From the NCBI GenBank assembly GCA_030141605.1, contig JAQGDQ010000467.1:114579-178578 (forward strand): DNA of 64,000 bases, read 5' to 3'. Of this stretch, positions 1 through 64,000 are shown in pieces. The position numbers and the translations under genes were made by a program. Every line of letters starts with the position of its first letter. The first letter of the stretch is position 1. The notes beneath the pieces were generated by a model, which made no database searches, was not told the DNA's origin, and was given only the letters and a program-made list of their open reading frames with translations. This stretch comes from Tubiluchus corallicola. Lineage: Eukaryota > Animalia > Priapulida.

Positions 1-304
1 AAAATTTATATTACAAACCATATATTTCTACTTTCAGGACAGATAGTGGAATTTCATTACAATGCATATTAGTAATGTGTATCACACAGTCTGTGTAGTA
101 CAGTGAAATTAAGCTACAACCATCTTGTAAGGGTTAATGGCATCCGATCTAGTAGAAAAAACTACCCGCACTATCTTTGGGATCGTGGCACGGACTTCAG
201 CTGGATACACTCAATTAATCGCCCGGGCCGCACTTTCATTAGGTTGACAAATCTCTTCGCGGGCCGCACAAATTCTCTCGGCGGGCCACAATTTGCACAC
301 CCCT
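1..304 (+). mobile_element. Right part of hAT-like MITE family A (cut by window start)
   Basis: Ends in AATTTGCACACCCCT; near-identical to copies at 51083-51550, 60599-61109 and (inverted) 46341-46762. Confidence 0.85.
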
Positions 305-566
305 AATATAAAGTGTATTTAAGGCGACAGTAAAATAGACAAATTCACTATTTTCATTTCTTCGCACTGTTACATTTGTTGGGTGATTTTTTATTTTTTA
401 TGTTAATTTATTTGTACAAAGAAAATGTGATAGCTTTGATCTGTAAAAAGATTTTGTTCATGTTTGATTGTGTACATGTCGTCTGCTTGTTGCCAGACCT
501 GCATACTTAAAAATTTCTAAATTAGCTGATTGTAACTTTTAGTAGTGCCCGAATTAGACATATTAA

Positions 567-1023
567 CCCTTTCATACCCCTTGTATCCCATGGGATACGA
601 GAATATTTTCTGCCTTTAAAATTAATAAAATTTTAAAACTGGCAGTTATTTGATCTGTTAATAGTTATTTTGATTTAAGCCAATATCAATAGACTAAAAA
701 TGGTGATAAAATGGCAAACTAGAGAATCTACATAGCATAAAAACTGCGCAAGGTACAGTACTTTAGAGACGACTTTGCACAGATCAGCATAGCGTGCATA
801 CTAAATGTCTTAAATACTTTAAAAAATTATCAGCAGTTGCAAAATGAAGCACATTTTATGCAACCATTGAATCCCAATGTATCCCGTGGGATACAGGCTA
901 TATTTAGCACGCGGGCACAGGTAGGAAAAAATAATTATTACGTGCAAAGAAGATGGACATACTGAACAAAAGTACCAAGCCAAAAATTTTCCTTATTAAA
1001 AAAATAATTTGGGACTGAAAGGG
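567..1023 (+). mobile_element. piggyBac-like MITE family B
   Basis: Termini CCCTTTCA...TGAAAGGG with TTAA on both sides (563-566, 1024-1027); five more copies in the window. Confidence 0.9.
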
Positions 1024-1111
1024 TTAAGTGTCATCACACCACAAGATTGGCCTGTTAATCATCATAATATTGTCAAGACTATTAATGATGTTACAGACCC
1101 ACGAATAATTA

Positions 1112-1405
1112 AATTTTCATACCAAATTTGATAGGCGGGAAGTGTGAAAACATTTGGATATAACCAGCCTTGGATTTGAACCAAGGACTGTCTGCTTACA
1201 TTGCCGACGCACATAAATCTCCACGTCACCACAGTTCCCTGTGGTCAACGCAGTCCGAAATTGATAACTAGATAATTAATTAATCACTCGTGGAATTTTC
1301 AGCTCAAAATGAATCAAAATAAGAAATAAGTTACTTAGTTAGAACAAATCCAGGCTGTATCCCAACTTTTTCACATTTCTTCTCGTTAAAGTTGGTATGA
1401 AATTT
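1112..1405 (-). mobile_element. Small inverted-repeat element containing a tRNA-like Pol III promoter segment
   Basis: Imperfect IR AATTTTCATACCAA...TTGGTATGAAATTT; minus strand 1239-1162 has A-box-like TGGTGACGTGG and T-arm hairpin CCTTGGTTCAAATCCAAGG; inverted second copy near 31478-31772. Confidence 0.55.
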
Positions 1406-1417
1406 TTTTGTTAATTC

Positions 1418-1615
1418 GGCATAGCGTGCGTACTAAATGTCTTAAATACTTTAAAAGTAATTGCAAAATGAATACGTGGGATACAGGCTATATTTAGCCT
1501 GCGGGCACGGGTAGAAAAAAATAATTATTATGTGTAAACAAGATGGACATACTAAACAAAAGTATCAAGCCAAAAAAATTTTTCTTATTAAAATAATAAT
1601 TTGGGACTGAAAGGG
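1418..1615 (+). mobile_element. Partial right-end copy of MITE family B
   Basis: Matches the 3' part of 567-1023 with internal deletions; ends TGAAAGGG then TTAA. Confidence 0.85.
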
Positions 1616-1770
1616 TTAAGTAGGTGTTAATGGTTATAATGAATTTGTTGATAATAAACAAGTCTGAATACAGAAAGAAACACATAAATTTGTGAGCTAA
1701 AAAAAGTTTTCAGTGCAACTACACAAATTGCTCTGCACTCCAACGCTGTAATAAAATATTATATTAGCAG

Positions 1771-2143
1771 TAGGGGTGAGCATTCTCTAGCATAAAGCGA
1801 ATTCGAACCGAACTTCAGTATTTCGAATCGAGATTGAACGATTTTCGACCAAGTTTTCGAACTACCAGTAAAAATTAGTCTTACAAAGATCATGCATATC
1901 ACTAGATTTTGTTCTGCAATAAAACGACTAGTAATTTGCTTAAATTTGTGCGCAGAAAGAACAACTATATTATGCTAATTGCACGATGTTTCAATCGTTT
2001 TAATGATCAGGAACATATGTGATTGAAGTGCTGAATTATTCGAATCTATAGTTTTGGATTCGAATCGAGTTCGAACTAAAAAAACTCGTTCGAATCGAAT
2101 TCGATTCGAATGTTCGAACTCGAACGTTCGATGGTCACCCCTA
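1771..2143. mobile_element. hAT-like MITE family C (TTCGAA-rich)
   Basis: TIR TAGGGGTGAGCAT...ATGGTCACCCCTA; 8-bp TSD ATTAGCAG/GTTAGCAG; opposite orientation to the copies at 10258 and 27481. Confidence 0.85.
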
Positions 2144-3080
2144 GTTAGCAGTGGCTATTTTATTAGATTCTTCAAATTGGCTAACTATGTGCATGAAACT
2201 GAATATGGTCGTTTTATTAACACCAAATTAGCTAATCATAACTGCTCTCTTGTTTTTTTTTTTGTTATAGCCTATACAACTGTCTCATGCTGTCTTTAGT
2301 AGTGTAGTTCCCATAAATATTTGTCATGCTTGGGTTATGACCACTGTTACGTGTTCTCACAACATGAATAAAATTAGCCTTATTATTATTATTATAATTC
2401 TTTATTTAAAATTTATTGTGCGCATATACAAATATTTACTTAAAATACATACAGGGACCCTCTATTTGCAGGGTATGGTTAAAAAACTTTGTAAATAAAA
2501 TAGCTGTTATATTCGCAAGACTTTTAAATACCAATAAATCAATATACCAATAAAAGAACAACTAAAATCAAATAGTACCAATTTACACAAAACGACCTGT
2601 ATTATATAAAAGTGACAGATATAATATAAAAGTTCAATATTTTATACTAAAGTTTGTAAAAACGAATCACAAACTAACTCAGAGAAAGCAACTAGCAGGT
2701 TTTTGTCTCGAGAGGTATAAATTTTGCTAATATTTTAGCCTTATTGGATTGGTAATATTGGTGTTAAAAATTTTAATCTCGTTGTCGGTAGTCAGCAAGG
2801 GGACCTAATGTTGTCATGCGGTATCTGTTGAGCATCATCCACAATTGACGTAATTTTCTGTAATGATGTATGCGGTAAGCAAAATTTTTTATAGCAATTT
2901 TGGACACTAGATTATATGACCTTTCAAAAGTTTTGGTCTTAATTTGGCTGTTGCTAGGGTGTAAATTGACCATTTCTTCCAAAACAGATAAAGTGCATAT
3001 TCTTTGACAATTGTGAGGCCAAACAGATGCAACGTACAGAAAACATTGTAATGCTATAGTTTTTCAAACTCCAAAATTTT

Positions 3081-3634
3081 TGGCCCACCCAGGGTCATCA
3101 AAAGGTCATAAACAGGGAATGTCTCAATCATATTGAGTAATATGTCAAATTAATGCTTGGTGTGAGGCGGATTTGACACTAACAAATGTTGGCCCACCCA
3201 GGGTCATCAAAAGGTCATAAATAGGGAATGTCTCAATCATATTGAGTTTTATGTCAAATTAAAGCTTGGTGTGAGGCGGATTTGACACTAACAAATGTTG
3301 GCCCACCCAGGGTCATCAAAAGGTCATAAACAGGGAATGTCTCAATCATATTGAGTTTTATGTCAAATTAAAGCTTGGAGTGAGGCGGATTTGACACTAA
3401 CAAATGTTGGCCCACCCAGGGTCATCAAAAGGTCATAAACAGGGAATGTCTCAATCATATTGAGTTTTATGTCAAATTAAAGCTTGGAGTGAGGCGGATT
3501 TGACACTAACAAATGTTGGCCCACCCAGGGTCATCAAAAGGTCATAAACAGGGAATGTCTCAATCATATTAAGTTTTATGTCAAATTAAAGCTTGGAGTG
3601 AGGCGGGTTTGACACTAACAAATGTTGGCCCACC
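3081..3634. repeat. Tandem repeat, 109-bp unit, about 5 copies
   Basis: TGGCCCACCCAGGGTCATCAAAAGG recurs at 3081, 3190, 3299, 3408 and 3517. Confidence 0.95.
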
Positions 3635-5655
3635 CGGTGTTACCCAACGCCTTGGTCATTCAGTTTGACATGCATTTTATCCAAAGGTCACTACACACCA
3701 AGAATCTAAGACGAAGGACATATTGTGTAACGCATCAAGTTAAAGCTTAGGGCGATGTGGGTTTCACACTGCCACATTTTGGCTTAAGTAGGGTCGCCTA
3801 AAGGACATCTACAGGGAATGTGTCAAACATATTGTGTAAGATATGCGAATAAACCTTATGCATAAGCAGTTTGACATGGTACATTACAACATTGAGTGCT
3901 GTTGACAAATGACTTAATTTTCTTTATTTTGTCCTTCTTAGATTTTTGGTGTATAGATTTTTGCATAAAATGTATGTCAAACTGAATGACCAAGGTCAAA
4001 AATTTTGAGCCATCTGGTGTCACCCAAATGGAATGTCGCAAACAGCAAACAGTCGTGTAATAATCATACCAAATTGAAGCTTACAGCGAGGTGGGTTCAC
4101 AAAGTTCATGAAAAGGTCAGAGGTCAGTGGAAGAGCATCGCAATAAAAATGCTAAGGTCACAGGAATGAAGGCTTCCTTTCATAAAATAACTAATTGGGT
4201 TTTTGAAAGTCTTTACTTACTTACATAATTGTTTACTAATTCAGTCATGCACTTACTAAGCCTGAGTTACGTTTGGTCTCACAACAATAATGATAAGAAG
4301 TTCAAACGAGGGTACATTTCACTTTTATTTGCTGACCTGTGTGTATGTCTGTAACACGGTTTTGGCTTTGCGTTATTAGAGTATGTACAGTAGAATAATT
4401 TCACTTCAGAACTTCTTGGAGTCTCGTTATATTTTTTTACATTATTATGATATATTATGACTCCATTATACATTCGCTGCTTATGTCTTAAGAATTATGC
4501 TTGTGTTATAAAGTAAATTTCAGTTGCCATTGTTATTATGTTTCTGTTGTCAGATTTTTATTTCAGTTCTTGTTTCAGTTCTTATTTCAGTTCAGTTTTA
4601 TTTCAGTTTTTTTCAGTTTGATATTTTTTTATTATGCACTTATTATTACTGTGTATGAATTGTACTAACACGTTATAAGCATATCAACTTAATGTCATCC
4701 GTAACAATTTAGTTTTTATTATAAGCAGTACTAACACTAATACACTGTAGCATAGCGCCTATAAAAATGTTCATCACTAACCAAAGGGCAGCTGACTAGA
4801 TGACCAATTGGTCTTTCGCTGCCCTTTCTTCACATTGTTGTTATCAAATTAACTGTATTATAACTGTGCGTGTGTTAAAAGATAAATAAAAGATTATTAT
4901 TATTATTATATTATTATTATATCAAGCTTGAAGCAAATACAACTTACAGAAACAATTATAATGTACAGTTCCCAATGCTGCAAAATTTTGCCCCATGCGG
5001 ATTCCCACCGTCATTGCAAACACTCTGTGCACAAACTAATGCATAATTAAGTAAAGTCCACCTAAAACAACTGAAGTTGTTGAACTGATGCAGCAGACAG
5101 CTTTGCTTTACGCATATGTCTGGATTGTCGTTAAGACGCGTTGCTGTGATACACGTAACCTTTGACCTGCAGCAAATGCGCGTGCGCACAACGAAACTGT
5201 AAAAATTGGCTTATTAAACAAAATTAGCACTGCTCTTGTCGGCTTCTTAGCCTTTTATCTCAAATGACGGACTGTAGCTCTCAAAGAAGAAGAAGATGGC
5301 ATTCAATGGAGATGCAGACCGCATGAAGTCACTATGTGCAGAAATTTATTTTAACATCTTTTGACATTCTAGCCTTGATGTTTAACCTTTTGAATAAAAA
5401 AACCAATGGGTTTGCACTTTGCAAATCTTACGCAGAACTACCACTGTATCAAGTACGAATGGGTTTCTGGTGCATAGATCGGCCTGTCTCCGTACCAAAT
5501 GGTAATCTTAATTTTGGATTTTTTACCCTTTCTACTAACTTTTCGAACGGGCAACAGGTTTTTTTTCGGATTCAGCGTAGCTAAATTGATAAAACTGTCT
5601 ATATTCCAACTTTTATGCTCTAGTATAATAAAAATCAAGTAGTGGCGGCAAGAAA

Positions 5656-5775
5656 AAGCCTACAGCACCTGGTATTCCCAGGCAGTCACCCCTCCAAGTA
5701 CTAACCAGGCTCTACGTTGCTTAATTTCAGTGATCAGACGAAAGCAGGTATTTTCAACATCATATGGCCAGTGGT
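5656..5775 (-). pseudogene. 5S rRNA-derived copy, probably a pseudogene
   Basis: Minus strand GGCCATATGATGTTGAAAATACCTGCTTTCGTCTGATCACTGAAATTAAGCAACGTAGAGCCTGGTTAGTACTTGGAGGGGTGACTGCCTGGGAATACCAGGTGCTGTAGGCTTTTT follows the metazoan 5S pattern plus a T-run terminator, with a divergent 5' end and altered box A and box C. Confidence 0.85.
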
Positions 5776-6394
5776 TGATTGATAATATTGGATTTTTTTA
5801 CTCTTTTTACTAACTTTTCGAACCGGCAACAGGTTTCTTCGGATTCAGCGTAGCTAAATTTATAAGACTGTCTATATTCCGAATTTTGAAAAAAAAACGC
5901 TTCCAGGGTTCCACTTTTCAGAAAATGGACTAGGGTTAGGCTATTTGTTGTTCTAGCTTGTGAGATTGGAAAAGTGGAACCCTGGCTACAGCGAAAAATC
6001 GAAAGTCAAAAGGCTCTTTAGAAGAGTTAAAAGTTAAGGCGCCGCGTGACTTTTTGAACTATATGCGTATGCCATCTGCAGTGTTTAGCTATTTATTATA
6101 AGAAGTATACAGGCGATGGAGATAGACATAAGAGAAACGACATCACCACCTGCTCGCTTGGAAGTCAAGCTGAAATTTTTGACGACAGATGTCTCTTTAC
6201 AATATTCGACTAAAATATCAAAGCTAACTTCACCTTTCATTATTCCAGAAACGTTCGAGGCAGTTTCTCAGGTGTTCGGGAAAAGCACCGCAAGGTATTC
6301 AATCAAGTCACGCTACAGAAACTTGCTCCATTTAAAAATGCTGCTACGCTCTGCCTGAGAACTACTGGGAAAATTACGTAGCCCAGGTCACTGG

Positions 6395-6935
6395 AAGCAG
6401 TTCAATTCAATTTATTTTCTCAATAGCAGTTAAAATTCGACATAATTATTTTTACATTTCATTGCAACTGAGAAGGAGCAGCGAAAGACCTATTGGTCAC
6501 TTGGTCAGCTGCCCCTTATTAAAAATACAAGTTTACTTACAGGCTCATGACGTTTTTTAGGTGTTTGTGTATCAAAAGCAACAAAAATCAACTCAAAGCA
6601 GAAATGCAAGTCAAAGCATAACAAGGAATAACATCAAGCAAAAAATTAATGAAATTCAATGTAGAGCAAAAAATGATATCAAACAAAAAAAAAACAAAAA
6701 AAATCAACTCAAAGCAAAAATGCAATTCCAGTCAGAATAAAAGGAAGTTTTCACAAGCAATGCAAAACGGAATTTAACTTATAGCAAAAAATTATATCAA
6801 ACAAAATGAAACTCAAAGCGAACAGTTTTTTAAAGCAAACACAATTGAACTGAAGGTAAAAGAATTTATCAAAAGCAAAGCTAAACAGAATTCAACTTAG
6901 GGCAAAAATTATATCACACAAAAGCAACAAAATCA
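6395..6935 (-). mobile_element. Retroelement-like 3' fragment (stem-loop, AATAAA, (AATTG)n tail)
   Basis: Inverted homologue of 63415-63770; hairpin at 6475-6515. Confidence 0.6.
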
Positions 6936-7169
6936 CAGGCTGCAGAATGTTCTCCATTGTAGCTTCTGCAGGTTTTTCATGCGGAATTCCTTTAAACGTC
7001 GAAGACAATTAAAAAAGACGAACTTCCAGTTAAATTTTTAGCTACACAAATGCCTCAACACCTACACAACCCCAAGCCATAGTAATGTTGCAAATGTACA
7101 AAAGTTATTAAACGTGACCATTCGTAAGTAACACCTTCCGATCAAGGAATTACGTGACAATTTAATTAA

Positions 7170-7620
7170 CCCTTTCATACCCGTTGTATCCCGTGGGATA
7201 CGAGAATATTTTCTGCCTTTAAAACTAATAAAATTTTAAGACTGACAGTTATTTGATCTGTTAGTAGTTATTTTGATTTAAGTCAATAACAATAGACTAA
7301 AAATGGCGATAAAATGGCAAACTAGAAAACTATGTAGCATAAAAAACTGCGCAAGGTACAGTACTTTAGAGACGACTTTGTACAGATCAGCATAGCATAC
7401 ATACTAAATGTCTTAAATACTTTAAAAAATATCAGCAGTTGCAAAATGAAGCACATTTTATGCTTCCATTGAATCCCAATGTATCTCGTGGGATACAGGC
7501 TATATTTAGCACGCGGGCACAGGTAGAAAAAATAATTATTATGTGTAAAAAAAAGTACTGAAAAAAAGTACCAAACCAAAAAATTTTTTCTTATTAAAAA
7601 ATAATTTGGGACTGAAAGGG
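7170..7620 (+). mobile_element. piggyBac-like MITE family B
   Basis: TTAA-CCCTTTCA...TGAAAGGG-TTAA. Confidence 0.9.
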
Positions 7621-7912
7621 TTAACGGCGACATAAAAGTTGAAACTTTGATGTATGCATACCAGAAAGACGTTCACCCGACAATTTTCTATAACCAGTTT
7701 GGATTATGCGAATACTTCAGCTGTGTTTAGTAAAGATGAACATACGAGTGACAGAGGCTACTCAATGTCTGTACACGATGAACATGACATTTTATGTGTT
7801 CATGAACATATGATTTTAGTGCAAGTTTTTAAGCTATTTAAATATTTTGCATACAGATTAGTACCATCAATCCCCAGTGGATTAGAAAAGAAAATAGAGG
7901 CCACCAACAGGC

Positions 7913-8283
7913 TCAGCATACATCAGCGTACATCACCTTGCATCAGCATGAATGGAGCATACATCAGCATACATCAGCTTGCATCAGCTTGCATCAAGCA
8001 TACATGAAGCATACATCAGTTTGCATCAGCATACATCAGCATGCATGAGTATACATCAGCATGCATCAAACATACATCAGCTTGCATAAGCACAGGTCAG
8101 CATACATCAGCTTGCATCAGCGCACATCAGCATACATCAAGCATACATCAGCTTGCACCAGCTTACATCAGCATGTGTCAGCATACATGAGCTTGCATCA
8201 GGGCACATCAGCATGTATTAGCATACAACAGCTTGCATCAGCACACATCAGCTTGCATCAGCATACATCAGCATACATCAGCT
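7913..8283. repeat. Degenerate 10-bp tandem repeat (GCATACATCA/GCTTGCATCA)
   Basis: Visible 10-bp periodicity; explains ORFs 7654-8007 and 8061-8285. Confidence 0.9.
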
Positions 8284-8760
8284 AGACAAGACAATAAATT
8301 GTTACGATATTTCCAAAGGCGCACAACCTGCGTTTATTCTTTTTTCAAATCTACATTCCAAATGTTTCACCAGCAGCAGTAGATGTCCTTTCAAAAAATC
8401 TAAAAATTAAAAAGCAAAAATAAAAATTCAATTTGAGGTTGTTTCTCAGACTTGAATTGTTTTACAGATGGGATTAGGCTTAGTTTAACTTACCCGTATT
8501 ACATTGACATTTCCTGCTGATAGTGAGGACTTAAGTCATTTTACAGTAAATAGATTTTTCATTTTTTTATTCAAATAGCAATAAAAAGCGAAGATGTTGA
8601 AGTGTTCTTGATCTAAAAAATGTATTTCATATTAATACGAAAATAACTTAAACTAAAAGAACATGTTTTGTTAAAAGTAGGCTTTCATAGCCCAAATCGT
8701 TGTTAAATCATTATAGTCTAGACTACATTGCCACCCACGATAGCCTACAGACCTTTCACA

Positions 8761-8908
8761 TATAGACACAGACATAGACATAGACATAGACATAGACATA
8801 GACATAGACATAGACATAGACATAGACATAGACATAGACATAGACATAGACATAGACATAGACATAGACATAGACATAGACATAGACATAGACATAGACA
8901 TAGACATA
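8761..8908. repeat. (TAGACA)n microsatellite, tail of a minus-strand retroelement 3' end
   Basis: About 24 hexamers next to TTTATT and the hairpin at 8980-9020; same arrangement with a short tail at 39541-39670. Confidence 0.95.
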
Positions 8909-9493
8909 GCACATTTATTTTCTCGAATTAGTTTGACGTCAAAAGTTTTTTAAATATTAAGTAATTATAATCATGAAGCAGGGCAGGGAAGGACCATAGG
9001 GTCATCTAGTCGCCTGCCCTTTTTTATAAATAGATTAGTCATATTAAAAATTCACATGATATAATTTTATCCATTGGCCGGTATAATAAACAAACCTTCA
9101 AATAAAAATCCATGAGAAGAAGTAAGAAATGTACCAAACACACCGACTTGGATTCGGAGATAGCCTTAGGCTTAAATAGTGGGAAAATGTAAAAAGGTTA
9201 TTAAACGCAACCGAGAGTTCAAGACGTCTTCAAAACACGTTTCCTGTCAAATGAATGAATATGTGATTGATAATAGCGTTATCAAAGAAAAATTTAACCC
9301 TTTGAGGTGTTCTATCGCGAAATGATACGTTTAATGGCCTGGAAGAAACGTTAACCCGAATGTACAAATTATATGGAACAACCAGTTTGGGTTTGCATTG
9401 TCACACCATTACGTTAGGCAGACGAAAGGGAGCATACCAGGGACAGAGGTGGCAGTGTCTTCACGAACTTGTGGCCCACGTCCGCGAGCAAAA

Positions 9494-10166
9494 ATGTTTT
9501 TTAAAAATGTGTGGATTGTGCTGATTTTGACGGCAATCTCAAGATCACAGAAATCTCCCTGTACACACTTGTCCAGAGACTGTGATTACCAGTATTCAAC
9601 TGTGTGTTACCTTCGCTGCTTCCTTCTGACACCCGAGTTTGACATATACAGCGTGTGTGGTGCTCTTCTACCAGACTGCAGCTATGAGACATTCGGACAG
9701 TGCATCGTCATCTGTGGGAGGCTGCAAGATGCTCAGGTATTCGCCATAGACTTGGCTATTCTGACAAACGCATTACCACTTTATACACATCAGCTAAATA
9801 TCTACAACTACCAAGACGCACAGTTGCCGCGTGGTTTCCTGCAGGGAAGAAATGTTGGCAGACTAACCGTAGCTTTTTCCAACCTCGAACAGCTAGGGGC
9901 AGGTGTCATATCTGGTAACGTATCAGACGTGTCTTTAAGGTCTAACGGCCGATTAACCACGGTTCATCCACTGGCTTTTTCTAGAATAGCTGGCTTGTCA
10001 AGCATCACATTTAGCGACTGTACAGCCCTGACCTCTGCTGACCTTGATTTGAGCAACAGTGACCGGATAGAGAGAATCGATTTTCATAAAACAGGGATAG
10101 AGACTATGAGGATGCCAATTTTGTCTCCGGAAAGACCAGCAAATAGAATAATTCTGGAAATAACAG
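9494..10166 (+). CDS. LRR-mucin exon 1: signal peptide, 8-Cys cap, LRR block 1
   Basis: ATG 9494 in AAAAATG context; LRR-like LTVAFSNLEQLGAG, VSLRSNGRLTTVHPLAFSRIAGLSSITFS; donor ACAG|GTAAAT. Confidence 0.85.
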
Positions 10167-13100
10167 GTAAATAAAGTGCGAGCTTAGCGGCAGTGAGCAG
10201 ATGGAGAGGGAAATCCGAGGCAATAAATTAATTATCATTATACATGGGTCTGATGATTAGGGGTGAGCATCGAACGCTCGAATTCGATTCGAACGAGTTT
10301 TTTTAGTTCGAACTCGATTCGAATCCAAAACTATAGATTCGAATAATTCAGCACTTTAATCACATATGTTCCTGATCACTAAAACAATTGAAACAACATG
10401 CAATTAGCATAATTTAGCTGTGATTTCTGTGCACAATTTTAAACAAATTACTAGTCGTTTCATTGCAGAACAAAATCTAGTGATACACATGATCTTTGTA
10501 AGACTAATTTTTACTGGTGGTTCGAAAACACTGAAGTTCGGTTCGATTCGAATTCGCTTTCTGGTAGAGAATGCTCACCCCTACTGATGACATATCTGAT
10601 AATGATGAGATAGGACATTAATAGTTATTTAAAATGTCGTTAAAATACCGAAGCTCTAAAGACAATTTTTAAACACCTATTGCAGTTCAAATTGTTTCTA
10701 ATTTATAGGTTGGCACCTGGTTTGTGAGATCATAATGTGAGGTAATTTTTTTGCACTTATAGATCAACCTGTTTTGTAACTGTACAAGATAATGAGATGG
10801 ACTGCGCGTTATGGACAAGCCTGTATAGCTTTTAGCTGCACAGTTATGCGAGTTAGTTGATCACAGACAATTTACCTGGTTTCACACTATACAACAGTTT
10901 CAAATTGTTATTTGTGCCTTATAATGTCTTTTCTTTTGGTTTTTCGTTATTGTTATTATTTTTGCATTGTAGGTAGTCCACTAGTTTGTAATTGTACACT
11001 TGCGTGGACAAAAGCTGTTAGCTGGAGGAGCTCTACAATTGACTGCCAGACACCACCGAGAAAGTCTTTTATCAATGAAATTACACTTGAAGAATTTGGC
11101 TGCGAAGAAATGATGGCAGACATGGCAGACACAGAGTCAACAGTGCCTGCAATGACGATGCGAACAAGCACAAATACAATGATGACCTCATCTGCAACAC
11201 CCAGAACGACTTCAATGACTACTGAAGCGTCAACCACAGACCCCATATCAATGACGCCAACATCAGCTGAATTGGCAGACATACCAAAAATGCCCACAAG
11301 TAAAACCGAAGCTGTACCAACTAGAACAGATATGACAGTTGAGCCAACAAGTGGGACTTCGATGGTGGTGTCCACGTCAATATCAACAAGCCAGTCAATG
11401 AGCGACTCTACAACGACTGAAGTGTCAACCGTGGATCCCACATTAATGGCAACAACATCAGCTGAATTGGCAGACATACCAAAAATGCCCACAAGTAAAA
11501 CCGAAGCTGTACCAACTAGAACAGATATGACAGCTGAACCAACAAGTGGGACTTCGATGGTGATGTCCACGTCAATGTCAACAAGCCAGTCAATGAGCGG
11601 CTCTGCAACGACTGAAGTGTCAACCGTGGATCCCACATTAATGACAACAACAGCAGCTGAATTGGCAGACGTACCAAAAATGCCCACAGGTGAAAGCGAA
11701 ACTGCGAAAACTACAACAGACATAACAGTTGAGCCAACAAGTGGGACTTCCATGATGATGATGTCTGCATCAATGTCAACAAGCCAGTCAATGAATGACT
11801 CTACTACGACTGAAGTGTCAACCATGGATCCCACATTAATGGCAACAACAGCAGCTGAATTGGCAGACATACCACAAATGCCCACAGGTAAAAGCGAAAC
11901 TGGGAAAACTACAACAGACATAACAGCTGAACCAACAAGTGGGACTTCCATGATGATGTCTGCATCAATGTCAACAAGCCAGTCAATGAGCGGCTCTGCA
12001 ACGACTGAAGCGTCAACCGTGGATCCCACATTAATGGCAACAACAGCAGCTGAATCTCCAGAAGTATCACAGTCACAGTCTACACATGTACCTGAATCGA
12101 TGTCAATGACTACATCATCAGTAGATGACATGACAGAATTCACAGAAGACTCACCACTGCCAACAACACATGTACCTGAATCAATGTCAATGACTACATC
12201 ATCAGTAGATGACATGACAGAATTCACAGAAGACTCACCACTGCCAACAACACATGTACCTGAATCGATGTCAATGACTACATCATCAGTAGATGACGTG
12301 ACAGAATTCACAGAAGACTCACCACTGCCAACAACAACTATAGACACAACAGCAATGCTCACAACAATGCCAGAGTCTGTTCAAATGGCAGGAATAGGAA
12401 CAACAGCAGTATTGGGGACAGTTAATAATGCAAGCGACATGGAAACTACAGCATCAGAAACAGCTACTTCCATAGTGATGATGATGCCGATATCAACAAA
12501 TCAATCACTGGCTGCATCTACAAGTATGCCAACAAATGAAACTGAAACTATTCCAGCTACAACAGACATGCCAACTGAATCAACAAGAAGGACGTCCATT
12601 ACGATGACTGAATCAACAAGTCAACCAGAGACTGAATCTACAATAATGTCCACAAAAGAAGCTGAAACAGTTCCTGCTACATCAGATGTAACAGTTGAAT
12701 CAACAAGCAGCACTTTTGGTGCATTCCCGACAAGAACAAGCCAATTAGTGGCTGTATCAGCAAGCATGTCTACAACTGAAACCGAAACCGTTCCCACTAC
12801 AGCAAACATGACAGTGGAGCAAACAAGTGGGACTTCCACAATGATGATGCCAACATCGCCGACTCAACTAGTGGGTGCATCTGAAAGTGCAACCACAAGT
12901 GAACCCGAAACTGCTGCAACAGGTGTGACAACCCAGTCAACAATTGGGACTTCGATAATGATGACGACATCATCAACTCAGTCTGTGCCTGCATCTGTGA
13001 GTGTGACTACAAGTGAAACTGAAAGTGCCCCAACTACAACAGGTATGACAGCAAGTCAAACATTCGAGCCTACTCAATCTGTTGAATCAACCACTTCTGA

Positions 13101-16100
13101 TACGATCATGGCATCAACAAGCCAATCAGTGGCTGCATCTACAGGCATGTCCACAAGTGAAACTGAAACAGTTGCTATTACAACAAATGCGACAACTCCA
13201 CCAACAAGCGAGACTTCCATGACGATGACCTCATTAACAAGTCCACAAGAGACAACAATAACGTCCAAAAATGCAAGTGAAACTGTTCCAGTTACAGCAG
13301 ATGTATCGACTGAGCCAACAAGCAGGTCATCCATGACTGTGGCAACATCACCAACTCAATCAGTTGGTGCATCTACAAATGTGACCACAGGTGAACCTGA
13401 AATCATTTCAACTACAACAGGCATGACAACAAGTCAAACATTCGAGCCTACTCAATCTGTTGAATCAACCACTTCCGATACGATCGTGGCATCTACAAGC
13501 ATGTCCACAAGTGAAACTGAAACAGTTGCGATTACAACAAATGTGACAACCCCACCAACAAGCGAGACTTCCATTACGATGACCTCATTAACAAGTCCAC
13601 AAGAGGCAACAATAGCGTCCAAAAATGTAAGTGAAACTGTTCCAATTACAGCGGATGTATCGACTGAGCCAACAAGCAGAACATCCATGACTGTGGCAAC
13701 ATCACCTACTCAATCAGTTGGTGCATCTGCAAATGTGACCACAAGTGAACCTGAAACCATTTCAACTACAACAGAGAGGACAACCCAGCCCACAAGTGGG
13801 ACATCCGAAATGATGATGACGACAACATCACCAACTCAATCAGTTGGTGCATCTACAAATGCGACCACAGGTGAACCTGAAACCATTTCAACTACAACAG
13901 AGAGGACAACCCAGACAACAAGTGGGACATCCATAATGACGATGACAACATCACCAACTCAATCAGTTGGTGCATCTGCAAATGTGACCACAGGTGAACC
14001 TGAAACCATTTCAACTACAACAGAGAGGACAACCCAGCCCACAAGTGGGACATCCAAAATGACGATGACAACATCACCAACTCAATCAGTTGGTGCATCT
14101 ACAAATGTGACCACAGGTGAACCTGAAACCATTTCAACTACAACAGAGAGGACAACAAGTCAAACATTCGAGCCTACTCAATCGTTGAATCAACCACTCG
14201 ATACGATCGTGCATCTACAAATGTCCACAAGTGAAACTGAAACAGTTGCGATTACAACAAATGTGACAACCCCACCAACAAGCGAGACTTCCATGACGAT
14301 GACCTCATTAACAAGTCCACAAGAGGCAACAATGCGTCCAAAAATGTAAGTGAAACTGTTCCAATTACAGCAGATGTACGACCGAGCCAACAAGCAGAAC
14401 ATCCATGACTGTGGCAACATCACCTACTCAATCAGTTGGTGCATCTGCAAATGTGACCACAAGTGAACCTGAAACCATTTCAACTACAACAGAGAGGACA
14501 ACCCAGCCCACAAGTGGGACATCCGAAATGATGATGACGACAACATCACCAACTCAATCAGTTGGTGCATCTACAAATGCGACCACAGGTGAACCTGAAA
14601 CCATTTCAACTACAACAGAGAGGACAACCCAGTCAACAAGTGGGACATCCATAATGACGATGACAACATCACCAACTCAATCAGTTGCTGCATCTACAAA
14701 TGTGACCATAAGTGAACCTGAAACCATTTCAACTTCAACAGAGAGGACAACCCAGCCAACAAGTGGGACATCCAAAATGATGATGACAACATCACCAACT
14801 CAATCAGTTGGTGCATCTACAAATGTGACCACAGGTGAACCTGAAATCATTTCAACTACAACAGGCATGACAACAAGTCAAACATTCGAGCCTACTCAAT
14901 CTGTTGAATCAACCACTTCCGATACGATCGTGGCATCTACAAGCATGTCCACAAGTGAAACTGAAACAGTTGCGATTACAACAAATGTGACAACCCCACC
15001 AACAAGCGAGACTTCCATTACGATGACCTCATTAACAAGTCCACAAGAGGCAACAATAGCGTCCAAAAATGTAAGTGAAACTGTTCCAATTACAGCGGAT
15101 GTATCGACTGAGCCAACAAGCAGAACATCCATGACTGTGGCAACATCACCTACTCAATCAGTTGGTGCATCTGCAAATGTGACCACAAGTGAACCTGAAA
15201 CCATTTCAACTACAACAGAGAGGACAACCCAGCCCACAAGTGGGACATCCGAAATGATGATGACGACAACATCACCAACTCAATCAGTTGGTGCATCTAC
15301 AAATGCGACCACAGGTGAACCTGAAACCATTTCAACTACAACAGAGAGGACAACCCAGTCAACAAGTGGGACATCCATAATGACGATGACAACATCACCA
15401 ACTCAATCAGTTGGTGCATCTGCAAATGTGACCACAGGTGAACCTGAAACCATTTCAACTACAACAGAGAGGACAACCCAGCCAACAAGTGGGACATCCA
15501 AAATGACGATGACAACATCACCAACTCAATCAGTTGGTGCATCTACAGATGTGACCACAGGTGAACCTGAAACCATTTCAACTACAACAGAGAGGACAAC
15601 CCAGCCAACAAGTGGGACATCCAAAATGACGATGACAACATCACCAACTCAATCAGTTGGTGCATCTACAGATGCGACCACAGGTGAACCTGAAACCATT
15701 TCAACTACAACAGAGAGGACAACCCAGCCCACAAGTGGGACATCCAAAATGACGATGACAACATCACCAACTCAATCAGTTGGTGCATCTACAAATGTGA
15801 CCACAAGTGAACCCGAAACTGTTCCAACTACAACAGAGAGGACAACCCAGCCAACAAGTGGGACATCCAAAATGACGATGACAACATCACCAACTCAATC
15901 AGTTGGTGCATCTACAGATGTGACCACAGGTGAACCTGAAACCATTTCAACTACAACAGAGAGGACAACCCAGCCAACAAGCAGAACATCCATGACTGTG
16001 GCAACATCACCAACTCAATCAGTTGGTGCATCTACAGATGTGACCACAGGTGAACCTGAAACCATTTCAACTACAACAGAGAGGACAACCCAGCCAACAA

Positions 16101-19100
16101 GCAGAACATCCATGACTGTGGCAACATCACCAACTCAATCAGTTGGTGCATCAACAGATGTGACCACAGGTGAACCTGAAACCATTTCAACTACAACAGA
16201 GAGGACAACCCAGCCAACAAGTGGGACATCCATGATGATGACGACAACATCACCAACTCAATCAGTTGCTGCATCTACAAATGTGACCATAAGTGAACCT
16301 GAAACCATTTCAACTTCAACAGAGAGGACAACCCAGCCAACAAGTGGGACATCCATGATGATGACGACAACATCACCAACTCAATCAGTTGCTGCATCTA
16401 CAAATGTGACCATAAGTGAACCTGAAACCATTTCAACTTCAACAGAGAGGACAACCCAGCCAACAAGTGGGACATCCAAAATGACGATGACAACATCACC
16501 AACTCAATCAGTTGGTGCATCTGCAAATGTGACCACAGGTGAACCTGAAACCATTTCAACTACAACAGAGAGGACAACCCAGCCAACAAGTGGGACGATG
16601 ACAACATTACCAGCTCTGTCTGCAGGTGTGACCACAAGTAAAACTGAAAGTTCTCCAACTACTACAGACGAGATAACAAGTCAAACATCCGAGCGTACTA
16701 GATCGGATGAATCAACCTCAAATACCACTACAGCAAGTACAGCATCAACGGCTACTGCACTAAAACCAACCTGTGAACACTTGACAAACAAATGTGATTT
16801 GCAAACTTCTTCTGCCTTGTGCTTTGCTGAGTGTGGTCTACACCAAACGGCTGCTGGTAGAATAGAGGCCCAGTATTGTGGACCATTTTTAGGGCCTTTG
16901 AATGACTGTAATTACGCACCATTTAGTCCATGTCAGATAACTTGTGGCCTTTCTAACTCTGTACTTCATACAGAATCGATCTTGGGAGTCATTTCCAAGT
17001 ATCTACCAGATCCTCTTGCAGCATTTGTTATTTATAAGTACAATAGTACACGGCTGCCTTTAAACTTTCTCATTGGCAAAAACATTGTCGGTTTAAAATT
17101 TAGCAACACAGGACTTGAACATCTAGGCGAAAGTGTCATTCATGGTGATGTACAACTACTGTTTTTTGATGGCAACTTTGGCTTGACGTCTATCAATCCA
17201 AAAGCGTTTTCAAGACTTGAAGCTCTCAAGAGGATCAGCATTACCAACAGTGCGTCATTAGTAAAGATCGGTTTGGACTTGACCAATAATCCTGTTATTG
17301 AAAAAATTACAATCCGTCACACAAACATATCGAAGATGGAGATGCCAATTTTACATCCAGAAACATCTCCAAATAAAATTGCCCTAACGTTAACAGGTGA
17401 GTTTTCTTTTCTTTAAATATGTCTTTAACATTTCGCTCCCGTCAAACAAGTATATGAAGTTCTTGTCACTCCTAGAAGCATCTGGAACGTTCCTTCACCG
17501 ACAATAATTACCTCACGAGCTACAGTACAAGTTCTTATTATTTGGTTGTAATTAATCACTAATTGGCTGTCAGTATAACTGTTTATCAGAAACCTATAAT
17601 TGGCTCTTATTGGAAACGAAGATTTTTCAAACGTATAATCCTTTACTGTAACCAACTTGCATCTTTGCAGATGCAGTTACCATGCTCATACATTTGTAAA
17701 GTCTCCCATGATTAGTTCTCGTAACATCTTGGGTAAGTAGGCCTATTCTTCAAAAGTCAACCACATGCACTCCGATTCGGTACTACTCGGATGAAAATGC
17801 AAAATTAGATACAATAATAACATCACAAATTATGCACAACATTTCTGTCTTTTGCTAGTTTCATGCTGTCGTTAATTGTATTTAATTAATAAGTTAATAT
17901 TCATGTTTTAGGTGTTTGGAGAATATAGTAATTTATGGAAAATCTCTTGTCATCTAACTGTAAAAGAGACCTTTTTTGTTATTTTTCTAGATAATCCATT
18001 CATATGTGATTGTGATCTGGCGTGGACCAAGTCTAGAAACTGGTTGGTTTCTGCAATTGACTGTGCAGAGCCACCTAGGAAACATGGTGTGAACGAAATA
18101 ACGTTGGCAGAATTTGGGTGTGACGGAATGATAAAAGACGTCTTAGCAATATTTCCAAATCAGACTTCTGAGCCAACACGAGGAAGCACCATGATGACAC
18201 AAACCACAGGAACAACTACAGCAACTACTGTTACGGCATCCATGAGTGTAGCACAAGGTGCACCAATGTCGAAACCGATATGCGAACATTTGACGGATCA
18301 GTGTGACTTAATGGCTGCCTCTTCCCTGTGCTTTGCTGAGTGTGGCTTACAATTGAAATCTAGCGGTAGAATAGAACCTCAGTATTGTGGACCATTTTTA
18401 GGCGCCTCGTACGATTGTAATTATGAATCATTTAGTCCTTGCAAGATAACTTGTGGCCTACCTAACAACAGAGTGCTTTCAGCATCAAACTTGGATGCCA
18501 TGACCAAGTATCTGCCAGACTCTCTTGCGGTGTTTGTTATTTTTAACTACCAAAGTACACGGCTACCTTTACAATTTCTTGATGGCAAAAATATAGTCGG
18601 GTTAACAATTGCTAATAGTGGACTTGAATTTCTTGGAGAAAATGACATTCATGGTGATATCAAATTGCTTTTTCTTACGGGAAACTCCAACTTGACGTCC
18701 ATCCACCCGCGTGCATTTTCTCAACTTGGAGGTCTTACGAGACTGAGCATTACCAACAGTGTATCATTAGTAAGAGCCAACTTGGATTTAACTGACAACC
18801 CAGCTATTGAAATCATCGATATTCGTGGCACAATGATATCGAGAATGACGATGCCACTTTTCCATCCAGATACTTCATCGGCCAGAACAGCACTCACATT
18901 AACAGGTACGTTTAAAGATTTTGTCTTACTTCTGCAAAGCAATGCCATGTTCAGATGGTGCAACATTTTTGTTGCATCAAATTACATCAATCTTTAATTT
19001 CGTTATTAGTATCAAATTAGTTCTCAGTCTCGACACCAATGTTAAGTAGCCTAATGGTCACCTGTAATCTATAAGTCTCTAGTACAAATCCAGGTTTGAT

Positions 19101-22100
19101 CACTCTCAAAATTCAGCAATCGTGGTTTCAATATTCCTTGACAACTACACTGAATGACAGTGATAGCTGCTTAAAGTGTTAGATTCTTTAGATGTGTGAG
19201 TTTCAATAGTGAAAACGTTATGCTGTATGCAATCTCACCCTCCTCGTTTTTTAACAAGTAACTGAGCAGACTTTTTCTAGTTAGCTGAGTTAAAGATATA
19301 TAGATTTTTTCGAAATTTCGGTCAAACAGCCTGCAGAAAAAACGTTCTAGCGGCGCCCGGTGGGACTTTCGGAAGGAGATATATAGCTCTTTAGAAAGAG
19401 GAAGAACAGGGCTACACGATAATGTAGGCTATATGTTAGGATAGGTCCACTGAGAGGAGTGAGGACGAGTTAATTTGATGTTCTATTTTTGGCAATTTTC
19501 GCTTAGAAAACTGCTGACGCAAAGCCATTGTTGTGACGTCATCCATTATACTCTGTCTATATTATAAATTTATAGCTGTAATTCAGTAAAAGCTGCCGCT
19601 GCTGCCTTTGCGTTAGATAAACACACAAACACTAGGTAGAATGTTCGCGTATTTTTGATTATGAATATTTTTATATGCAAAATTTTTTGCGGGGCCTTTG
19701 CTAGTTTTATATTGATTCTGGCAATTTGAAATGCAATGTCATCTATGAAAATATATCATTTCTCTTTTTCCTTAAATAACCTGCACGAGATCACTAGTTG
19801 GATGGCGAAGGAATGAAAAACAGTTGAAAACAATACTTAATGAGTTGATGCTGTCATTAAAGAAGCAACGAAACAATTTTATGACTGACATGACTCGTAC
19901 GTAAATCCACATATTGGTCAGCAGGGACAGATTGATCGAATGACGCCTAAGTGTCCAGGGTGTGCCCAACTCTTAATGAGCCGTTTTATTATTCTGTTAA
20001 ATGTGACTTGGTTGCAAATATGCTAACATTGACACAAATAATACAATTTTCTTCTCTCATTCAACATGCATTTACTAATATCGCAACTGCTGCATGTATT
20101 TATTCGAAACTAATACAATTTCCTTCTCTCATTCAACACGCATTTACTAATATCGCAACTGCTGCATGTATTTATTCGAAACTAATACAATTTTCTTCTC
20201 TCATTCAACACGCATTTACTAATATCGCAACTGCTGCATGTATTTATTCGAAACTAATACAATTTTCTTCTCTCATTCAACACGCATTTACTAATATCGC
20301 AACTGCTGCATGTATTTATTCGAAACTAATACAATTTTCTTCTCTCATTCAACACGCATTTACTAATATCGCAAATGCTGCATGTATTTATTCGAAAATA
20401 AAGGAAAACATGTGCAACTTAATTATCTCACCTACGTAGTCTATAAAAAAGACTAAAGTGCACGAAATACGATTATTTCCACGGTATTGACCTAGACTCA
20501 AACGGGAGACCTTGCAACACTTCTCCCTCTAATCCGTCCTGAAAATACCTGCAATCCCTGTTAACAATTTTCTTTCAATTCTCCCTTGGCAGTCAGTCCT
20601 ACCTGCTATCGATTAATTAATGTTTATAATACTTGTCAACAATAATGGTTCCAATCCTTGTATGGAGTAAAAGTGTAGATAATTTTGAATTGCTTTTGTT
20701 TTTGTAGATAATCCATTCATATGTGATTGTGATTTGTCATGGACCAAGTTTAGAAGCTGGTTAGTTTCTGAGATTGACTGTGCAGAGCCACCTAGGAAAC
20801 ATGGTGTGAATGACATAACGTTGGAAGAATTTGGGTGTGATCGAATGTCATCAGAAGTCACAGCAGCCTCTGCAAGTCCAGTTTCTGGGCCTACAGGAGC
20901 AGTAACTGAAACAGTGAGAATCAGTGAAGCAATGCCTACAGTTTCTTTGGAATCTTCGGGAGAAACAACCACTGCGGCTGCTGCAAAACCAGTATGTGAA
21001 CACTTGACAGACCAATGCAATTTACAGTTTGCTTTTAGCCCTTGTTATGCTGAATGTGGCCTACGCTTAATTGCAACAGGAAATATAGCGCCTCAGTACT
21101 GTGGACCATTTCTAGGCCCGCTAAATGACTGCAATTATGAACAAGTTGGTCCATGTAAGATAACCTGTGGGTTACTGAACTCTGGCACAATTACGGAATC
21201 GACTTTACAAATGATATCCAATTATCTACCAGATTCTCTTGCTGTGCTTGTTATTAATAATTATGAAAGTGCCCGATTGCCTCCACGGTTTCTTGATGGC
21301 AAAAATATAGTCGGGTTAACAATTGCCAATACTGAACTTGAGTCTCTAGGAGAAAACGCAATTTATGGTGGCATAAAATTTCTCTTTCTTACGGGCAACT
21401 CCAACTTGATGTCCATCCACCCTCGTGCATTTTCGCAACTTGGAGGTCTTACGAGAATGAGCATTACCAACAGTGTATCATTGGTAAGAGCCAACTTGGA
21501 TTTAACTGACAACCCAGCTATTGAAAAGATCGACATTCGTGGCTCAATGATATCGAGGATGTCGATGCCACTCTTGCATCCAGACACATTAGCAAGCAGA
21601 ACAGCACTGACATTAACAGGTAAGTTTGTTCATCATATCAGTAGGATCAGTTTTCAATGTTGATACCAATGCTAGCTGAGTAGTCTAGTGGTAATTGCAG
21701 CAGACTTGTATCTCAAAGTCTATGGTTCAACATAAACCAACTTTTTCAGTTTCTTTCATTTTGGAAAAGTTTGGCTCCAAAATTCAGTAAATGTCTATTG
21801 ATGTTTGATCACAGCTGCATAGAATATTGCATAATGATGTGTCGCAGCAGTAAATAATAATTACTACTACGTAGAGTGTTCTATCCTCTGTTTCTGCATA
21901 TGAGTTTCAGTAATGGAAAATGGACCTTTACTTTATCTTAAATAGCCAGTTCAAGTTGACTGTATTGTTCTGCATCTGAATCTATCATGGCGCCATCAAT
22001 ACACTGCCACTGTCTGACGTAACAGGACATGTTTCACAGGTGACAGTCACACTGTTAAATGCTGGTGGAATGAACTGAGTAGAGAATTGTACTAGAAGTA

Positions 22101-25100
22101 TCAGATAGGCAGCTTTAAAAAGAAAAGAAACAAAAAGTTTACATGCATGCAGGCCCCTATATAAATCCTTTTTGGCAAATTGGAAGTTACTGCAAAGTAG
22201 CCGTAAAGGTATGCATTTAGTATGATCGGACTTAAAATGCTTGTGACGGGAACACAAAAGAATTTCCTTCATAGCATATGGTGTTCTCAGAAATCTTTAT
22301 TTCTGTATAAATAAAAAAATGAAAATAATAAATTTGACTACTTTTCGCTGCTTACAAATGTATAATGATCTAATTATTATAATTCAAGATAATAAAGTAA
22401 ATATTACTCACATCGTGCGGCTATAATAACTTAATAGATCCTTGGAACGTCATACTGGTTTACAGCAAATCAGGTAAAGACGCTACAAATAATCACTTGA
22501 ACATTTATCTGAACATTATTTAACGTTTGCTGAGGCTTCTCTGAGCGTGTTTAGTGAGGCTCAACCTAATTTACAACTTCACAGGTAAAATTACAGGTAA
22601 GTTCACATAGGTGCTGCCACCTACATGTTAAGGCCAGAAACTGACCTTAACAATGCTGAACAGACTAATGTGTGAGAAAATAGTTAATTTGGTTTTTGTA
22701 TTTTCACAGATAATCCATTCATATGCGATTGTAATCTGGCATGGACCAAGTCAAGGAACTGGTTAGTTTCTGCGATTGACTGTGCAGAGCCACCTAGGAA
22801 ACACGGTGTGAATGGCATAACATTGGAAGAATTCGGGTGTGATCGAATGGTATCAGAAGTCACAACAATCTCTACAAATCGAATTGCTGAGCCTATAACA
22901 ACAGTAACTGCTACAGTGAGACCCAGTGAAACAATGTCTACAGTATCCATGGAATCTTCAGGTGCAACAACCAGCAATGCTGTTATAAAACCAGGATGTG
23001 AACATTTGACAGACCAATGTAATTTACAGCTTGTGTTCAGCCCTTGTAATGTTGAATGTGGGCTGCGCTTAACTGCTAGTGGGAGTATAGCGCCTCGCTA
23101 CTGTGGACCATTTCTAGGCCCCCTAAGTGACTGTAATTATGAACAATTCGGCCCTTGTAAGATAACCTGTGGTTTGCCCAACTCTGGCGCAATTACGGAA
23201 TCGACTTTGCAAGTCGTATCCAATCATCTACCAGATTCTCTTGCTGTGCTTGTTATTAACAATTATGAAAGTACCAAACTGCCTCCACGGTTTCTTGATG
23301 GCAAAGAGGTAGTCGGTTTAACAATTGCTAATACTGCACTTGAATCTCTGGGAGAAAATGCTATTTATGGAGACATTAAATTTCTCTTTTTGTATGGTAA
23401 CTCCAACTTGATGTCCATCCACCCGCGTGCATTTTCGCAACTTGGAGGTCTTACGAGAATGAGCATTACCAACAGTGTATCATTGGTAAGAGCCAACTTG
23501 GATTTAACTGACAACCCAGCTATTGAAAAGATCGACATTCGTGGCTCAATGATGTCGAGGATGTCGATGCCACTCTTGCATCCAGACACATTAGCAAGCA
23601 GAACAGCACTGATATTAACAGGTAAGCTTGTTCGTCGTAACAGCATGAAAAATTTTCGATCTTGACACTGATACAGAGTAGTCTAGTGGTCATGGTATTA
23701 GACTTGCAACTCAAAGTCTTTGATTCAGCTTAAACCTGGATCAGTCTCGACTTTTTTCTATTAAGTTTTTTAAAGCACAACTGGACCCAATCTTTAACTG
23801 TAGGTCAAAACACACTACTCTTGAAAATATTGAAAGGAAACATACTATTTTTTTCAAAAATGACGTACGTGAAAGAATTATTTCCACACAAACACAATTT
23901 CACATGGGCGCTACTAGTTCTTCACTGTTTGCATTTCGCCACTAAGTAAGACGGGCATTAGCACATGCATTTTTAAAGTGCATTGCACAAAAAGCAGGTG
24001 CTGTACCTAACAGTTGAGATGTGTTAGTACAGTGGTAAATTTGAAATTTGAATTTTTATCTTAAAACTTGCCTAGATTTAATACAAAAAACCAAATATTT
24101 TCCAGTATAAACTGCAGGTCAAAACACACTACTCTTCAAAATATTGAAAGGAAACATACTATTTTTTTCAAAAATGGCGCACGTGAAAGAATTATTTCCA
24201 CACAAACACAATTTCACGTGCGCGCTACTAGTTCTTCACTGTTACATGCATTTCGCCACTTAGTAAGACGGGCATTAGCACCTGCATTTTTAAAATGCAT
24301 TGCGCAAAAAACAGGTGCTGTACCTAACAGTTGAGATGTGTTAGTGTCGGACAAACTACACACGCTCAACAGTTCATGCGTGAGTACAGTGGTAAATTTG
24401 AAATTTAAATTTTTATCTTAAAACTTGCCTAGTTTTAGTACAACAAACCAAGTGTTTTCCAGTAGCACTGTACTTTAATTTTCGCTTTCGCAGACACGTG
24501 CAATACGCTAGTGGAATATTTTTGATGTTGAAAATTATATTAGCTTGTGATGTCATCAATAGTTGGGTTCGCCCGCCGTTAATTAAGTTTTTTCTACTTT
24601 GTAATTATCAGAAACGCTTTTGCAGTATTAATTGTGTTAAAATGCATGCTTTTTAGCGGACTTGAAAATGGGATAGTATATGAAAAATCATCCTGTCTTT
24701 CGTCAAATGTGTGTTCATAATTCAAGTCACTGAATGTTGTATAACAATGTGTGGCAGTAATAGCTAATAGCAGTAGTACTATCCGCCTGTAAAAACTGCG
24801 ACAAAACCTTCTGAAATGAGTAAGTCCACAAAGAAATGGTCAGACCCGCTCTAATGTATGGGCTGGAAACTACAGACACATAAGTAGCATGACTGCTGCA
24901 CTGAACACTGAGAGTGGGAGTGACTAGCAAGGAAAAACAGTCAGTATATATAGGTATAGGTGACCTATGCAGACTTGCACAGGCTTCACAATAACCATTA
25001 CTTTTAGAGGAGAGGACCAGTGAATATGCATTCACTGGACCATACAATTATACTGAAAGTAAGTCAGCTGGTAGAATGTAACAGGATTAGCACATAGATG

Positions 25101-26594
25101 GCAGCACCTAATTACAATGTACAATTCCAACTTCCACACGAGTCATTTGAAGAAGTGGGAAAGGTCATCGTGTATTGCATTAGGGACATCTGTTTTGGCA
25201 TAATTGAATTTTTTAATTATGCCTGCATTTTTTGAAGATGCTGTCTGTTGTTTTGACAAGCAAAAATGTCTCTTTTTCAGACGATACATAGACATTTCAC
25301 ATAATGATTTAGACCAGTAAAATTCGTGTAATCACAACACAGTTTATGCACACATGATATGTTCGAATCCAAGTGGTTGTTACTCGTGTCACTACTCGAG
25401 TGAAAATTGAACCAAATTTCGGGAACAGGGTTAAGAACAGTGGCGGCTTGTGTATAGGCACTGCGAAACTGCAGCACCTCCTATTTTCACTCGATATTAT
25501 CGCCTATTTTCAACATAATGAGTCTTTTTTCTTTAATTCTTTCTTTATACTTATACTTTATACTTATACTTGTTCTTGTACAGAACCAAAGCACGTGACG
25601 GCACTGTGCGATTCACAGCTCCAGCAACATGATGTTTGGCTGTTGTGCGCATGCGACCATCCGCACATGTTTTAGTTAAGATACGTCAGATAGAGAGAAA
25701 ACATGTAGTGTTGACCTAGAAGAAAATTATTAATCTTTTCATGCAAAGTAAAACAAGAAGAATAAAGTTTATTTCATCGTCATCATCTCATCATCATCAT
25801 CATTCTCATCCTCATCCTCACCCTCCTCTTCATCATCATCTCATCATCATCATCATCCTCATTCTCATCATCATCCTCACCCTCCTCCTTATGATAAACA
25901 GAAAAGTGTTTATTAAACTACAGAAAATATGAGTAGCAAAACTGCTGCACTGAACATTGAGCAAAAACTAGAAAGCAAAAAACAGTCAGTAAAACCTGTT
26001 TCACAGTCAGTATACAGGTATAGGACTTGACCTATGCAGATTTGCACAGGCTTCACAACAACCATTACTTTTAAATAGGGAGAGGGCTAGTGTGTATGCA
26101 TTCACTGGACCATACAATTAAACTGAGGGTAAGTCAGCTGGTAGAATGTAACAGGATCAGCCCATAGATGGCAGCACCTAATTACAATGTACAATTCCAA
26201 ATTCCACAGGCCTTGCTTCATCATCACACTGCTAATGCCAATTGAACGAACTGAGCTGAGAATTGCACTGGAAGGGGCTTTGATGCAACTTTAAAACAGA
26301 GACATGAATCAAAACAGTCACATGCGGGCCCCTATCTAAATCCTTTTTCAGCAGTCGCTGCAAAGGAGCTTTAAATGTATATGTTATGATCAGACTCAAA
26401 ACACAGAACGGATAATCTAGGAAACACAATTAAAATTGTATTTTTGTATTTTCGCAGATAATCCATTCATATGCGATTGCGATTTGGCGTGGACCAAGTC
26501 TAGAAACTGGTTGGTTTCTGAGATTGACTGTACAGAGCCACCTAGGAAGCACGGTGTGAATGAGATTACTTTGGACGAGTTTGGGTGTTTTTAA
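9494..26594 (+). CDS. Predicted secreted multi-module LRR protein with mucin-like spacer (6 exons, about 3,320 aa)
   Basis: Exons 9494-10166, 10973-17396, 17991-18905, 20708-21619, 22710-23621, 26458-26594; all introns GT-AG and phase 1; signal peptide-like MFFKNVWIVLILTAISRS; five 8-Cys cap + LRR blocks each completed by (D/G)(N/S)P(F/L)xCxCxLxW...C...C (LRRCT-like) on the next exon; TAA at 26592-26594; no TM segment. Exon 2 has a net frameshift near 14180-14380. Confidence 0.85.
10258..10583. mobile_element. hAT-like MITE family C in intron 1
   Basis: TAGGGGTGAGCAT...ATGCTCACCCCTA; TSD CTGATGAT/CTGATGAC. Confidence 0.85.
10973..17396 (+). CDS. LRR-mucin exon 2 (6.4 kb): LRRCT 1, Thr/Ser/Met/Pro/Glu-rich repeats, 8-Cys cap and LRR block 2
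   Basis: Acceptor TTGTAG|GT; ORFs 10912-14349 and 14405-17416 join across clustered 1-2 bp deletions; donor ACAG|GTGAGT. Confidence 0.8.
17991..18905 (+). CDS. LRR-mucin exon 3 (915 nt): LRRCT, linker, 8-Cys cap, LRR block 3
   Basis: TTTCTAG|ATAATCCA...ACAG|GTACGT; length divisible by 3. Confidence 0.9.
20038..20398. repeat. Tandem repeat, 72-bp unit, 5 copies (intron 3)
   Basis: AATACAATTTTCTTCTCTCATTCAACACGCATTTACTAATATCGC repeats every 72 bp. Confidence 0.95.
20708..21619 (+). CDS. LRR-mucin exon 4 (912 nt): module 4
   Basis: TTTGTAG|ATAATCCA...ACAG|GTAAGT. Confidence 0.9.
22710..23621 (+). CDS. LRR-mucin exon 5 (912 nt): module 5
   Basis: TTCACAG|ATAATCCA...ACAG|GTAAGC. Confidence 0.9.
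23795..24465. repeat. Local tandem duplication of about 315 bp in intron 5
   Basis: AGGTCAAAACACACTACTCTT...AAAACTTGCCTAG at about 23802-24075 and 24116-24433. Confidence 0.85.
24880..25135 (+). repeat. Dispersed repeat family E, unclassified
   Basis: Direct copy at about 25935-26207 and inverted copy at about 37020-37320; shared core GTAAGTCAGCTGGTAGAATGTAACAGGAT...GGCAGCACCTAATTACAATGTACAATTC. Confidence 0.8.
25774..25890. repeat. (CAT/CCT)n low-complexity tract
   Basis: Directly visible trinucleotide repeat. Confidence 0.9.
26458..26594 (+). CDS. LRR-mucin exon 6: terminal LRRCT (absent from the ORF track)
   Basis: TTCGCAG|ATAATCCA; translates (D)NPFICDCDLAWTKSRNWLVSEIDCTEPPRKHGVNEITLDEFGCF*. 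Confidence 0.9.
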
Positions 26595-26690
26595 TTGTTC
26601 AAAGCATTCCATTTGACATGACGTCAATGACAAAGTAATGGAAGAGACATTGTAGCCACGCTTTTGAGCAGTTTTTTGAGAGACATTATA

Positions 26691-27079
26691 TAGGCTTTAC
26701 AAGTCAAATGTAGACACAGGAAAGTTCAAATGTGACTTAGGTAAGTCAAATGTAGACATAGCAATTTCAAATGTGTTTTGGTAACTCAAATGTGACTTAG
26801 GTAAGTCAAATGTAGGGATAGGAATTATTAAATTGAGATGAAAGAAGATTAAACTAAACATGCTTAAGCTTTACCACCTATTCACATTTGAGATACCAAT
26901 GTCACATTTGACTTGACATGTGTCTATATTTGATTTACCAAAAGCACTTAAGATTTGTTGAAAATCATTGTTAACACATTTGAACTACCTAAGTCTACAT
27001 TTGAGCTACCAAGACACATTTGAATTACCTAAATCTACATTTGAGTTAACGCAGGTCTACATTTGACATGTAAAACGTA
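26691..27079. mobile_element. MITE with arrays of inverted TCAAATGT/ACATTTGA subrepeats
   Basis: TTTACAAGTCAAATGTAGAC...GTCTACATTTGACATGTAAA; TA-rich flanks; about 100 bp after the stop codon. Confidence 0.65.
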
Positions 27080-27480
27080 TAATATAGGTTAAGTTCAATA
27101 AATCAAGAAAGCGAACGTTGGCGATGTATACAACCCTTAAAAGTTAGACCAACAGGTTAATCTATAAGTACAGGAACTTAACAAACTGACAACTGAGCCA
27201 GTAAGCTTTCACAAACATGAGTTAAACCATTAATTAATGTTTCAGTGAGTCATAAATTATAAGTAAACCACCAAGTGTAGCTGAACTCAGGCAATGAATC
27301 GGCTTCCGGGTCCAATTGTTGCCATTCAACTTTTCTAATAAACCAGGCACCTGATTGCCCGCCCCACTGAGTTGAACAAATTTCAATAATCTTACTATTT
27401 TGTCACGTATGTCATCTAAAATCATGTAAAGCGTTTCAATACCAAATCTGTATGAACGAAAGTGCAGATAACGTCATCAC

Positions 27481-27912
27481 TAGGGGTGAGCATCGAACGT
27501 TCGAGTTCGAACATTCGAATCGAAATCGAACGCTCGAATTCGATTCGAACGAGGTTTTTAGGTCGAACTCGATTCAAATCCAAAACTATAGATTCGAATA
27601 ATTCAGCACTTCAATCACATATGTTCCTGATCATTAAAACGATTGAAGCATCATGCAATTAGCATAATTTAGCTGTGATTTCTGCGCACAACAAATTACT
27701 AGTCGTTTTATTGCAGAACAAAATCTAGTGATATGCATGATCTTTGCAAGACTAATTTTTACTGGGGGTTCGAAAACTTGTTCGAAAATCGTTCAATCTC
27801 ATTTCGAATTCTGTTCGAATTCGAAACACTGAAGTTCGGTTCGATTCGAATTCGAAAGTCACAAATTCGGTTCGTTTCGAATTCGCTTTCTGGTAGAAAA
27901 TGTTCACCCCTA
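27481..27912. mobile_element. hAT-like MITE family C
   Basis: TAGGGGTGAGCAT...ATGTTCACCCCTA; perfect 8-bp TSD GTCATCAC. Confidence 0.92.
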
Positions 27913-28724
27913 GTCATCACTGCCCTGGCTTGGCGTGCGATTTAGACCTAAAATTTTTGGAGCAAATGGCTGGCTTCCTATTGTTCCATAATACATTTCG
28001 TCACATTTTATGGCTTTGCTTGTAAGTTACGTATCATATTTTTTTGATTTTGTGAAATGGATTGATGACACTGGCGACACAATTTGACGACTTTGCATAC
28101 CGGAAGATCACTTATCGTATCACCAAATGAAAGCCCACATACAACTTCGCATTCGTCGTAATACAAAAGTAGTCAAGTACATTGTAGTCACCTTACATAA
28201 TACTTCAAAGTGCAGGCCTTTTTTTGATCTTTTCGGCGGGCCAAAATATGAATTTTTATAACAAAAATGTCCGAAACGCTCTTACATTGGCCTAAAAGAT
28301 GATTCCTGAGAGTTTGGTAGCTGTATCTAGTCAGTGCACTTTTTTACCTAATAGCCTATGGCCGTAAACTACAAAACATCTACCTGGAATGCACGAATGT
28401 AAGCATGAAAAATAACAGTATAAATGCATCTTAAAACATACAACAAAGATTAAACAGACAACTGCCTGATCCTAAGCAACACGACTCTTCTAAGCCAACT
28501 GATAACACTTACCAATTTTTCTACGTATATATTATACAGCATAAATTATACCGTTGTGATTCTAAATTTGAAATTATATTTGTATTTTTATATTTTTACT
28601 GTGATACCATGCACACGTTTCGCTTCTATTATTCTTCTTACACTGAGTATTATTTTCGTACAAAATACAAAATTTTTTTTATAACGCACTTGCAAAGTTA
28701 TTTTCAGTTAGAGTAAAATTAATT

Positions 28725-29048
28725 TGGTTGTATAGTGGATAGTGCGTTGTATTGGTTGTGTGTAGCTGTTTATTGGTGCTTGAGGAATGGCAAAGCTATG
28801 AAAAGTCTGATTATAAAATGACACGTTTATTAAACATCAACACAATAAATATAATAGATAACAATGCCAAAGGCCCCTGATCTAACGGTCAGTATGCTCC
28901 GGCTCCCAGTTTTGATTTGAGACTAATTTCTTCAGCTGGAGGCCCGCCTTATATATCGTGCGCGGTGTCCAGCTGCCTCAATTCCTAGATCACGTAATCA
29001 CGTGACACCACTCCTTAACTGGCTTCATCATACCAGCATCCATCAACA
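28725..29048 (-). mobile_element. Possible solo LTR
   Basis: TG...CA ends (TGGTTG...TCAACA) with TAATT on both flanks; TATATAA followed by AATAAA on the minus strand. Confidence 0.4.
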
Positions 29049-29755
29049 TAATTATTTATCATAATCTACTGCTTTTCACATAATTTAACAGGTTCTCTTT
29101 ACTGTTCGTGCTCAACTGCGAATGGTCATAATAGTGCTTTTCGGGGTCCAGTCTTGTTGTCCGGCTATGCCCTATGTCCATGTACGCAGAGCCAGATAAA
29201 GGGGGGGGGGCAATTATTTTTAATGTTTTGCAGCCAAAGGCATGATAGCCCGTTCGTACTTCGGAAATTTAATGAGCTCAACTCTATGGAAAATTTGAAC
29301 TCTATAATAATAACTGTTCGTACTTTGAATTTGATAATTTATATGTTTTGTGCCTGTGATTTTAGAGCATAATTCAGATGACGCTATATTGCCAATTTTC
29401 AGAACGCCTGTCTGACTGGTATGCACAGTACCTACCAGCACGTACAGCATAATAGGCTTTATGATCTGTTTTAAATTTGTGGGCAATTTTGGCAAATAAA
29501 GACTTTTATTTTATTATTTTAAACAAGCATGTATTTTTATGTCTTTTTTGCAAGCCTGCGCTTCAAGTATCAGAAGTGTTCAAGTAAAATATGAACGCGA
29601 ATTTTCTTGAAAGTTCTGTGAATAAATACAAGCGCTTTTCCTGGAAGTCGTGGGCCTGTTAGAGTTACTTGTTTTGAGCAAGTCCAACTTTCGTTCTTGC
29701 AGGTGTGAAACATGAAAATTTTTACGGTACCTAATTCAGCTGATTATCTCAAATT

Positions 29756-30182
29756 GACAAGACAAGACAAGACAGGACAGGACAGGACAGGACAGGACAG
29801 GACAGGACAGGACAGGACAGGACAGGACAGGACAGGACAGGACAGGACAGGACAAGACAAGACAAGACACGACAGGACACGACACGACACGACAAGACAA
29901 GACAAGACAAAACAAGACAAGGCAAGACAAGACAAGACAAGACACGACAAGACAGGACAGGACAGGACAGGACACGACAAGACAAGACACGACAAGACAA
30001 GGCACGACAAGACAAGACAAGATACGACAAGACAGGACAGGACAGGACAGGACAGGACAGGACAGGACAGGACAGGACAAGACAAGACACGACAAGACAA
30101 GACAAGACAAGACAAGACAAGACAAGACAAGACAAGACAAGACAAGACAAGACAAGACAAGACAAGGCAAGGCAAGATAAGA
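29756..30182. repeat. (GACAA/GACAG/GACAC)n pentamer microsatellite
   Basis: Directly visible; adjoins TTTATTT and the hairpin at 30305-30348. Confidence 0.95.
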
Positions 30183-31465
30183 TATATTTATTTATGTCCT
30201 GCAAGTTTAACGATACACAGAAACCTTCAGATATTTTTAACTTCAGTACAATGAAAATTATTTTGTAGTGTCGAAGGAAATACAAGTACAATTTAGTATG
30301 GAGAAAGGGTGGCGAACGACCATACTGTCAACTAAGTCAGCCACCCTTGTGTTAGAAATTCTGTAGTTTTTATACATAGTTGGATAAGCTAATGGTTGTG
30401 AAATTTATTTCTAAAAATTCATAAAGATGCTAGACACTTGGACACGGTAAAATAATGATAGTTTTACAATTCGAGAACTGCAAAATAAATAAAAGTACAG
30501 TTAAAAGTCAACAAAACTAGTGTAAAACCGGAATTAATTGACGTAATATAAATTGAAGAAACTAAAGCAGCAGGCACATTTAAATGCAACAATTATGGAA
30601 ATCAATACATGCATGAAGGTTCAAAATTGTGCAATAAACTATGAACAAAACAATATCACATTAAATGAAAAAAACTGAAAATAACCTGATGAAAACTGAA
30701 CTTTTAAAAGCAAAAAAGAAACAAATAAAAACACGTGCAATTAATATTTAAGCAAAACAAAAAAAAAACGTAAATTCTCATAAACAAAAAAAGGAACACA
30801 AATTTCTGAAAATAATTATGCTTACGTCAAGTAGGGGAGACCCGGGTAAAGTGGATCACTTAAGGGCTTTCACTCATAGAGTTCAAGACTTTTGATCTGT
30901 AACAATCAACTACATGCCCTGTTCTTCCGTAGGAAACTCTGCTATATTCGTGTGGTAAAAACTTCTAATTACTATTACTCGTTTAACAGATAATTCCCAA
31001 ATAAGAAACCAAAATTTCTAGGGCAAAGTGGATGTTTTACGGGCATAGTGGATCATACCGGAGCGGTTGAGCTCAACATAACTAACAATATCTTTTAAAT
31101 GGATTTTTTGTCTATTTTGCAAAAGTAAATTGATATGAAGCAGCAATGAACCATCCATCATATGTAAAAACGGTAGCGAATAAATCTGCACTAAGTGGAA
31201 CAACTATAGAACAACAGTATTCGTCATCGTATATGCCTTGTTAGCATACGTATCCAACAGCTACATATAACAAGCGACTGTCATCAAGTAGGCCTAATAA
31301 AACAAAGACAGACGCCAACTAATATTCCTATTAACCTTGCCTGTGTTGGGTTTCATCAAGTTATTTAGTTCAGGATTGTGCTGAAACCAGAAAACATATA
31401 GGATATACGCCTATGTCTGACGCCTCGTGGAATACATAGTCTTACCTATTAATGATATCAAATCA

Positions 31466-32318
31466 GAATTAACAAAAAATTTTCATACCAACTTTAACGA
31501 GAAGAAATGTGAAAAAGTTGGGATACAGCCTGGATTTGTTCTAACTAAGTAACATATTTTTTATTTTGATTCATGTTTAACTAGAAATTCCACGAGTGAT
31601 TAATTAATTATCTAGTTGTCAATTTCTGACTGCGTTGACCACAGGGAGGTGTGGTGACGTGGAGATTTATGTGCGTTGGCAAAGTAAGCAGACAGTGCCT
31701 TGTTCAAATCCAAGGCTGGTTATATCCAAATGTTTTCACACTTCCCGCCTATCAAATTTGGTATGAAAATTTAATTATTCGTGGGTCTGTAACATCATTA
31801 ATGGTCTTGACAATATTATGATGATTAACAGGCCAATCTTGTGGTGTGATGACACTTAACCCTTTCAGTCCCAAATTATTTTTTTAATAAGGAAAATTTT
31901 TGGCTTGGTACTTTTGTTCAGTATGTCCATCTTGTCTGCGCATAATAATTATTTTTTTCTACCTGTGCCCGCGTGCTAAATATAGCCTGTGTGCCACGGG
32001 ATACATTGGGATTCAATGGAAGCATAAAATGTGCTTCATTTTGCAACTGCTGATAATTTTTTAAAGTATTTAAGACATTTAGTATGCACGCTATGCTGAT
32101 CTGTACAAAGTCATCTCTAAAGTACTGTACCTTGCGCAGTTTTTTTATGCTATGTAGATTTTCTAGTTTGCCATCTTATCACCATTTTTAGTCTATTGTT
32201 ATTGGCTTAAATCAAAATAACTATTAACAGATCAAATAACTGCCAGTTTTAAAATTTTATTAATTTTAAAGGCAGAAAATATTCTCGTATCCCACGGGAT
32301 ACAACGGGTATGAAAGGG
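31466..32318 (-). mobile_element. Inverted copy of composite 567-1417 (MITE B at 31860-32318 plus about 390 bp of adjoining DNA)
   Basis: Reverse complement aligns continuously with 567-1417; TTAA at 31856-31859 and 32319-32322. Confidence 0.9.
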
Positions 32319-32975
32319 TTAAGTTCGTCGGTGGCACATGAGTTCGGATATTCGTGAATCCTATCAGCCCAATCCTATAGTAGGTGGTGCTTCCGACCAT
32401 CCACTCAAAATTTTCTCTGCACATGTCAAGAACTGTATCATATTTTAGTGAAGGAAAATCTGCAATAGAATAGTTAGGCTAGCATACTTACCATGAATAA
32501 AGACAACCAAAAATTGTCGTTGGATGACGAAAGATCGTGTGTGTCAATAACTAGCCATGTCTCCATCAATTACGAAGCAAAAAGAGAAAAAATGAAACAT
32601 CAGAATTCTCAGGTAAATCGATAAAATTTTTATTACTATCATAATTATACACTTGGCAAGGAAATGAGTAGCCTATAGTATGTCTAGTGCGTCAAAGTTA
32701 ACACTATGAAGCATCTTTATAGTCAGTCGTTAAGTTTACTTAGGTCCATGACTAGATTTTTTATTGGAGTGTTATTATAAGCAACACAAGTACAAATGTG
32801 CAGCTACTGTAACGATATAAAATAATTATCATGAAATAAATTTACAATGTTATTAGGTATGTCGTCCAGCGTAACTGCATAATGATGAATAGGCTGTCCA
32901 AGATTATTATTACACTAAATAAGGAGTTAAGAGGTAAAATTACATTAAAATAATTGTAACAATAGGCCTGTAATT

Positions 32976-33250
32976 AGATGAGATGAGATGAGATGAGATG
33001 AGGTGAGGTGAGGTGAGGTGAGATGAGGCGAGGCGAGGCGAGGCGAGGCGAGATGAGGTGAGATGAGATGAGGTGAGATGAGGTGAGATGACATGAGGTG
33101 AAGTGAGTTGAAATGAGATGTGATAAGATGAGAGGAGATGAGATGAGATGCGATGCGATGAGTTGGGGTGGGGTGGGATGAGATGAGGTGCGGTGAGATA
33201 CGATATTATACGATAAGGCAAGGCAAGGTAAGATAATATAATAAGATAAG
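32976..33250. repeat. (GAGAT/GAGGT/GAGGC)n pentamer microsatellite
   Basis: Directly visible. Confidence 0.95.
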
Positions 33251-33986
33251 AATTTATTCTGCCTCACGGTAATCATTCATCACAATTTAATTCATTGAGG
33301 TTCGACATTAAAATATGCGCCATTATATAGATTATATAAATGACTGCTAGTGTTTTATTCACTGCAGTGGAAAAGTTGCAGTTTCTTTAATGAAAAGTGA
33401 TAAAAATTTGTTAAACATTGTGGGATTTATGACCAGTTTAAGTTGTTTATAATATTATTACTTTTGTGATTACTTGCATAATTATTATTGTTACTATAAG
33501 CTCATCTATTATTATGATTTTCAAATTATTTTGTACTAAAAAGAGAATAAGAAAATGTATGAAATATTCTTATTTTAACATGTTATTAATTGGATTACTG
33601 ACATTGGATTAACATTCTAACATGTTATTAATTGGATATGGTTATTAAATTGATAGCTTATGTACTTACCTGACGGTACGTTCCAAGTTTTCCTGCTCTG
33701 GAAACAGTCCTACATAATTATAAATATATCGACACACCCTTTTTCTTAATAATAAAACTGTATTTGTACTCAAGACATACTACTTAAGGCAGTCCTGCTA
33801 ATAGGGTATATGCTCATGAAAATAAATAATTGTTGTCGTTTTGGTTGATGTTACAAGTAAAATTGATTATTTTCTATAATTTTAAGACTTTTATTTAATG
33901 CGAAACGTCGCTCGTGTAACACAACATCCTGACCCCTCAGAACCGCCAGTCGGCTGTGGCTCGCCCTTACGGTTCATTTTTGCAAA

Positions 33987-36900
33987 ATGGCATCTGAGTA
34001 TGACGAACCCATTTCTGATCAGGAAAAAGTGAGTTTCAAAGTATTTTCCCTGTGCAATTGGTGTTATTATTTAGCGTAGTAAAGTTTAAAACGCCCACAT
34101 GTGCATAAAGTGCAGTTGATTCTTAAAACTTGTTTATGTAAATACTGTAAGCCGTAATTAAGTATGTTTTATGCGAAACCAGTGTCTCACCTTTTATTTC
34201 TGTCCAATCTGTTTGATAACTTATTCATTTGTGTACACTCAGTAGCGACTAATTAAGTAATGTTTTGGGCGCTATTACACTTTCGCACCTCTTAGTTTTT
34301 TCTAGGTTATTACTCGTTTCTAGGCTCGTAGGTCATTAGTCAATTATTCTCACGTCATCAGTGAATGTTTCCAATAATCTCGTGATAATTTAGTCATATA
34401 TTTAGTGTATAATTACCAATAATTACGTTGATTCGTAGTTCTACATCTATACAGTTCGTATCGCCATTATGTTTGTGTGTAGTCACGTGACAAATTTCGT
34501 GCTAGTGTATGCATTATCAGGGCCTAACTTAAAAGGTACGTGACACACTTTTATCTTAACTGCATTTACGAAATAAAGAAAAAACCTTTACTTTTATAAT
34601 TTAATAGTACTACAGTAATAAATAAAATTAATGATAAATAACTGTAGTCGTCTAAAATAATTTCCTCGTATATGCCAGCTTGGGTCTGACTATACAGTGA
34701 AGAAGAAACAAAAAATTCGGGAAGTCTTTTGAAGAAAAGATAATGACTGACACAGGATTGTAATAGCATTTTAGGTTCTTATACTCATTATCACCATCAC
34801 TATTGCACTGTTATTTTTATCATCATCGTCATCGCTACCACTATTCTGATGCCATCATCATTATGCATACATGTACAACTTAGAGTAGCTTATACAATTT
34901 TGGCCCATGAGTACGGGGGGGGGGGGGGGCGGTGATGTAGTGGGAAGCACATTTACAAAGCTGAATGTAATGACAATAATCATGACGACAACGTAACGAC
35001 AAGTCCGTACACACATACATACATAAATACACACATACATACATAAATACGCACACACATACATGTATACATACATACATACACACATGCATATACATAC
35101 GTATAATTATAATAATATTATTAATACATTTTTACCGCACGTGTAATCAAATGTGTACTCAAGTTAAGAATCACAACGTAAGTCCATAGCGCTTCTGAAA
35201 TTTATCAAACCAGCCCTTGCTGGCACTGAATTGGCCTGATCTGGTGGGAGAAGCATTATGTCAATGGTCCTGCTTCATCATCATCCACCAAATAAATACA
35301 CTATTTACTGTAAATGGTAATTTTTTATGATTTATAATATTCTTTTAATGTTAGAATTAATATTTTTAATATTTTTTTATACATTTTGTGATTTTTTTAT
35401 GCAAAATTCATCAAATCTATACATTATTGTACAATACGTACTACGCATGTGCAAAAATACTTTAGACGGAGTACCGCAAAAACCCGCGAAACAGGAAGTC
35501 CGCGATAAACAAACAGCAAAGCAGCGAGGGAACACCGTTATACGATACAAACTCCCGTGGCTGCAACTCATAATAATCATAAATTATGTAAAGAAACTAA
35601 AAATACAGGTTAAGGGCCACATACGTCACTGCGCGAGAGCGATTGCGCATTAGTGGTGTAAACACAGTTATTCACGTGGAGCTTCTTGCGTGTTGGTGAC
35701 GGTAAGTAATATATGATTTTAATCTGGAATTGTAAGGCCTAAAAACCTATAATATTATGGGAATATGGTGTATATTACGCCTGTTGATCCGCTTTCTGGC
35801 CTGCAGGCGTGAAAACAAACAATAGGCCAGAAAGAAGTAGGAGGTGCGAAAGTGTAATAGCGCCATGTTTTGTTATTAATTTTTACATAAAATCAGCTTT
35901 CAGCTTATCAGTAGTGCCTAATGTGAGTGTTCAGAGCATTGTATTTTTATGTAAATAATCGACTGAAAGTAAATTTTTACTTGATCGTTAATGCGACTGA
36001 TGATTCATGTCTAACAGTCTTGTTGGGCAACTGTTTTAGTATTAGTAAAATAATTAACCATGCATACGTTTTGTCAAAGTCGTTTTGGAAATCACAATTC
36101 ATTACTTATGGCCTAAGATCAGTTCAAGATATGCCACTCTATGAAGCACATGCTGCAGAGTGTAGAATTAAGGCGAGTGATTAGTAATTATAAAACTTTT
36201 AATTTTACAATGTCTATACATATTGCCAGTGCTGTATTGGTATGTATCTTAGCCACGTTTAGATACATACATGCTCATTCTACGGGGTAAACAGTCAAGA
36301 TCAGTACGGCAAATGAAACTGCCCAACAACTACTCATATGAAGAACAGGTGTGAGGTGACTTTGCTGTAAATCACATAGTAATGTAGAAAGAAATGTATC
36401 AGTGATCAATGCCTTTGGCTTTCTTTTATAATTTTTAGGTTCGAATAGCATCTGATTTCATTCTGCATGCACCACCAGGAGAGTTCAATGAAGTTTTCAA
36501 TGGTAAGTCTATGTTTATTTAAAAACCGCCATTATCAGTACTTTTCTTTGCAAAACTGTACACTACATAGTCAAAACACAATTTCACGTCTGCAACCCAA
36601 CACCCAATCCCAGTATGCACCGCTGTTTTACCAAAAACACATTAATGATCTTATTGACAGTGGAAAGTAATTTATACTTCTGCTTAGTTAGCGAAGCGTG
36701 TGCTGCAGATGCTTGATTATTATTTAAAATTTTTCAATGTTATCTAAACTTGTTTCAAATGCCTTACCGTTAAAATGGATGTACCTAATGGTCATCACAG
36801 GAGTTTAAATTTACAAATTTCATGCAGTGTTACAGCTAATGTAAGTCCTGTATGCACTAACACAGCATGTAAGTGCTATGAAATTTCAGCTTTGAATTTC

Positions 36901-39900
36901 TAAGCCTTTCTTTTGAGTAGCATTTCTTGTCCTTTAAGCAATTTTGGTGACATATTTACTCTACCAAACAGAATATCCTTTGTATAAGTGTGGGTCTTTT
37001 TAAGACTGTCTGTGGAAGTTAGAATTGTACATTGTAATTAGGTGCTGCCATCTATGTGCTAATCCTGTTATATTCTACCAGCTGACTTACTTTCAGTATA
37101 ATTGTATGGTCCAGTGACTACATACACACTGGTGCTCTCTCTATCTAAAATTAATGGTTGTTGTGAAGCCTGTGCAAGTCTGCATAGGTCAAGTTCTATA
37201 CCTGTATACTGGCTGTGAAACAAGTTTTACTGACTGTTTTTTGCTTTCTAGTTTTTGCTCAATGTTCAGTGCAGCAATTTGCTACTCATATTTTCTGTAG
37301 TTTAATAAACACTTTTCTGTTGTGTGCAGTGCAAATATTTATTATAGATTTTTGGTTCCTATTCGCCAAAGCTCCTCTGTGCCTAAGCTCAATCATAACA
37401 AAGTGATTGAACAACAACTTCAAAAATGACTTTCACACTGTCTAGGAAAAAAGTATCCCTAGTTAACTCTTCGGCATGGTCCATCTTTTTGTGGACATAG
37501 ACACTAAAAAGATGTAAAATAATCTCATTCATTTTATCATGTATTGGGTGAATGTGACTTGAATGAGTCGAATAATTATTTTAAAACTGGTTGCTATTCC
37601 GACGCGAATGTATGCTAATCTGAGAGCGCATGATTTATTCTGGTTAAAAAGGTTCCCGACATTGCAACCATGACTTTTAGTATAATATGTAAATTGTAGT
37701 AAAGTCACTAAGGCATAGCCGATGACTGCTTAAATGACATTTGACGGAGAATAGACCAGACTATGGTTAAATTTAATTTAGCTTATGGTTTTACTTTTTG
37801 CATTTTATGATTAGGAATCTAATTACTATGTTTCAATAAATTATAATACGTGTATGCGCATTTTCAATCTGTTGACATCGGGATATTTTGTACCTTTTGT
37901 TATCTAGAATTTCCCATTTATAATTTTTTCAGATGTTCGCTTGTTATTAAGCAATGATCAGCTACTGAAAGAAGGTGCATCAGGGTAAGGACAAATCTAA
38001 CCAAATCCTATACAAAGTTTATATGTAAAGATTCGCTGCAAAAAACTAGTTTTTATAACCATTGTAAATATAAAATATAGGTGAGAATCGAAACGTGAGC
38101 ATTAAATTCTAATCTTTATCTCAAACTCTTTTAAGTTATTAAAGTTATACAGTTAAACCTCTTTATACCAGCTATTTTGGATCTGTAAAATAAGTTGGCT
38201 TTAAGCAACTTTGCTATTATAATGAGGTGGTTTAATACATACATGTCTGTGCAAATATAGACATTTGTTTTGCCAAAAATGTGGATGTGGCATTATAAAG
38301 AGGGCTGTTATAATGAGGTTTGACTGTAGTTACATTTATAGTCTGGCGTTCCTGTAAAAATACATTATAACTGTTGAATTTTAATTGTGCTAAATAAAAC
38401 TGTATTTTTCTATACCGTGTTATATATGATGAGTAAAGATTAGTGCTAGTCGAAATTTGAATTCTCTTTTCTATCCTGTGCGTGGGAGGGCGGGCGGGCA
38501 TGTTTGTGTGTAATTAAGCTTTATAAAGATCTCCAGGTCCTCCAGTACATAATCTTTTAAGCAGTGGCACGAAAGGTCAATCAGTGACTAAAAGAATTGC
38601 CCAAGGTTTTAGTTCATCTGTACCAGCTTTTCAGCATTTTACTTGTTTGTTAAAATTTGAAGCGTATAGTAACATATGAAAGACCCTGTATAACAAGTTC
38701 ACTTTTAATAGCCTTTCAAACAAACAAGAGTGAAGTCCTCTAGCTAAGATAGCTTTATTTTGCCATTTTAAAAATAAATTCAAAATTAACCATTTTTCTG
38801 CTTTAACTATTTAAGGTGGTGTTACTCAAAAGAAACTACATTAGCTTCTGCTTTCTTGATCCTATATGCTGTAGCGGATAGCCCTATAGGCTGAAGCCTA
38901 AGGCCCGGATCAAAAGGGGCCGGGCAAAATAAAACGAAAAAAATTTTTTTTGTAAAAAAAAATAAATTGACAAAAAAGAGCAAGGGGCCCGCCAAAATAT
39001 AAGAATAAGTACTAATAGGAATAATATAAGAATACTTACTAATAAGTATAAGAAATTAGTAAGAAACTAAAGTTACTTTCAGAGTTTCTGATTGGCTTAT
39101 TTTAGTTGACATCTAACCCAGAAACTCACCAAGCTGTAATCGTGTTTATATAGTCCTAGTCCACAACTCAAGGATCAAAAAGATATAATTTTTATCACAA
39201 TCGGTGGGCAAAAACTCACAAAATTAAACAAACTTACAAACGACGAGAGCTCCACAAAAACACGTCAGCTCAGCAGTGTAGCAACATTTAAAAGGCCCGT
39301 TCCAAGCTCAAGCCTAAGGCCCATAAAATCATAATCCGCCCCTGCCTATATGAAATTCAAAGTTTGTATTTTAGCTGGAAAAGATGTTTGTCTTTCACAA
39401 ACCACTATGAAAATTTTATATTTTACTCTATCCTTTGCACCGTGTCAGAGACTGTTGAAGCTAGTTGACTAGAGCCGTTATTATGGGCACCAGCGAGTAG
39501 GCTTGTAATGATACACCGATGCATCGTGCTATCTTTCACTACATAGACATAGACATAGAACATTTATTTTCTCCAATTTGTTTGACATAAAAAGTTTTTT
39601 AAATATTACGTAATTATAATCGTGGAGCAGGGCAGGGAAGGACCATAGGGTCATCTAGTCTCCTGCCCTGTCTTATAATTAAATTAGTTTATTAAAAATA
39701 AATGGTGAGGCTGCAGATAACAAAAACAAAAACAAATAAGAAAAAATAATAATAAAAAACAGTATAAATGAAAACAGTATAAGTGAAAACAAAAAATAAT
39801 AAAGTTAGATGATACCTAAATCTAAACAAAACAATACAATTAATCAGTAATTATGATTATTATATATAATATTTTCAAATAGGGGTCTTATTGACAGGGG

Positions 39901-42900
39901 AATTTGACCAAGGTTAGTGAGTAAAGTTAAAAAACTGAGAGTATGGAAAGATAAAATAAGTATCAAAAAAGTGTAATATAGAAAAATTTAACAGAAAAAG
40001 TAAGTATAAGAAAGAGTACTACAATATGCGTATTGTCAAAGCGTGCTTGTATCGGGCTATCTGAATCAATGACCATATGTTGATAAGAGTGATTTGAAGT
40101 GATTCAAGCTGTAGCCGTAGAACGTGCAGTAGATACCTCTCAATGCTGAAGTGCAGTGAGCAATGGTTGAGTTGACAATGGCACTGCCAGTAGCCAGAGC
40201 AGTTGAAAATGTATCTGTTTCTAATCTGCAATAGGCTAAATATGTTGTCTTCATATAAACTTGTGAAATGACAAAAGTGAACCAGAAAATGCACTAGCAA
40301 TTTTTAAACCTAAAGTATTGATGTGTTTTACTTTTCTGGTGGCTTACAATGTAAACAATCGCCTGTACGTTACACAAGTAGTAAAAGTCAAGCAGTTTGT
40401 TGAGTTATTTTAGCATTTAGCAATCCTAAAACTGTCGACTGACGAATATGTTTAGCATTTTTATCAACGGCGTCTCTAGTTTTTTTTATAAAGCCTGCAA
40501 ACATTAACACAGGTGCATTGTGTTAGGCATCGTATCATGATTATAGTATCGTGATTATAGTATCATGATTATAGTATCGTGATTATAGTATCGTGACTAT
40601 AGTAATGTGACTATAGTATCGTGATTATAGTATCGCGATTATAGTATCGTGATTATAGTATCGCGATTATAGTATCGTGATTATAGTATCGTGATTATAG
40701 TATCGTGATTATAGTATCGTGACTATAGTAATGTGACTATAGTATCGTGATTATAGCATCGTGACTATAGCATCGTGACTATAGTATCGTGATTGTAGTG
40801 TTGCGATCGTGATTATAGTATCGTGATTATAGTATCGTGATTATAGTATCGTGATTATAGTATCGTGATTATAGTATCGTGATTATAGTATCGTGACTAT
40901 AGTAATGTGACTATAGTATCGTGATTATAGTATCGCGATTATAGTATCGTGATTATAGTATCGCGATTATAGTATCGTGATTATAGTATCGTGATTATAG
41001 CATCGTGATTATAGCATCGTGACTATAGCATCGTGACTATAGCATCGTGATTATAGCATCGTGATTATAGCATCGTGAGTATAGCATCGTGACTATAGCA
41101 TCGTGACTATAGTATCGTGATTATAGTATCGTGATTATAGTATCGTGATTATAGTATCGTGATTATAGTATCGTGACTATAGTATCGTGATTATAGTATC
41201 GTGACTATAGTATCGTGACTATAGTATCGTGACTATAGTATCGTGATTATAGTATCGTGATTATAGTATCGTGATTATAGTATCGTGATTATAGTATCGT
41301 GATTATAGTATCGTGATTATAGTATCGTGACTATAGTAATGTGACTATAGTATCGTGATTATAGTATCGCGATTATAGTATCGCGATTATAGTATCGCGA
41401 TTATAGCATCGTGATTATAGCATCGTGACTATAGCATCGTGACTATAGTATCGTGATTATAGTATCGTGATTATAGTATCGTGATTATAGTATCGTGATT
41501 ATAGTATCGTGATTATAGCATCGTGATTATAGCATCGTGACTATAGCATCGTGACTATAGCATCGTGATTATAGTATCGTGATTATAGTATCGTGACTAT
41601 AGTATCGTGACTATAGTATCGTGACTATAGTATCGTGATTATAGTATCGTGATTATAGTATCGTGATTATAGTATCGTGATTATAGTATCGTGATTATAG
41701 CATCGTGACTATAGCATCGTGATTATAGCATCGTGACTATAGCATCGTGACTATAGCATCGTGACTATAGCATCGTGATTATAGTATCGTGATTATAGTA
41801 TCGTGATTATAGCATCGTGACTATAGCATCGTGACTATAGCATCGTGACTATAGCATCGTGATTGTAGTGTCGCGATTGTAGTGTCGCGATTGTAGTGTC
41901 GCGATTGTAGTGTCGCGATTGTAGTGTCGCGATTGTAGTATCGCGATTATAGTATCGGGATTATAGTATCGCGATTATAGTATCGCGATTATAGTATCAT
42001 GATTATGTATTGTGACCTAGATGTATCCTTACAGCCCTATCAGCGCGTCTCTTACATTATTTACAAAACATTTTCAACACTGTTGGTCTTTAGTTAAATT
42101 ATTATTTTTTATTTTATTTATTATTATTATCACATTCAGTACAATATAAAGCACACAGTGACATCAAAATTATTACATCTACTATATTAAATTGTTATGT
42201 TTCATACACTATCGTTATCATAAAAGAATAATTGTACTGCAGTGGGCTAGAGAAGCAAAGGCTTGTATAAGCCCACTGTCATGTGAACCTGATAAAAAAA
42301 GAATGGATGAGTGAACAAAAAAAAGAACTGGGAGAAAGGTTAGATCACACAGGAAGGGTAGAAGGATGTGTTAGTGTAAATGGTAGAAAGAAAGATAATA
42401 GATTGCGCGATGTTGACATCAGCTCTAAAGATTTATCAATGATGCCTTGTTTTGCATAATCTGTTTAGATTAGCATTTGTAATTAATTTACACCTTTGCT
42501 TAATTCATTCACATTTTGTTTGCAACTAATCTGGCTACTCTTACTAATTCTCTTACAGGGCATTTGCACAATATAATAAGGACCAGTTCACACCCGTAGA
42601 TATAGCCAACTCGAACCACAAGAGCCTCATTACGGAACATGGCGATCGCGGTGGCAACACATTCTTTGATCCACATTCAAAGCAGACATTTAGGTACGAA
42701 CCAGAAACACATCGGGCTAGTATTTGCCAGAAAATCACTGTTGCTTTGTTGAAATTTAGTTTATATTTGGTTTACACATGATTTTATTGAAGATGGACCA
42801 TCAGACAAACTAGGTTTGAAACAGACAGTTTTGCAACTGATGTATGTTCCCCCCCCCCCATGTGGGAGCGAAATGCTAGACGGATGTAGAACAATGGTGA

Positions 42901-45900
42901 CTACAATGTACAACAAATGCTGCTATAATTATGAACATTGTGTAAGAAGAACAAACATAGCTCAAATTGTTTGCAATAAAAGACTGCATTAATGCAAAAA
43001 CTTGAGTGCTCACAGGGTTCCCATACAGGGACAGATTTGTTGCAAGACTGTAAACATCTATGTTGAATGTCGACAAAAGAGTGCAGAGATTTGTAAATAA
43101 ATCATGTCTGGCCTGGTGATTGTTGCTTTGTTGAAGTGATCCTGGTGATTGTTGACATGTGACATGTCTGTTGATCGTGGTGACTGTTGACGTGTGAGCT
43201 TGGTGACATGTCTGGCCTGATGATTGCTGCTTTGTTGAAGTGATCCTGGTGATTGTTGTCATGTGACATGTCTGTTGAGCGTGGTGGCTGTTGACGTGTG
43301 AGCTTGGTGACATGTGTGGCCTGATGATTGTTGCTTTGTTGAAGTGATCCTGGTGATTGTTGACATGTGACATGTCTGTTGAGCGTGGTGGCTGTTGACG
43401 TGTGAGCTTGGTGACATGTCTGGCCTGATGATTGCTGCTTTGTTGAAGTGATCCTGGTGATTGTTGACATGTGACATGTCTGTTGAGCGCATTGGCTGTT
43501 GACGTGTGAGCTTGGTGACATGTCTGGCCTGATGATTGCTGCTTTGTTGAAGTGATCCTGGTGATTGTTGACATGTGACATGTCTGTTGAGCGTGTGGTG
43601 GCTGTTGACGTGTGAGCTTAGTGACATGTCTGGCCTGATGATTGTTGCTTTGTTGAAGTGATCCTGGTGATTGTTGACATGTGACATGTCTGTTGAGCGT
43701 GGTGGCTGTTGACGTGTGAGCTTGGTGACATGTCTGGCCTGATGATTGTTGCTTTGTTGAAGTGATCCTGGTGATTGTTGACATGTGACATGTCTGTTGA
43801 TCGTGGTGACTGTTGACGTGTGTGCTTGGTGATATGTCTGGCCTGATGATTGTTGCTTTGTTGAAGTGATCCTGGTGATTGTTGACATGTGACATGTCTG
43901 TTGAGCGTGGTGGCTGTTGACGTGTGAGTTTGGTGACATGTCTGGCCTGATGATTGTTGCTTTGTTGAAGTGATCCTGGTGATTGTTGACATGTGACATG
44001 TCTGTTGAGCCTGGTGGCTGTTGACGTGTGAGCTTGGTGACATGTCTGGCCTGATGATTGTTGCTTTGTTGAAGTGATCCTGGTGATTGTTGACATGTGA
44101 CATGTCTGTTGAGCCTGGTGGCTGTTGACATGTGAGCTTGGTGACATGTCTGGCCTGATGATTGCTGCTTTGTTGAAGTGATCCTGGTGATTGTTGTCAT
44201 GTGACATGTCTGTTGAGCGTGGTGGCTGTTGACGTGTGAGCTTGGTGACATGTCTGGCCTGATGATTGTTGCTTTGTTGAAGTGATCCTGGTGATTGTTG
44301 ACATGTGACATGTCTGGTGAACGTGATGATTGTTGACATGTCTCATTGTCTGGTGATCCTGGTGATTGTTGACATGTGACGTGTCTGTTGGGCCTGGTGA
44401 CTGTTGACGTGTGAGTTTGGTGAGCCTGGTGACATGTCTGGCCAGATGATTGTTGCTTTGTTGAAGTGATCCTGGTGATTGTTGAAATGTGACATGTCTG
44501 TTGAGCCTGGTGACTGTTGACATGTGAGTTTGGTGAGCCTGTGACTGCTGACGTGTGAGTTTGGTGAGCCTGGTGACTGCTGACGTGTGAGTTTGGTGAA
44601 CCTGGTGACTGCTGACGTGTGAGTTTGGTGATCTTGTGACTGCTGACGTGTGAGTTTGGTGAGCCTGTGACTGCTGACGTGTGAGTTTGGTGAGGCTGTG
44701 ACTGCTGACGTGTGAGTTTGGTGAGCCTGTGACTGCTGACGTGTGAGTTTGGTGAGCCTGGTGACTGCTGACGTGTGAGTTTGGTGAGCCTGGTGACTGC
44801 TGACGTGTGAGTTTGGTGAGGCTGGTGACATGTCTGGCCCGATGATTGTTGCTTTGTTGAAGTTTAGTTTAGTATACATTTCTTAGTTTGTACGCGACAT
44901 GCATTCGACTTCGTTTTATCTGAAGAAAAATTAAAAATTCTTTCTGCTAAACCAATGCCAAAACATTAAGTAACTGGTATAATGATAATTAATAATAATA
45001 TGACATGACGAAATGAGAAGAGATGAAACTTACATCTTTGCCGCATACCGGTGACTCACTTCTTTCATATCCTAACTGTGAAATGAGGCCAATGGCCTAT
45101 TTCCTGACCTAGCTCACCTGTCTAAACTAGGAAAAACAAACACCAGGAGGCACCACGTGCTTATATCCAAAACACAGTTTGACTTTTTCACTTGTTAGTA
45201 AACTTTGCTGCTTGCATTTGTATGTCAACATCAGCTGCTTATCACTTTTACTACAAATCAGTCAAGGCATTTTTCAAAATGTTACCATCTGTTTTTGACA
45301 GGTATGATCACCTGCGTAAGGAGGCTGTCGATTACCAGCCTGCAGAGGTTGATTCGACCGCTGAGCCATGGAGGGCAGCACTGGAGACGGCATTTATCGC
45401 TTACGTAGAGAATCACTACAAGAACGGTGTGTGTTCGGTATACGGGACGAGTGAAGATGGAACAATAGAATTAACAGCGTGCATTGAAGATCACATATAT
45501 ACACCAAAAAATTTTTGGTAATATTTTTCATTAATGTCTCTTCATGTGCATTGGTGTCAACCAGTACTTAGTACATGATACACAGGGGGCGTATCAAGAC
45601 TTTACAACGCCCTGGGCTGATAGTTTCTCCCACCCATCTTTATTGTGAATTTATTATTGTTTATTGAGCAGATCAAGCAATTACTTGTGGTGTATTAGAA
45701 ACACTATTAACCTAGTTTCTACACGATCATTATTAATTACATGTATTTGCATAGCGCTTATATTCAAGTAGGCTGCACAACTGCTTGTTGTGTAATACCT
45801 TGCACTTGTATGTGGCACTTATATAGAAGCTGTGCTCAGTAACTGCTTGTGGTGTGTTATAAAATGCGACCTTTACGTGAACATGAAAGAACACAGATTT

Positions 45901-47057
45901 TCCGAGGAAATGAGAATTTTTTCTTTAATGCGACGCCCTCAAAGTTTGGCACCCTAGGCAATAGCCTAGTTAGCGTATTGGTTAATATGCCCCTGATGAT
46001 ACATGGTACATGATAATAACTTCCCTTGAAATTTTCAACAGAGTTTTTTATTTAACGTAAAATATATGACAAAGTTCAAACTGCTAACTATGATGATACC
46101 AGTAATAAATCAGTTACTTTATACAGGTAACTGCAAAAAAATTTGTTAAATAGTGTTAGAATTGCCAACAATTTCTGAATGCGGATTCGTGAATTTTAAT
46201 GAGAAATGTTACCGCCCAATCACAGCACTTCGACTTCTCTTCATTTTGAGTCAGTTCAGTTACCGTTGCAGTTACCATTTACCGTGATACGCTTACTGTT
46301 TATCAAATTTAAAAACTTGTAGGAAGGATACAGTTTAAAACAGGGGTGTGCAAATTGCGGCCCGCGGGACACTTGCGGCCCGCGAAGAGATTTGTCAACC
46401 TAATGGAAGTGCGGCCCGGGCGAGATTAATTGAGTGTATCCAGCTGAAGTCCGTGCCACGATCCCAAAGATAGTGCGGGTAGTTTTTTCTACTAGATCGG
46501 ATGCCATTAACCCTTACAAGAAGGTTGTAGCTTAATGTCGCTGTACTACACAGACTGTGTGATACACATTACTAATATGCATTGTAATGAAATTACCACT
46601 ATCTGTCCTGAAAGTAGAAATATATGGTTTGTAATATAAATTTTAATAACCTGTAAAATAGTTTCTTGAGTGTAGTAGTAATGATGTACGCAGGTCGGAT
46701 GCAAAAAAATTGTTATTAGGCCTTTCTGTACTTGGCTCCTTGATCAAACTGCCTGTGGCCCGCTTGTTGTGACCACTTAACTGTTTTTTTGCTCGAGGGA
46801 TCTAAGTGAGAAAAATAGAGGGAATTCAAATTTACTCATTGTGACCAAACATTGTGCTTTTTATCACGGAAGCATTTGAATCTTTATTGTACGAATTTTA
46901 GGAATGGACGCTGGCGATCTCAGTGGTCTGTTAGTTTCTCACCGTCTTCCGGTTCAGCCGAGCTTAAAGGCGTCCTCAAAGTACAGGTAAATCAGCACTA
47001 TTTTCTTGTCGAATCAGCACCGAGGTAACATTTTTTTGCTTTATGCGAACATACTGC

Positions 47058-47126
<69 letters not shown>

Positions 47127-49777
47127 GTCTCTCTTTCTCTCTCCCTCTCTCCCTCCCTCCCTCCCTCCCTCCCTCTCTCTCTCTCGTCTCTCTGTCCTGT
47201 GTCTCTCTGTCCTGTGTCTCTCTCTCTCTCGTAAATTGCGTAATTTTATTTTTTTCGTATTTATTTTTTATTTTTCTATTTCATTTGGAGGCACAAAATT
47301 CACTTCGCCTAGGGCCTCCAATTACCTAAGGCCGGCCCTGTGTATGGGCACTTGTACATAAACACCAAGTTTAGGTTTTTTATTAAACGTAGATCAGTGT
47401 GTGAATAACAATACAGGCAAAATGTTTTTGTAGGTGAACTTACATTCTTGAAATCATAAATAAAGTTTTCTTTTTTGAGTTTTAAAAATTTTCTTTTTCT
47501 TTTGCCAGGCGCCCAGTCAAATTTCTTGCATTTATTTTTGGAAAATATAAAATGTACAAAAAATAAGCATCACTAGTATAAATTAAACGTGTTTTAAAAG
47601 CCAGAATTACACGAGAACCTGTTGAGTTAAACTAAGAATGTGACGGAATCTGATGAAATTTTTTAATTTTGAAATGCACACATATTTTACTTATTCTACG
47701 TAAAGTTATTTGACATGTTACGATTTCACACAGAATGTACTGAGCACGTAAGTTTCTTGAAAAAGTTACTCGTTATTAATGCTTTGCGCTTCAGTAACTA
47801 GTGAGGCGTTTAACAATAGTGATGACTAATAACCTTTTCAGACCCAAAGTATTTTTTTAATAAGAAAAATTTTTTTGGCCTGGTACTTTTGTTCAGTATG
47901 TCCATCTTGTTTACACATAATTATTTTTTCTACCTGTGCCAGCGTGTTAAATAATCCCACGGGATACATTGGGATTCAATGGAAGCATAAAATGTGCTTC
48001 ATTTTGCAACTGCTGATAATTTTTTAAAGTATTTAAGACATTTAGTATGCACGCTACGCTGATCTGTACAAAATCGTCTCTAAAGTATTGTACCTTGCAC
48101 AGTTTTTTATGCTATGTAGATTTTCTAGTTTGCCAGTTTATCACCATTTTTAGTCTATTGTTATTGGCTTAAATCAAAATAACTATTAACAGACCAAATA
48201 ACTGTCAGTTTTAAAATTTCATTGATTTTAAAGGCAAAAAATATTCTCGTATCCCACGGGATACAACGGGTATAAAAGGGATAATGTATTTTAATCAATT
48301 ACGTTATTATATATATATATCTCTTAGGTGCATTACTATGAGGACGGTAATGTTCAGCTAGTAAGCTCTAAAGATGTGCAAGAACCGCTTACAGTTTCTA
48401 ATGAAAGTCAAACCGCTAAAGAGTTTGTCAAGCTGGTGGAAGATGCAGAAAATGAATATCAGGTATTTTAAGAGTTTACTCTTTCTTGCTGAGATGCATG
48501 TGGTGGAGATGAGGATGTTGAGATGGATGGTGGGAATGACAAGAAGAGATAAAATTAGAAATAATAATATCAGAGGAACAGTGAAAGTAGTGGAAGCCCC
48601 GAAAAAGATACAAGAGGCAAGATTGCGATGGTATGGACACCCGAAAAGAAGAGTCGGGGAAGATCATGTGGGAATGGACGTCCTGGAAATTGAAGTGCTG
48701 GGAAATAGAAGAAGAGGACGACCCAAGCTGAGATGGTTTGAATGTATTAGTGGAGACCTTAGAGAGAAGAACATAAATGAAGAGATGGTCAACAACAGGA
48801 ATGCATGGAGAAGACTCATTCACAATGGCGACCCCGCGTAGGGAAAAGCTGGGAAGAAGAAGAAGACTCTTTCTTGCTGAGTTGCTGCTTAGATTTGTCA
48901 TTACAGGTCCACTTAAGATGGATAATGCTTTTTCCTGCCTGCTCCTATCAGTTTTCATTTTTCATTGAGCTGCGGTTTGATTAAAGGGAAAGGAAAGGCA
49001 ATTTTAACACACATCCCAATGACTTTTCTTATAAGATTATATTACTTTGCATTACGCTTACCAGTCTGAACGACTTATTGAAATGGAAAAAAAAATTGTT
49101 AATAATTTAAAGTATTCTCTCCACCTTGTTTACATCACGTACCTCAGTGCAACCACGTGTATATCTCTATGTATAAAAATATTAAATCAATTGTGTGGAG
49201 TTATTTGAGTCAATTGCAGACAGTTTTTATATGCTTCTGCATAGGAGCGGTCGATACTTGGGTGTTTTTGAAACAATTAGGTATCATGTATCCTTGTTAG
49301 TTGGATATTTTAAATTATGCATGAAACAAGGTAGTTGATATTTTAAGTCCACTTAGAGGCTTTCTGTGGTCACAAAATTGCAATTTCAACCCCATTAGTA
49401 GCCTAGGTGGCCCCAAAACCCTTGGCCTGTTTCAGAGTTTTTTGCAATTTGTCATTCTCATCCCTGATAAACTTAGTGCTTAGACTTTTGGTAATTATTT
49501 TTGTATTTATTACCGGTGATAAAATATGCACTTTCGAATGTCATGTTTTCTTTTGCTGGTAAAAAGAAAAATCTCATTTAACTTGCTAACAGTGGCGCAG
49601 CAGTCATTTAAACCAGTTTGTCTTTTATTTATACAGAATGCGATAAACGAGAACTACCAAACCATGTCTGATACGACGTTCAAGGCTTTACGGCGTCAAC
49701 TGCCGGTCACTCGCACCAAAATTGACTGGAGCAAAATTATAGGGTATCGAATCGGCGCCGAGCTGAAACACATGTAG
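33987..49777 (+). CDS. CAPZA: F-actin capping protein subunit alpha (8 exons, 289 aa)
   Basis: Exons 33987-34028, 36439-36502, 37933-37984, 42559-42693, 45302-45517, 46902-46986, 48328-48462, 49637-49777; GT-AG, phases compatible, 870 nt in total; motifs [80 protein letters not shown]. Confidence 0.97.
34268..35864. mobile_element. Non-autonomous DNA transposon, Merlin-like, in CAPZA intron 1
   Basis: Perfect 24-bp TIR GGCGCTATTACACTTTCGCACCTC; perfect 8-bp TSD ATGTTTTG. The superfamily call is inferred from the GG terminus and TSD length. Confidence 0.8.
38150..38326. mobile_element. Tc1/pogo-like MITE
   Basis: TA-CAGTTAAACCTCTTTATA...TATAATGAGGTTTGACTG-TA. Confidence 0.7.
38869..39344. 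mobile_element. hAT-like MITE
   Basis: Perfect 8-bp TSD CCTATATG; right end ATCCGCCCCTG, degenerate left end CTGTAGCGGAT. Confidence 0.7.
39498..42039. mobile_element. hAT-like element carrying a nested retroelement 3' end and an expanded minisatellite
   Basis: TIRs TAGGCTTGTAATGATAC...GTATCCTTACAGCCCTA; TSD CCAGCGAG/TCAGCGCG (6 of 8); related unexpanded copy ends at 50657. Confidence 0.7.
40530..42005. repeat. 14-bp minisatellite (ATAGTATCGTGATT)n, about 100 copies
   Basis: Directly visible, with variants ATAGCATCGTGACT and GTAGTGTCGCGATT. Confidence 0.97.
43103..44860. repeat. 104-bp tandem repeat (about 12 copies) grading into a 28-29-bp repeat
   Basis: CATGTCTGGCCTG at 43103, 43207 and onward; GTGACTGCTGACGTGTGAGTTTGGTGAGCCT units at about 44510-44830. 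Confidence 0.95.
45583..45995. mobile_element. hAT-like MITE
   Basis: CAGGGGGCGTAT...ATATGCCCCTG; perfect 8-bp TSD ATGATACA. Confidence 0.8.
46341..46762 (-). mobile_element. MITE family A, inverted, one end truncated
   Basis: Starts CAGGGGTGTGCAAATTG; reverse complement of 60599-61109. Confidence 0.85.
47059..47230. repeat. (CT)n/(CCCT)n microsatellite
   Basis: Directly visible. Confidence 0.95.
47833..48280 (-). mobile_element. MITE family B, inverted, ends decayed
   Basis: Reverse complement of 567-1023; stops about 45 bp before the CAPZA exon 7 acceptor. Confidence 0.85.
48494..48865 (+). mobile_element. 5'-truncated RTE-clade LINE with 16-bp TSD
   Basis: Encodes [19 protein letters not shown]...RLRWYGH...[10 protein letters not shown] (RTE ORF C-terminus); (GAA)n tail; TSD ACTCTTTCTTGCTGAG at 48478-48493 and 48866-48881. 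Confidence 0.92.
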
Positions 49778-50254
49778 CAACTGCGCCAGTTGCCATTTCT
49801 GCTAGAAGGTGGTAGTAGTAGTAGTTTCTGCCAACAGGTGGTGCTTCATCAGCTTGCTTTGCTTTGATGTCCCGGTGGTGAGAAAGTTTCTCGATACTGT
49901 TATTATTTAGTTCTTCAACAAATTTGACTGTCTGCAGTTTTTGTTGTTTGTTGGAGGGTCTGCACTATCAAGGAAAATGCTGTAATATTGCAAAAAATGA
50001 TGCAATATAATTGAATATATGCTTCATAGAAAAACAGACCACTATACAATAGGCCTGTAATGATACATTGATGATAATCTTTGTAAATGATATTCAGCAA
50101 ATTAGCATTCACTCTGTATGCTGATAAAAATGATGCAAAGTAATTTAAGCTGCAGCTGCAGAGTTTACTGTAGTTATGTAACAATCAGTGAAGTAATTTA
50201 AGCTGCAGCTGCAGAGTTGTACTGTAGATATGTAACAGTCAGTACAGTGAACAG

Positions 50255-50657
50255 TAGTTGACTTGACACATCCACTGCTGGTGGACAAAGTGATGAAAAC
50301 GCAAGGCGTGTAATCTGTAGTAGGCTAGTTACGTTACTTACATGTAAACTTGAGAAATGCCAAATGTGAGTGAGAAAGTGCACAACTCTTAAACCTAAAG
50401 TTTAAAGAGTTTTGCTTTTCTGGTGGCTTACAATGCAAGTAATAGCCTACACATTACACAAGTAATTTATAGAAATCGACTAACTTGTCCATTTTAGCAT
50501 TTAGTAATCCCTAACCAACGACATGATCTAGTTGTTTTTTTGTGAAACCTACAAACGTTCACTCAGGTGTAATAACAGGATACGTATCGTGACGTGAGTT
50601 TAGTATCGCCATATGTATCATATCGTAACCTAACCTAACTGTATCGTTACAGCCCTA
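50255..50657. mobile_element. Partial diverged copy of the 39498-42039 element
   Basis: 50343-50570 resembles 40256-40520; ends GTATCGTTACAGCCCTA. Confidence 0.7.
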
Positions 50658-51082
50658 CTATGTAAATGTGCAACTTTTTCTACTGTCATTTTGCAAACTC
50701 TTGACACAGTTTGACAGGCATGCTATATTGTTAAAAGTTTTTATTTGCATATAATTTTCTTGCTAGTTGGTAGCACCACCTGTTGAGTAGGGATGAAAGA
50801 TTTTTTATATTATAGCTTAAACTATTATGTTTTGTATATTCTTAGAAAATACATTTCGTGATTATATATTATACATGGGAATGCCGTGCCCTATAATGAA
50901 AAGCGTAAAATTCTGGAGATATAGCGCTATTATTTTGAAATTTAGGTGTTTAAGCAAAAAAAACAGCTATGATAGATTTATGTTTGTATTTTATTAGTTT
51001 TTGCACCATACTATCATGGTGAATTATTGACATTCATTTTTTATTTGTAATGATACATTATGCAATATTTTTTGCTGTAGAG

Positions 51083-51550
51083 CAGGGATGTGCAAATTAT
51101 CTGACTAGCCGGGCCACATTAAACTTTCCCGCGGTTCCTGCCGGCCACAGGCAGTTTGATCAAGGAGCCAAGTACAGAAAGGCCTAATAACGATTTTTTT
51201 GCATCCGACCTGCGTACATCATTACTACTACACTCAAGAAAGTTTTAGAAGTTACTTTCAGGACAGATAGTGGTAATTTCATTACAATGCATAATAGTAA
51301 TGTGTATCACACAGTCTGTGTAGTACAGTGTTATTAAGCTACAACCATCTTGTAAGGGTTAATGGCATCCGATCTAGTAGAAAGAACTACCCGCACTATC
51401 TTTGGGATCGCGGCACAGACTTCAGCTGGATACACTCAATTAATCGCCCGGGCCGCACTTTCATTAGGTTGACAAATCTCTTCGCGGGGCCGCACAAATT
51501 CTCTCGGCGGGCCACACGTGGCCCCGGGGACCGCAATTTGCACACCCCTG
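51083..51550 (+). mobile_element. hAT-like MITE family A
   Basis: CAGGGATGTGCAAATT...AATTTGCACACCCCTG; perfect 8-bp TSD CTGTAGAG. Confidence 0.92.
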
Positions 51551-51699
51551 CTGTAGAGCACTTACGTTCCTCTTGTTTGTTAAACTCTTGAATAAGCAGC
51601 TTTTGCAAAATACGATTTGTTTTTAGAACATTCATAAGCACTTATTTCATAAATTTATTAATGCCATTTGTCATTTCATTTGATTCAACGGCAGAGTAT

Positions 51700-53056
51700 T
51701 AGGGGTGCACCAGATCCGGACGACCGCTGGCTGGATATCTGAATTCATTCCAGATCTGGTAAAAATTTGGGCAGATACAAAAATTCTAAATTTAGTGCAT
51801 TTTGCTTATCTTAGTCAATAATTGTACTTACCACACTTGTTATCCGTGATCCTTATAATTATCGTTGGCCATGACGTAACATCTTTTTTACTTTATAAAC
51901 AGAAACAGTTTTAATTAAATACTGAACTATAGTGCCAAAAAAGCCAAATTTACGAATGTTATCATCATCTCTGTAGTCACACGTCCAAATGTACATGACC
52001 CTTGGTATCACTTCACTCCTCCCTGTCACCCGGAACTTCCCGCGTCCTTGTATTTTTGATATCTAATGGTGTGTTGATCACATCTTTCTGGATGAAATTG
52101 GTGTAAGTTGATGTAATTTATGAACGTGACACATGGTGACTAGATTTACATTGCGTGAAACCTTTGCCTGCACTTTGCATGTGGACCAAGGGACACTACC
52201 CTGAGCAGGTTATGCACACTGAAACAGACTTCACTTGAATGAGTATTGAAGTAAATTATTTGAATTTGTTTTTGTTTAGCTATTGGTAAATTTGTTTAGA
52301 GGGAAAAAAACCAGTCACTCAGTATTTTGTGTTTATTTTACTGTTATCACTTAAACTTAGAAAAATAGAACAAAGAAATTTGCAAAGAATTTCCTATAAA
52401 ACGTTAATTTTAAATATACTTCCTCTGAATCGAAATTTCCTGGTGTGGTGGTTGCCACCATTCACTTGAAAATCATGAAAAACTGGGAGACTTCATGACT
52501 TTTCGTAAGCGCATTGTGGCTTTCCGTAAGCGCACGCTGCTTCTAATTTAAATTTCTGCAGCTTACATAATGTTCATGCACAAATATCACAAAATATAAT
52601 TTTTTTGTAAGAACTTGCCGTACTTTTGATGATAATTGACAGAGTGTTACTTTTTTTCAAAACGAATGACGTCATTGGAAAGAAAAAGGGCTTTCAACAT
52701 GGGAGCATCAAAGTATGAAATGATCGCGACTTTAAAGTGATTTTACTAGTTATACGAGGCGCTTATTGCAGTTACTAAATCCTTCTAACACTTTTCGCGA
52801 ACATTTAAATGAGCCAAACCGCCTAGAAGGCTTGGCCTATCCTAAGTCCTATGTTGTTAAACACTCCCTCAAGCAGCATAGTACCTTTTTGTATTAGAAA
52901 TTCAAACATTTTCAAGGTTTTACGCATGTCATGCTCTGTCATTATTGCAGCCAAATCAGATAATTCATCGGCATTTTCTAGATTTGTAATAAATACGATC
53001 TATATATTGATCCAGAGAATCAGATCCGTTTCCAGTCCGGATCCGGCGCACATCTA
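51700..53056. mobile_element. Old hAT-like non-autonomous element
   Basis: TAGGGGTGCACCAGATCCGG...CCGGATCCGGCGCACATCTA; TSD CAGAGTAT/CAAATTAT (6 of 8). Confidence 0.55.
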
Positions 53057-53972
53057 CAAATTATAAAACATTTTATACACAACTAGTGCGTGTCTTACTG
53101 GGTACCGTGCCATATTTTTTTATTTTTTGACAGTTTCATGTTTATTGTGGTTTTGCTTAAACTGAGCTTGTTTAAAAACTATGTTAATGCATAAATCTTA
53201 CAGTTTTATGTCGAAACAAAAACTTGACCTTCAAAGTACCATATGTCCACCAAAAACTTGACCTTCAAAGTACCACATACTGTACCAAATTGTAATGTAA
53301 GTAAGAAAATTGTGAACTATTGTACTTTGTTATAATAAATATCTGTGAGTTTTCTAAATTTATTTGAAAGAAGTTAATTTTCCTTTAATGACATTCCAAG
53401 AACAGGTAACCTATAGACAATAATTATAATCGCTAATAATTGTGTGTGATTATGTAATCTATAATAGTAAATCTGCGGCTAATAGCATTTTGTGATAGAA
53501 CCACTGTAGAAATGACAAAATTGCATTAAAACGTTTTGTCTGTTGTCTGCGATTATTGATTTTGTATTTACTATCTTGTATAATAAAAATACTGTTTATT
53601 AATCATCTGATTAGTTGGAATCGATGTTTTGTTTTGAACAATGGCAGCTGTTGCAGGTTTAGTTGTAGGTATGTACTAATTTCCTTTACAGCATAGAAAA
53701 AGCGACAGGTTTACTTTGCTGACTTTGAATTGACGATGCACTTACTTTGCTGACTTTGAACTGACGATGAACTTACTTTGAATTGACGATGCACTTAAGA
53801 ACTAAATTGAATTTTTATTTACCAGAAATGATACCACTGCAGTAGGATATCATTTTTTTGCTTTGCTGTACAGAGTAGCCATTTTTGTACTATAAAAGCA
53901 AGCTAATGTACATCATGGACTATTTCAAACTACATTTGTACAAACTTACAGAAAAACAGTTTAGGTTCCCAA

Positions 53973-56900
53973 GCTTACCCTTACCTTAGACCTTAGTCCT
54001 TCCTGCGCATTGATGCACATTGGGCAGACAGCATTTTCCACTGAGTTCTATCGGCGGCTTCGTTCTCTACGTTTTCCCAACGTATGTTGACAGCTCGAAG
54101 GTCTTCTTTGAAGGATCTGCGCCACGTTGTTTTTGGCCCTCTTTTTCGTTTCCCACCAGGTGGTTCCCACTGTACTGCTGTTTTGGCGTAACGACTTTCT
54201 GATAGACGGAGAATATGTCCAGCCAGTTTCATTCTTCTCTCTGTACCTATATCTTGTAACCGCAATGACTGCGCTCGTTGAAGAACTTCTACATTGGTGA
54301 CATGGTCGCGGTAGGAGATTTTTAGTATCTTTCGAAGGCATTTTTGGTGGAAGACGTTCAGTTTCTTTGATAACTCCGCTGTGACTTTCCAGGTTTCGCT
54401 GGCAGAGAGAGCCGTTGGCAGCACAATGGCGTTGTACAGACGAAGTTTGATTTTCATGTCAATTTTCTTGCTTGTCCAGATTTTTCCCATCTTCCTAAAT
54501 ACTGCTGTTGCTTTGCCGATTCTCCCCCTGATGTCATTTTCTGTACCTCCATTACAGGTCATCATACTGCCCAGATATGAAAAACTGGTAACGTTCTTAA
54601 TCATTTGGCCTCCCACTGTTATATGTACATCATTCTGTTGGTTTGTCCACACTTTCAAAACTTTGGTCTTTTCTTGACTAATTCTCAATCCAATTTTTCC
54701 CGCTACTTCTTCCATACTTGTGGTCAGTTGTTGCAGGCTTTCTTTTGATGTTTCCAGAAGAGCTATATCGTCAGCAAAGTCCAGATCTGCCAATCGTTGT
54801 TGTTGTTTCCATTGCATTCCTAGATCTTTACCATCAACAGCCTTGTTCATGATGAAATCAATCGTCAGTAGGAATAGGAATGGCGACATAATGCAACCCT
54901 GCTTAACTCCAGTTTCGATGGTGAAATACTCGGTGTTTCCCTCTTGTGTTCTTATACAACAGCCGCTGTTTTGGTAAAAGTTCTGGATGGTTGAAATGCA
55001 TTTCTGTGGGATACCATACAGAGAAGCAATTTTCCATAGAGACTGCCTGTGAACAGAGTCAAAAGCCTTCTTGAAATCAATAAAATTGATTAATAAGGAC
55101 TGTTGGAATTCCATACATTGCTCAATGATGTTTCTGAGAGTGAATATCTGTTCACAGCATGATCTTCCTTTTCTAAATCCAGCTTGTTGTTCTCTTAGTC
55201 TTATATCAACAGCATCTCTCAACCGATCTAGCAGCACTATACTCAGGACTTTTCCAGGTATTGACATCAGAGTTATTCCTCTCCAATTATTGCAATCTGT
55301 CAGGTTCCCTTTTTTAGGCAACTTCACGATGACTCCATTTCTCCAATCTTCGGGGACCTTTTGTTGTTCCCAGCAGCTGTTCAGGAGCTGTGTCATTGAT
55401 CGTGTTATCCCTTTATTACCGTGTTTCAGGAGCTCAGCTGTTATTTGGTCCTCTCCAGCTGCTTTGTTGTTCTTTAGTTTTTTGATGGCAGTTTCGACTT
55501 CCAGTTCACTGATGTTGTCCAATCTTACATCTAGCTGTTGTTGTCCAATTTCATTCTCAAAATTGACTAATGTTGTTGGGTTTGGCTGGTTGAGAACTTC
55601 CTTGAAGTGTTCCACCCATCGTGCGTTTTGCTGTTCTGTTGTTGTGAGAGTCACACCACTTTTGTCCTTGATTGGCACAGCTGGGGTGCCTCCTGTTCCC
55701 GTTAGATCTTTAACAATTCTGTAGAGAGTCTTGGTATCATTATGGCTGGCTGCTAACTGTGCTTCTTCAACCTTCTTTTCAAACCATTCGTTCTTGTCCC
55801 TCCTGCAACGTCTTTTTACTGCTCTATCTGCCAGTTGGTACTGCTCATTGGCTTGACTCCTGCTTTCTGGTGTTTTTGCTTGGTCTCTCATTTGCTTAGT
55901 CTTCTTTCTTTCATCAATTAATTCCCAAGTTTTTTCTTGTATCCACATTTCTTTTCTGTTACCCCTTCTTCTGCCGATCTGTTCATCTGCAACTGCTGTT
56001 ACTGCTTCTTTGAATATTTTCCACTGTTCTTCAATATCGTTGGCTTGTAGTAGTGGTTCAAATTTGTTGCTAAGTGCAAGTTCAAAACTCCTTGCTTTTT
56101 GTTGGTCTTTCAGGTTTTCAACCGCAAAAGGTCTAGTGATTTTTGGCTTTTGTATCTTTTTCAGTTTGAGCTGCACTTTTCCTTGAACTAGGTGGTGGTC
56201 AGAGCCCACATCAGCTCCACGACACACTTTCACATCTTTCAGTGCTGATCTCCATCTCTTGCTGATACAGATGTAGTCGATTTCGTTCTGTGTATTTCCA
56301 TCTGGTGACCTCCATGTCTTTTTGTGGATGGTTTTGTGGGCAAAATAAGTATTTCCAATACACAGTCCATTTAAATTGCACAACATCAGGAGCCGTTCAC
56401 CATTGTTGTTTGTTTCTTGAGCTGATCCATGTGGCCCGATTACATGCTCCAATCCGTGTCTGTTGTTGTCAATCTTTGCATTCATATCACCCATGAGGAG
56501 AATGATGTCATGGCTGGGGATGTCATTCAGCACATCTTGACATTGTTGGTAGAAATCGTCCTTATCTTGTTCATCTGTATCTTCGGTTGGTGCGTAAATG
56601 CAAACAATAGTTGTTTTCGCATGCCTTGACTGCATTCGGGCAGTTATTATCCTCTCACTGACTGGGTTCCATCCTATTAGTGTCTTTGCTGCCTCTTTGT
56701 TCAGCATCAGACCAACACCTCTCTGGTGATCCTCCTCTGGTCCTGAATACAGAAAGGTTGTTTCTCCACTCTTGATGTTTCCGCTTCCTGTCCATCTCAC
56801 TTCCGTTATGCCTAAGATACTGAGTTGATAGTTGTTGAATTCCCGGATAACTTGGGCCATTTTTCCTGTTTGGAACATTGTTCTTACATTCCAGGTGCCA

Positions 56901-57131
56901 ATTTTTGTCACCTTTGTGGCACTCAGTATAGAGTTCTTCATCGGATGCTGGGCTTCCTCTCGGCTTTGACCTAGCATCGTCATAACATGGGTCGAACTTT
57001 CTGCTTTGTGTCAGTAGATTTGTTTCTGTCTGTTTCTGTAGCAATTGAGAACTTTTACAGGATAGGGGTGCTAACCCTAAGCCCAACCCTCCTCCTCTCT
57101 CAACAGGGCTTGGGACCGGCTATGGCGGGTT
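53973..57131 (-). mobile_element. Near full-length RTE-clade non-LTR retrotransposon
   Basis: RTE-type leader CCGGTCCCAAGCCC...GGAGGAGGGTTGGGC; single APE+RT ORF; short (TAAGG)-like tail right after the stop. Confidence 0.92.
53993..56983 (-). CDS. RTE LINE ORF: AP endonuclease plus reverse transcriptase (996 aa)
   Basis: APE motifs IGTWNVRT, ILGITEVRW, YAPT, MGDMNA, NEIDY, GSDH; RT motifs NWRGITL, QAGFRKGRSC, FIDFKKAFDSV, GVKQGCIMSPFLF, LDFADD, FSYLGS. Confidence 0.97.
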   Translation of the reverse strand: MTMLGQSREEAQHPMKNSILSATKVTKIGTWNVRTMFQTGKMAQVIREFNNYQLSILGITEVRWTGSGNIKSGETTFLYSGPEEDHQRGVGLMLNKEAAKTLIGWNPVSERIITARMQSRHAKTTIVCIYAPTEDTDEQDKDDFYQQCQDVLNDIPSHDIILLMGDMNAKIDNNRHGLEHVIGPHGSAQETNNNGERLLMLCNLNGLCIGNTYFAHKTIHKKTWRSPDGNTQNEIDYICISKRWRSALKDVKVCRGADVGSDHHLVQGKVQLKLKKIQKPKITRPFAVENLKDQQKARSFELALSNKFEPLLQANDIEEQWKIFKEAVTAVADEQIGRRRGNRKEMWIQEKTWELIDERKKTKQMRDQAKTPESRSQANEQYQLADRAVKRRCRRDKNEWFEKKVEEAQLAASHNDTKTLYRIVKDLTGTGGTPAVPIKDKSGVTLTTTEQQNARWVEHFKEVLNQPNPTTLVNFENEIGQQQLDVRLDNISELEVETAIKKLKNNKAAGEDQITAELLKHGNKGITRSMTQLLNSCWEQQKVPEDWRNGVIVKLPKKGNLTDCNNWRGITLMSIPGKVLSIVLLDRLRDAVDIRLREQQAGFRKGRSCCEQIFTLRNIIEQCMEFQQSLLINFIDFKKAFDSVHRQSLWKIASLYGIPQKCISTIQNFYQNSGCCIRTQEGNTEYFTIETGVKQGCIMSPFLFLLTIDFIMNKAVDGKDLGMQWKQQQRLADLDFADDIALLETSKESLQQLTTSMEEVAGKIGLRISQEKTKVLKVWTNQQNDVHITVGGQMIKNVTSFSYLGSMMTCNGGTENDIRGRIGKATAVFRKMGKIWTSKKIDMKIKLRLYNAIVLPTALSASETWKVTAELSKKLNVFHQKCLRKILKISYRDHVTNVEVLQRAQSLRLQDIGTERRMKLAGHILRLSESRYAKTAVQWEPPGGKRKRGPKTTWRRSFKEDLRAVNIRWENVENEAADRTQWKMLSAQCASMRRKD

Positions 57132-57267
57132 TATTGTATTACAATAATTTTATTGTATTACAATAATATAGTTTTATTCTATATTACTGTATAATGTTTA
57201 ATGAGTTGTGAAGGAGATTTCACTGTATTTACCAATATTTGCAGTAAGTGAGAGCAGCAGCTCGTAC

Positions 57268-57570
57268 TAGGGGTGAGTGTTGAGAGTTCGAGTTCGAATT
57301 AACTTAACAATACAGATTCGAATAATCTGTTTTTTTATCTTTAATATAATTGAAATATTGCAACCAGGATATTTTAGGTGTGAATTCTGCGCACACTTTT
57401 AAAACAACTTATTAGTGTTTTACTGAAGAATAAAGTTAGGTAACGTACCTGACCTTAGTGAGACTACTTTTTAGTAATGATTCGAAAATTTTTAAAACTG
57501 AATGCGGTTTCGAAATCTCAGTTTAATTCGAGCTCGAAAATTACAAATTCGATTCGATACGAATTCGCTT
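57268..57570. mobile_element. Diverged MITE family C copy, right end lost next to a MITE B insertion
   Basis: TAGGGGTGAG start with TTCGAA motifs in the same order as 27481-27912. Confidence 0.6.
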
Positions 57571-57583
57571 CTGTTACCATTAA

Positions 57584-58055
57584 CCCTTTCATATACCTAT
57601 TGTATCCCATGGGATACGTGAATATTTTCTACCTTTAAAATTAATAAAATTTTAAAACTGACAGTTATTTGATCTGTTAATAGTTATTTTGATTTAAGCC
57701 AATAACAAGAGACTTAAAATGGTGATAAAATGGCAAACTAGAAAATCTACATAGCATAAAAAACTGCGCTGTACAGTTATACGACTTTGTACAGTAGAGA
57801 CGACTTTGTACAGATCAGCATAGCATGCGTACTAAATGTCTTAAATACTTTAAAAAATTATCAGCAGTTGCAAAACGAAGCACATTTTATGCTTCCATTG
57901 AATCCCAATGTATCCCGTGGGATACAGGCTACATTTAGCACGCGGGCACAGGTAGAAAAAAATAATTATTATGTGTAAACAAGATGGACACACTGAACAA
58001 AAGTACCAAGCCAAAAAAAATTTTCTTATTAAAAAATAATTTTGGACTGAAAAGG
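57584..58055 (+). mobile_element. piggyBac-like MITE family B
   Basis: TTAA-CCCTTTCA...TGAAAAGG-TTAA. Confidence 0.9.
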
Positions 58056-58225
58056 TTAAAAGAAAGGGATCGTGCGCAGTGCGGAATTGTACTTTAGTAG
58101 AGCACGATACAAAAAAAAGACGAAGGCGGTTCGCGGATTTGCTTAGAAACGAAAACGCGTGCTATCGTGCAAAAATTAGCAAATTTAGCGGTGAATGACC
58201 CGTTTTTCTGTTTCGAATAATTGAT

Positions 58226-61200
58226 ATGGAACGCAGTAAAAACCAAGAAACTTTTTCGAAGTTGGAAGATTCGGATTCAGATCCCGATCTGGAAGAGCCG
58301 AAAGAAGAAACTGTTGATCCGTTTAAGCATTTGGATCAGGTCAGATATAATTAAATTAGCAAGTAATTTACCGTAATTAAAAATTACTAACTTTATTATG
58401 TCTAACTCATTTATTGAATTAATAATTTGACAATAGAAAAACTGACGTATCAAGATGTCAAGTAAATGATATGAAAAGTAATATTTTGTTAACGATATCA
58501 CATCTGTAACTTGAAACAAGTAATAATGAACTCTGTACTAGACTGTAAGCTGTTAGTTGACGGCTTTTCGTATGCAATTATGATAACATTGTGTCAGATT
58601 TAAGTATTATGCTAGTGGTGTACGTTTATCAAGTTTTGCAATAATTATAGTGTTGCTTATCATGGTTTTAGTTTACTCATTCATTCTTGAATTACACTTG
58701 CTTTTATAAATGCATGCAGTCGTACACTTAGTACTATATATACACACATAAAATTATAATTTGTAGATAGATACCAAGACATGTATTCAAGAAAAGAACA
58801 TTGTCTTATAACCAGGGTGCATAAGATTATGGATATGTAAAATAGCTATTTTATGGATTTTTGAAATTTTATTTTATGGATATCAATAAAGACTATATCT
58901 GGAATGAGATGCCCAGGGGGAAAACAGGAGTGCTTGAAACGTGTTTTTAAACACCCAGGACTTAGTTTTAATTTTATCGGTTTCATATCACTTCAAATTT
59001 AATCAAATTTTACGAGACAATGCCTTGTAATTCGTCACTTCAGTTCAAATAATTCATCTATTTGGTACGAATGTAGAATGCCCTCTAGGCTGAAGTTTCC
59101 GATCCAATGCCTGTATTCAGTTTTGATTGCCTTATTTTGTACAAAAAATCACAAAAAAATATTTTTTTATTTTATGCATTTCTTATTTTATGGATTTTTC
59201 AAATTTTATTTTATGGATTTTTGGTCTTACTTTATGGATATCCATAATCTTATGCAGCCTGCTTATAACTGATGGTTATAAAATTATCTTTATAGGCACT
59301 GGTACAAAATTAGTCATGAAGAAAGCAGAGGAGAGAAAGGATGGGAATTAAGGGAAGGGAAAGAGTGGAAAGGGTGTACATAGCATGGAAGAGATGGGGA
59401 GGGGAATGAAGAGAGAAGAGAAAACAGAAGGGAAGATGAATATTAATTTTTATTAAGCATAGCTGCTCTATTTACAGTACTTCCAAAATGCGATTTTCAA
59501 ACCATTGTGATTTTGAAACGAAATAAAAATATCAACAAGTTACGACAGGTCAAGTTAAGTTAGACGTGTGGCTGAGACAAAATTTTGTTTGCTGAGTCCC
59601 GTCCTAAATACCTAAATGCACGCAACTTGCATCTTAAGTCATCTACTTGACTTCGACTTAACTTTCTTAGTCGTGGTCATGACTAGGGGGGGGGGGACTA
59701 GGCAAATAAGGAGATAAGACCGCTTAAAGAATTAGAGGCAAACATTAGAGGCGCTCCTAAACTCCGCTTAAGACAACGAAATTGTGTTAAGTGCAGTACA
59801 TGAGTCTGGCTTCAGGAATGCAGTAGATACATCCAGGGTAGAGCAATCATTTTCCGTGCTTGTATTTTTCCTAATGCACTGAAATCTAAAGTACTTGTAC
59901 TACATTTAAACTCCAGAACATCAAATATGTTTAATATGCAGCAATTGTCGTTTTATCTGTAATAATAAATTACAGCAATAAGTTTTCAACGAAAAACATC
60001 AGTAAAAGGTAAATTACTAAATTAGGTAACATGATTTTCGTCTACAATTATGCAAAAAAATAACAGCGAAATTGTTTTGATAGCATAAAGCAGTTCAATA
60101 AACATAACTAGACACTTACATGTGGTCTCCCTGAGTTTTGGCACTTATAACTTGCAAAAAAAACAATAGAAATCAACTACAACATTCACATCGTATCAAT
60201 TGAATTGTATGTCAGGTAATGTCTACCTGGCCAACTACCTGGTCACATGACTGATGACAATTAAAGGGGCAAGACCAAATTTAACAGGTAGGGAAACGTG
60301 TATGTGCATAACAGTACTATCAAAGCATGCATCACGTTTGAAACACTATTTCTTAATATTGTGTGCTGGCCAGTTAATCTGCATAACAAATGGCTTTGTC
60401 ATTTTTCAGCTAGTACAAGAGGAAAAAATGAGTGCTCCTAAAGCTGCTGAACTCAAAAACAAGTTCAAGAAGAACTATGACTTGTTGAAACAGTTAGTTC
60501 ATTTCTTTTTACTTTTTTGTCATTTTTTAGTTGTTAGCAAAATTTGTATCTGATAGAACTAGTACACATGCTTTGTCAATGAAACCAAAACTTTACGTCA
60601 GGGGTGTGAAAATTATCTGACTAGCCGGGCCACATTAAACTTTCCCGTAATTCCTGCGGGCCACAGGCAGTTTGATCAAGGAACCAAGTACAGAAAGGCC
60701 TAATAATGATTTTTTTGCATCCGACCTGCGTACATCATTACTACTACACTCAAGAAACTATTTTAGAAGTTATTAAAATTTATATTACAAACCATATATT
60801 TTTACTTTTAGGACAGATAGTGGTAATTTCACTACAATGCATATTAGTAATGTGTATCGCACAGTCTGTGTAGTACAGTGTTATTAAGCTACAACCGTCT
60901 TGTAAGGGTTAATGGCATCCGATCTAGTAGAAAAAACTAACTGCACTATCTTTGGGATCGTGGCACGGACTTCAGCTGGATACACTCAATTAATCGCCCG
61001 GGCCGCACTTTCATTAGGTTGGCAAATCTCTTCGCGGGCCGCACACGGGCCGCACAAATTCTCTCGGCGGGCCGCAAGTGGCCTGTGGGCCACAATTTGC
61101 ACACCCCTGCTTTACATGTTTCGTCAATGAAGTTGTAACCTTTAAAACTTTGTTCAGTGAAATGTTGAAGCCATAACTTTACTTTGTCAATGAAGCCTTA

Positions 61201-63300
61201 ACTTTTTGCAAGCTTTGTCAATAGAATGATAACTTTACAACTTTGTCAGTGAAGCTATAACCTTACAATCATTTCAATAAAGCCACAACTTTACAATCAT
61301 TTCAGTAAAGCCAACAATTTTACATGCTTTGTTGATACATAGTTATCAGTTCTTAAATAGTGAATTTTTGGTAAGTTTTAGGTAATCGTTTAGCTGAAAA
61401 GTATGGGGACTTTTAACACTAGTGTCCACTTGAAATATCTACTCGTACCTTATATATATCCGAATTCAAAGGAAGGGTTTGTGCAGTTTAGATTGTGGCA
61501 AGACCAATATCTAGTTGACAAACAAGGCAATGTTGTAAGTCAAAGATGAAGTCGGCAGAAGTGTTTCTACATATTCAGATGATGTTCATTCTTCCACAAC
61601 CAGATAAACAGACAGAATCAGTGTAGTGAATGAAGCTGCTGTATCTGAGTATTGAACATAGCAGTCACCTACTCATACACTCACTAACTTGGCAAATGAT
61701 TTGGTTTAACATCAATCCACATAAGATAACCAATTGACTACTGGTCTTGCCACACACACTTGTCTGCATGTAAGTGTATAACTATAAACTTAACGAAATT
61801 TACCGGGATGCTTTAGCTGTTTTAAGAAATGGAATTTATGATGAACAATTCTAGCAGCTTCTTTCAAAATGCAATGCTACAGCTTGTGAAAAAAATGCTA
61901 TAGCTGTGTCTTATTCTACTATCATTGTGTTGTACCATTTTATGGGTATCTGTGTTTTACTCGCAAATTCAGTTGTGATAATAATTATCCAGAAAAATCA
62001 AAGTCTGCACAAAATTCCCTATTTTTACATAGGAAATGTGGCGGTGGCAGACAACATAGCTGGAGTAAGCTTGGTGTGATACACTTACATGCAGACAAAT
62101 GTGTGTGGAAAGACCAATAGTCAAATGGTTATCTTATGTGGATTGACGTTAAGCCAAATCATTTGTCAAGTTAGTGAGTGTATGAGTAGGTGACTGCTAT
62201 GTTCAATACTCAGATACAACAGCTTCATTCACTACACGGATTCTGTCTGTTTATCTGGTTGTGGAAGAATGAATATCATCTGAATATGTAGAAACACTTC
62301 TGTCGACTTCATCTTTGACTTACAACATTGGTTTGTTTGTCAACTAGATTTTGGTCTTGCCATAATCTAAACTGCACAAACCTTTCTCTTGAATGCAGAT
62401 TCCGGCCTTGGGGGGGGGGGGTGTTTTCAATTCCCCACAAAATTTGATACCGTAACTGTTAGTGTCTCTGAGAGGCATTTATAACAACTTCAAAAGTCTC
62501 AGTTGAATTTTGATGTAAACCACTCATCTTTATTTCTGCAATATTTAAAAATTAAAATAGAAAGGCAAAGGTGACTGACATTGGCTAATTTAGTTAGATT
62601 GTTACATAGTTTAGTTAGATTGACAGTTATTCATAAATATCAGTGAATAAATCAAAATAAAAATTACCGGTAATAGAAGTAAACTTACATCATTGCGGTA
62701 TATCTCTACTGAAAAATTTCGCTAGCTTGTTAAAGACACATGTTCACTCTTACAACAGAACATCTTAATGAAAAACGTAACTAGGTCAATGCCCACACTT
62801 TAAACTTTCTAGCTAGATGGAGCCACCTTGGCTACAAATTAAAGTTTATTAACTCAGGTTCACACTGGCCTTAATAATAACCATGACCCTAACCCCAACC
62901 CTAACGCAGCCTTAACCCCTATCTTAATGCTAACCCCAATCCTAATCCTAATCCTATGTCCAATCCTGATATGTTTAACAAACTAATTTTTTGTATGCAG
63001 GGAGTTGTAAATATTAGTCCTGGCTTGTTGGGAGTCAAAATATGTAAAAAATACTTTCTGTTTTTGTTGATTTTCTATGTTTTTTAGTTTGAAAGAGTCA
63101 GAAAATAGATGCTTCAACTTGGCAAAAATGCTCACTCAGAAGATCATGAAGCAGAAAATGAATCTTGCAACACTCGAGACGGCTACTCCCGAGGCGCACA
63201 ACACAGAGACGGAACGGCTTCGTCAGCAGCTAACCTTGGCCAAGAATGAATACGACCAAACTGAAGAACGACTGAATAAGCTACAGTATGTGATAGCCGC
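58226..63300 (+). CDS. CCDC146: CCDC146-like coiled-coil protein, exons 1-3 (continues beyond the window)
   Basis: Exons 58226-58339, 60410-60492, 63088-63300 splice in frame to MERSKNQETF...DPFKHLDQLVQEEKMSAPKAAELKNKF...LKESENRCFNLAKMLTQKI...PEAHNTETERLRQQLTLAKNEYDQTEERL, which resembles the CCDC146 N-terminus as I recall it (not searched). Confidence 0.7.
58813..59261. mobile_element. hAT-like MITE
   Basis: TIR CAGGGTGCATAAGATTATGGATAT/ATATCCATAATCTTATGCAGCCTG; perfect 8-bp TSD CTTATAAC. Confidence 0.9.
60599..61109 (+). mobile_element. hAT-like MITE family A, inserted in a degenerate ~28-bp minisatellite
   Basis: CAGGGGTGTGAAAATT...AATTTGCACACCCCTG; TSD CTTTACGT/CTTTACAT; CTTTGTCAATGAA-like units on both sides. 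Confidence 0.9.
61459..62400. repeat. Long inverted repeat (about 320-bp arms, about 300-bp spacer)
   Basis: 61459-61779 is the reverse complement of 62080-62400 with scattered mismatches. Confidence 0.92.
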
Positions 63301-63414
63301 GTAAGTATAAAAATTAAGCTATGAACGTGGAACGATTAAAGCTATTATGGGTAAACAAATTTTTGATTTGCAAAGATGGGTTGCCTATAAGTAGTGGAAA
63401 TGTTTATAAAAACT

Positions 63415-63770
63415 TGCTTCTGTGGAATTGCATTTTTGCTTTGGTTGATTTTTGTTTGATGTTATTTTTTGCTCTACATTGAATTTCTTTAATTTTTTGC
63501 TTGATGTTATTCCTTGTTATGCTTTGAATTGCATTTCTGCTTTGAATTGATTTTTGTTGCTTTTGCTTTTTATATACACAAACACTTAAAAATGTCACGA
63601 GCCTGTGAGTAAACTTGTATTTTTAATAAGGGGCAGCTGACCAAGTGACCAATGGGTCTTTCGCTGCTCCTTCTCAGCTGCAATGAAATGTAAAAATAAT
63701 TATGACAAATTTTAACTGCTATTGAGAAAATAAAAATTGAATTGAATTGAAAAAAATTGAATTGAATTCT
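63415..63770 (+). mobile_element. Retroelement-like 3' fragment (stem-loop, AATAAA, (AATTG)n tail)
   Basis: Inverted homologue of 6395-6750; hairpin at 63630-63670. Confidence 0.6.
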
Positions 63771-64000
63771 GGGCTACTGGAAAGGACAGTCTTTTGGCAC
63801 AATTTATGTGCACTATGTTGTGGAAAAGTTTGTGTACATTGAGTTTTAATGTACATAGTTATCTTGCTTCTTGGTGTAGTTTCTGTGTTTTCACACTGTG
63901 ACAGCTTCAATATATTATTATTATGAGTTTATTTCATATAAAAATATACAGTTTACAAAGACAAAGATGTTAGCAAAATAGGTAATGCGATATTAGTAAA

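What the first reader, a model, noticed from the sequence alone, without database searches (positions are those of the whole stretch)
9494..26594. Giant secreted protein: one LRR head on a ~1,900-aa mucin tether joined to four more LRR modules
Seen: splicing six exons gives signal peptide, module 1, a mucin-like spacer, then modules 2-5 joined by short Thr/Ser linkers, ending on an LRRCT with no TM helix, TIR domain or hydrophobic GPI-type tail. Module 1 is far more divergent than modules 2-5. The ORF track splits the gene into six pieces and misses the last exon. Known: extracellular LRR proteins with LRRCT caps (Slit, Toll ectodomains, VLRs, GPIb-alpha with its mucin stalk) are binding scaffolds. 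Inference: I recognise no family with this dumbbell layout; it could be a multivalent cross-linker in mucus, adhesive or matrix, or a secreted microbe-binding protein.
Basis: partly seen in the sequence, partly recalled or inferred. Interest (0 to 1): 0.85.

Follow-up and report, generated by a model that had tools for sequence, protein, structure and literature searches.

The report
Giant mucin-tethered five-module LRR protein
An animal, likely a priapulid worm, has a gene for a predicted secreted protein of about 3,300 residues in which one leucine-rich-repeat module is joined by a very long, likely sugar-coated spacer to four more, so it likely bridges two different partners in the body-surface coat; its splicing is predicted from DNA only, and a frame break in the spacer is likely an assembly error.

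Summary
Real gene, new layout, familiar parts. Six GT-AG exons (9494-26594, +) encode a predicted signal peptide and five ~255-aa capped LRR modules; a ~1,890-aa Thr/Ser tether follows module 1; no TM or GPI-type tail. Contigs of public runs carry those bases at about three-copy depth, so it is likely an assembly error. Modules 2-5 show dN/dS 0.22-0.27. The module belongs to an unnamed family: 14 whole-module relatives among 150 listed hits, mostly single-module proteins, 10 with a hydrophobic GPI-type tail after the LRRCT; one has a Thr stalk, two are tandem. Fold: Slit-domain-like. The neighbouring CAPZA gene points to a priapulid host. Best reading: an anchor-free, two-ended tether in cuticle or mucus matrix (0.45); microbe trap 0.25. 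All internal exons can be skipped in frame, so the dumbbell may be one isoform. The scan had not noted it on other DNA. New variant of the eLRRon class; interest 0.38.

The parts
9494..10166 (+). Exon 1: predicted signal peptide (codons 1-18) and module 1 N-part (two tandem 4-Cys cap repeats, six LRR strands)
   Evidence: Pfam LRR_8 E 0.0073, below cut-off
9494..9547 (+). Predicted signal peptide: short basic n-region, 10-residue hydrophobic core, small residues at -3/-1
   Evidence: hydropathy; SignalP not available
10973..17396 (+). Exon 2: LRRCT of module 1 (10975-11103), mucin tether (11104-16762), module 2 N-part (16763-17395)
11104..16762 (+). Thr/Ser-rich tether, about 1,889 aa, built of 195-, 84-, 120- and 123-bp tandem units; no Cys, 28 N-glycosylation sequons, net charge about -135
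14183..14379 (+). Frameshift zone: six 1-2 nt deletions (8 nt) in one repeat copy; premature stop at 14347-14349; likely an assembly error
17991..18905 (+). Exon 3 (915 nt, phase 1-1): LRRCT 2, 50-aa Thr/Ser linker, module 3 N-part
20708..21619 (+). Exon 4 (912 nt, phase 1-1): LRRCT 3, 49-aa linker, module 4 N-part
22710..23621 (+). Exon 5 (912 nt, phase 1-1): LRRCT 4, 49-aa linker, module 5 N-part
26458..26594 (+). Exon 6 coding part: LRRCT 5 and TAA stop one residue after the last Cys; no stalk, no hydrophobic tail
26827..27342 (+). Candidate poly(A) signals (ATTAAA 26827, 26848; AATAAA 27097, 27337); untested

Best explanation
The gene is predicted to encode a secreted, anchor-free glycoprotein that likely works as a two-ended tether in the apical matrix (cuticle, precuticle or mucus coat) of what is likely a priapulid worm: module 1 would bind one partner, modules 2-5 would bind a different, repetitive partner with avidity, and the likely O-glycosylated tether would hold them up to about half a micrometre apart. 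Shown: exon layout, five capped LRR modules, Cys-free Thr/Ser tether, no anchor, purifying selection on modules 2-5, a different chemistry of the predicted concave face in module 1 versus modules 3-5. Inferred: origin from a family of GPI-type one-module LRR proteins (signal, cap, LRRs | intron | LRRCT, stalk, hydrophobic tail) by tandem repetition of an LRRCT-stalk-module exon, growth of the first stalk by internal repeats and loss of the tail; glycosylation; location; both partners.
For: Whole-module relative P0006 (pLDDT 87.6) overlays the whole of Slit2 D2, Z 17.0, rmsd 3.2, 193 of 207 residues, tied with TSHR/FSHR/SALM3; its LRRCT is 56% identical to exon 6. Family: 14 of 150 listed hits match along the module; the other 136 score at most 35 bits on the module profile. 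10 of the 14 have a hydrophobic tail after the LRRCT, P0014 has a Thr stalk before it, P0002 and P0120 are tandem-module. Selection: dN/dS 0.22-0.27 in 6 of 6 pairs of modules 2-5, no stops. Two kinds of face: predicted concave positions are identical in 4-6 of 29 between module 1 and modules 2-5 but 24-27 of 29 among modules 3-5; mean hydropathy of the LRR1-3 face is +0.3 to +0.8 in modules 3-5, -0.2 in module 2, -1.8 in module 1 and negative (-0.3 to -2.9) in 13 of 13 relatives aligned. Frame: contigs of X1 and X2 carry all 8 missing bases, at depth 561.6 in X1 against 134-207 for eight single-copy contigs, i.e. 2.7-4.2 copies where the window has three. Host: CAPZA next door is 75% identical to Priapulus caudatus against 55-69% for the other 8 of 9 hits. 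Precedent: LRR-only proteins (LET-4, EGG-6, TM-less SYM-1) and mucins are nematode precuticle components (PMC11304992, PMC7712855, passages read). Length scale: 20-23 glycosylated residues span about 7 nm in DMBT1 (PMC7043408, passage), which gives about 0.6 micrometre; the recalled 0.25 nm per residue gives 0.47.
Against: No ligand, tissue or transcript is known. The comparison face versus rest of the LRR is biased, because the rest includes the buried core, and exposed positions saturate first; module 1 is as far from modules 2-5 (35%) as from some database relatives (up to 38-41%), so its different face may be drift. The relatives have very varied faces, which suits recognition of foreign ligands as well as matrix building. 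The tether has no Cys and no polymerising domain, so the protein could not form a covalent gel by itself. The intact contig carries the letters of the two flanking repeat copies at three sites, and contig depth is only a rough guide to copy number. Host assignment rests on one gene and nine hits.
Confidence: 0.45

Rival explanations
1. Secreted microbe trap: modules 2-5 bind repetitive microbial surfaces with avidity, as DMBT1/SALSA does with SRCR domains strung on short glycosylated linkers, while module 1 or the tether holds the molecule in mucus.
For: Beads-on-a-string tail with 49-50 aa Thr/Ser linkers resembles the DMBT1 layout, where avidity comes from repeats (PMC7043408, passages). An amphioxus capped LRR-only protein binds Gram-positive bacteria through its concave face (PMC4731796, passages). 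The relatives have a VLR-like layout and diverse faces.
Against: No sign of diversifying selection among modules 2-5 (dN/dS 0.22-0.27; faces of modules 3-5 nearly identical). Their face is small and hydrophobic, not acidic like the amphioxus site. Homogenised modules suit one constant ligand, which may still be microbial.
Confidence: 0.25
2. The dumbbell is only one, perhaps minor, isoform: exons 2-5 are cassettes, and the main products are short secreted proteins with one to four modules (exon 1 + exon 6 = 269 aa, the family's usual size; exon 2 skipped = 1,182 aa).
For: All internal exons are phase 1-1 and multiples of three once the 8 nt are counted; the LRRCTs of modules 2-5 are 87-92% identical in DNA and so interchangeable. 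An unreviewed note reports mutually exclusive exon arrays elsewhere in this genome (e1-10418142; not tested).
Against: All donors and acceptors are close to consensus; symmetric exons follow from how the gene was duplicated and do not show skipping; both arms of exon 2 (1,069 and 1,005 codons) are free of stops.
Confidence: 0.17
3. The frameshift is real: this allele makes a 1,349-aa protein (module 1 plus half the tether) or is a decaying allele, and modules 2-5 are no longer translated.
For: The assembled sequence says so; the broken copy also has private substitutions, and no laid contig reproduces its exact 5' junction, so the intact contig may come from the two flanking copies only.
Against: Six separate 1-2 nt deletions in 200 bp of one repeat copy, none elsewhere, is the pattern of an unpolished long read (own knowledge); 0 of the 2 contigs that cover the zone show the deletions; depth fits three intact copies; modules 2-5 have no stops and dN/dS about 0.25.
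Confidence: 0.08
4. The protein is membrane-anchored after all through an unseen 3' exon, or the window merges two neighbouring family genes.
For: 10 of 14 relatives end in a hydrophobic tail; module 1 is not closer to modules 2-5 than to some relatives and the tree is unresolved.
Against: In-frame TAA right after LRRCT 5; the two other frames also stop before the first consensus-like donor at 26732-26741; no further LRRCT exon in the window; modules 2-5 have no signal peptide of their own; all five share the doubled cap; relative P0002 also ends shortly after its LRRCT without a tail.
Confidence: 0.05

Closest known systems
eLRRon / LRR_Only class (Dolan et al. 2007, PMC2235866; C. elegans LET-4, EGG-6, SYM-1: PMC11304992, PMC7712855; passages read)
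   Same: Secretory protein with capped extracellular LRRs and no other recognised domain; the class includes secreted two-domain members (Lrrc17, fly Halfway) and precuticle components.
   Different: Five capped modules and a ~1,900-aa tether; no entry in the passages of Table 1 that I saw has that layout (largest 1,316 aa). No sequence link to the nematode proteins was tested.
Slit LRR domains D1-D4 (PDB 2v9s, 2wfh, 1w8a, 2v70)
   Same: Tandem, separately capped LRR domains of the same size; best structural match of a whole module (Z 17.0, tied).
   Different: No EGF, laminin-G or cystine-knot domains (Slit layout recalled; Pfam finds none); 12-19% identity only; linkers are mucin-like.
Variable lymphocyte receptors and amphioxus VLR-like Bf66946 (PMC4731796, passages read)
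   Same: The relatives have the same order: signal, cap, LRRs, LRRCT, Thr-rich stalk, hydrophobic tail.
   Different: Repeats here are irregular (22-26 aa), the cap is doubled, five modules lie in one chain, no tail.
DMBT1/SALSA (PMC7043408, passages read)
   Same: Secreted; repeated binding domains on short glycosylated linkers give avidity. A 'works like' analogue of modules 2-5.
   Different: SRCR, CUB and ZP domains instead of LRR; no giant central tether.
GPIb-alpha, Nogo receptor, connectin; Leishmania PSA (PMC2235866, PMC2584048, passages read)
   Same: LRR head, in GPIb-alpha (stalk recalled) and PSA with a Thr/Ser stalk; PSA has both GPI-anchored and secreted members, like this family.
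   Different: One LRR domain and a membrane anchor at the far end; here the far end is four more LRR modules.
Unnamed module family found here (P0001-P0006, P0009, P0014, P0017, P0020, P0030, P0035, P0120, P0134)
   Same: Same cap, six LRR strands and LRRCT; 22-41% identity to the window's modules.
   Different: One or two modules seen, single cap, mostly hydrophobic tail, 139-387 aa; all 14 are unnamed single-member Logan records.

Membership tests
eLRRon / LRR_Only class | Secretory signal peptide | tested here: met
   Hydropathy only (9-residue windows reach 2.8); SignalP not available
eLRRon / LRR_Only class | Extracellular-type LRRs with Cys caps | tested here: met
   Pfam LRR_8 below cut-off in 5 of 5 module N-parts; folds match capped LRR domains; Pfam gave no LRRCT hit on exon 6, so the LRRCT rests on motif
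eLRRon / LRR_Only class | No other recognisable domain | tested here: met
   Pfam on all coding pieces: nothing but LRR below E 0.05
Slit | Tandem capped LRR domains | tested here: met
   Five modules; fold match to Slit2 D2
Slit | EGF repeats, laminin-G and cystine knot after the LRR domains (recalled) | tested here: not met
   Frame ends at LRRCT 5; Pfam finds none
Toll / TLR | Transmembrane helix and TIR domain (definition in PMC8609888, passages) | tested here: not met
   Max 19-residue hydropathy 1.36; stop after LRRCT
VLR / VLR-like | Regular 24-aa LRRV repeats, one LRR domain, Thr/Pro stalk | tested here: not met
   Repeat spacing 23, 22, 25, 24, 26; five domains
VLR / VLR-like | Somatic assembly from flanking cassettes (recalled) | not testable with these tools
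   No extra module pieces in the window; no genome held
GPIb-alpha / NgR / connectin type | C-terminal TM helix or GPI signal | tested here: not met
   Last 30 residues peak at -0.13 against 1.75-2.66 in 11 of 14 relatives; no GPI predictor available
Gel-forming mucins (MUC2/MUC5 type) | Long Thr/Ser/Pro repeat domain | tested here: met
   44-50% Ser+Thr, 7% Pro over ~1,890 aa
Gel-forming mucins (MUC2/MUC5 type) | vWD/C8/TIL and cystine-knot polymerising domains (recalled) | tested here: not met
   Pfam none; no Cys in the tether
DMBT1 / SRCR agglutinins | SRCR, CUB, ZP domains | tested here: not met
   Pfam none; LRR fold instead
Unnamed GPI-type LRR module family (this study) | Whole-module sequence match (cap, six strands, LRRCT) | tested here: met
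   E 3e-27 to 8e-11; alignment; LRRCT 56%
Any of the above | Expression, glycosylation, ligand | not testable with these tools
   Needs RNA, proteomics, binding assays

The most novel reading that the evidence does not exclude
Priapulid-like worms have their own undescribed repertoire of VLR-shaped, GPI-type LRR proteins with varied binding faces, and this gene is its secreted, multivalent form: a half-micrometre 'fishing line' with one anchor module and four catch modules, whose reach and valency are set by in-frame exon skipping.
Probability: 0.15. Interest if true: 0.7.

Novelty: new variant of a known kind. Interest (0 to 1): 0.38.

Why it matters
It shows how a small, likely GPI-anchored LRR protein can become a giant secreted two-ended tether through repetition of one symmetric exon, growth of a stalk and loss of the anchor. 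The surface-matrix and innate-immune proteins of priapulids are little described in the library searched, so the gene and its unnamed family give concrete candidates to test. Each ingredient has precedent, so a specialist would find it curious rather than startling.

Tried and rejected
No whole genome is held, so paralogues could not be counted. Word-indexed homologue search with exon 3: none of 1,256 candidates passed; with the 17-row alignment only 2 of 5,303, both already in it; multi-module longer forms were not searched by that tool, only by the all-length profile search, of which 150 of 2,757 hits were listed. ESM Atlas gave generic LRR clusters only. PDB sequence search: best E 0.017. 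Foldseek on module 3: no match at E 0.001, all top rows LRR or unrelated. Sequencing runs: no RNA holder listed; no intron-skipping joint among the 15 of 358 joints shown. One 152-nt contig of X6 (RNA is a guess) matches 63 of 68 nt of an LRRCT, and X5 and X3 contigs match exons at about 85-92%: hints of paralogues or a related species, not proof of expression. Homodimer prediction of module 3 N-part: no verdict, score 0.00, alignment unused, LRRCT absent. Homology of the short linkers to the tether: not significant (9, 72 and 37 of 100 codon shuffles scored as high), so 'tether grew from the same linker' is unproven. Tree of 5 modules and 14 relatives: unresolved, one clade neither shown nor rejected (p-AU 0.27). 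The doubled cap is not resolved in the model (pLDDT 34-67). No furin site or RGD found. Paper searches without a description of this layout or family: (listings only unless named); the library lacks most subscription journals, and I read no supplements (Additional File 3 of PMC2235866 lists all eLRR layouts and may bear on novelty). The SYM-1 Thr-rich region and the LRR-plus-repeat layout of Leishmania proteophosphoglycan are recalled leads that the searches did not confirm, so they are not used.


Full report
1. The observation. All five introns have CAG|GT donors and pyrimidine-rich AG acceptors, all are phase 1, and all fall at the same point of the module, just before the LRRCT. Each internal exon therefore reads LRRCT of one module, Thr/Ser linker, N-part of the next. 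tblastn finds five N-parts and five LRRCTs in the window and no more. Module 1 is 35% identical to the others, which are 58-88% identical among themselves. The tether (11104-16762) is 44-50% Ser+Thr, has no Cys, 28 sequons and a net charge near -135, and is built of 195-, 84-, 120- and 123-bp tandem units. No stretch is hydrophobic enough for a TM helix and the C-terminus is polar.

2. A correction. As assembled, the splice is 9,973 nt and stops at codon 1350. One of three near-identical ~390-nt tether units lacks 8 nt in six small deletions between 14183 and 14379. In the two runs whose contigs cover that zone (X1, X2; one sample), the contig has all 8 nt. It also has the letters of the two flanking copies at three sites, so presence alone does not prove that the middle copy is intact. 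Depth helps, roughly: 561.6 against 134-207 for eight single-copy contigs of the same run is 2.7-4.2 copies, and the window has three. I put the chance of an assembly error at about 0.9. The intact product would be 3,326 aa. By the same rough measure the 123-bp unit has 21-32 copies in X1 against 11-15 in the window, so the tether may be longer, or the unit may occur elsewhere too. Modules 2-5 are under purifying selection: dN/dS 0.22-0.27 in all six pairs, no stops. The 3' half of the LRR is much more alike among modules 3-5 (dS 0.05-0.23) than the cap (dS 0.46-2.2), which suggests gene conversion. Introns 4 and 5 share 72-76% identical stretches, supporting tandem duplication of intron plus exon.

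3. What a module is. Pfam LRR_8 scores below cut-off in all five N-parts (E 5e-5 to 7e-3) and nothing else is found. The N-terminal Cys cluster is doubled: two repeats of a four-Cys motif, clearest in module 1, where the aligned relatives have one cluster. Modules 2-5 each have 12 Cys.

4. Relatives. A profile of the five N-parts against 1.84 billion representatives gave 2,757 hits at E 0.001; of the 150 listed, 14 match along the module and 136 are long proteins that score at most 35 bits on a whole-module profile (13 of the 14 were in that profile, and P0003, left out, scored 100 bits). All 14 are unnamed single-member Logan records, so their hosts are unknown. Most read signal, cap, LRRs, LRRCT, short stalk, hydrophobic tail: 10 of 14 have such a tail after the LRRCT; P0014 has a Thr-rich stalk of about 70 aa before it; P0002 and P0120 have at least two modules, and P0002 ends without a tail; P0005 breaks off where the window's intron lies. 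The model of P0006 (pLDDT 87.6) overlays all of Slit2 D2 including both caps (Z 17.0, rmsd 3.2, 193 of 207; tied with TSHR, FSHR, SALM3), and Foldseek ranks Nogo receptor and LINGO-1 first. So stalks, tandem modules and probably anchor loss each occur in the family; the window's gene pushes all three to an extreme. A tree does not resolve the order of events.

5. Host. The next gene downstream is CAPZA (eight exon hits, 33987-49777). Summed identity is 75% to Priapulus caudatus and 55-69% to the other eight hits. The host is likely a priapulid, a moulting, sediment-dwelling worm (own knowledge). An unreviewed note on this genome says the same (e1-10583081).

6. How it most likely works. Secretion and O-glycosylation are inferred from the signal peptide and composition. 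A glycosylated 20-23 aa linker spans about 7 nm in DMBT1 (PMC7043408, passage); scaled, the tether would reach about 0.5-0.6 micrometre and each short linker about 15 nm. LRR proteins usually bind through the concave face (established; shown for amphioxus Bf66946, PMC4731796, passages). That face is nearly the same in modules 3-5 (24-27 of 29 positions) and unusually hydrophobic, while module 1's face is polar like those of all 13 relatives aligned and shares only 4-6 of 29 positions with the tail modules. The control is imperfect, since exposed positions diverge fastest. Still, the simplest reading is two specificities: one monovalent head, one tetravalent tail. With no anchor and no polymerising domain, the protein would be held in place by what it binds. 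In nematodes LRR-only proteins, including TM-less SYM-1, and mucins are precuticle components (PMC11304992, PMC7712855, passages), so I favour a bridging role in the apical matrix (0.45). The microbe-trap reading is close behind (0.25) and differs only in the tail's ligand. Because exons 2-5 can each be skipped in frame, the dumbbell may be one isoform among several (0.17). A real frameshift (0.08) and a hidden anchor or two genes (0.05) are less likely.

7. Comparison with what is known. It meets the broad eLRRon/LRR_Only definition (PMC2235866, PMC11304992, passages). It fails membership of Slit, Toll/TLR (PMC8609888, passages), VLR, GPIb-alpha-type receptors, gel-forming mucins and DMBT1, though it works like Slit in its tandem capped domains, like DMBT1 in its tail, and like GPIb-alpha or Leishmania PSA (PMC2584048, passages) in head-on-stalk design. 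No description of this layout or of the module family turned up in the paper searches, which miss most subscription journals and all supplements; the scan's own notes hold nothing like it.

8. Verdict. A real, selected gene with a new arrangement of familiar parts, in an unnamed family from a little-studied phylum. New variant of a known kind; interest 0.38. Splicing, expression and ligands are untested.

Noticed in passing
window 33987-49777 (+): F-actin capping protein alpha (CAPZA) gene, eight exon hits; best match Priapulus caudatus.
   Followed up: yes
window 5657-5775 (-): Single 5S rRNA match, Rfam 78.5 bits, full length; gene or pseudogene not tested.
   Followed up: partly
window 53993-57010 (-): Open 1,005-codon frame that looks by eye like a LINE endonuclease-reverse transcriptase; not scanned.
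   Followed up: no
window 61855-62079 (+): Fragment of a rhodopsin-family GPCR (7tm_1 E 4.5e-5, below cut-off).
   Followed up: partly
window ~10260-10590, ~1775-2145, ~27480-27915: Copies of a small inverted-repeat element rich in TTCGAA words, one inside intron 1.
   Followed up: partly
window 26686-27080: Foldback element with 20-21 bp internal repeats 90 bp after the stop codon; holds two consensus-like splice donors (26741, 26801).
   Followed up: partly
window 19050-19965, 22100-22700, 23640-25750: Introns 3-5 hold very high-copy repeats (summed depth 1e4-1e6 in X1 against about 200 for single copy).
   Followed up: no
window 40532-42015 and 43103-44829: 14-bp satellite (105 copies) and 104-bp/31-bp tandem arrays inside CAPZA introns.
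   Followed up: no
window 11104-16762: The tether is rich in Met (117 of 1,820 codons) and poor in ACG (35 of 549 Thr codons); could be CpG decay of Thr codons or a function; untested.
   Followed up: partly
P0001-P0006, P0009, P0014, P0017, P0020, P0030, P0035, P0120, P0134: An unnamed family of small LRR proteins, mostly with GPI-type tails, 21-43% identical to each other with very varied concave faces; worth a look as a recognition repertoire.
   Followed up: partly
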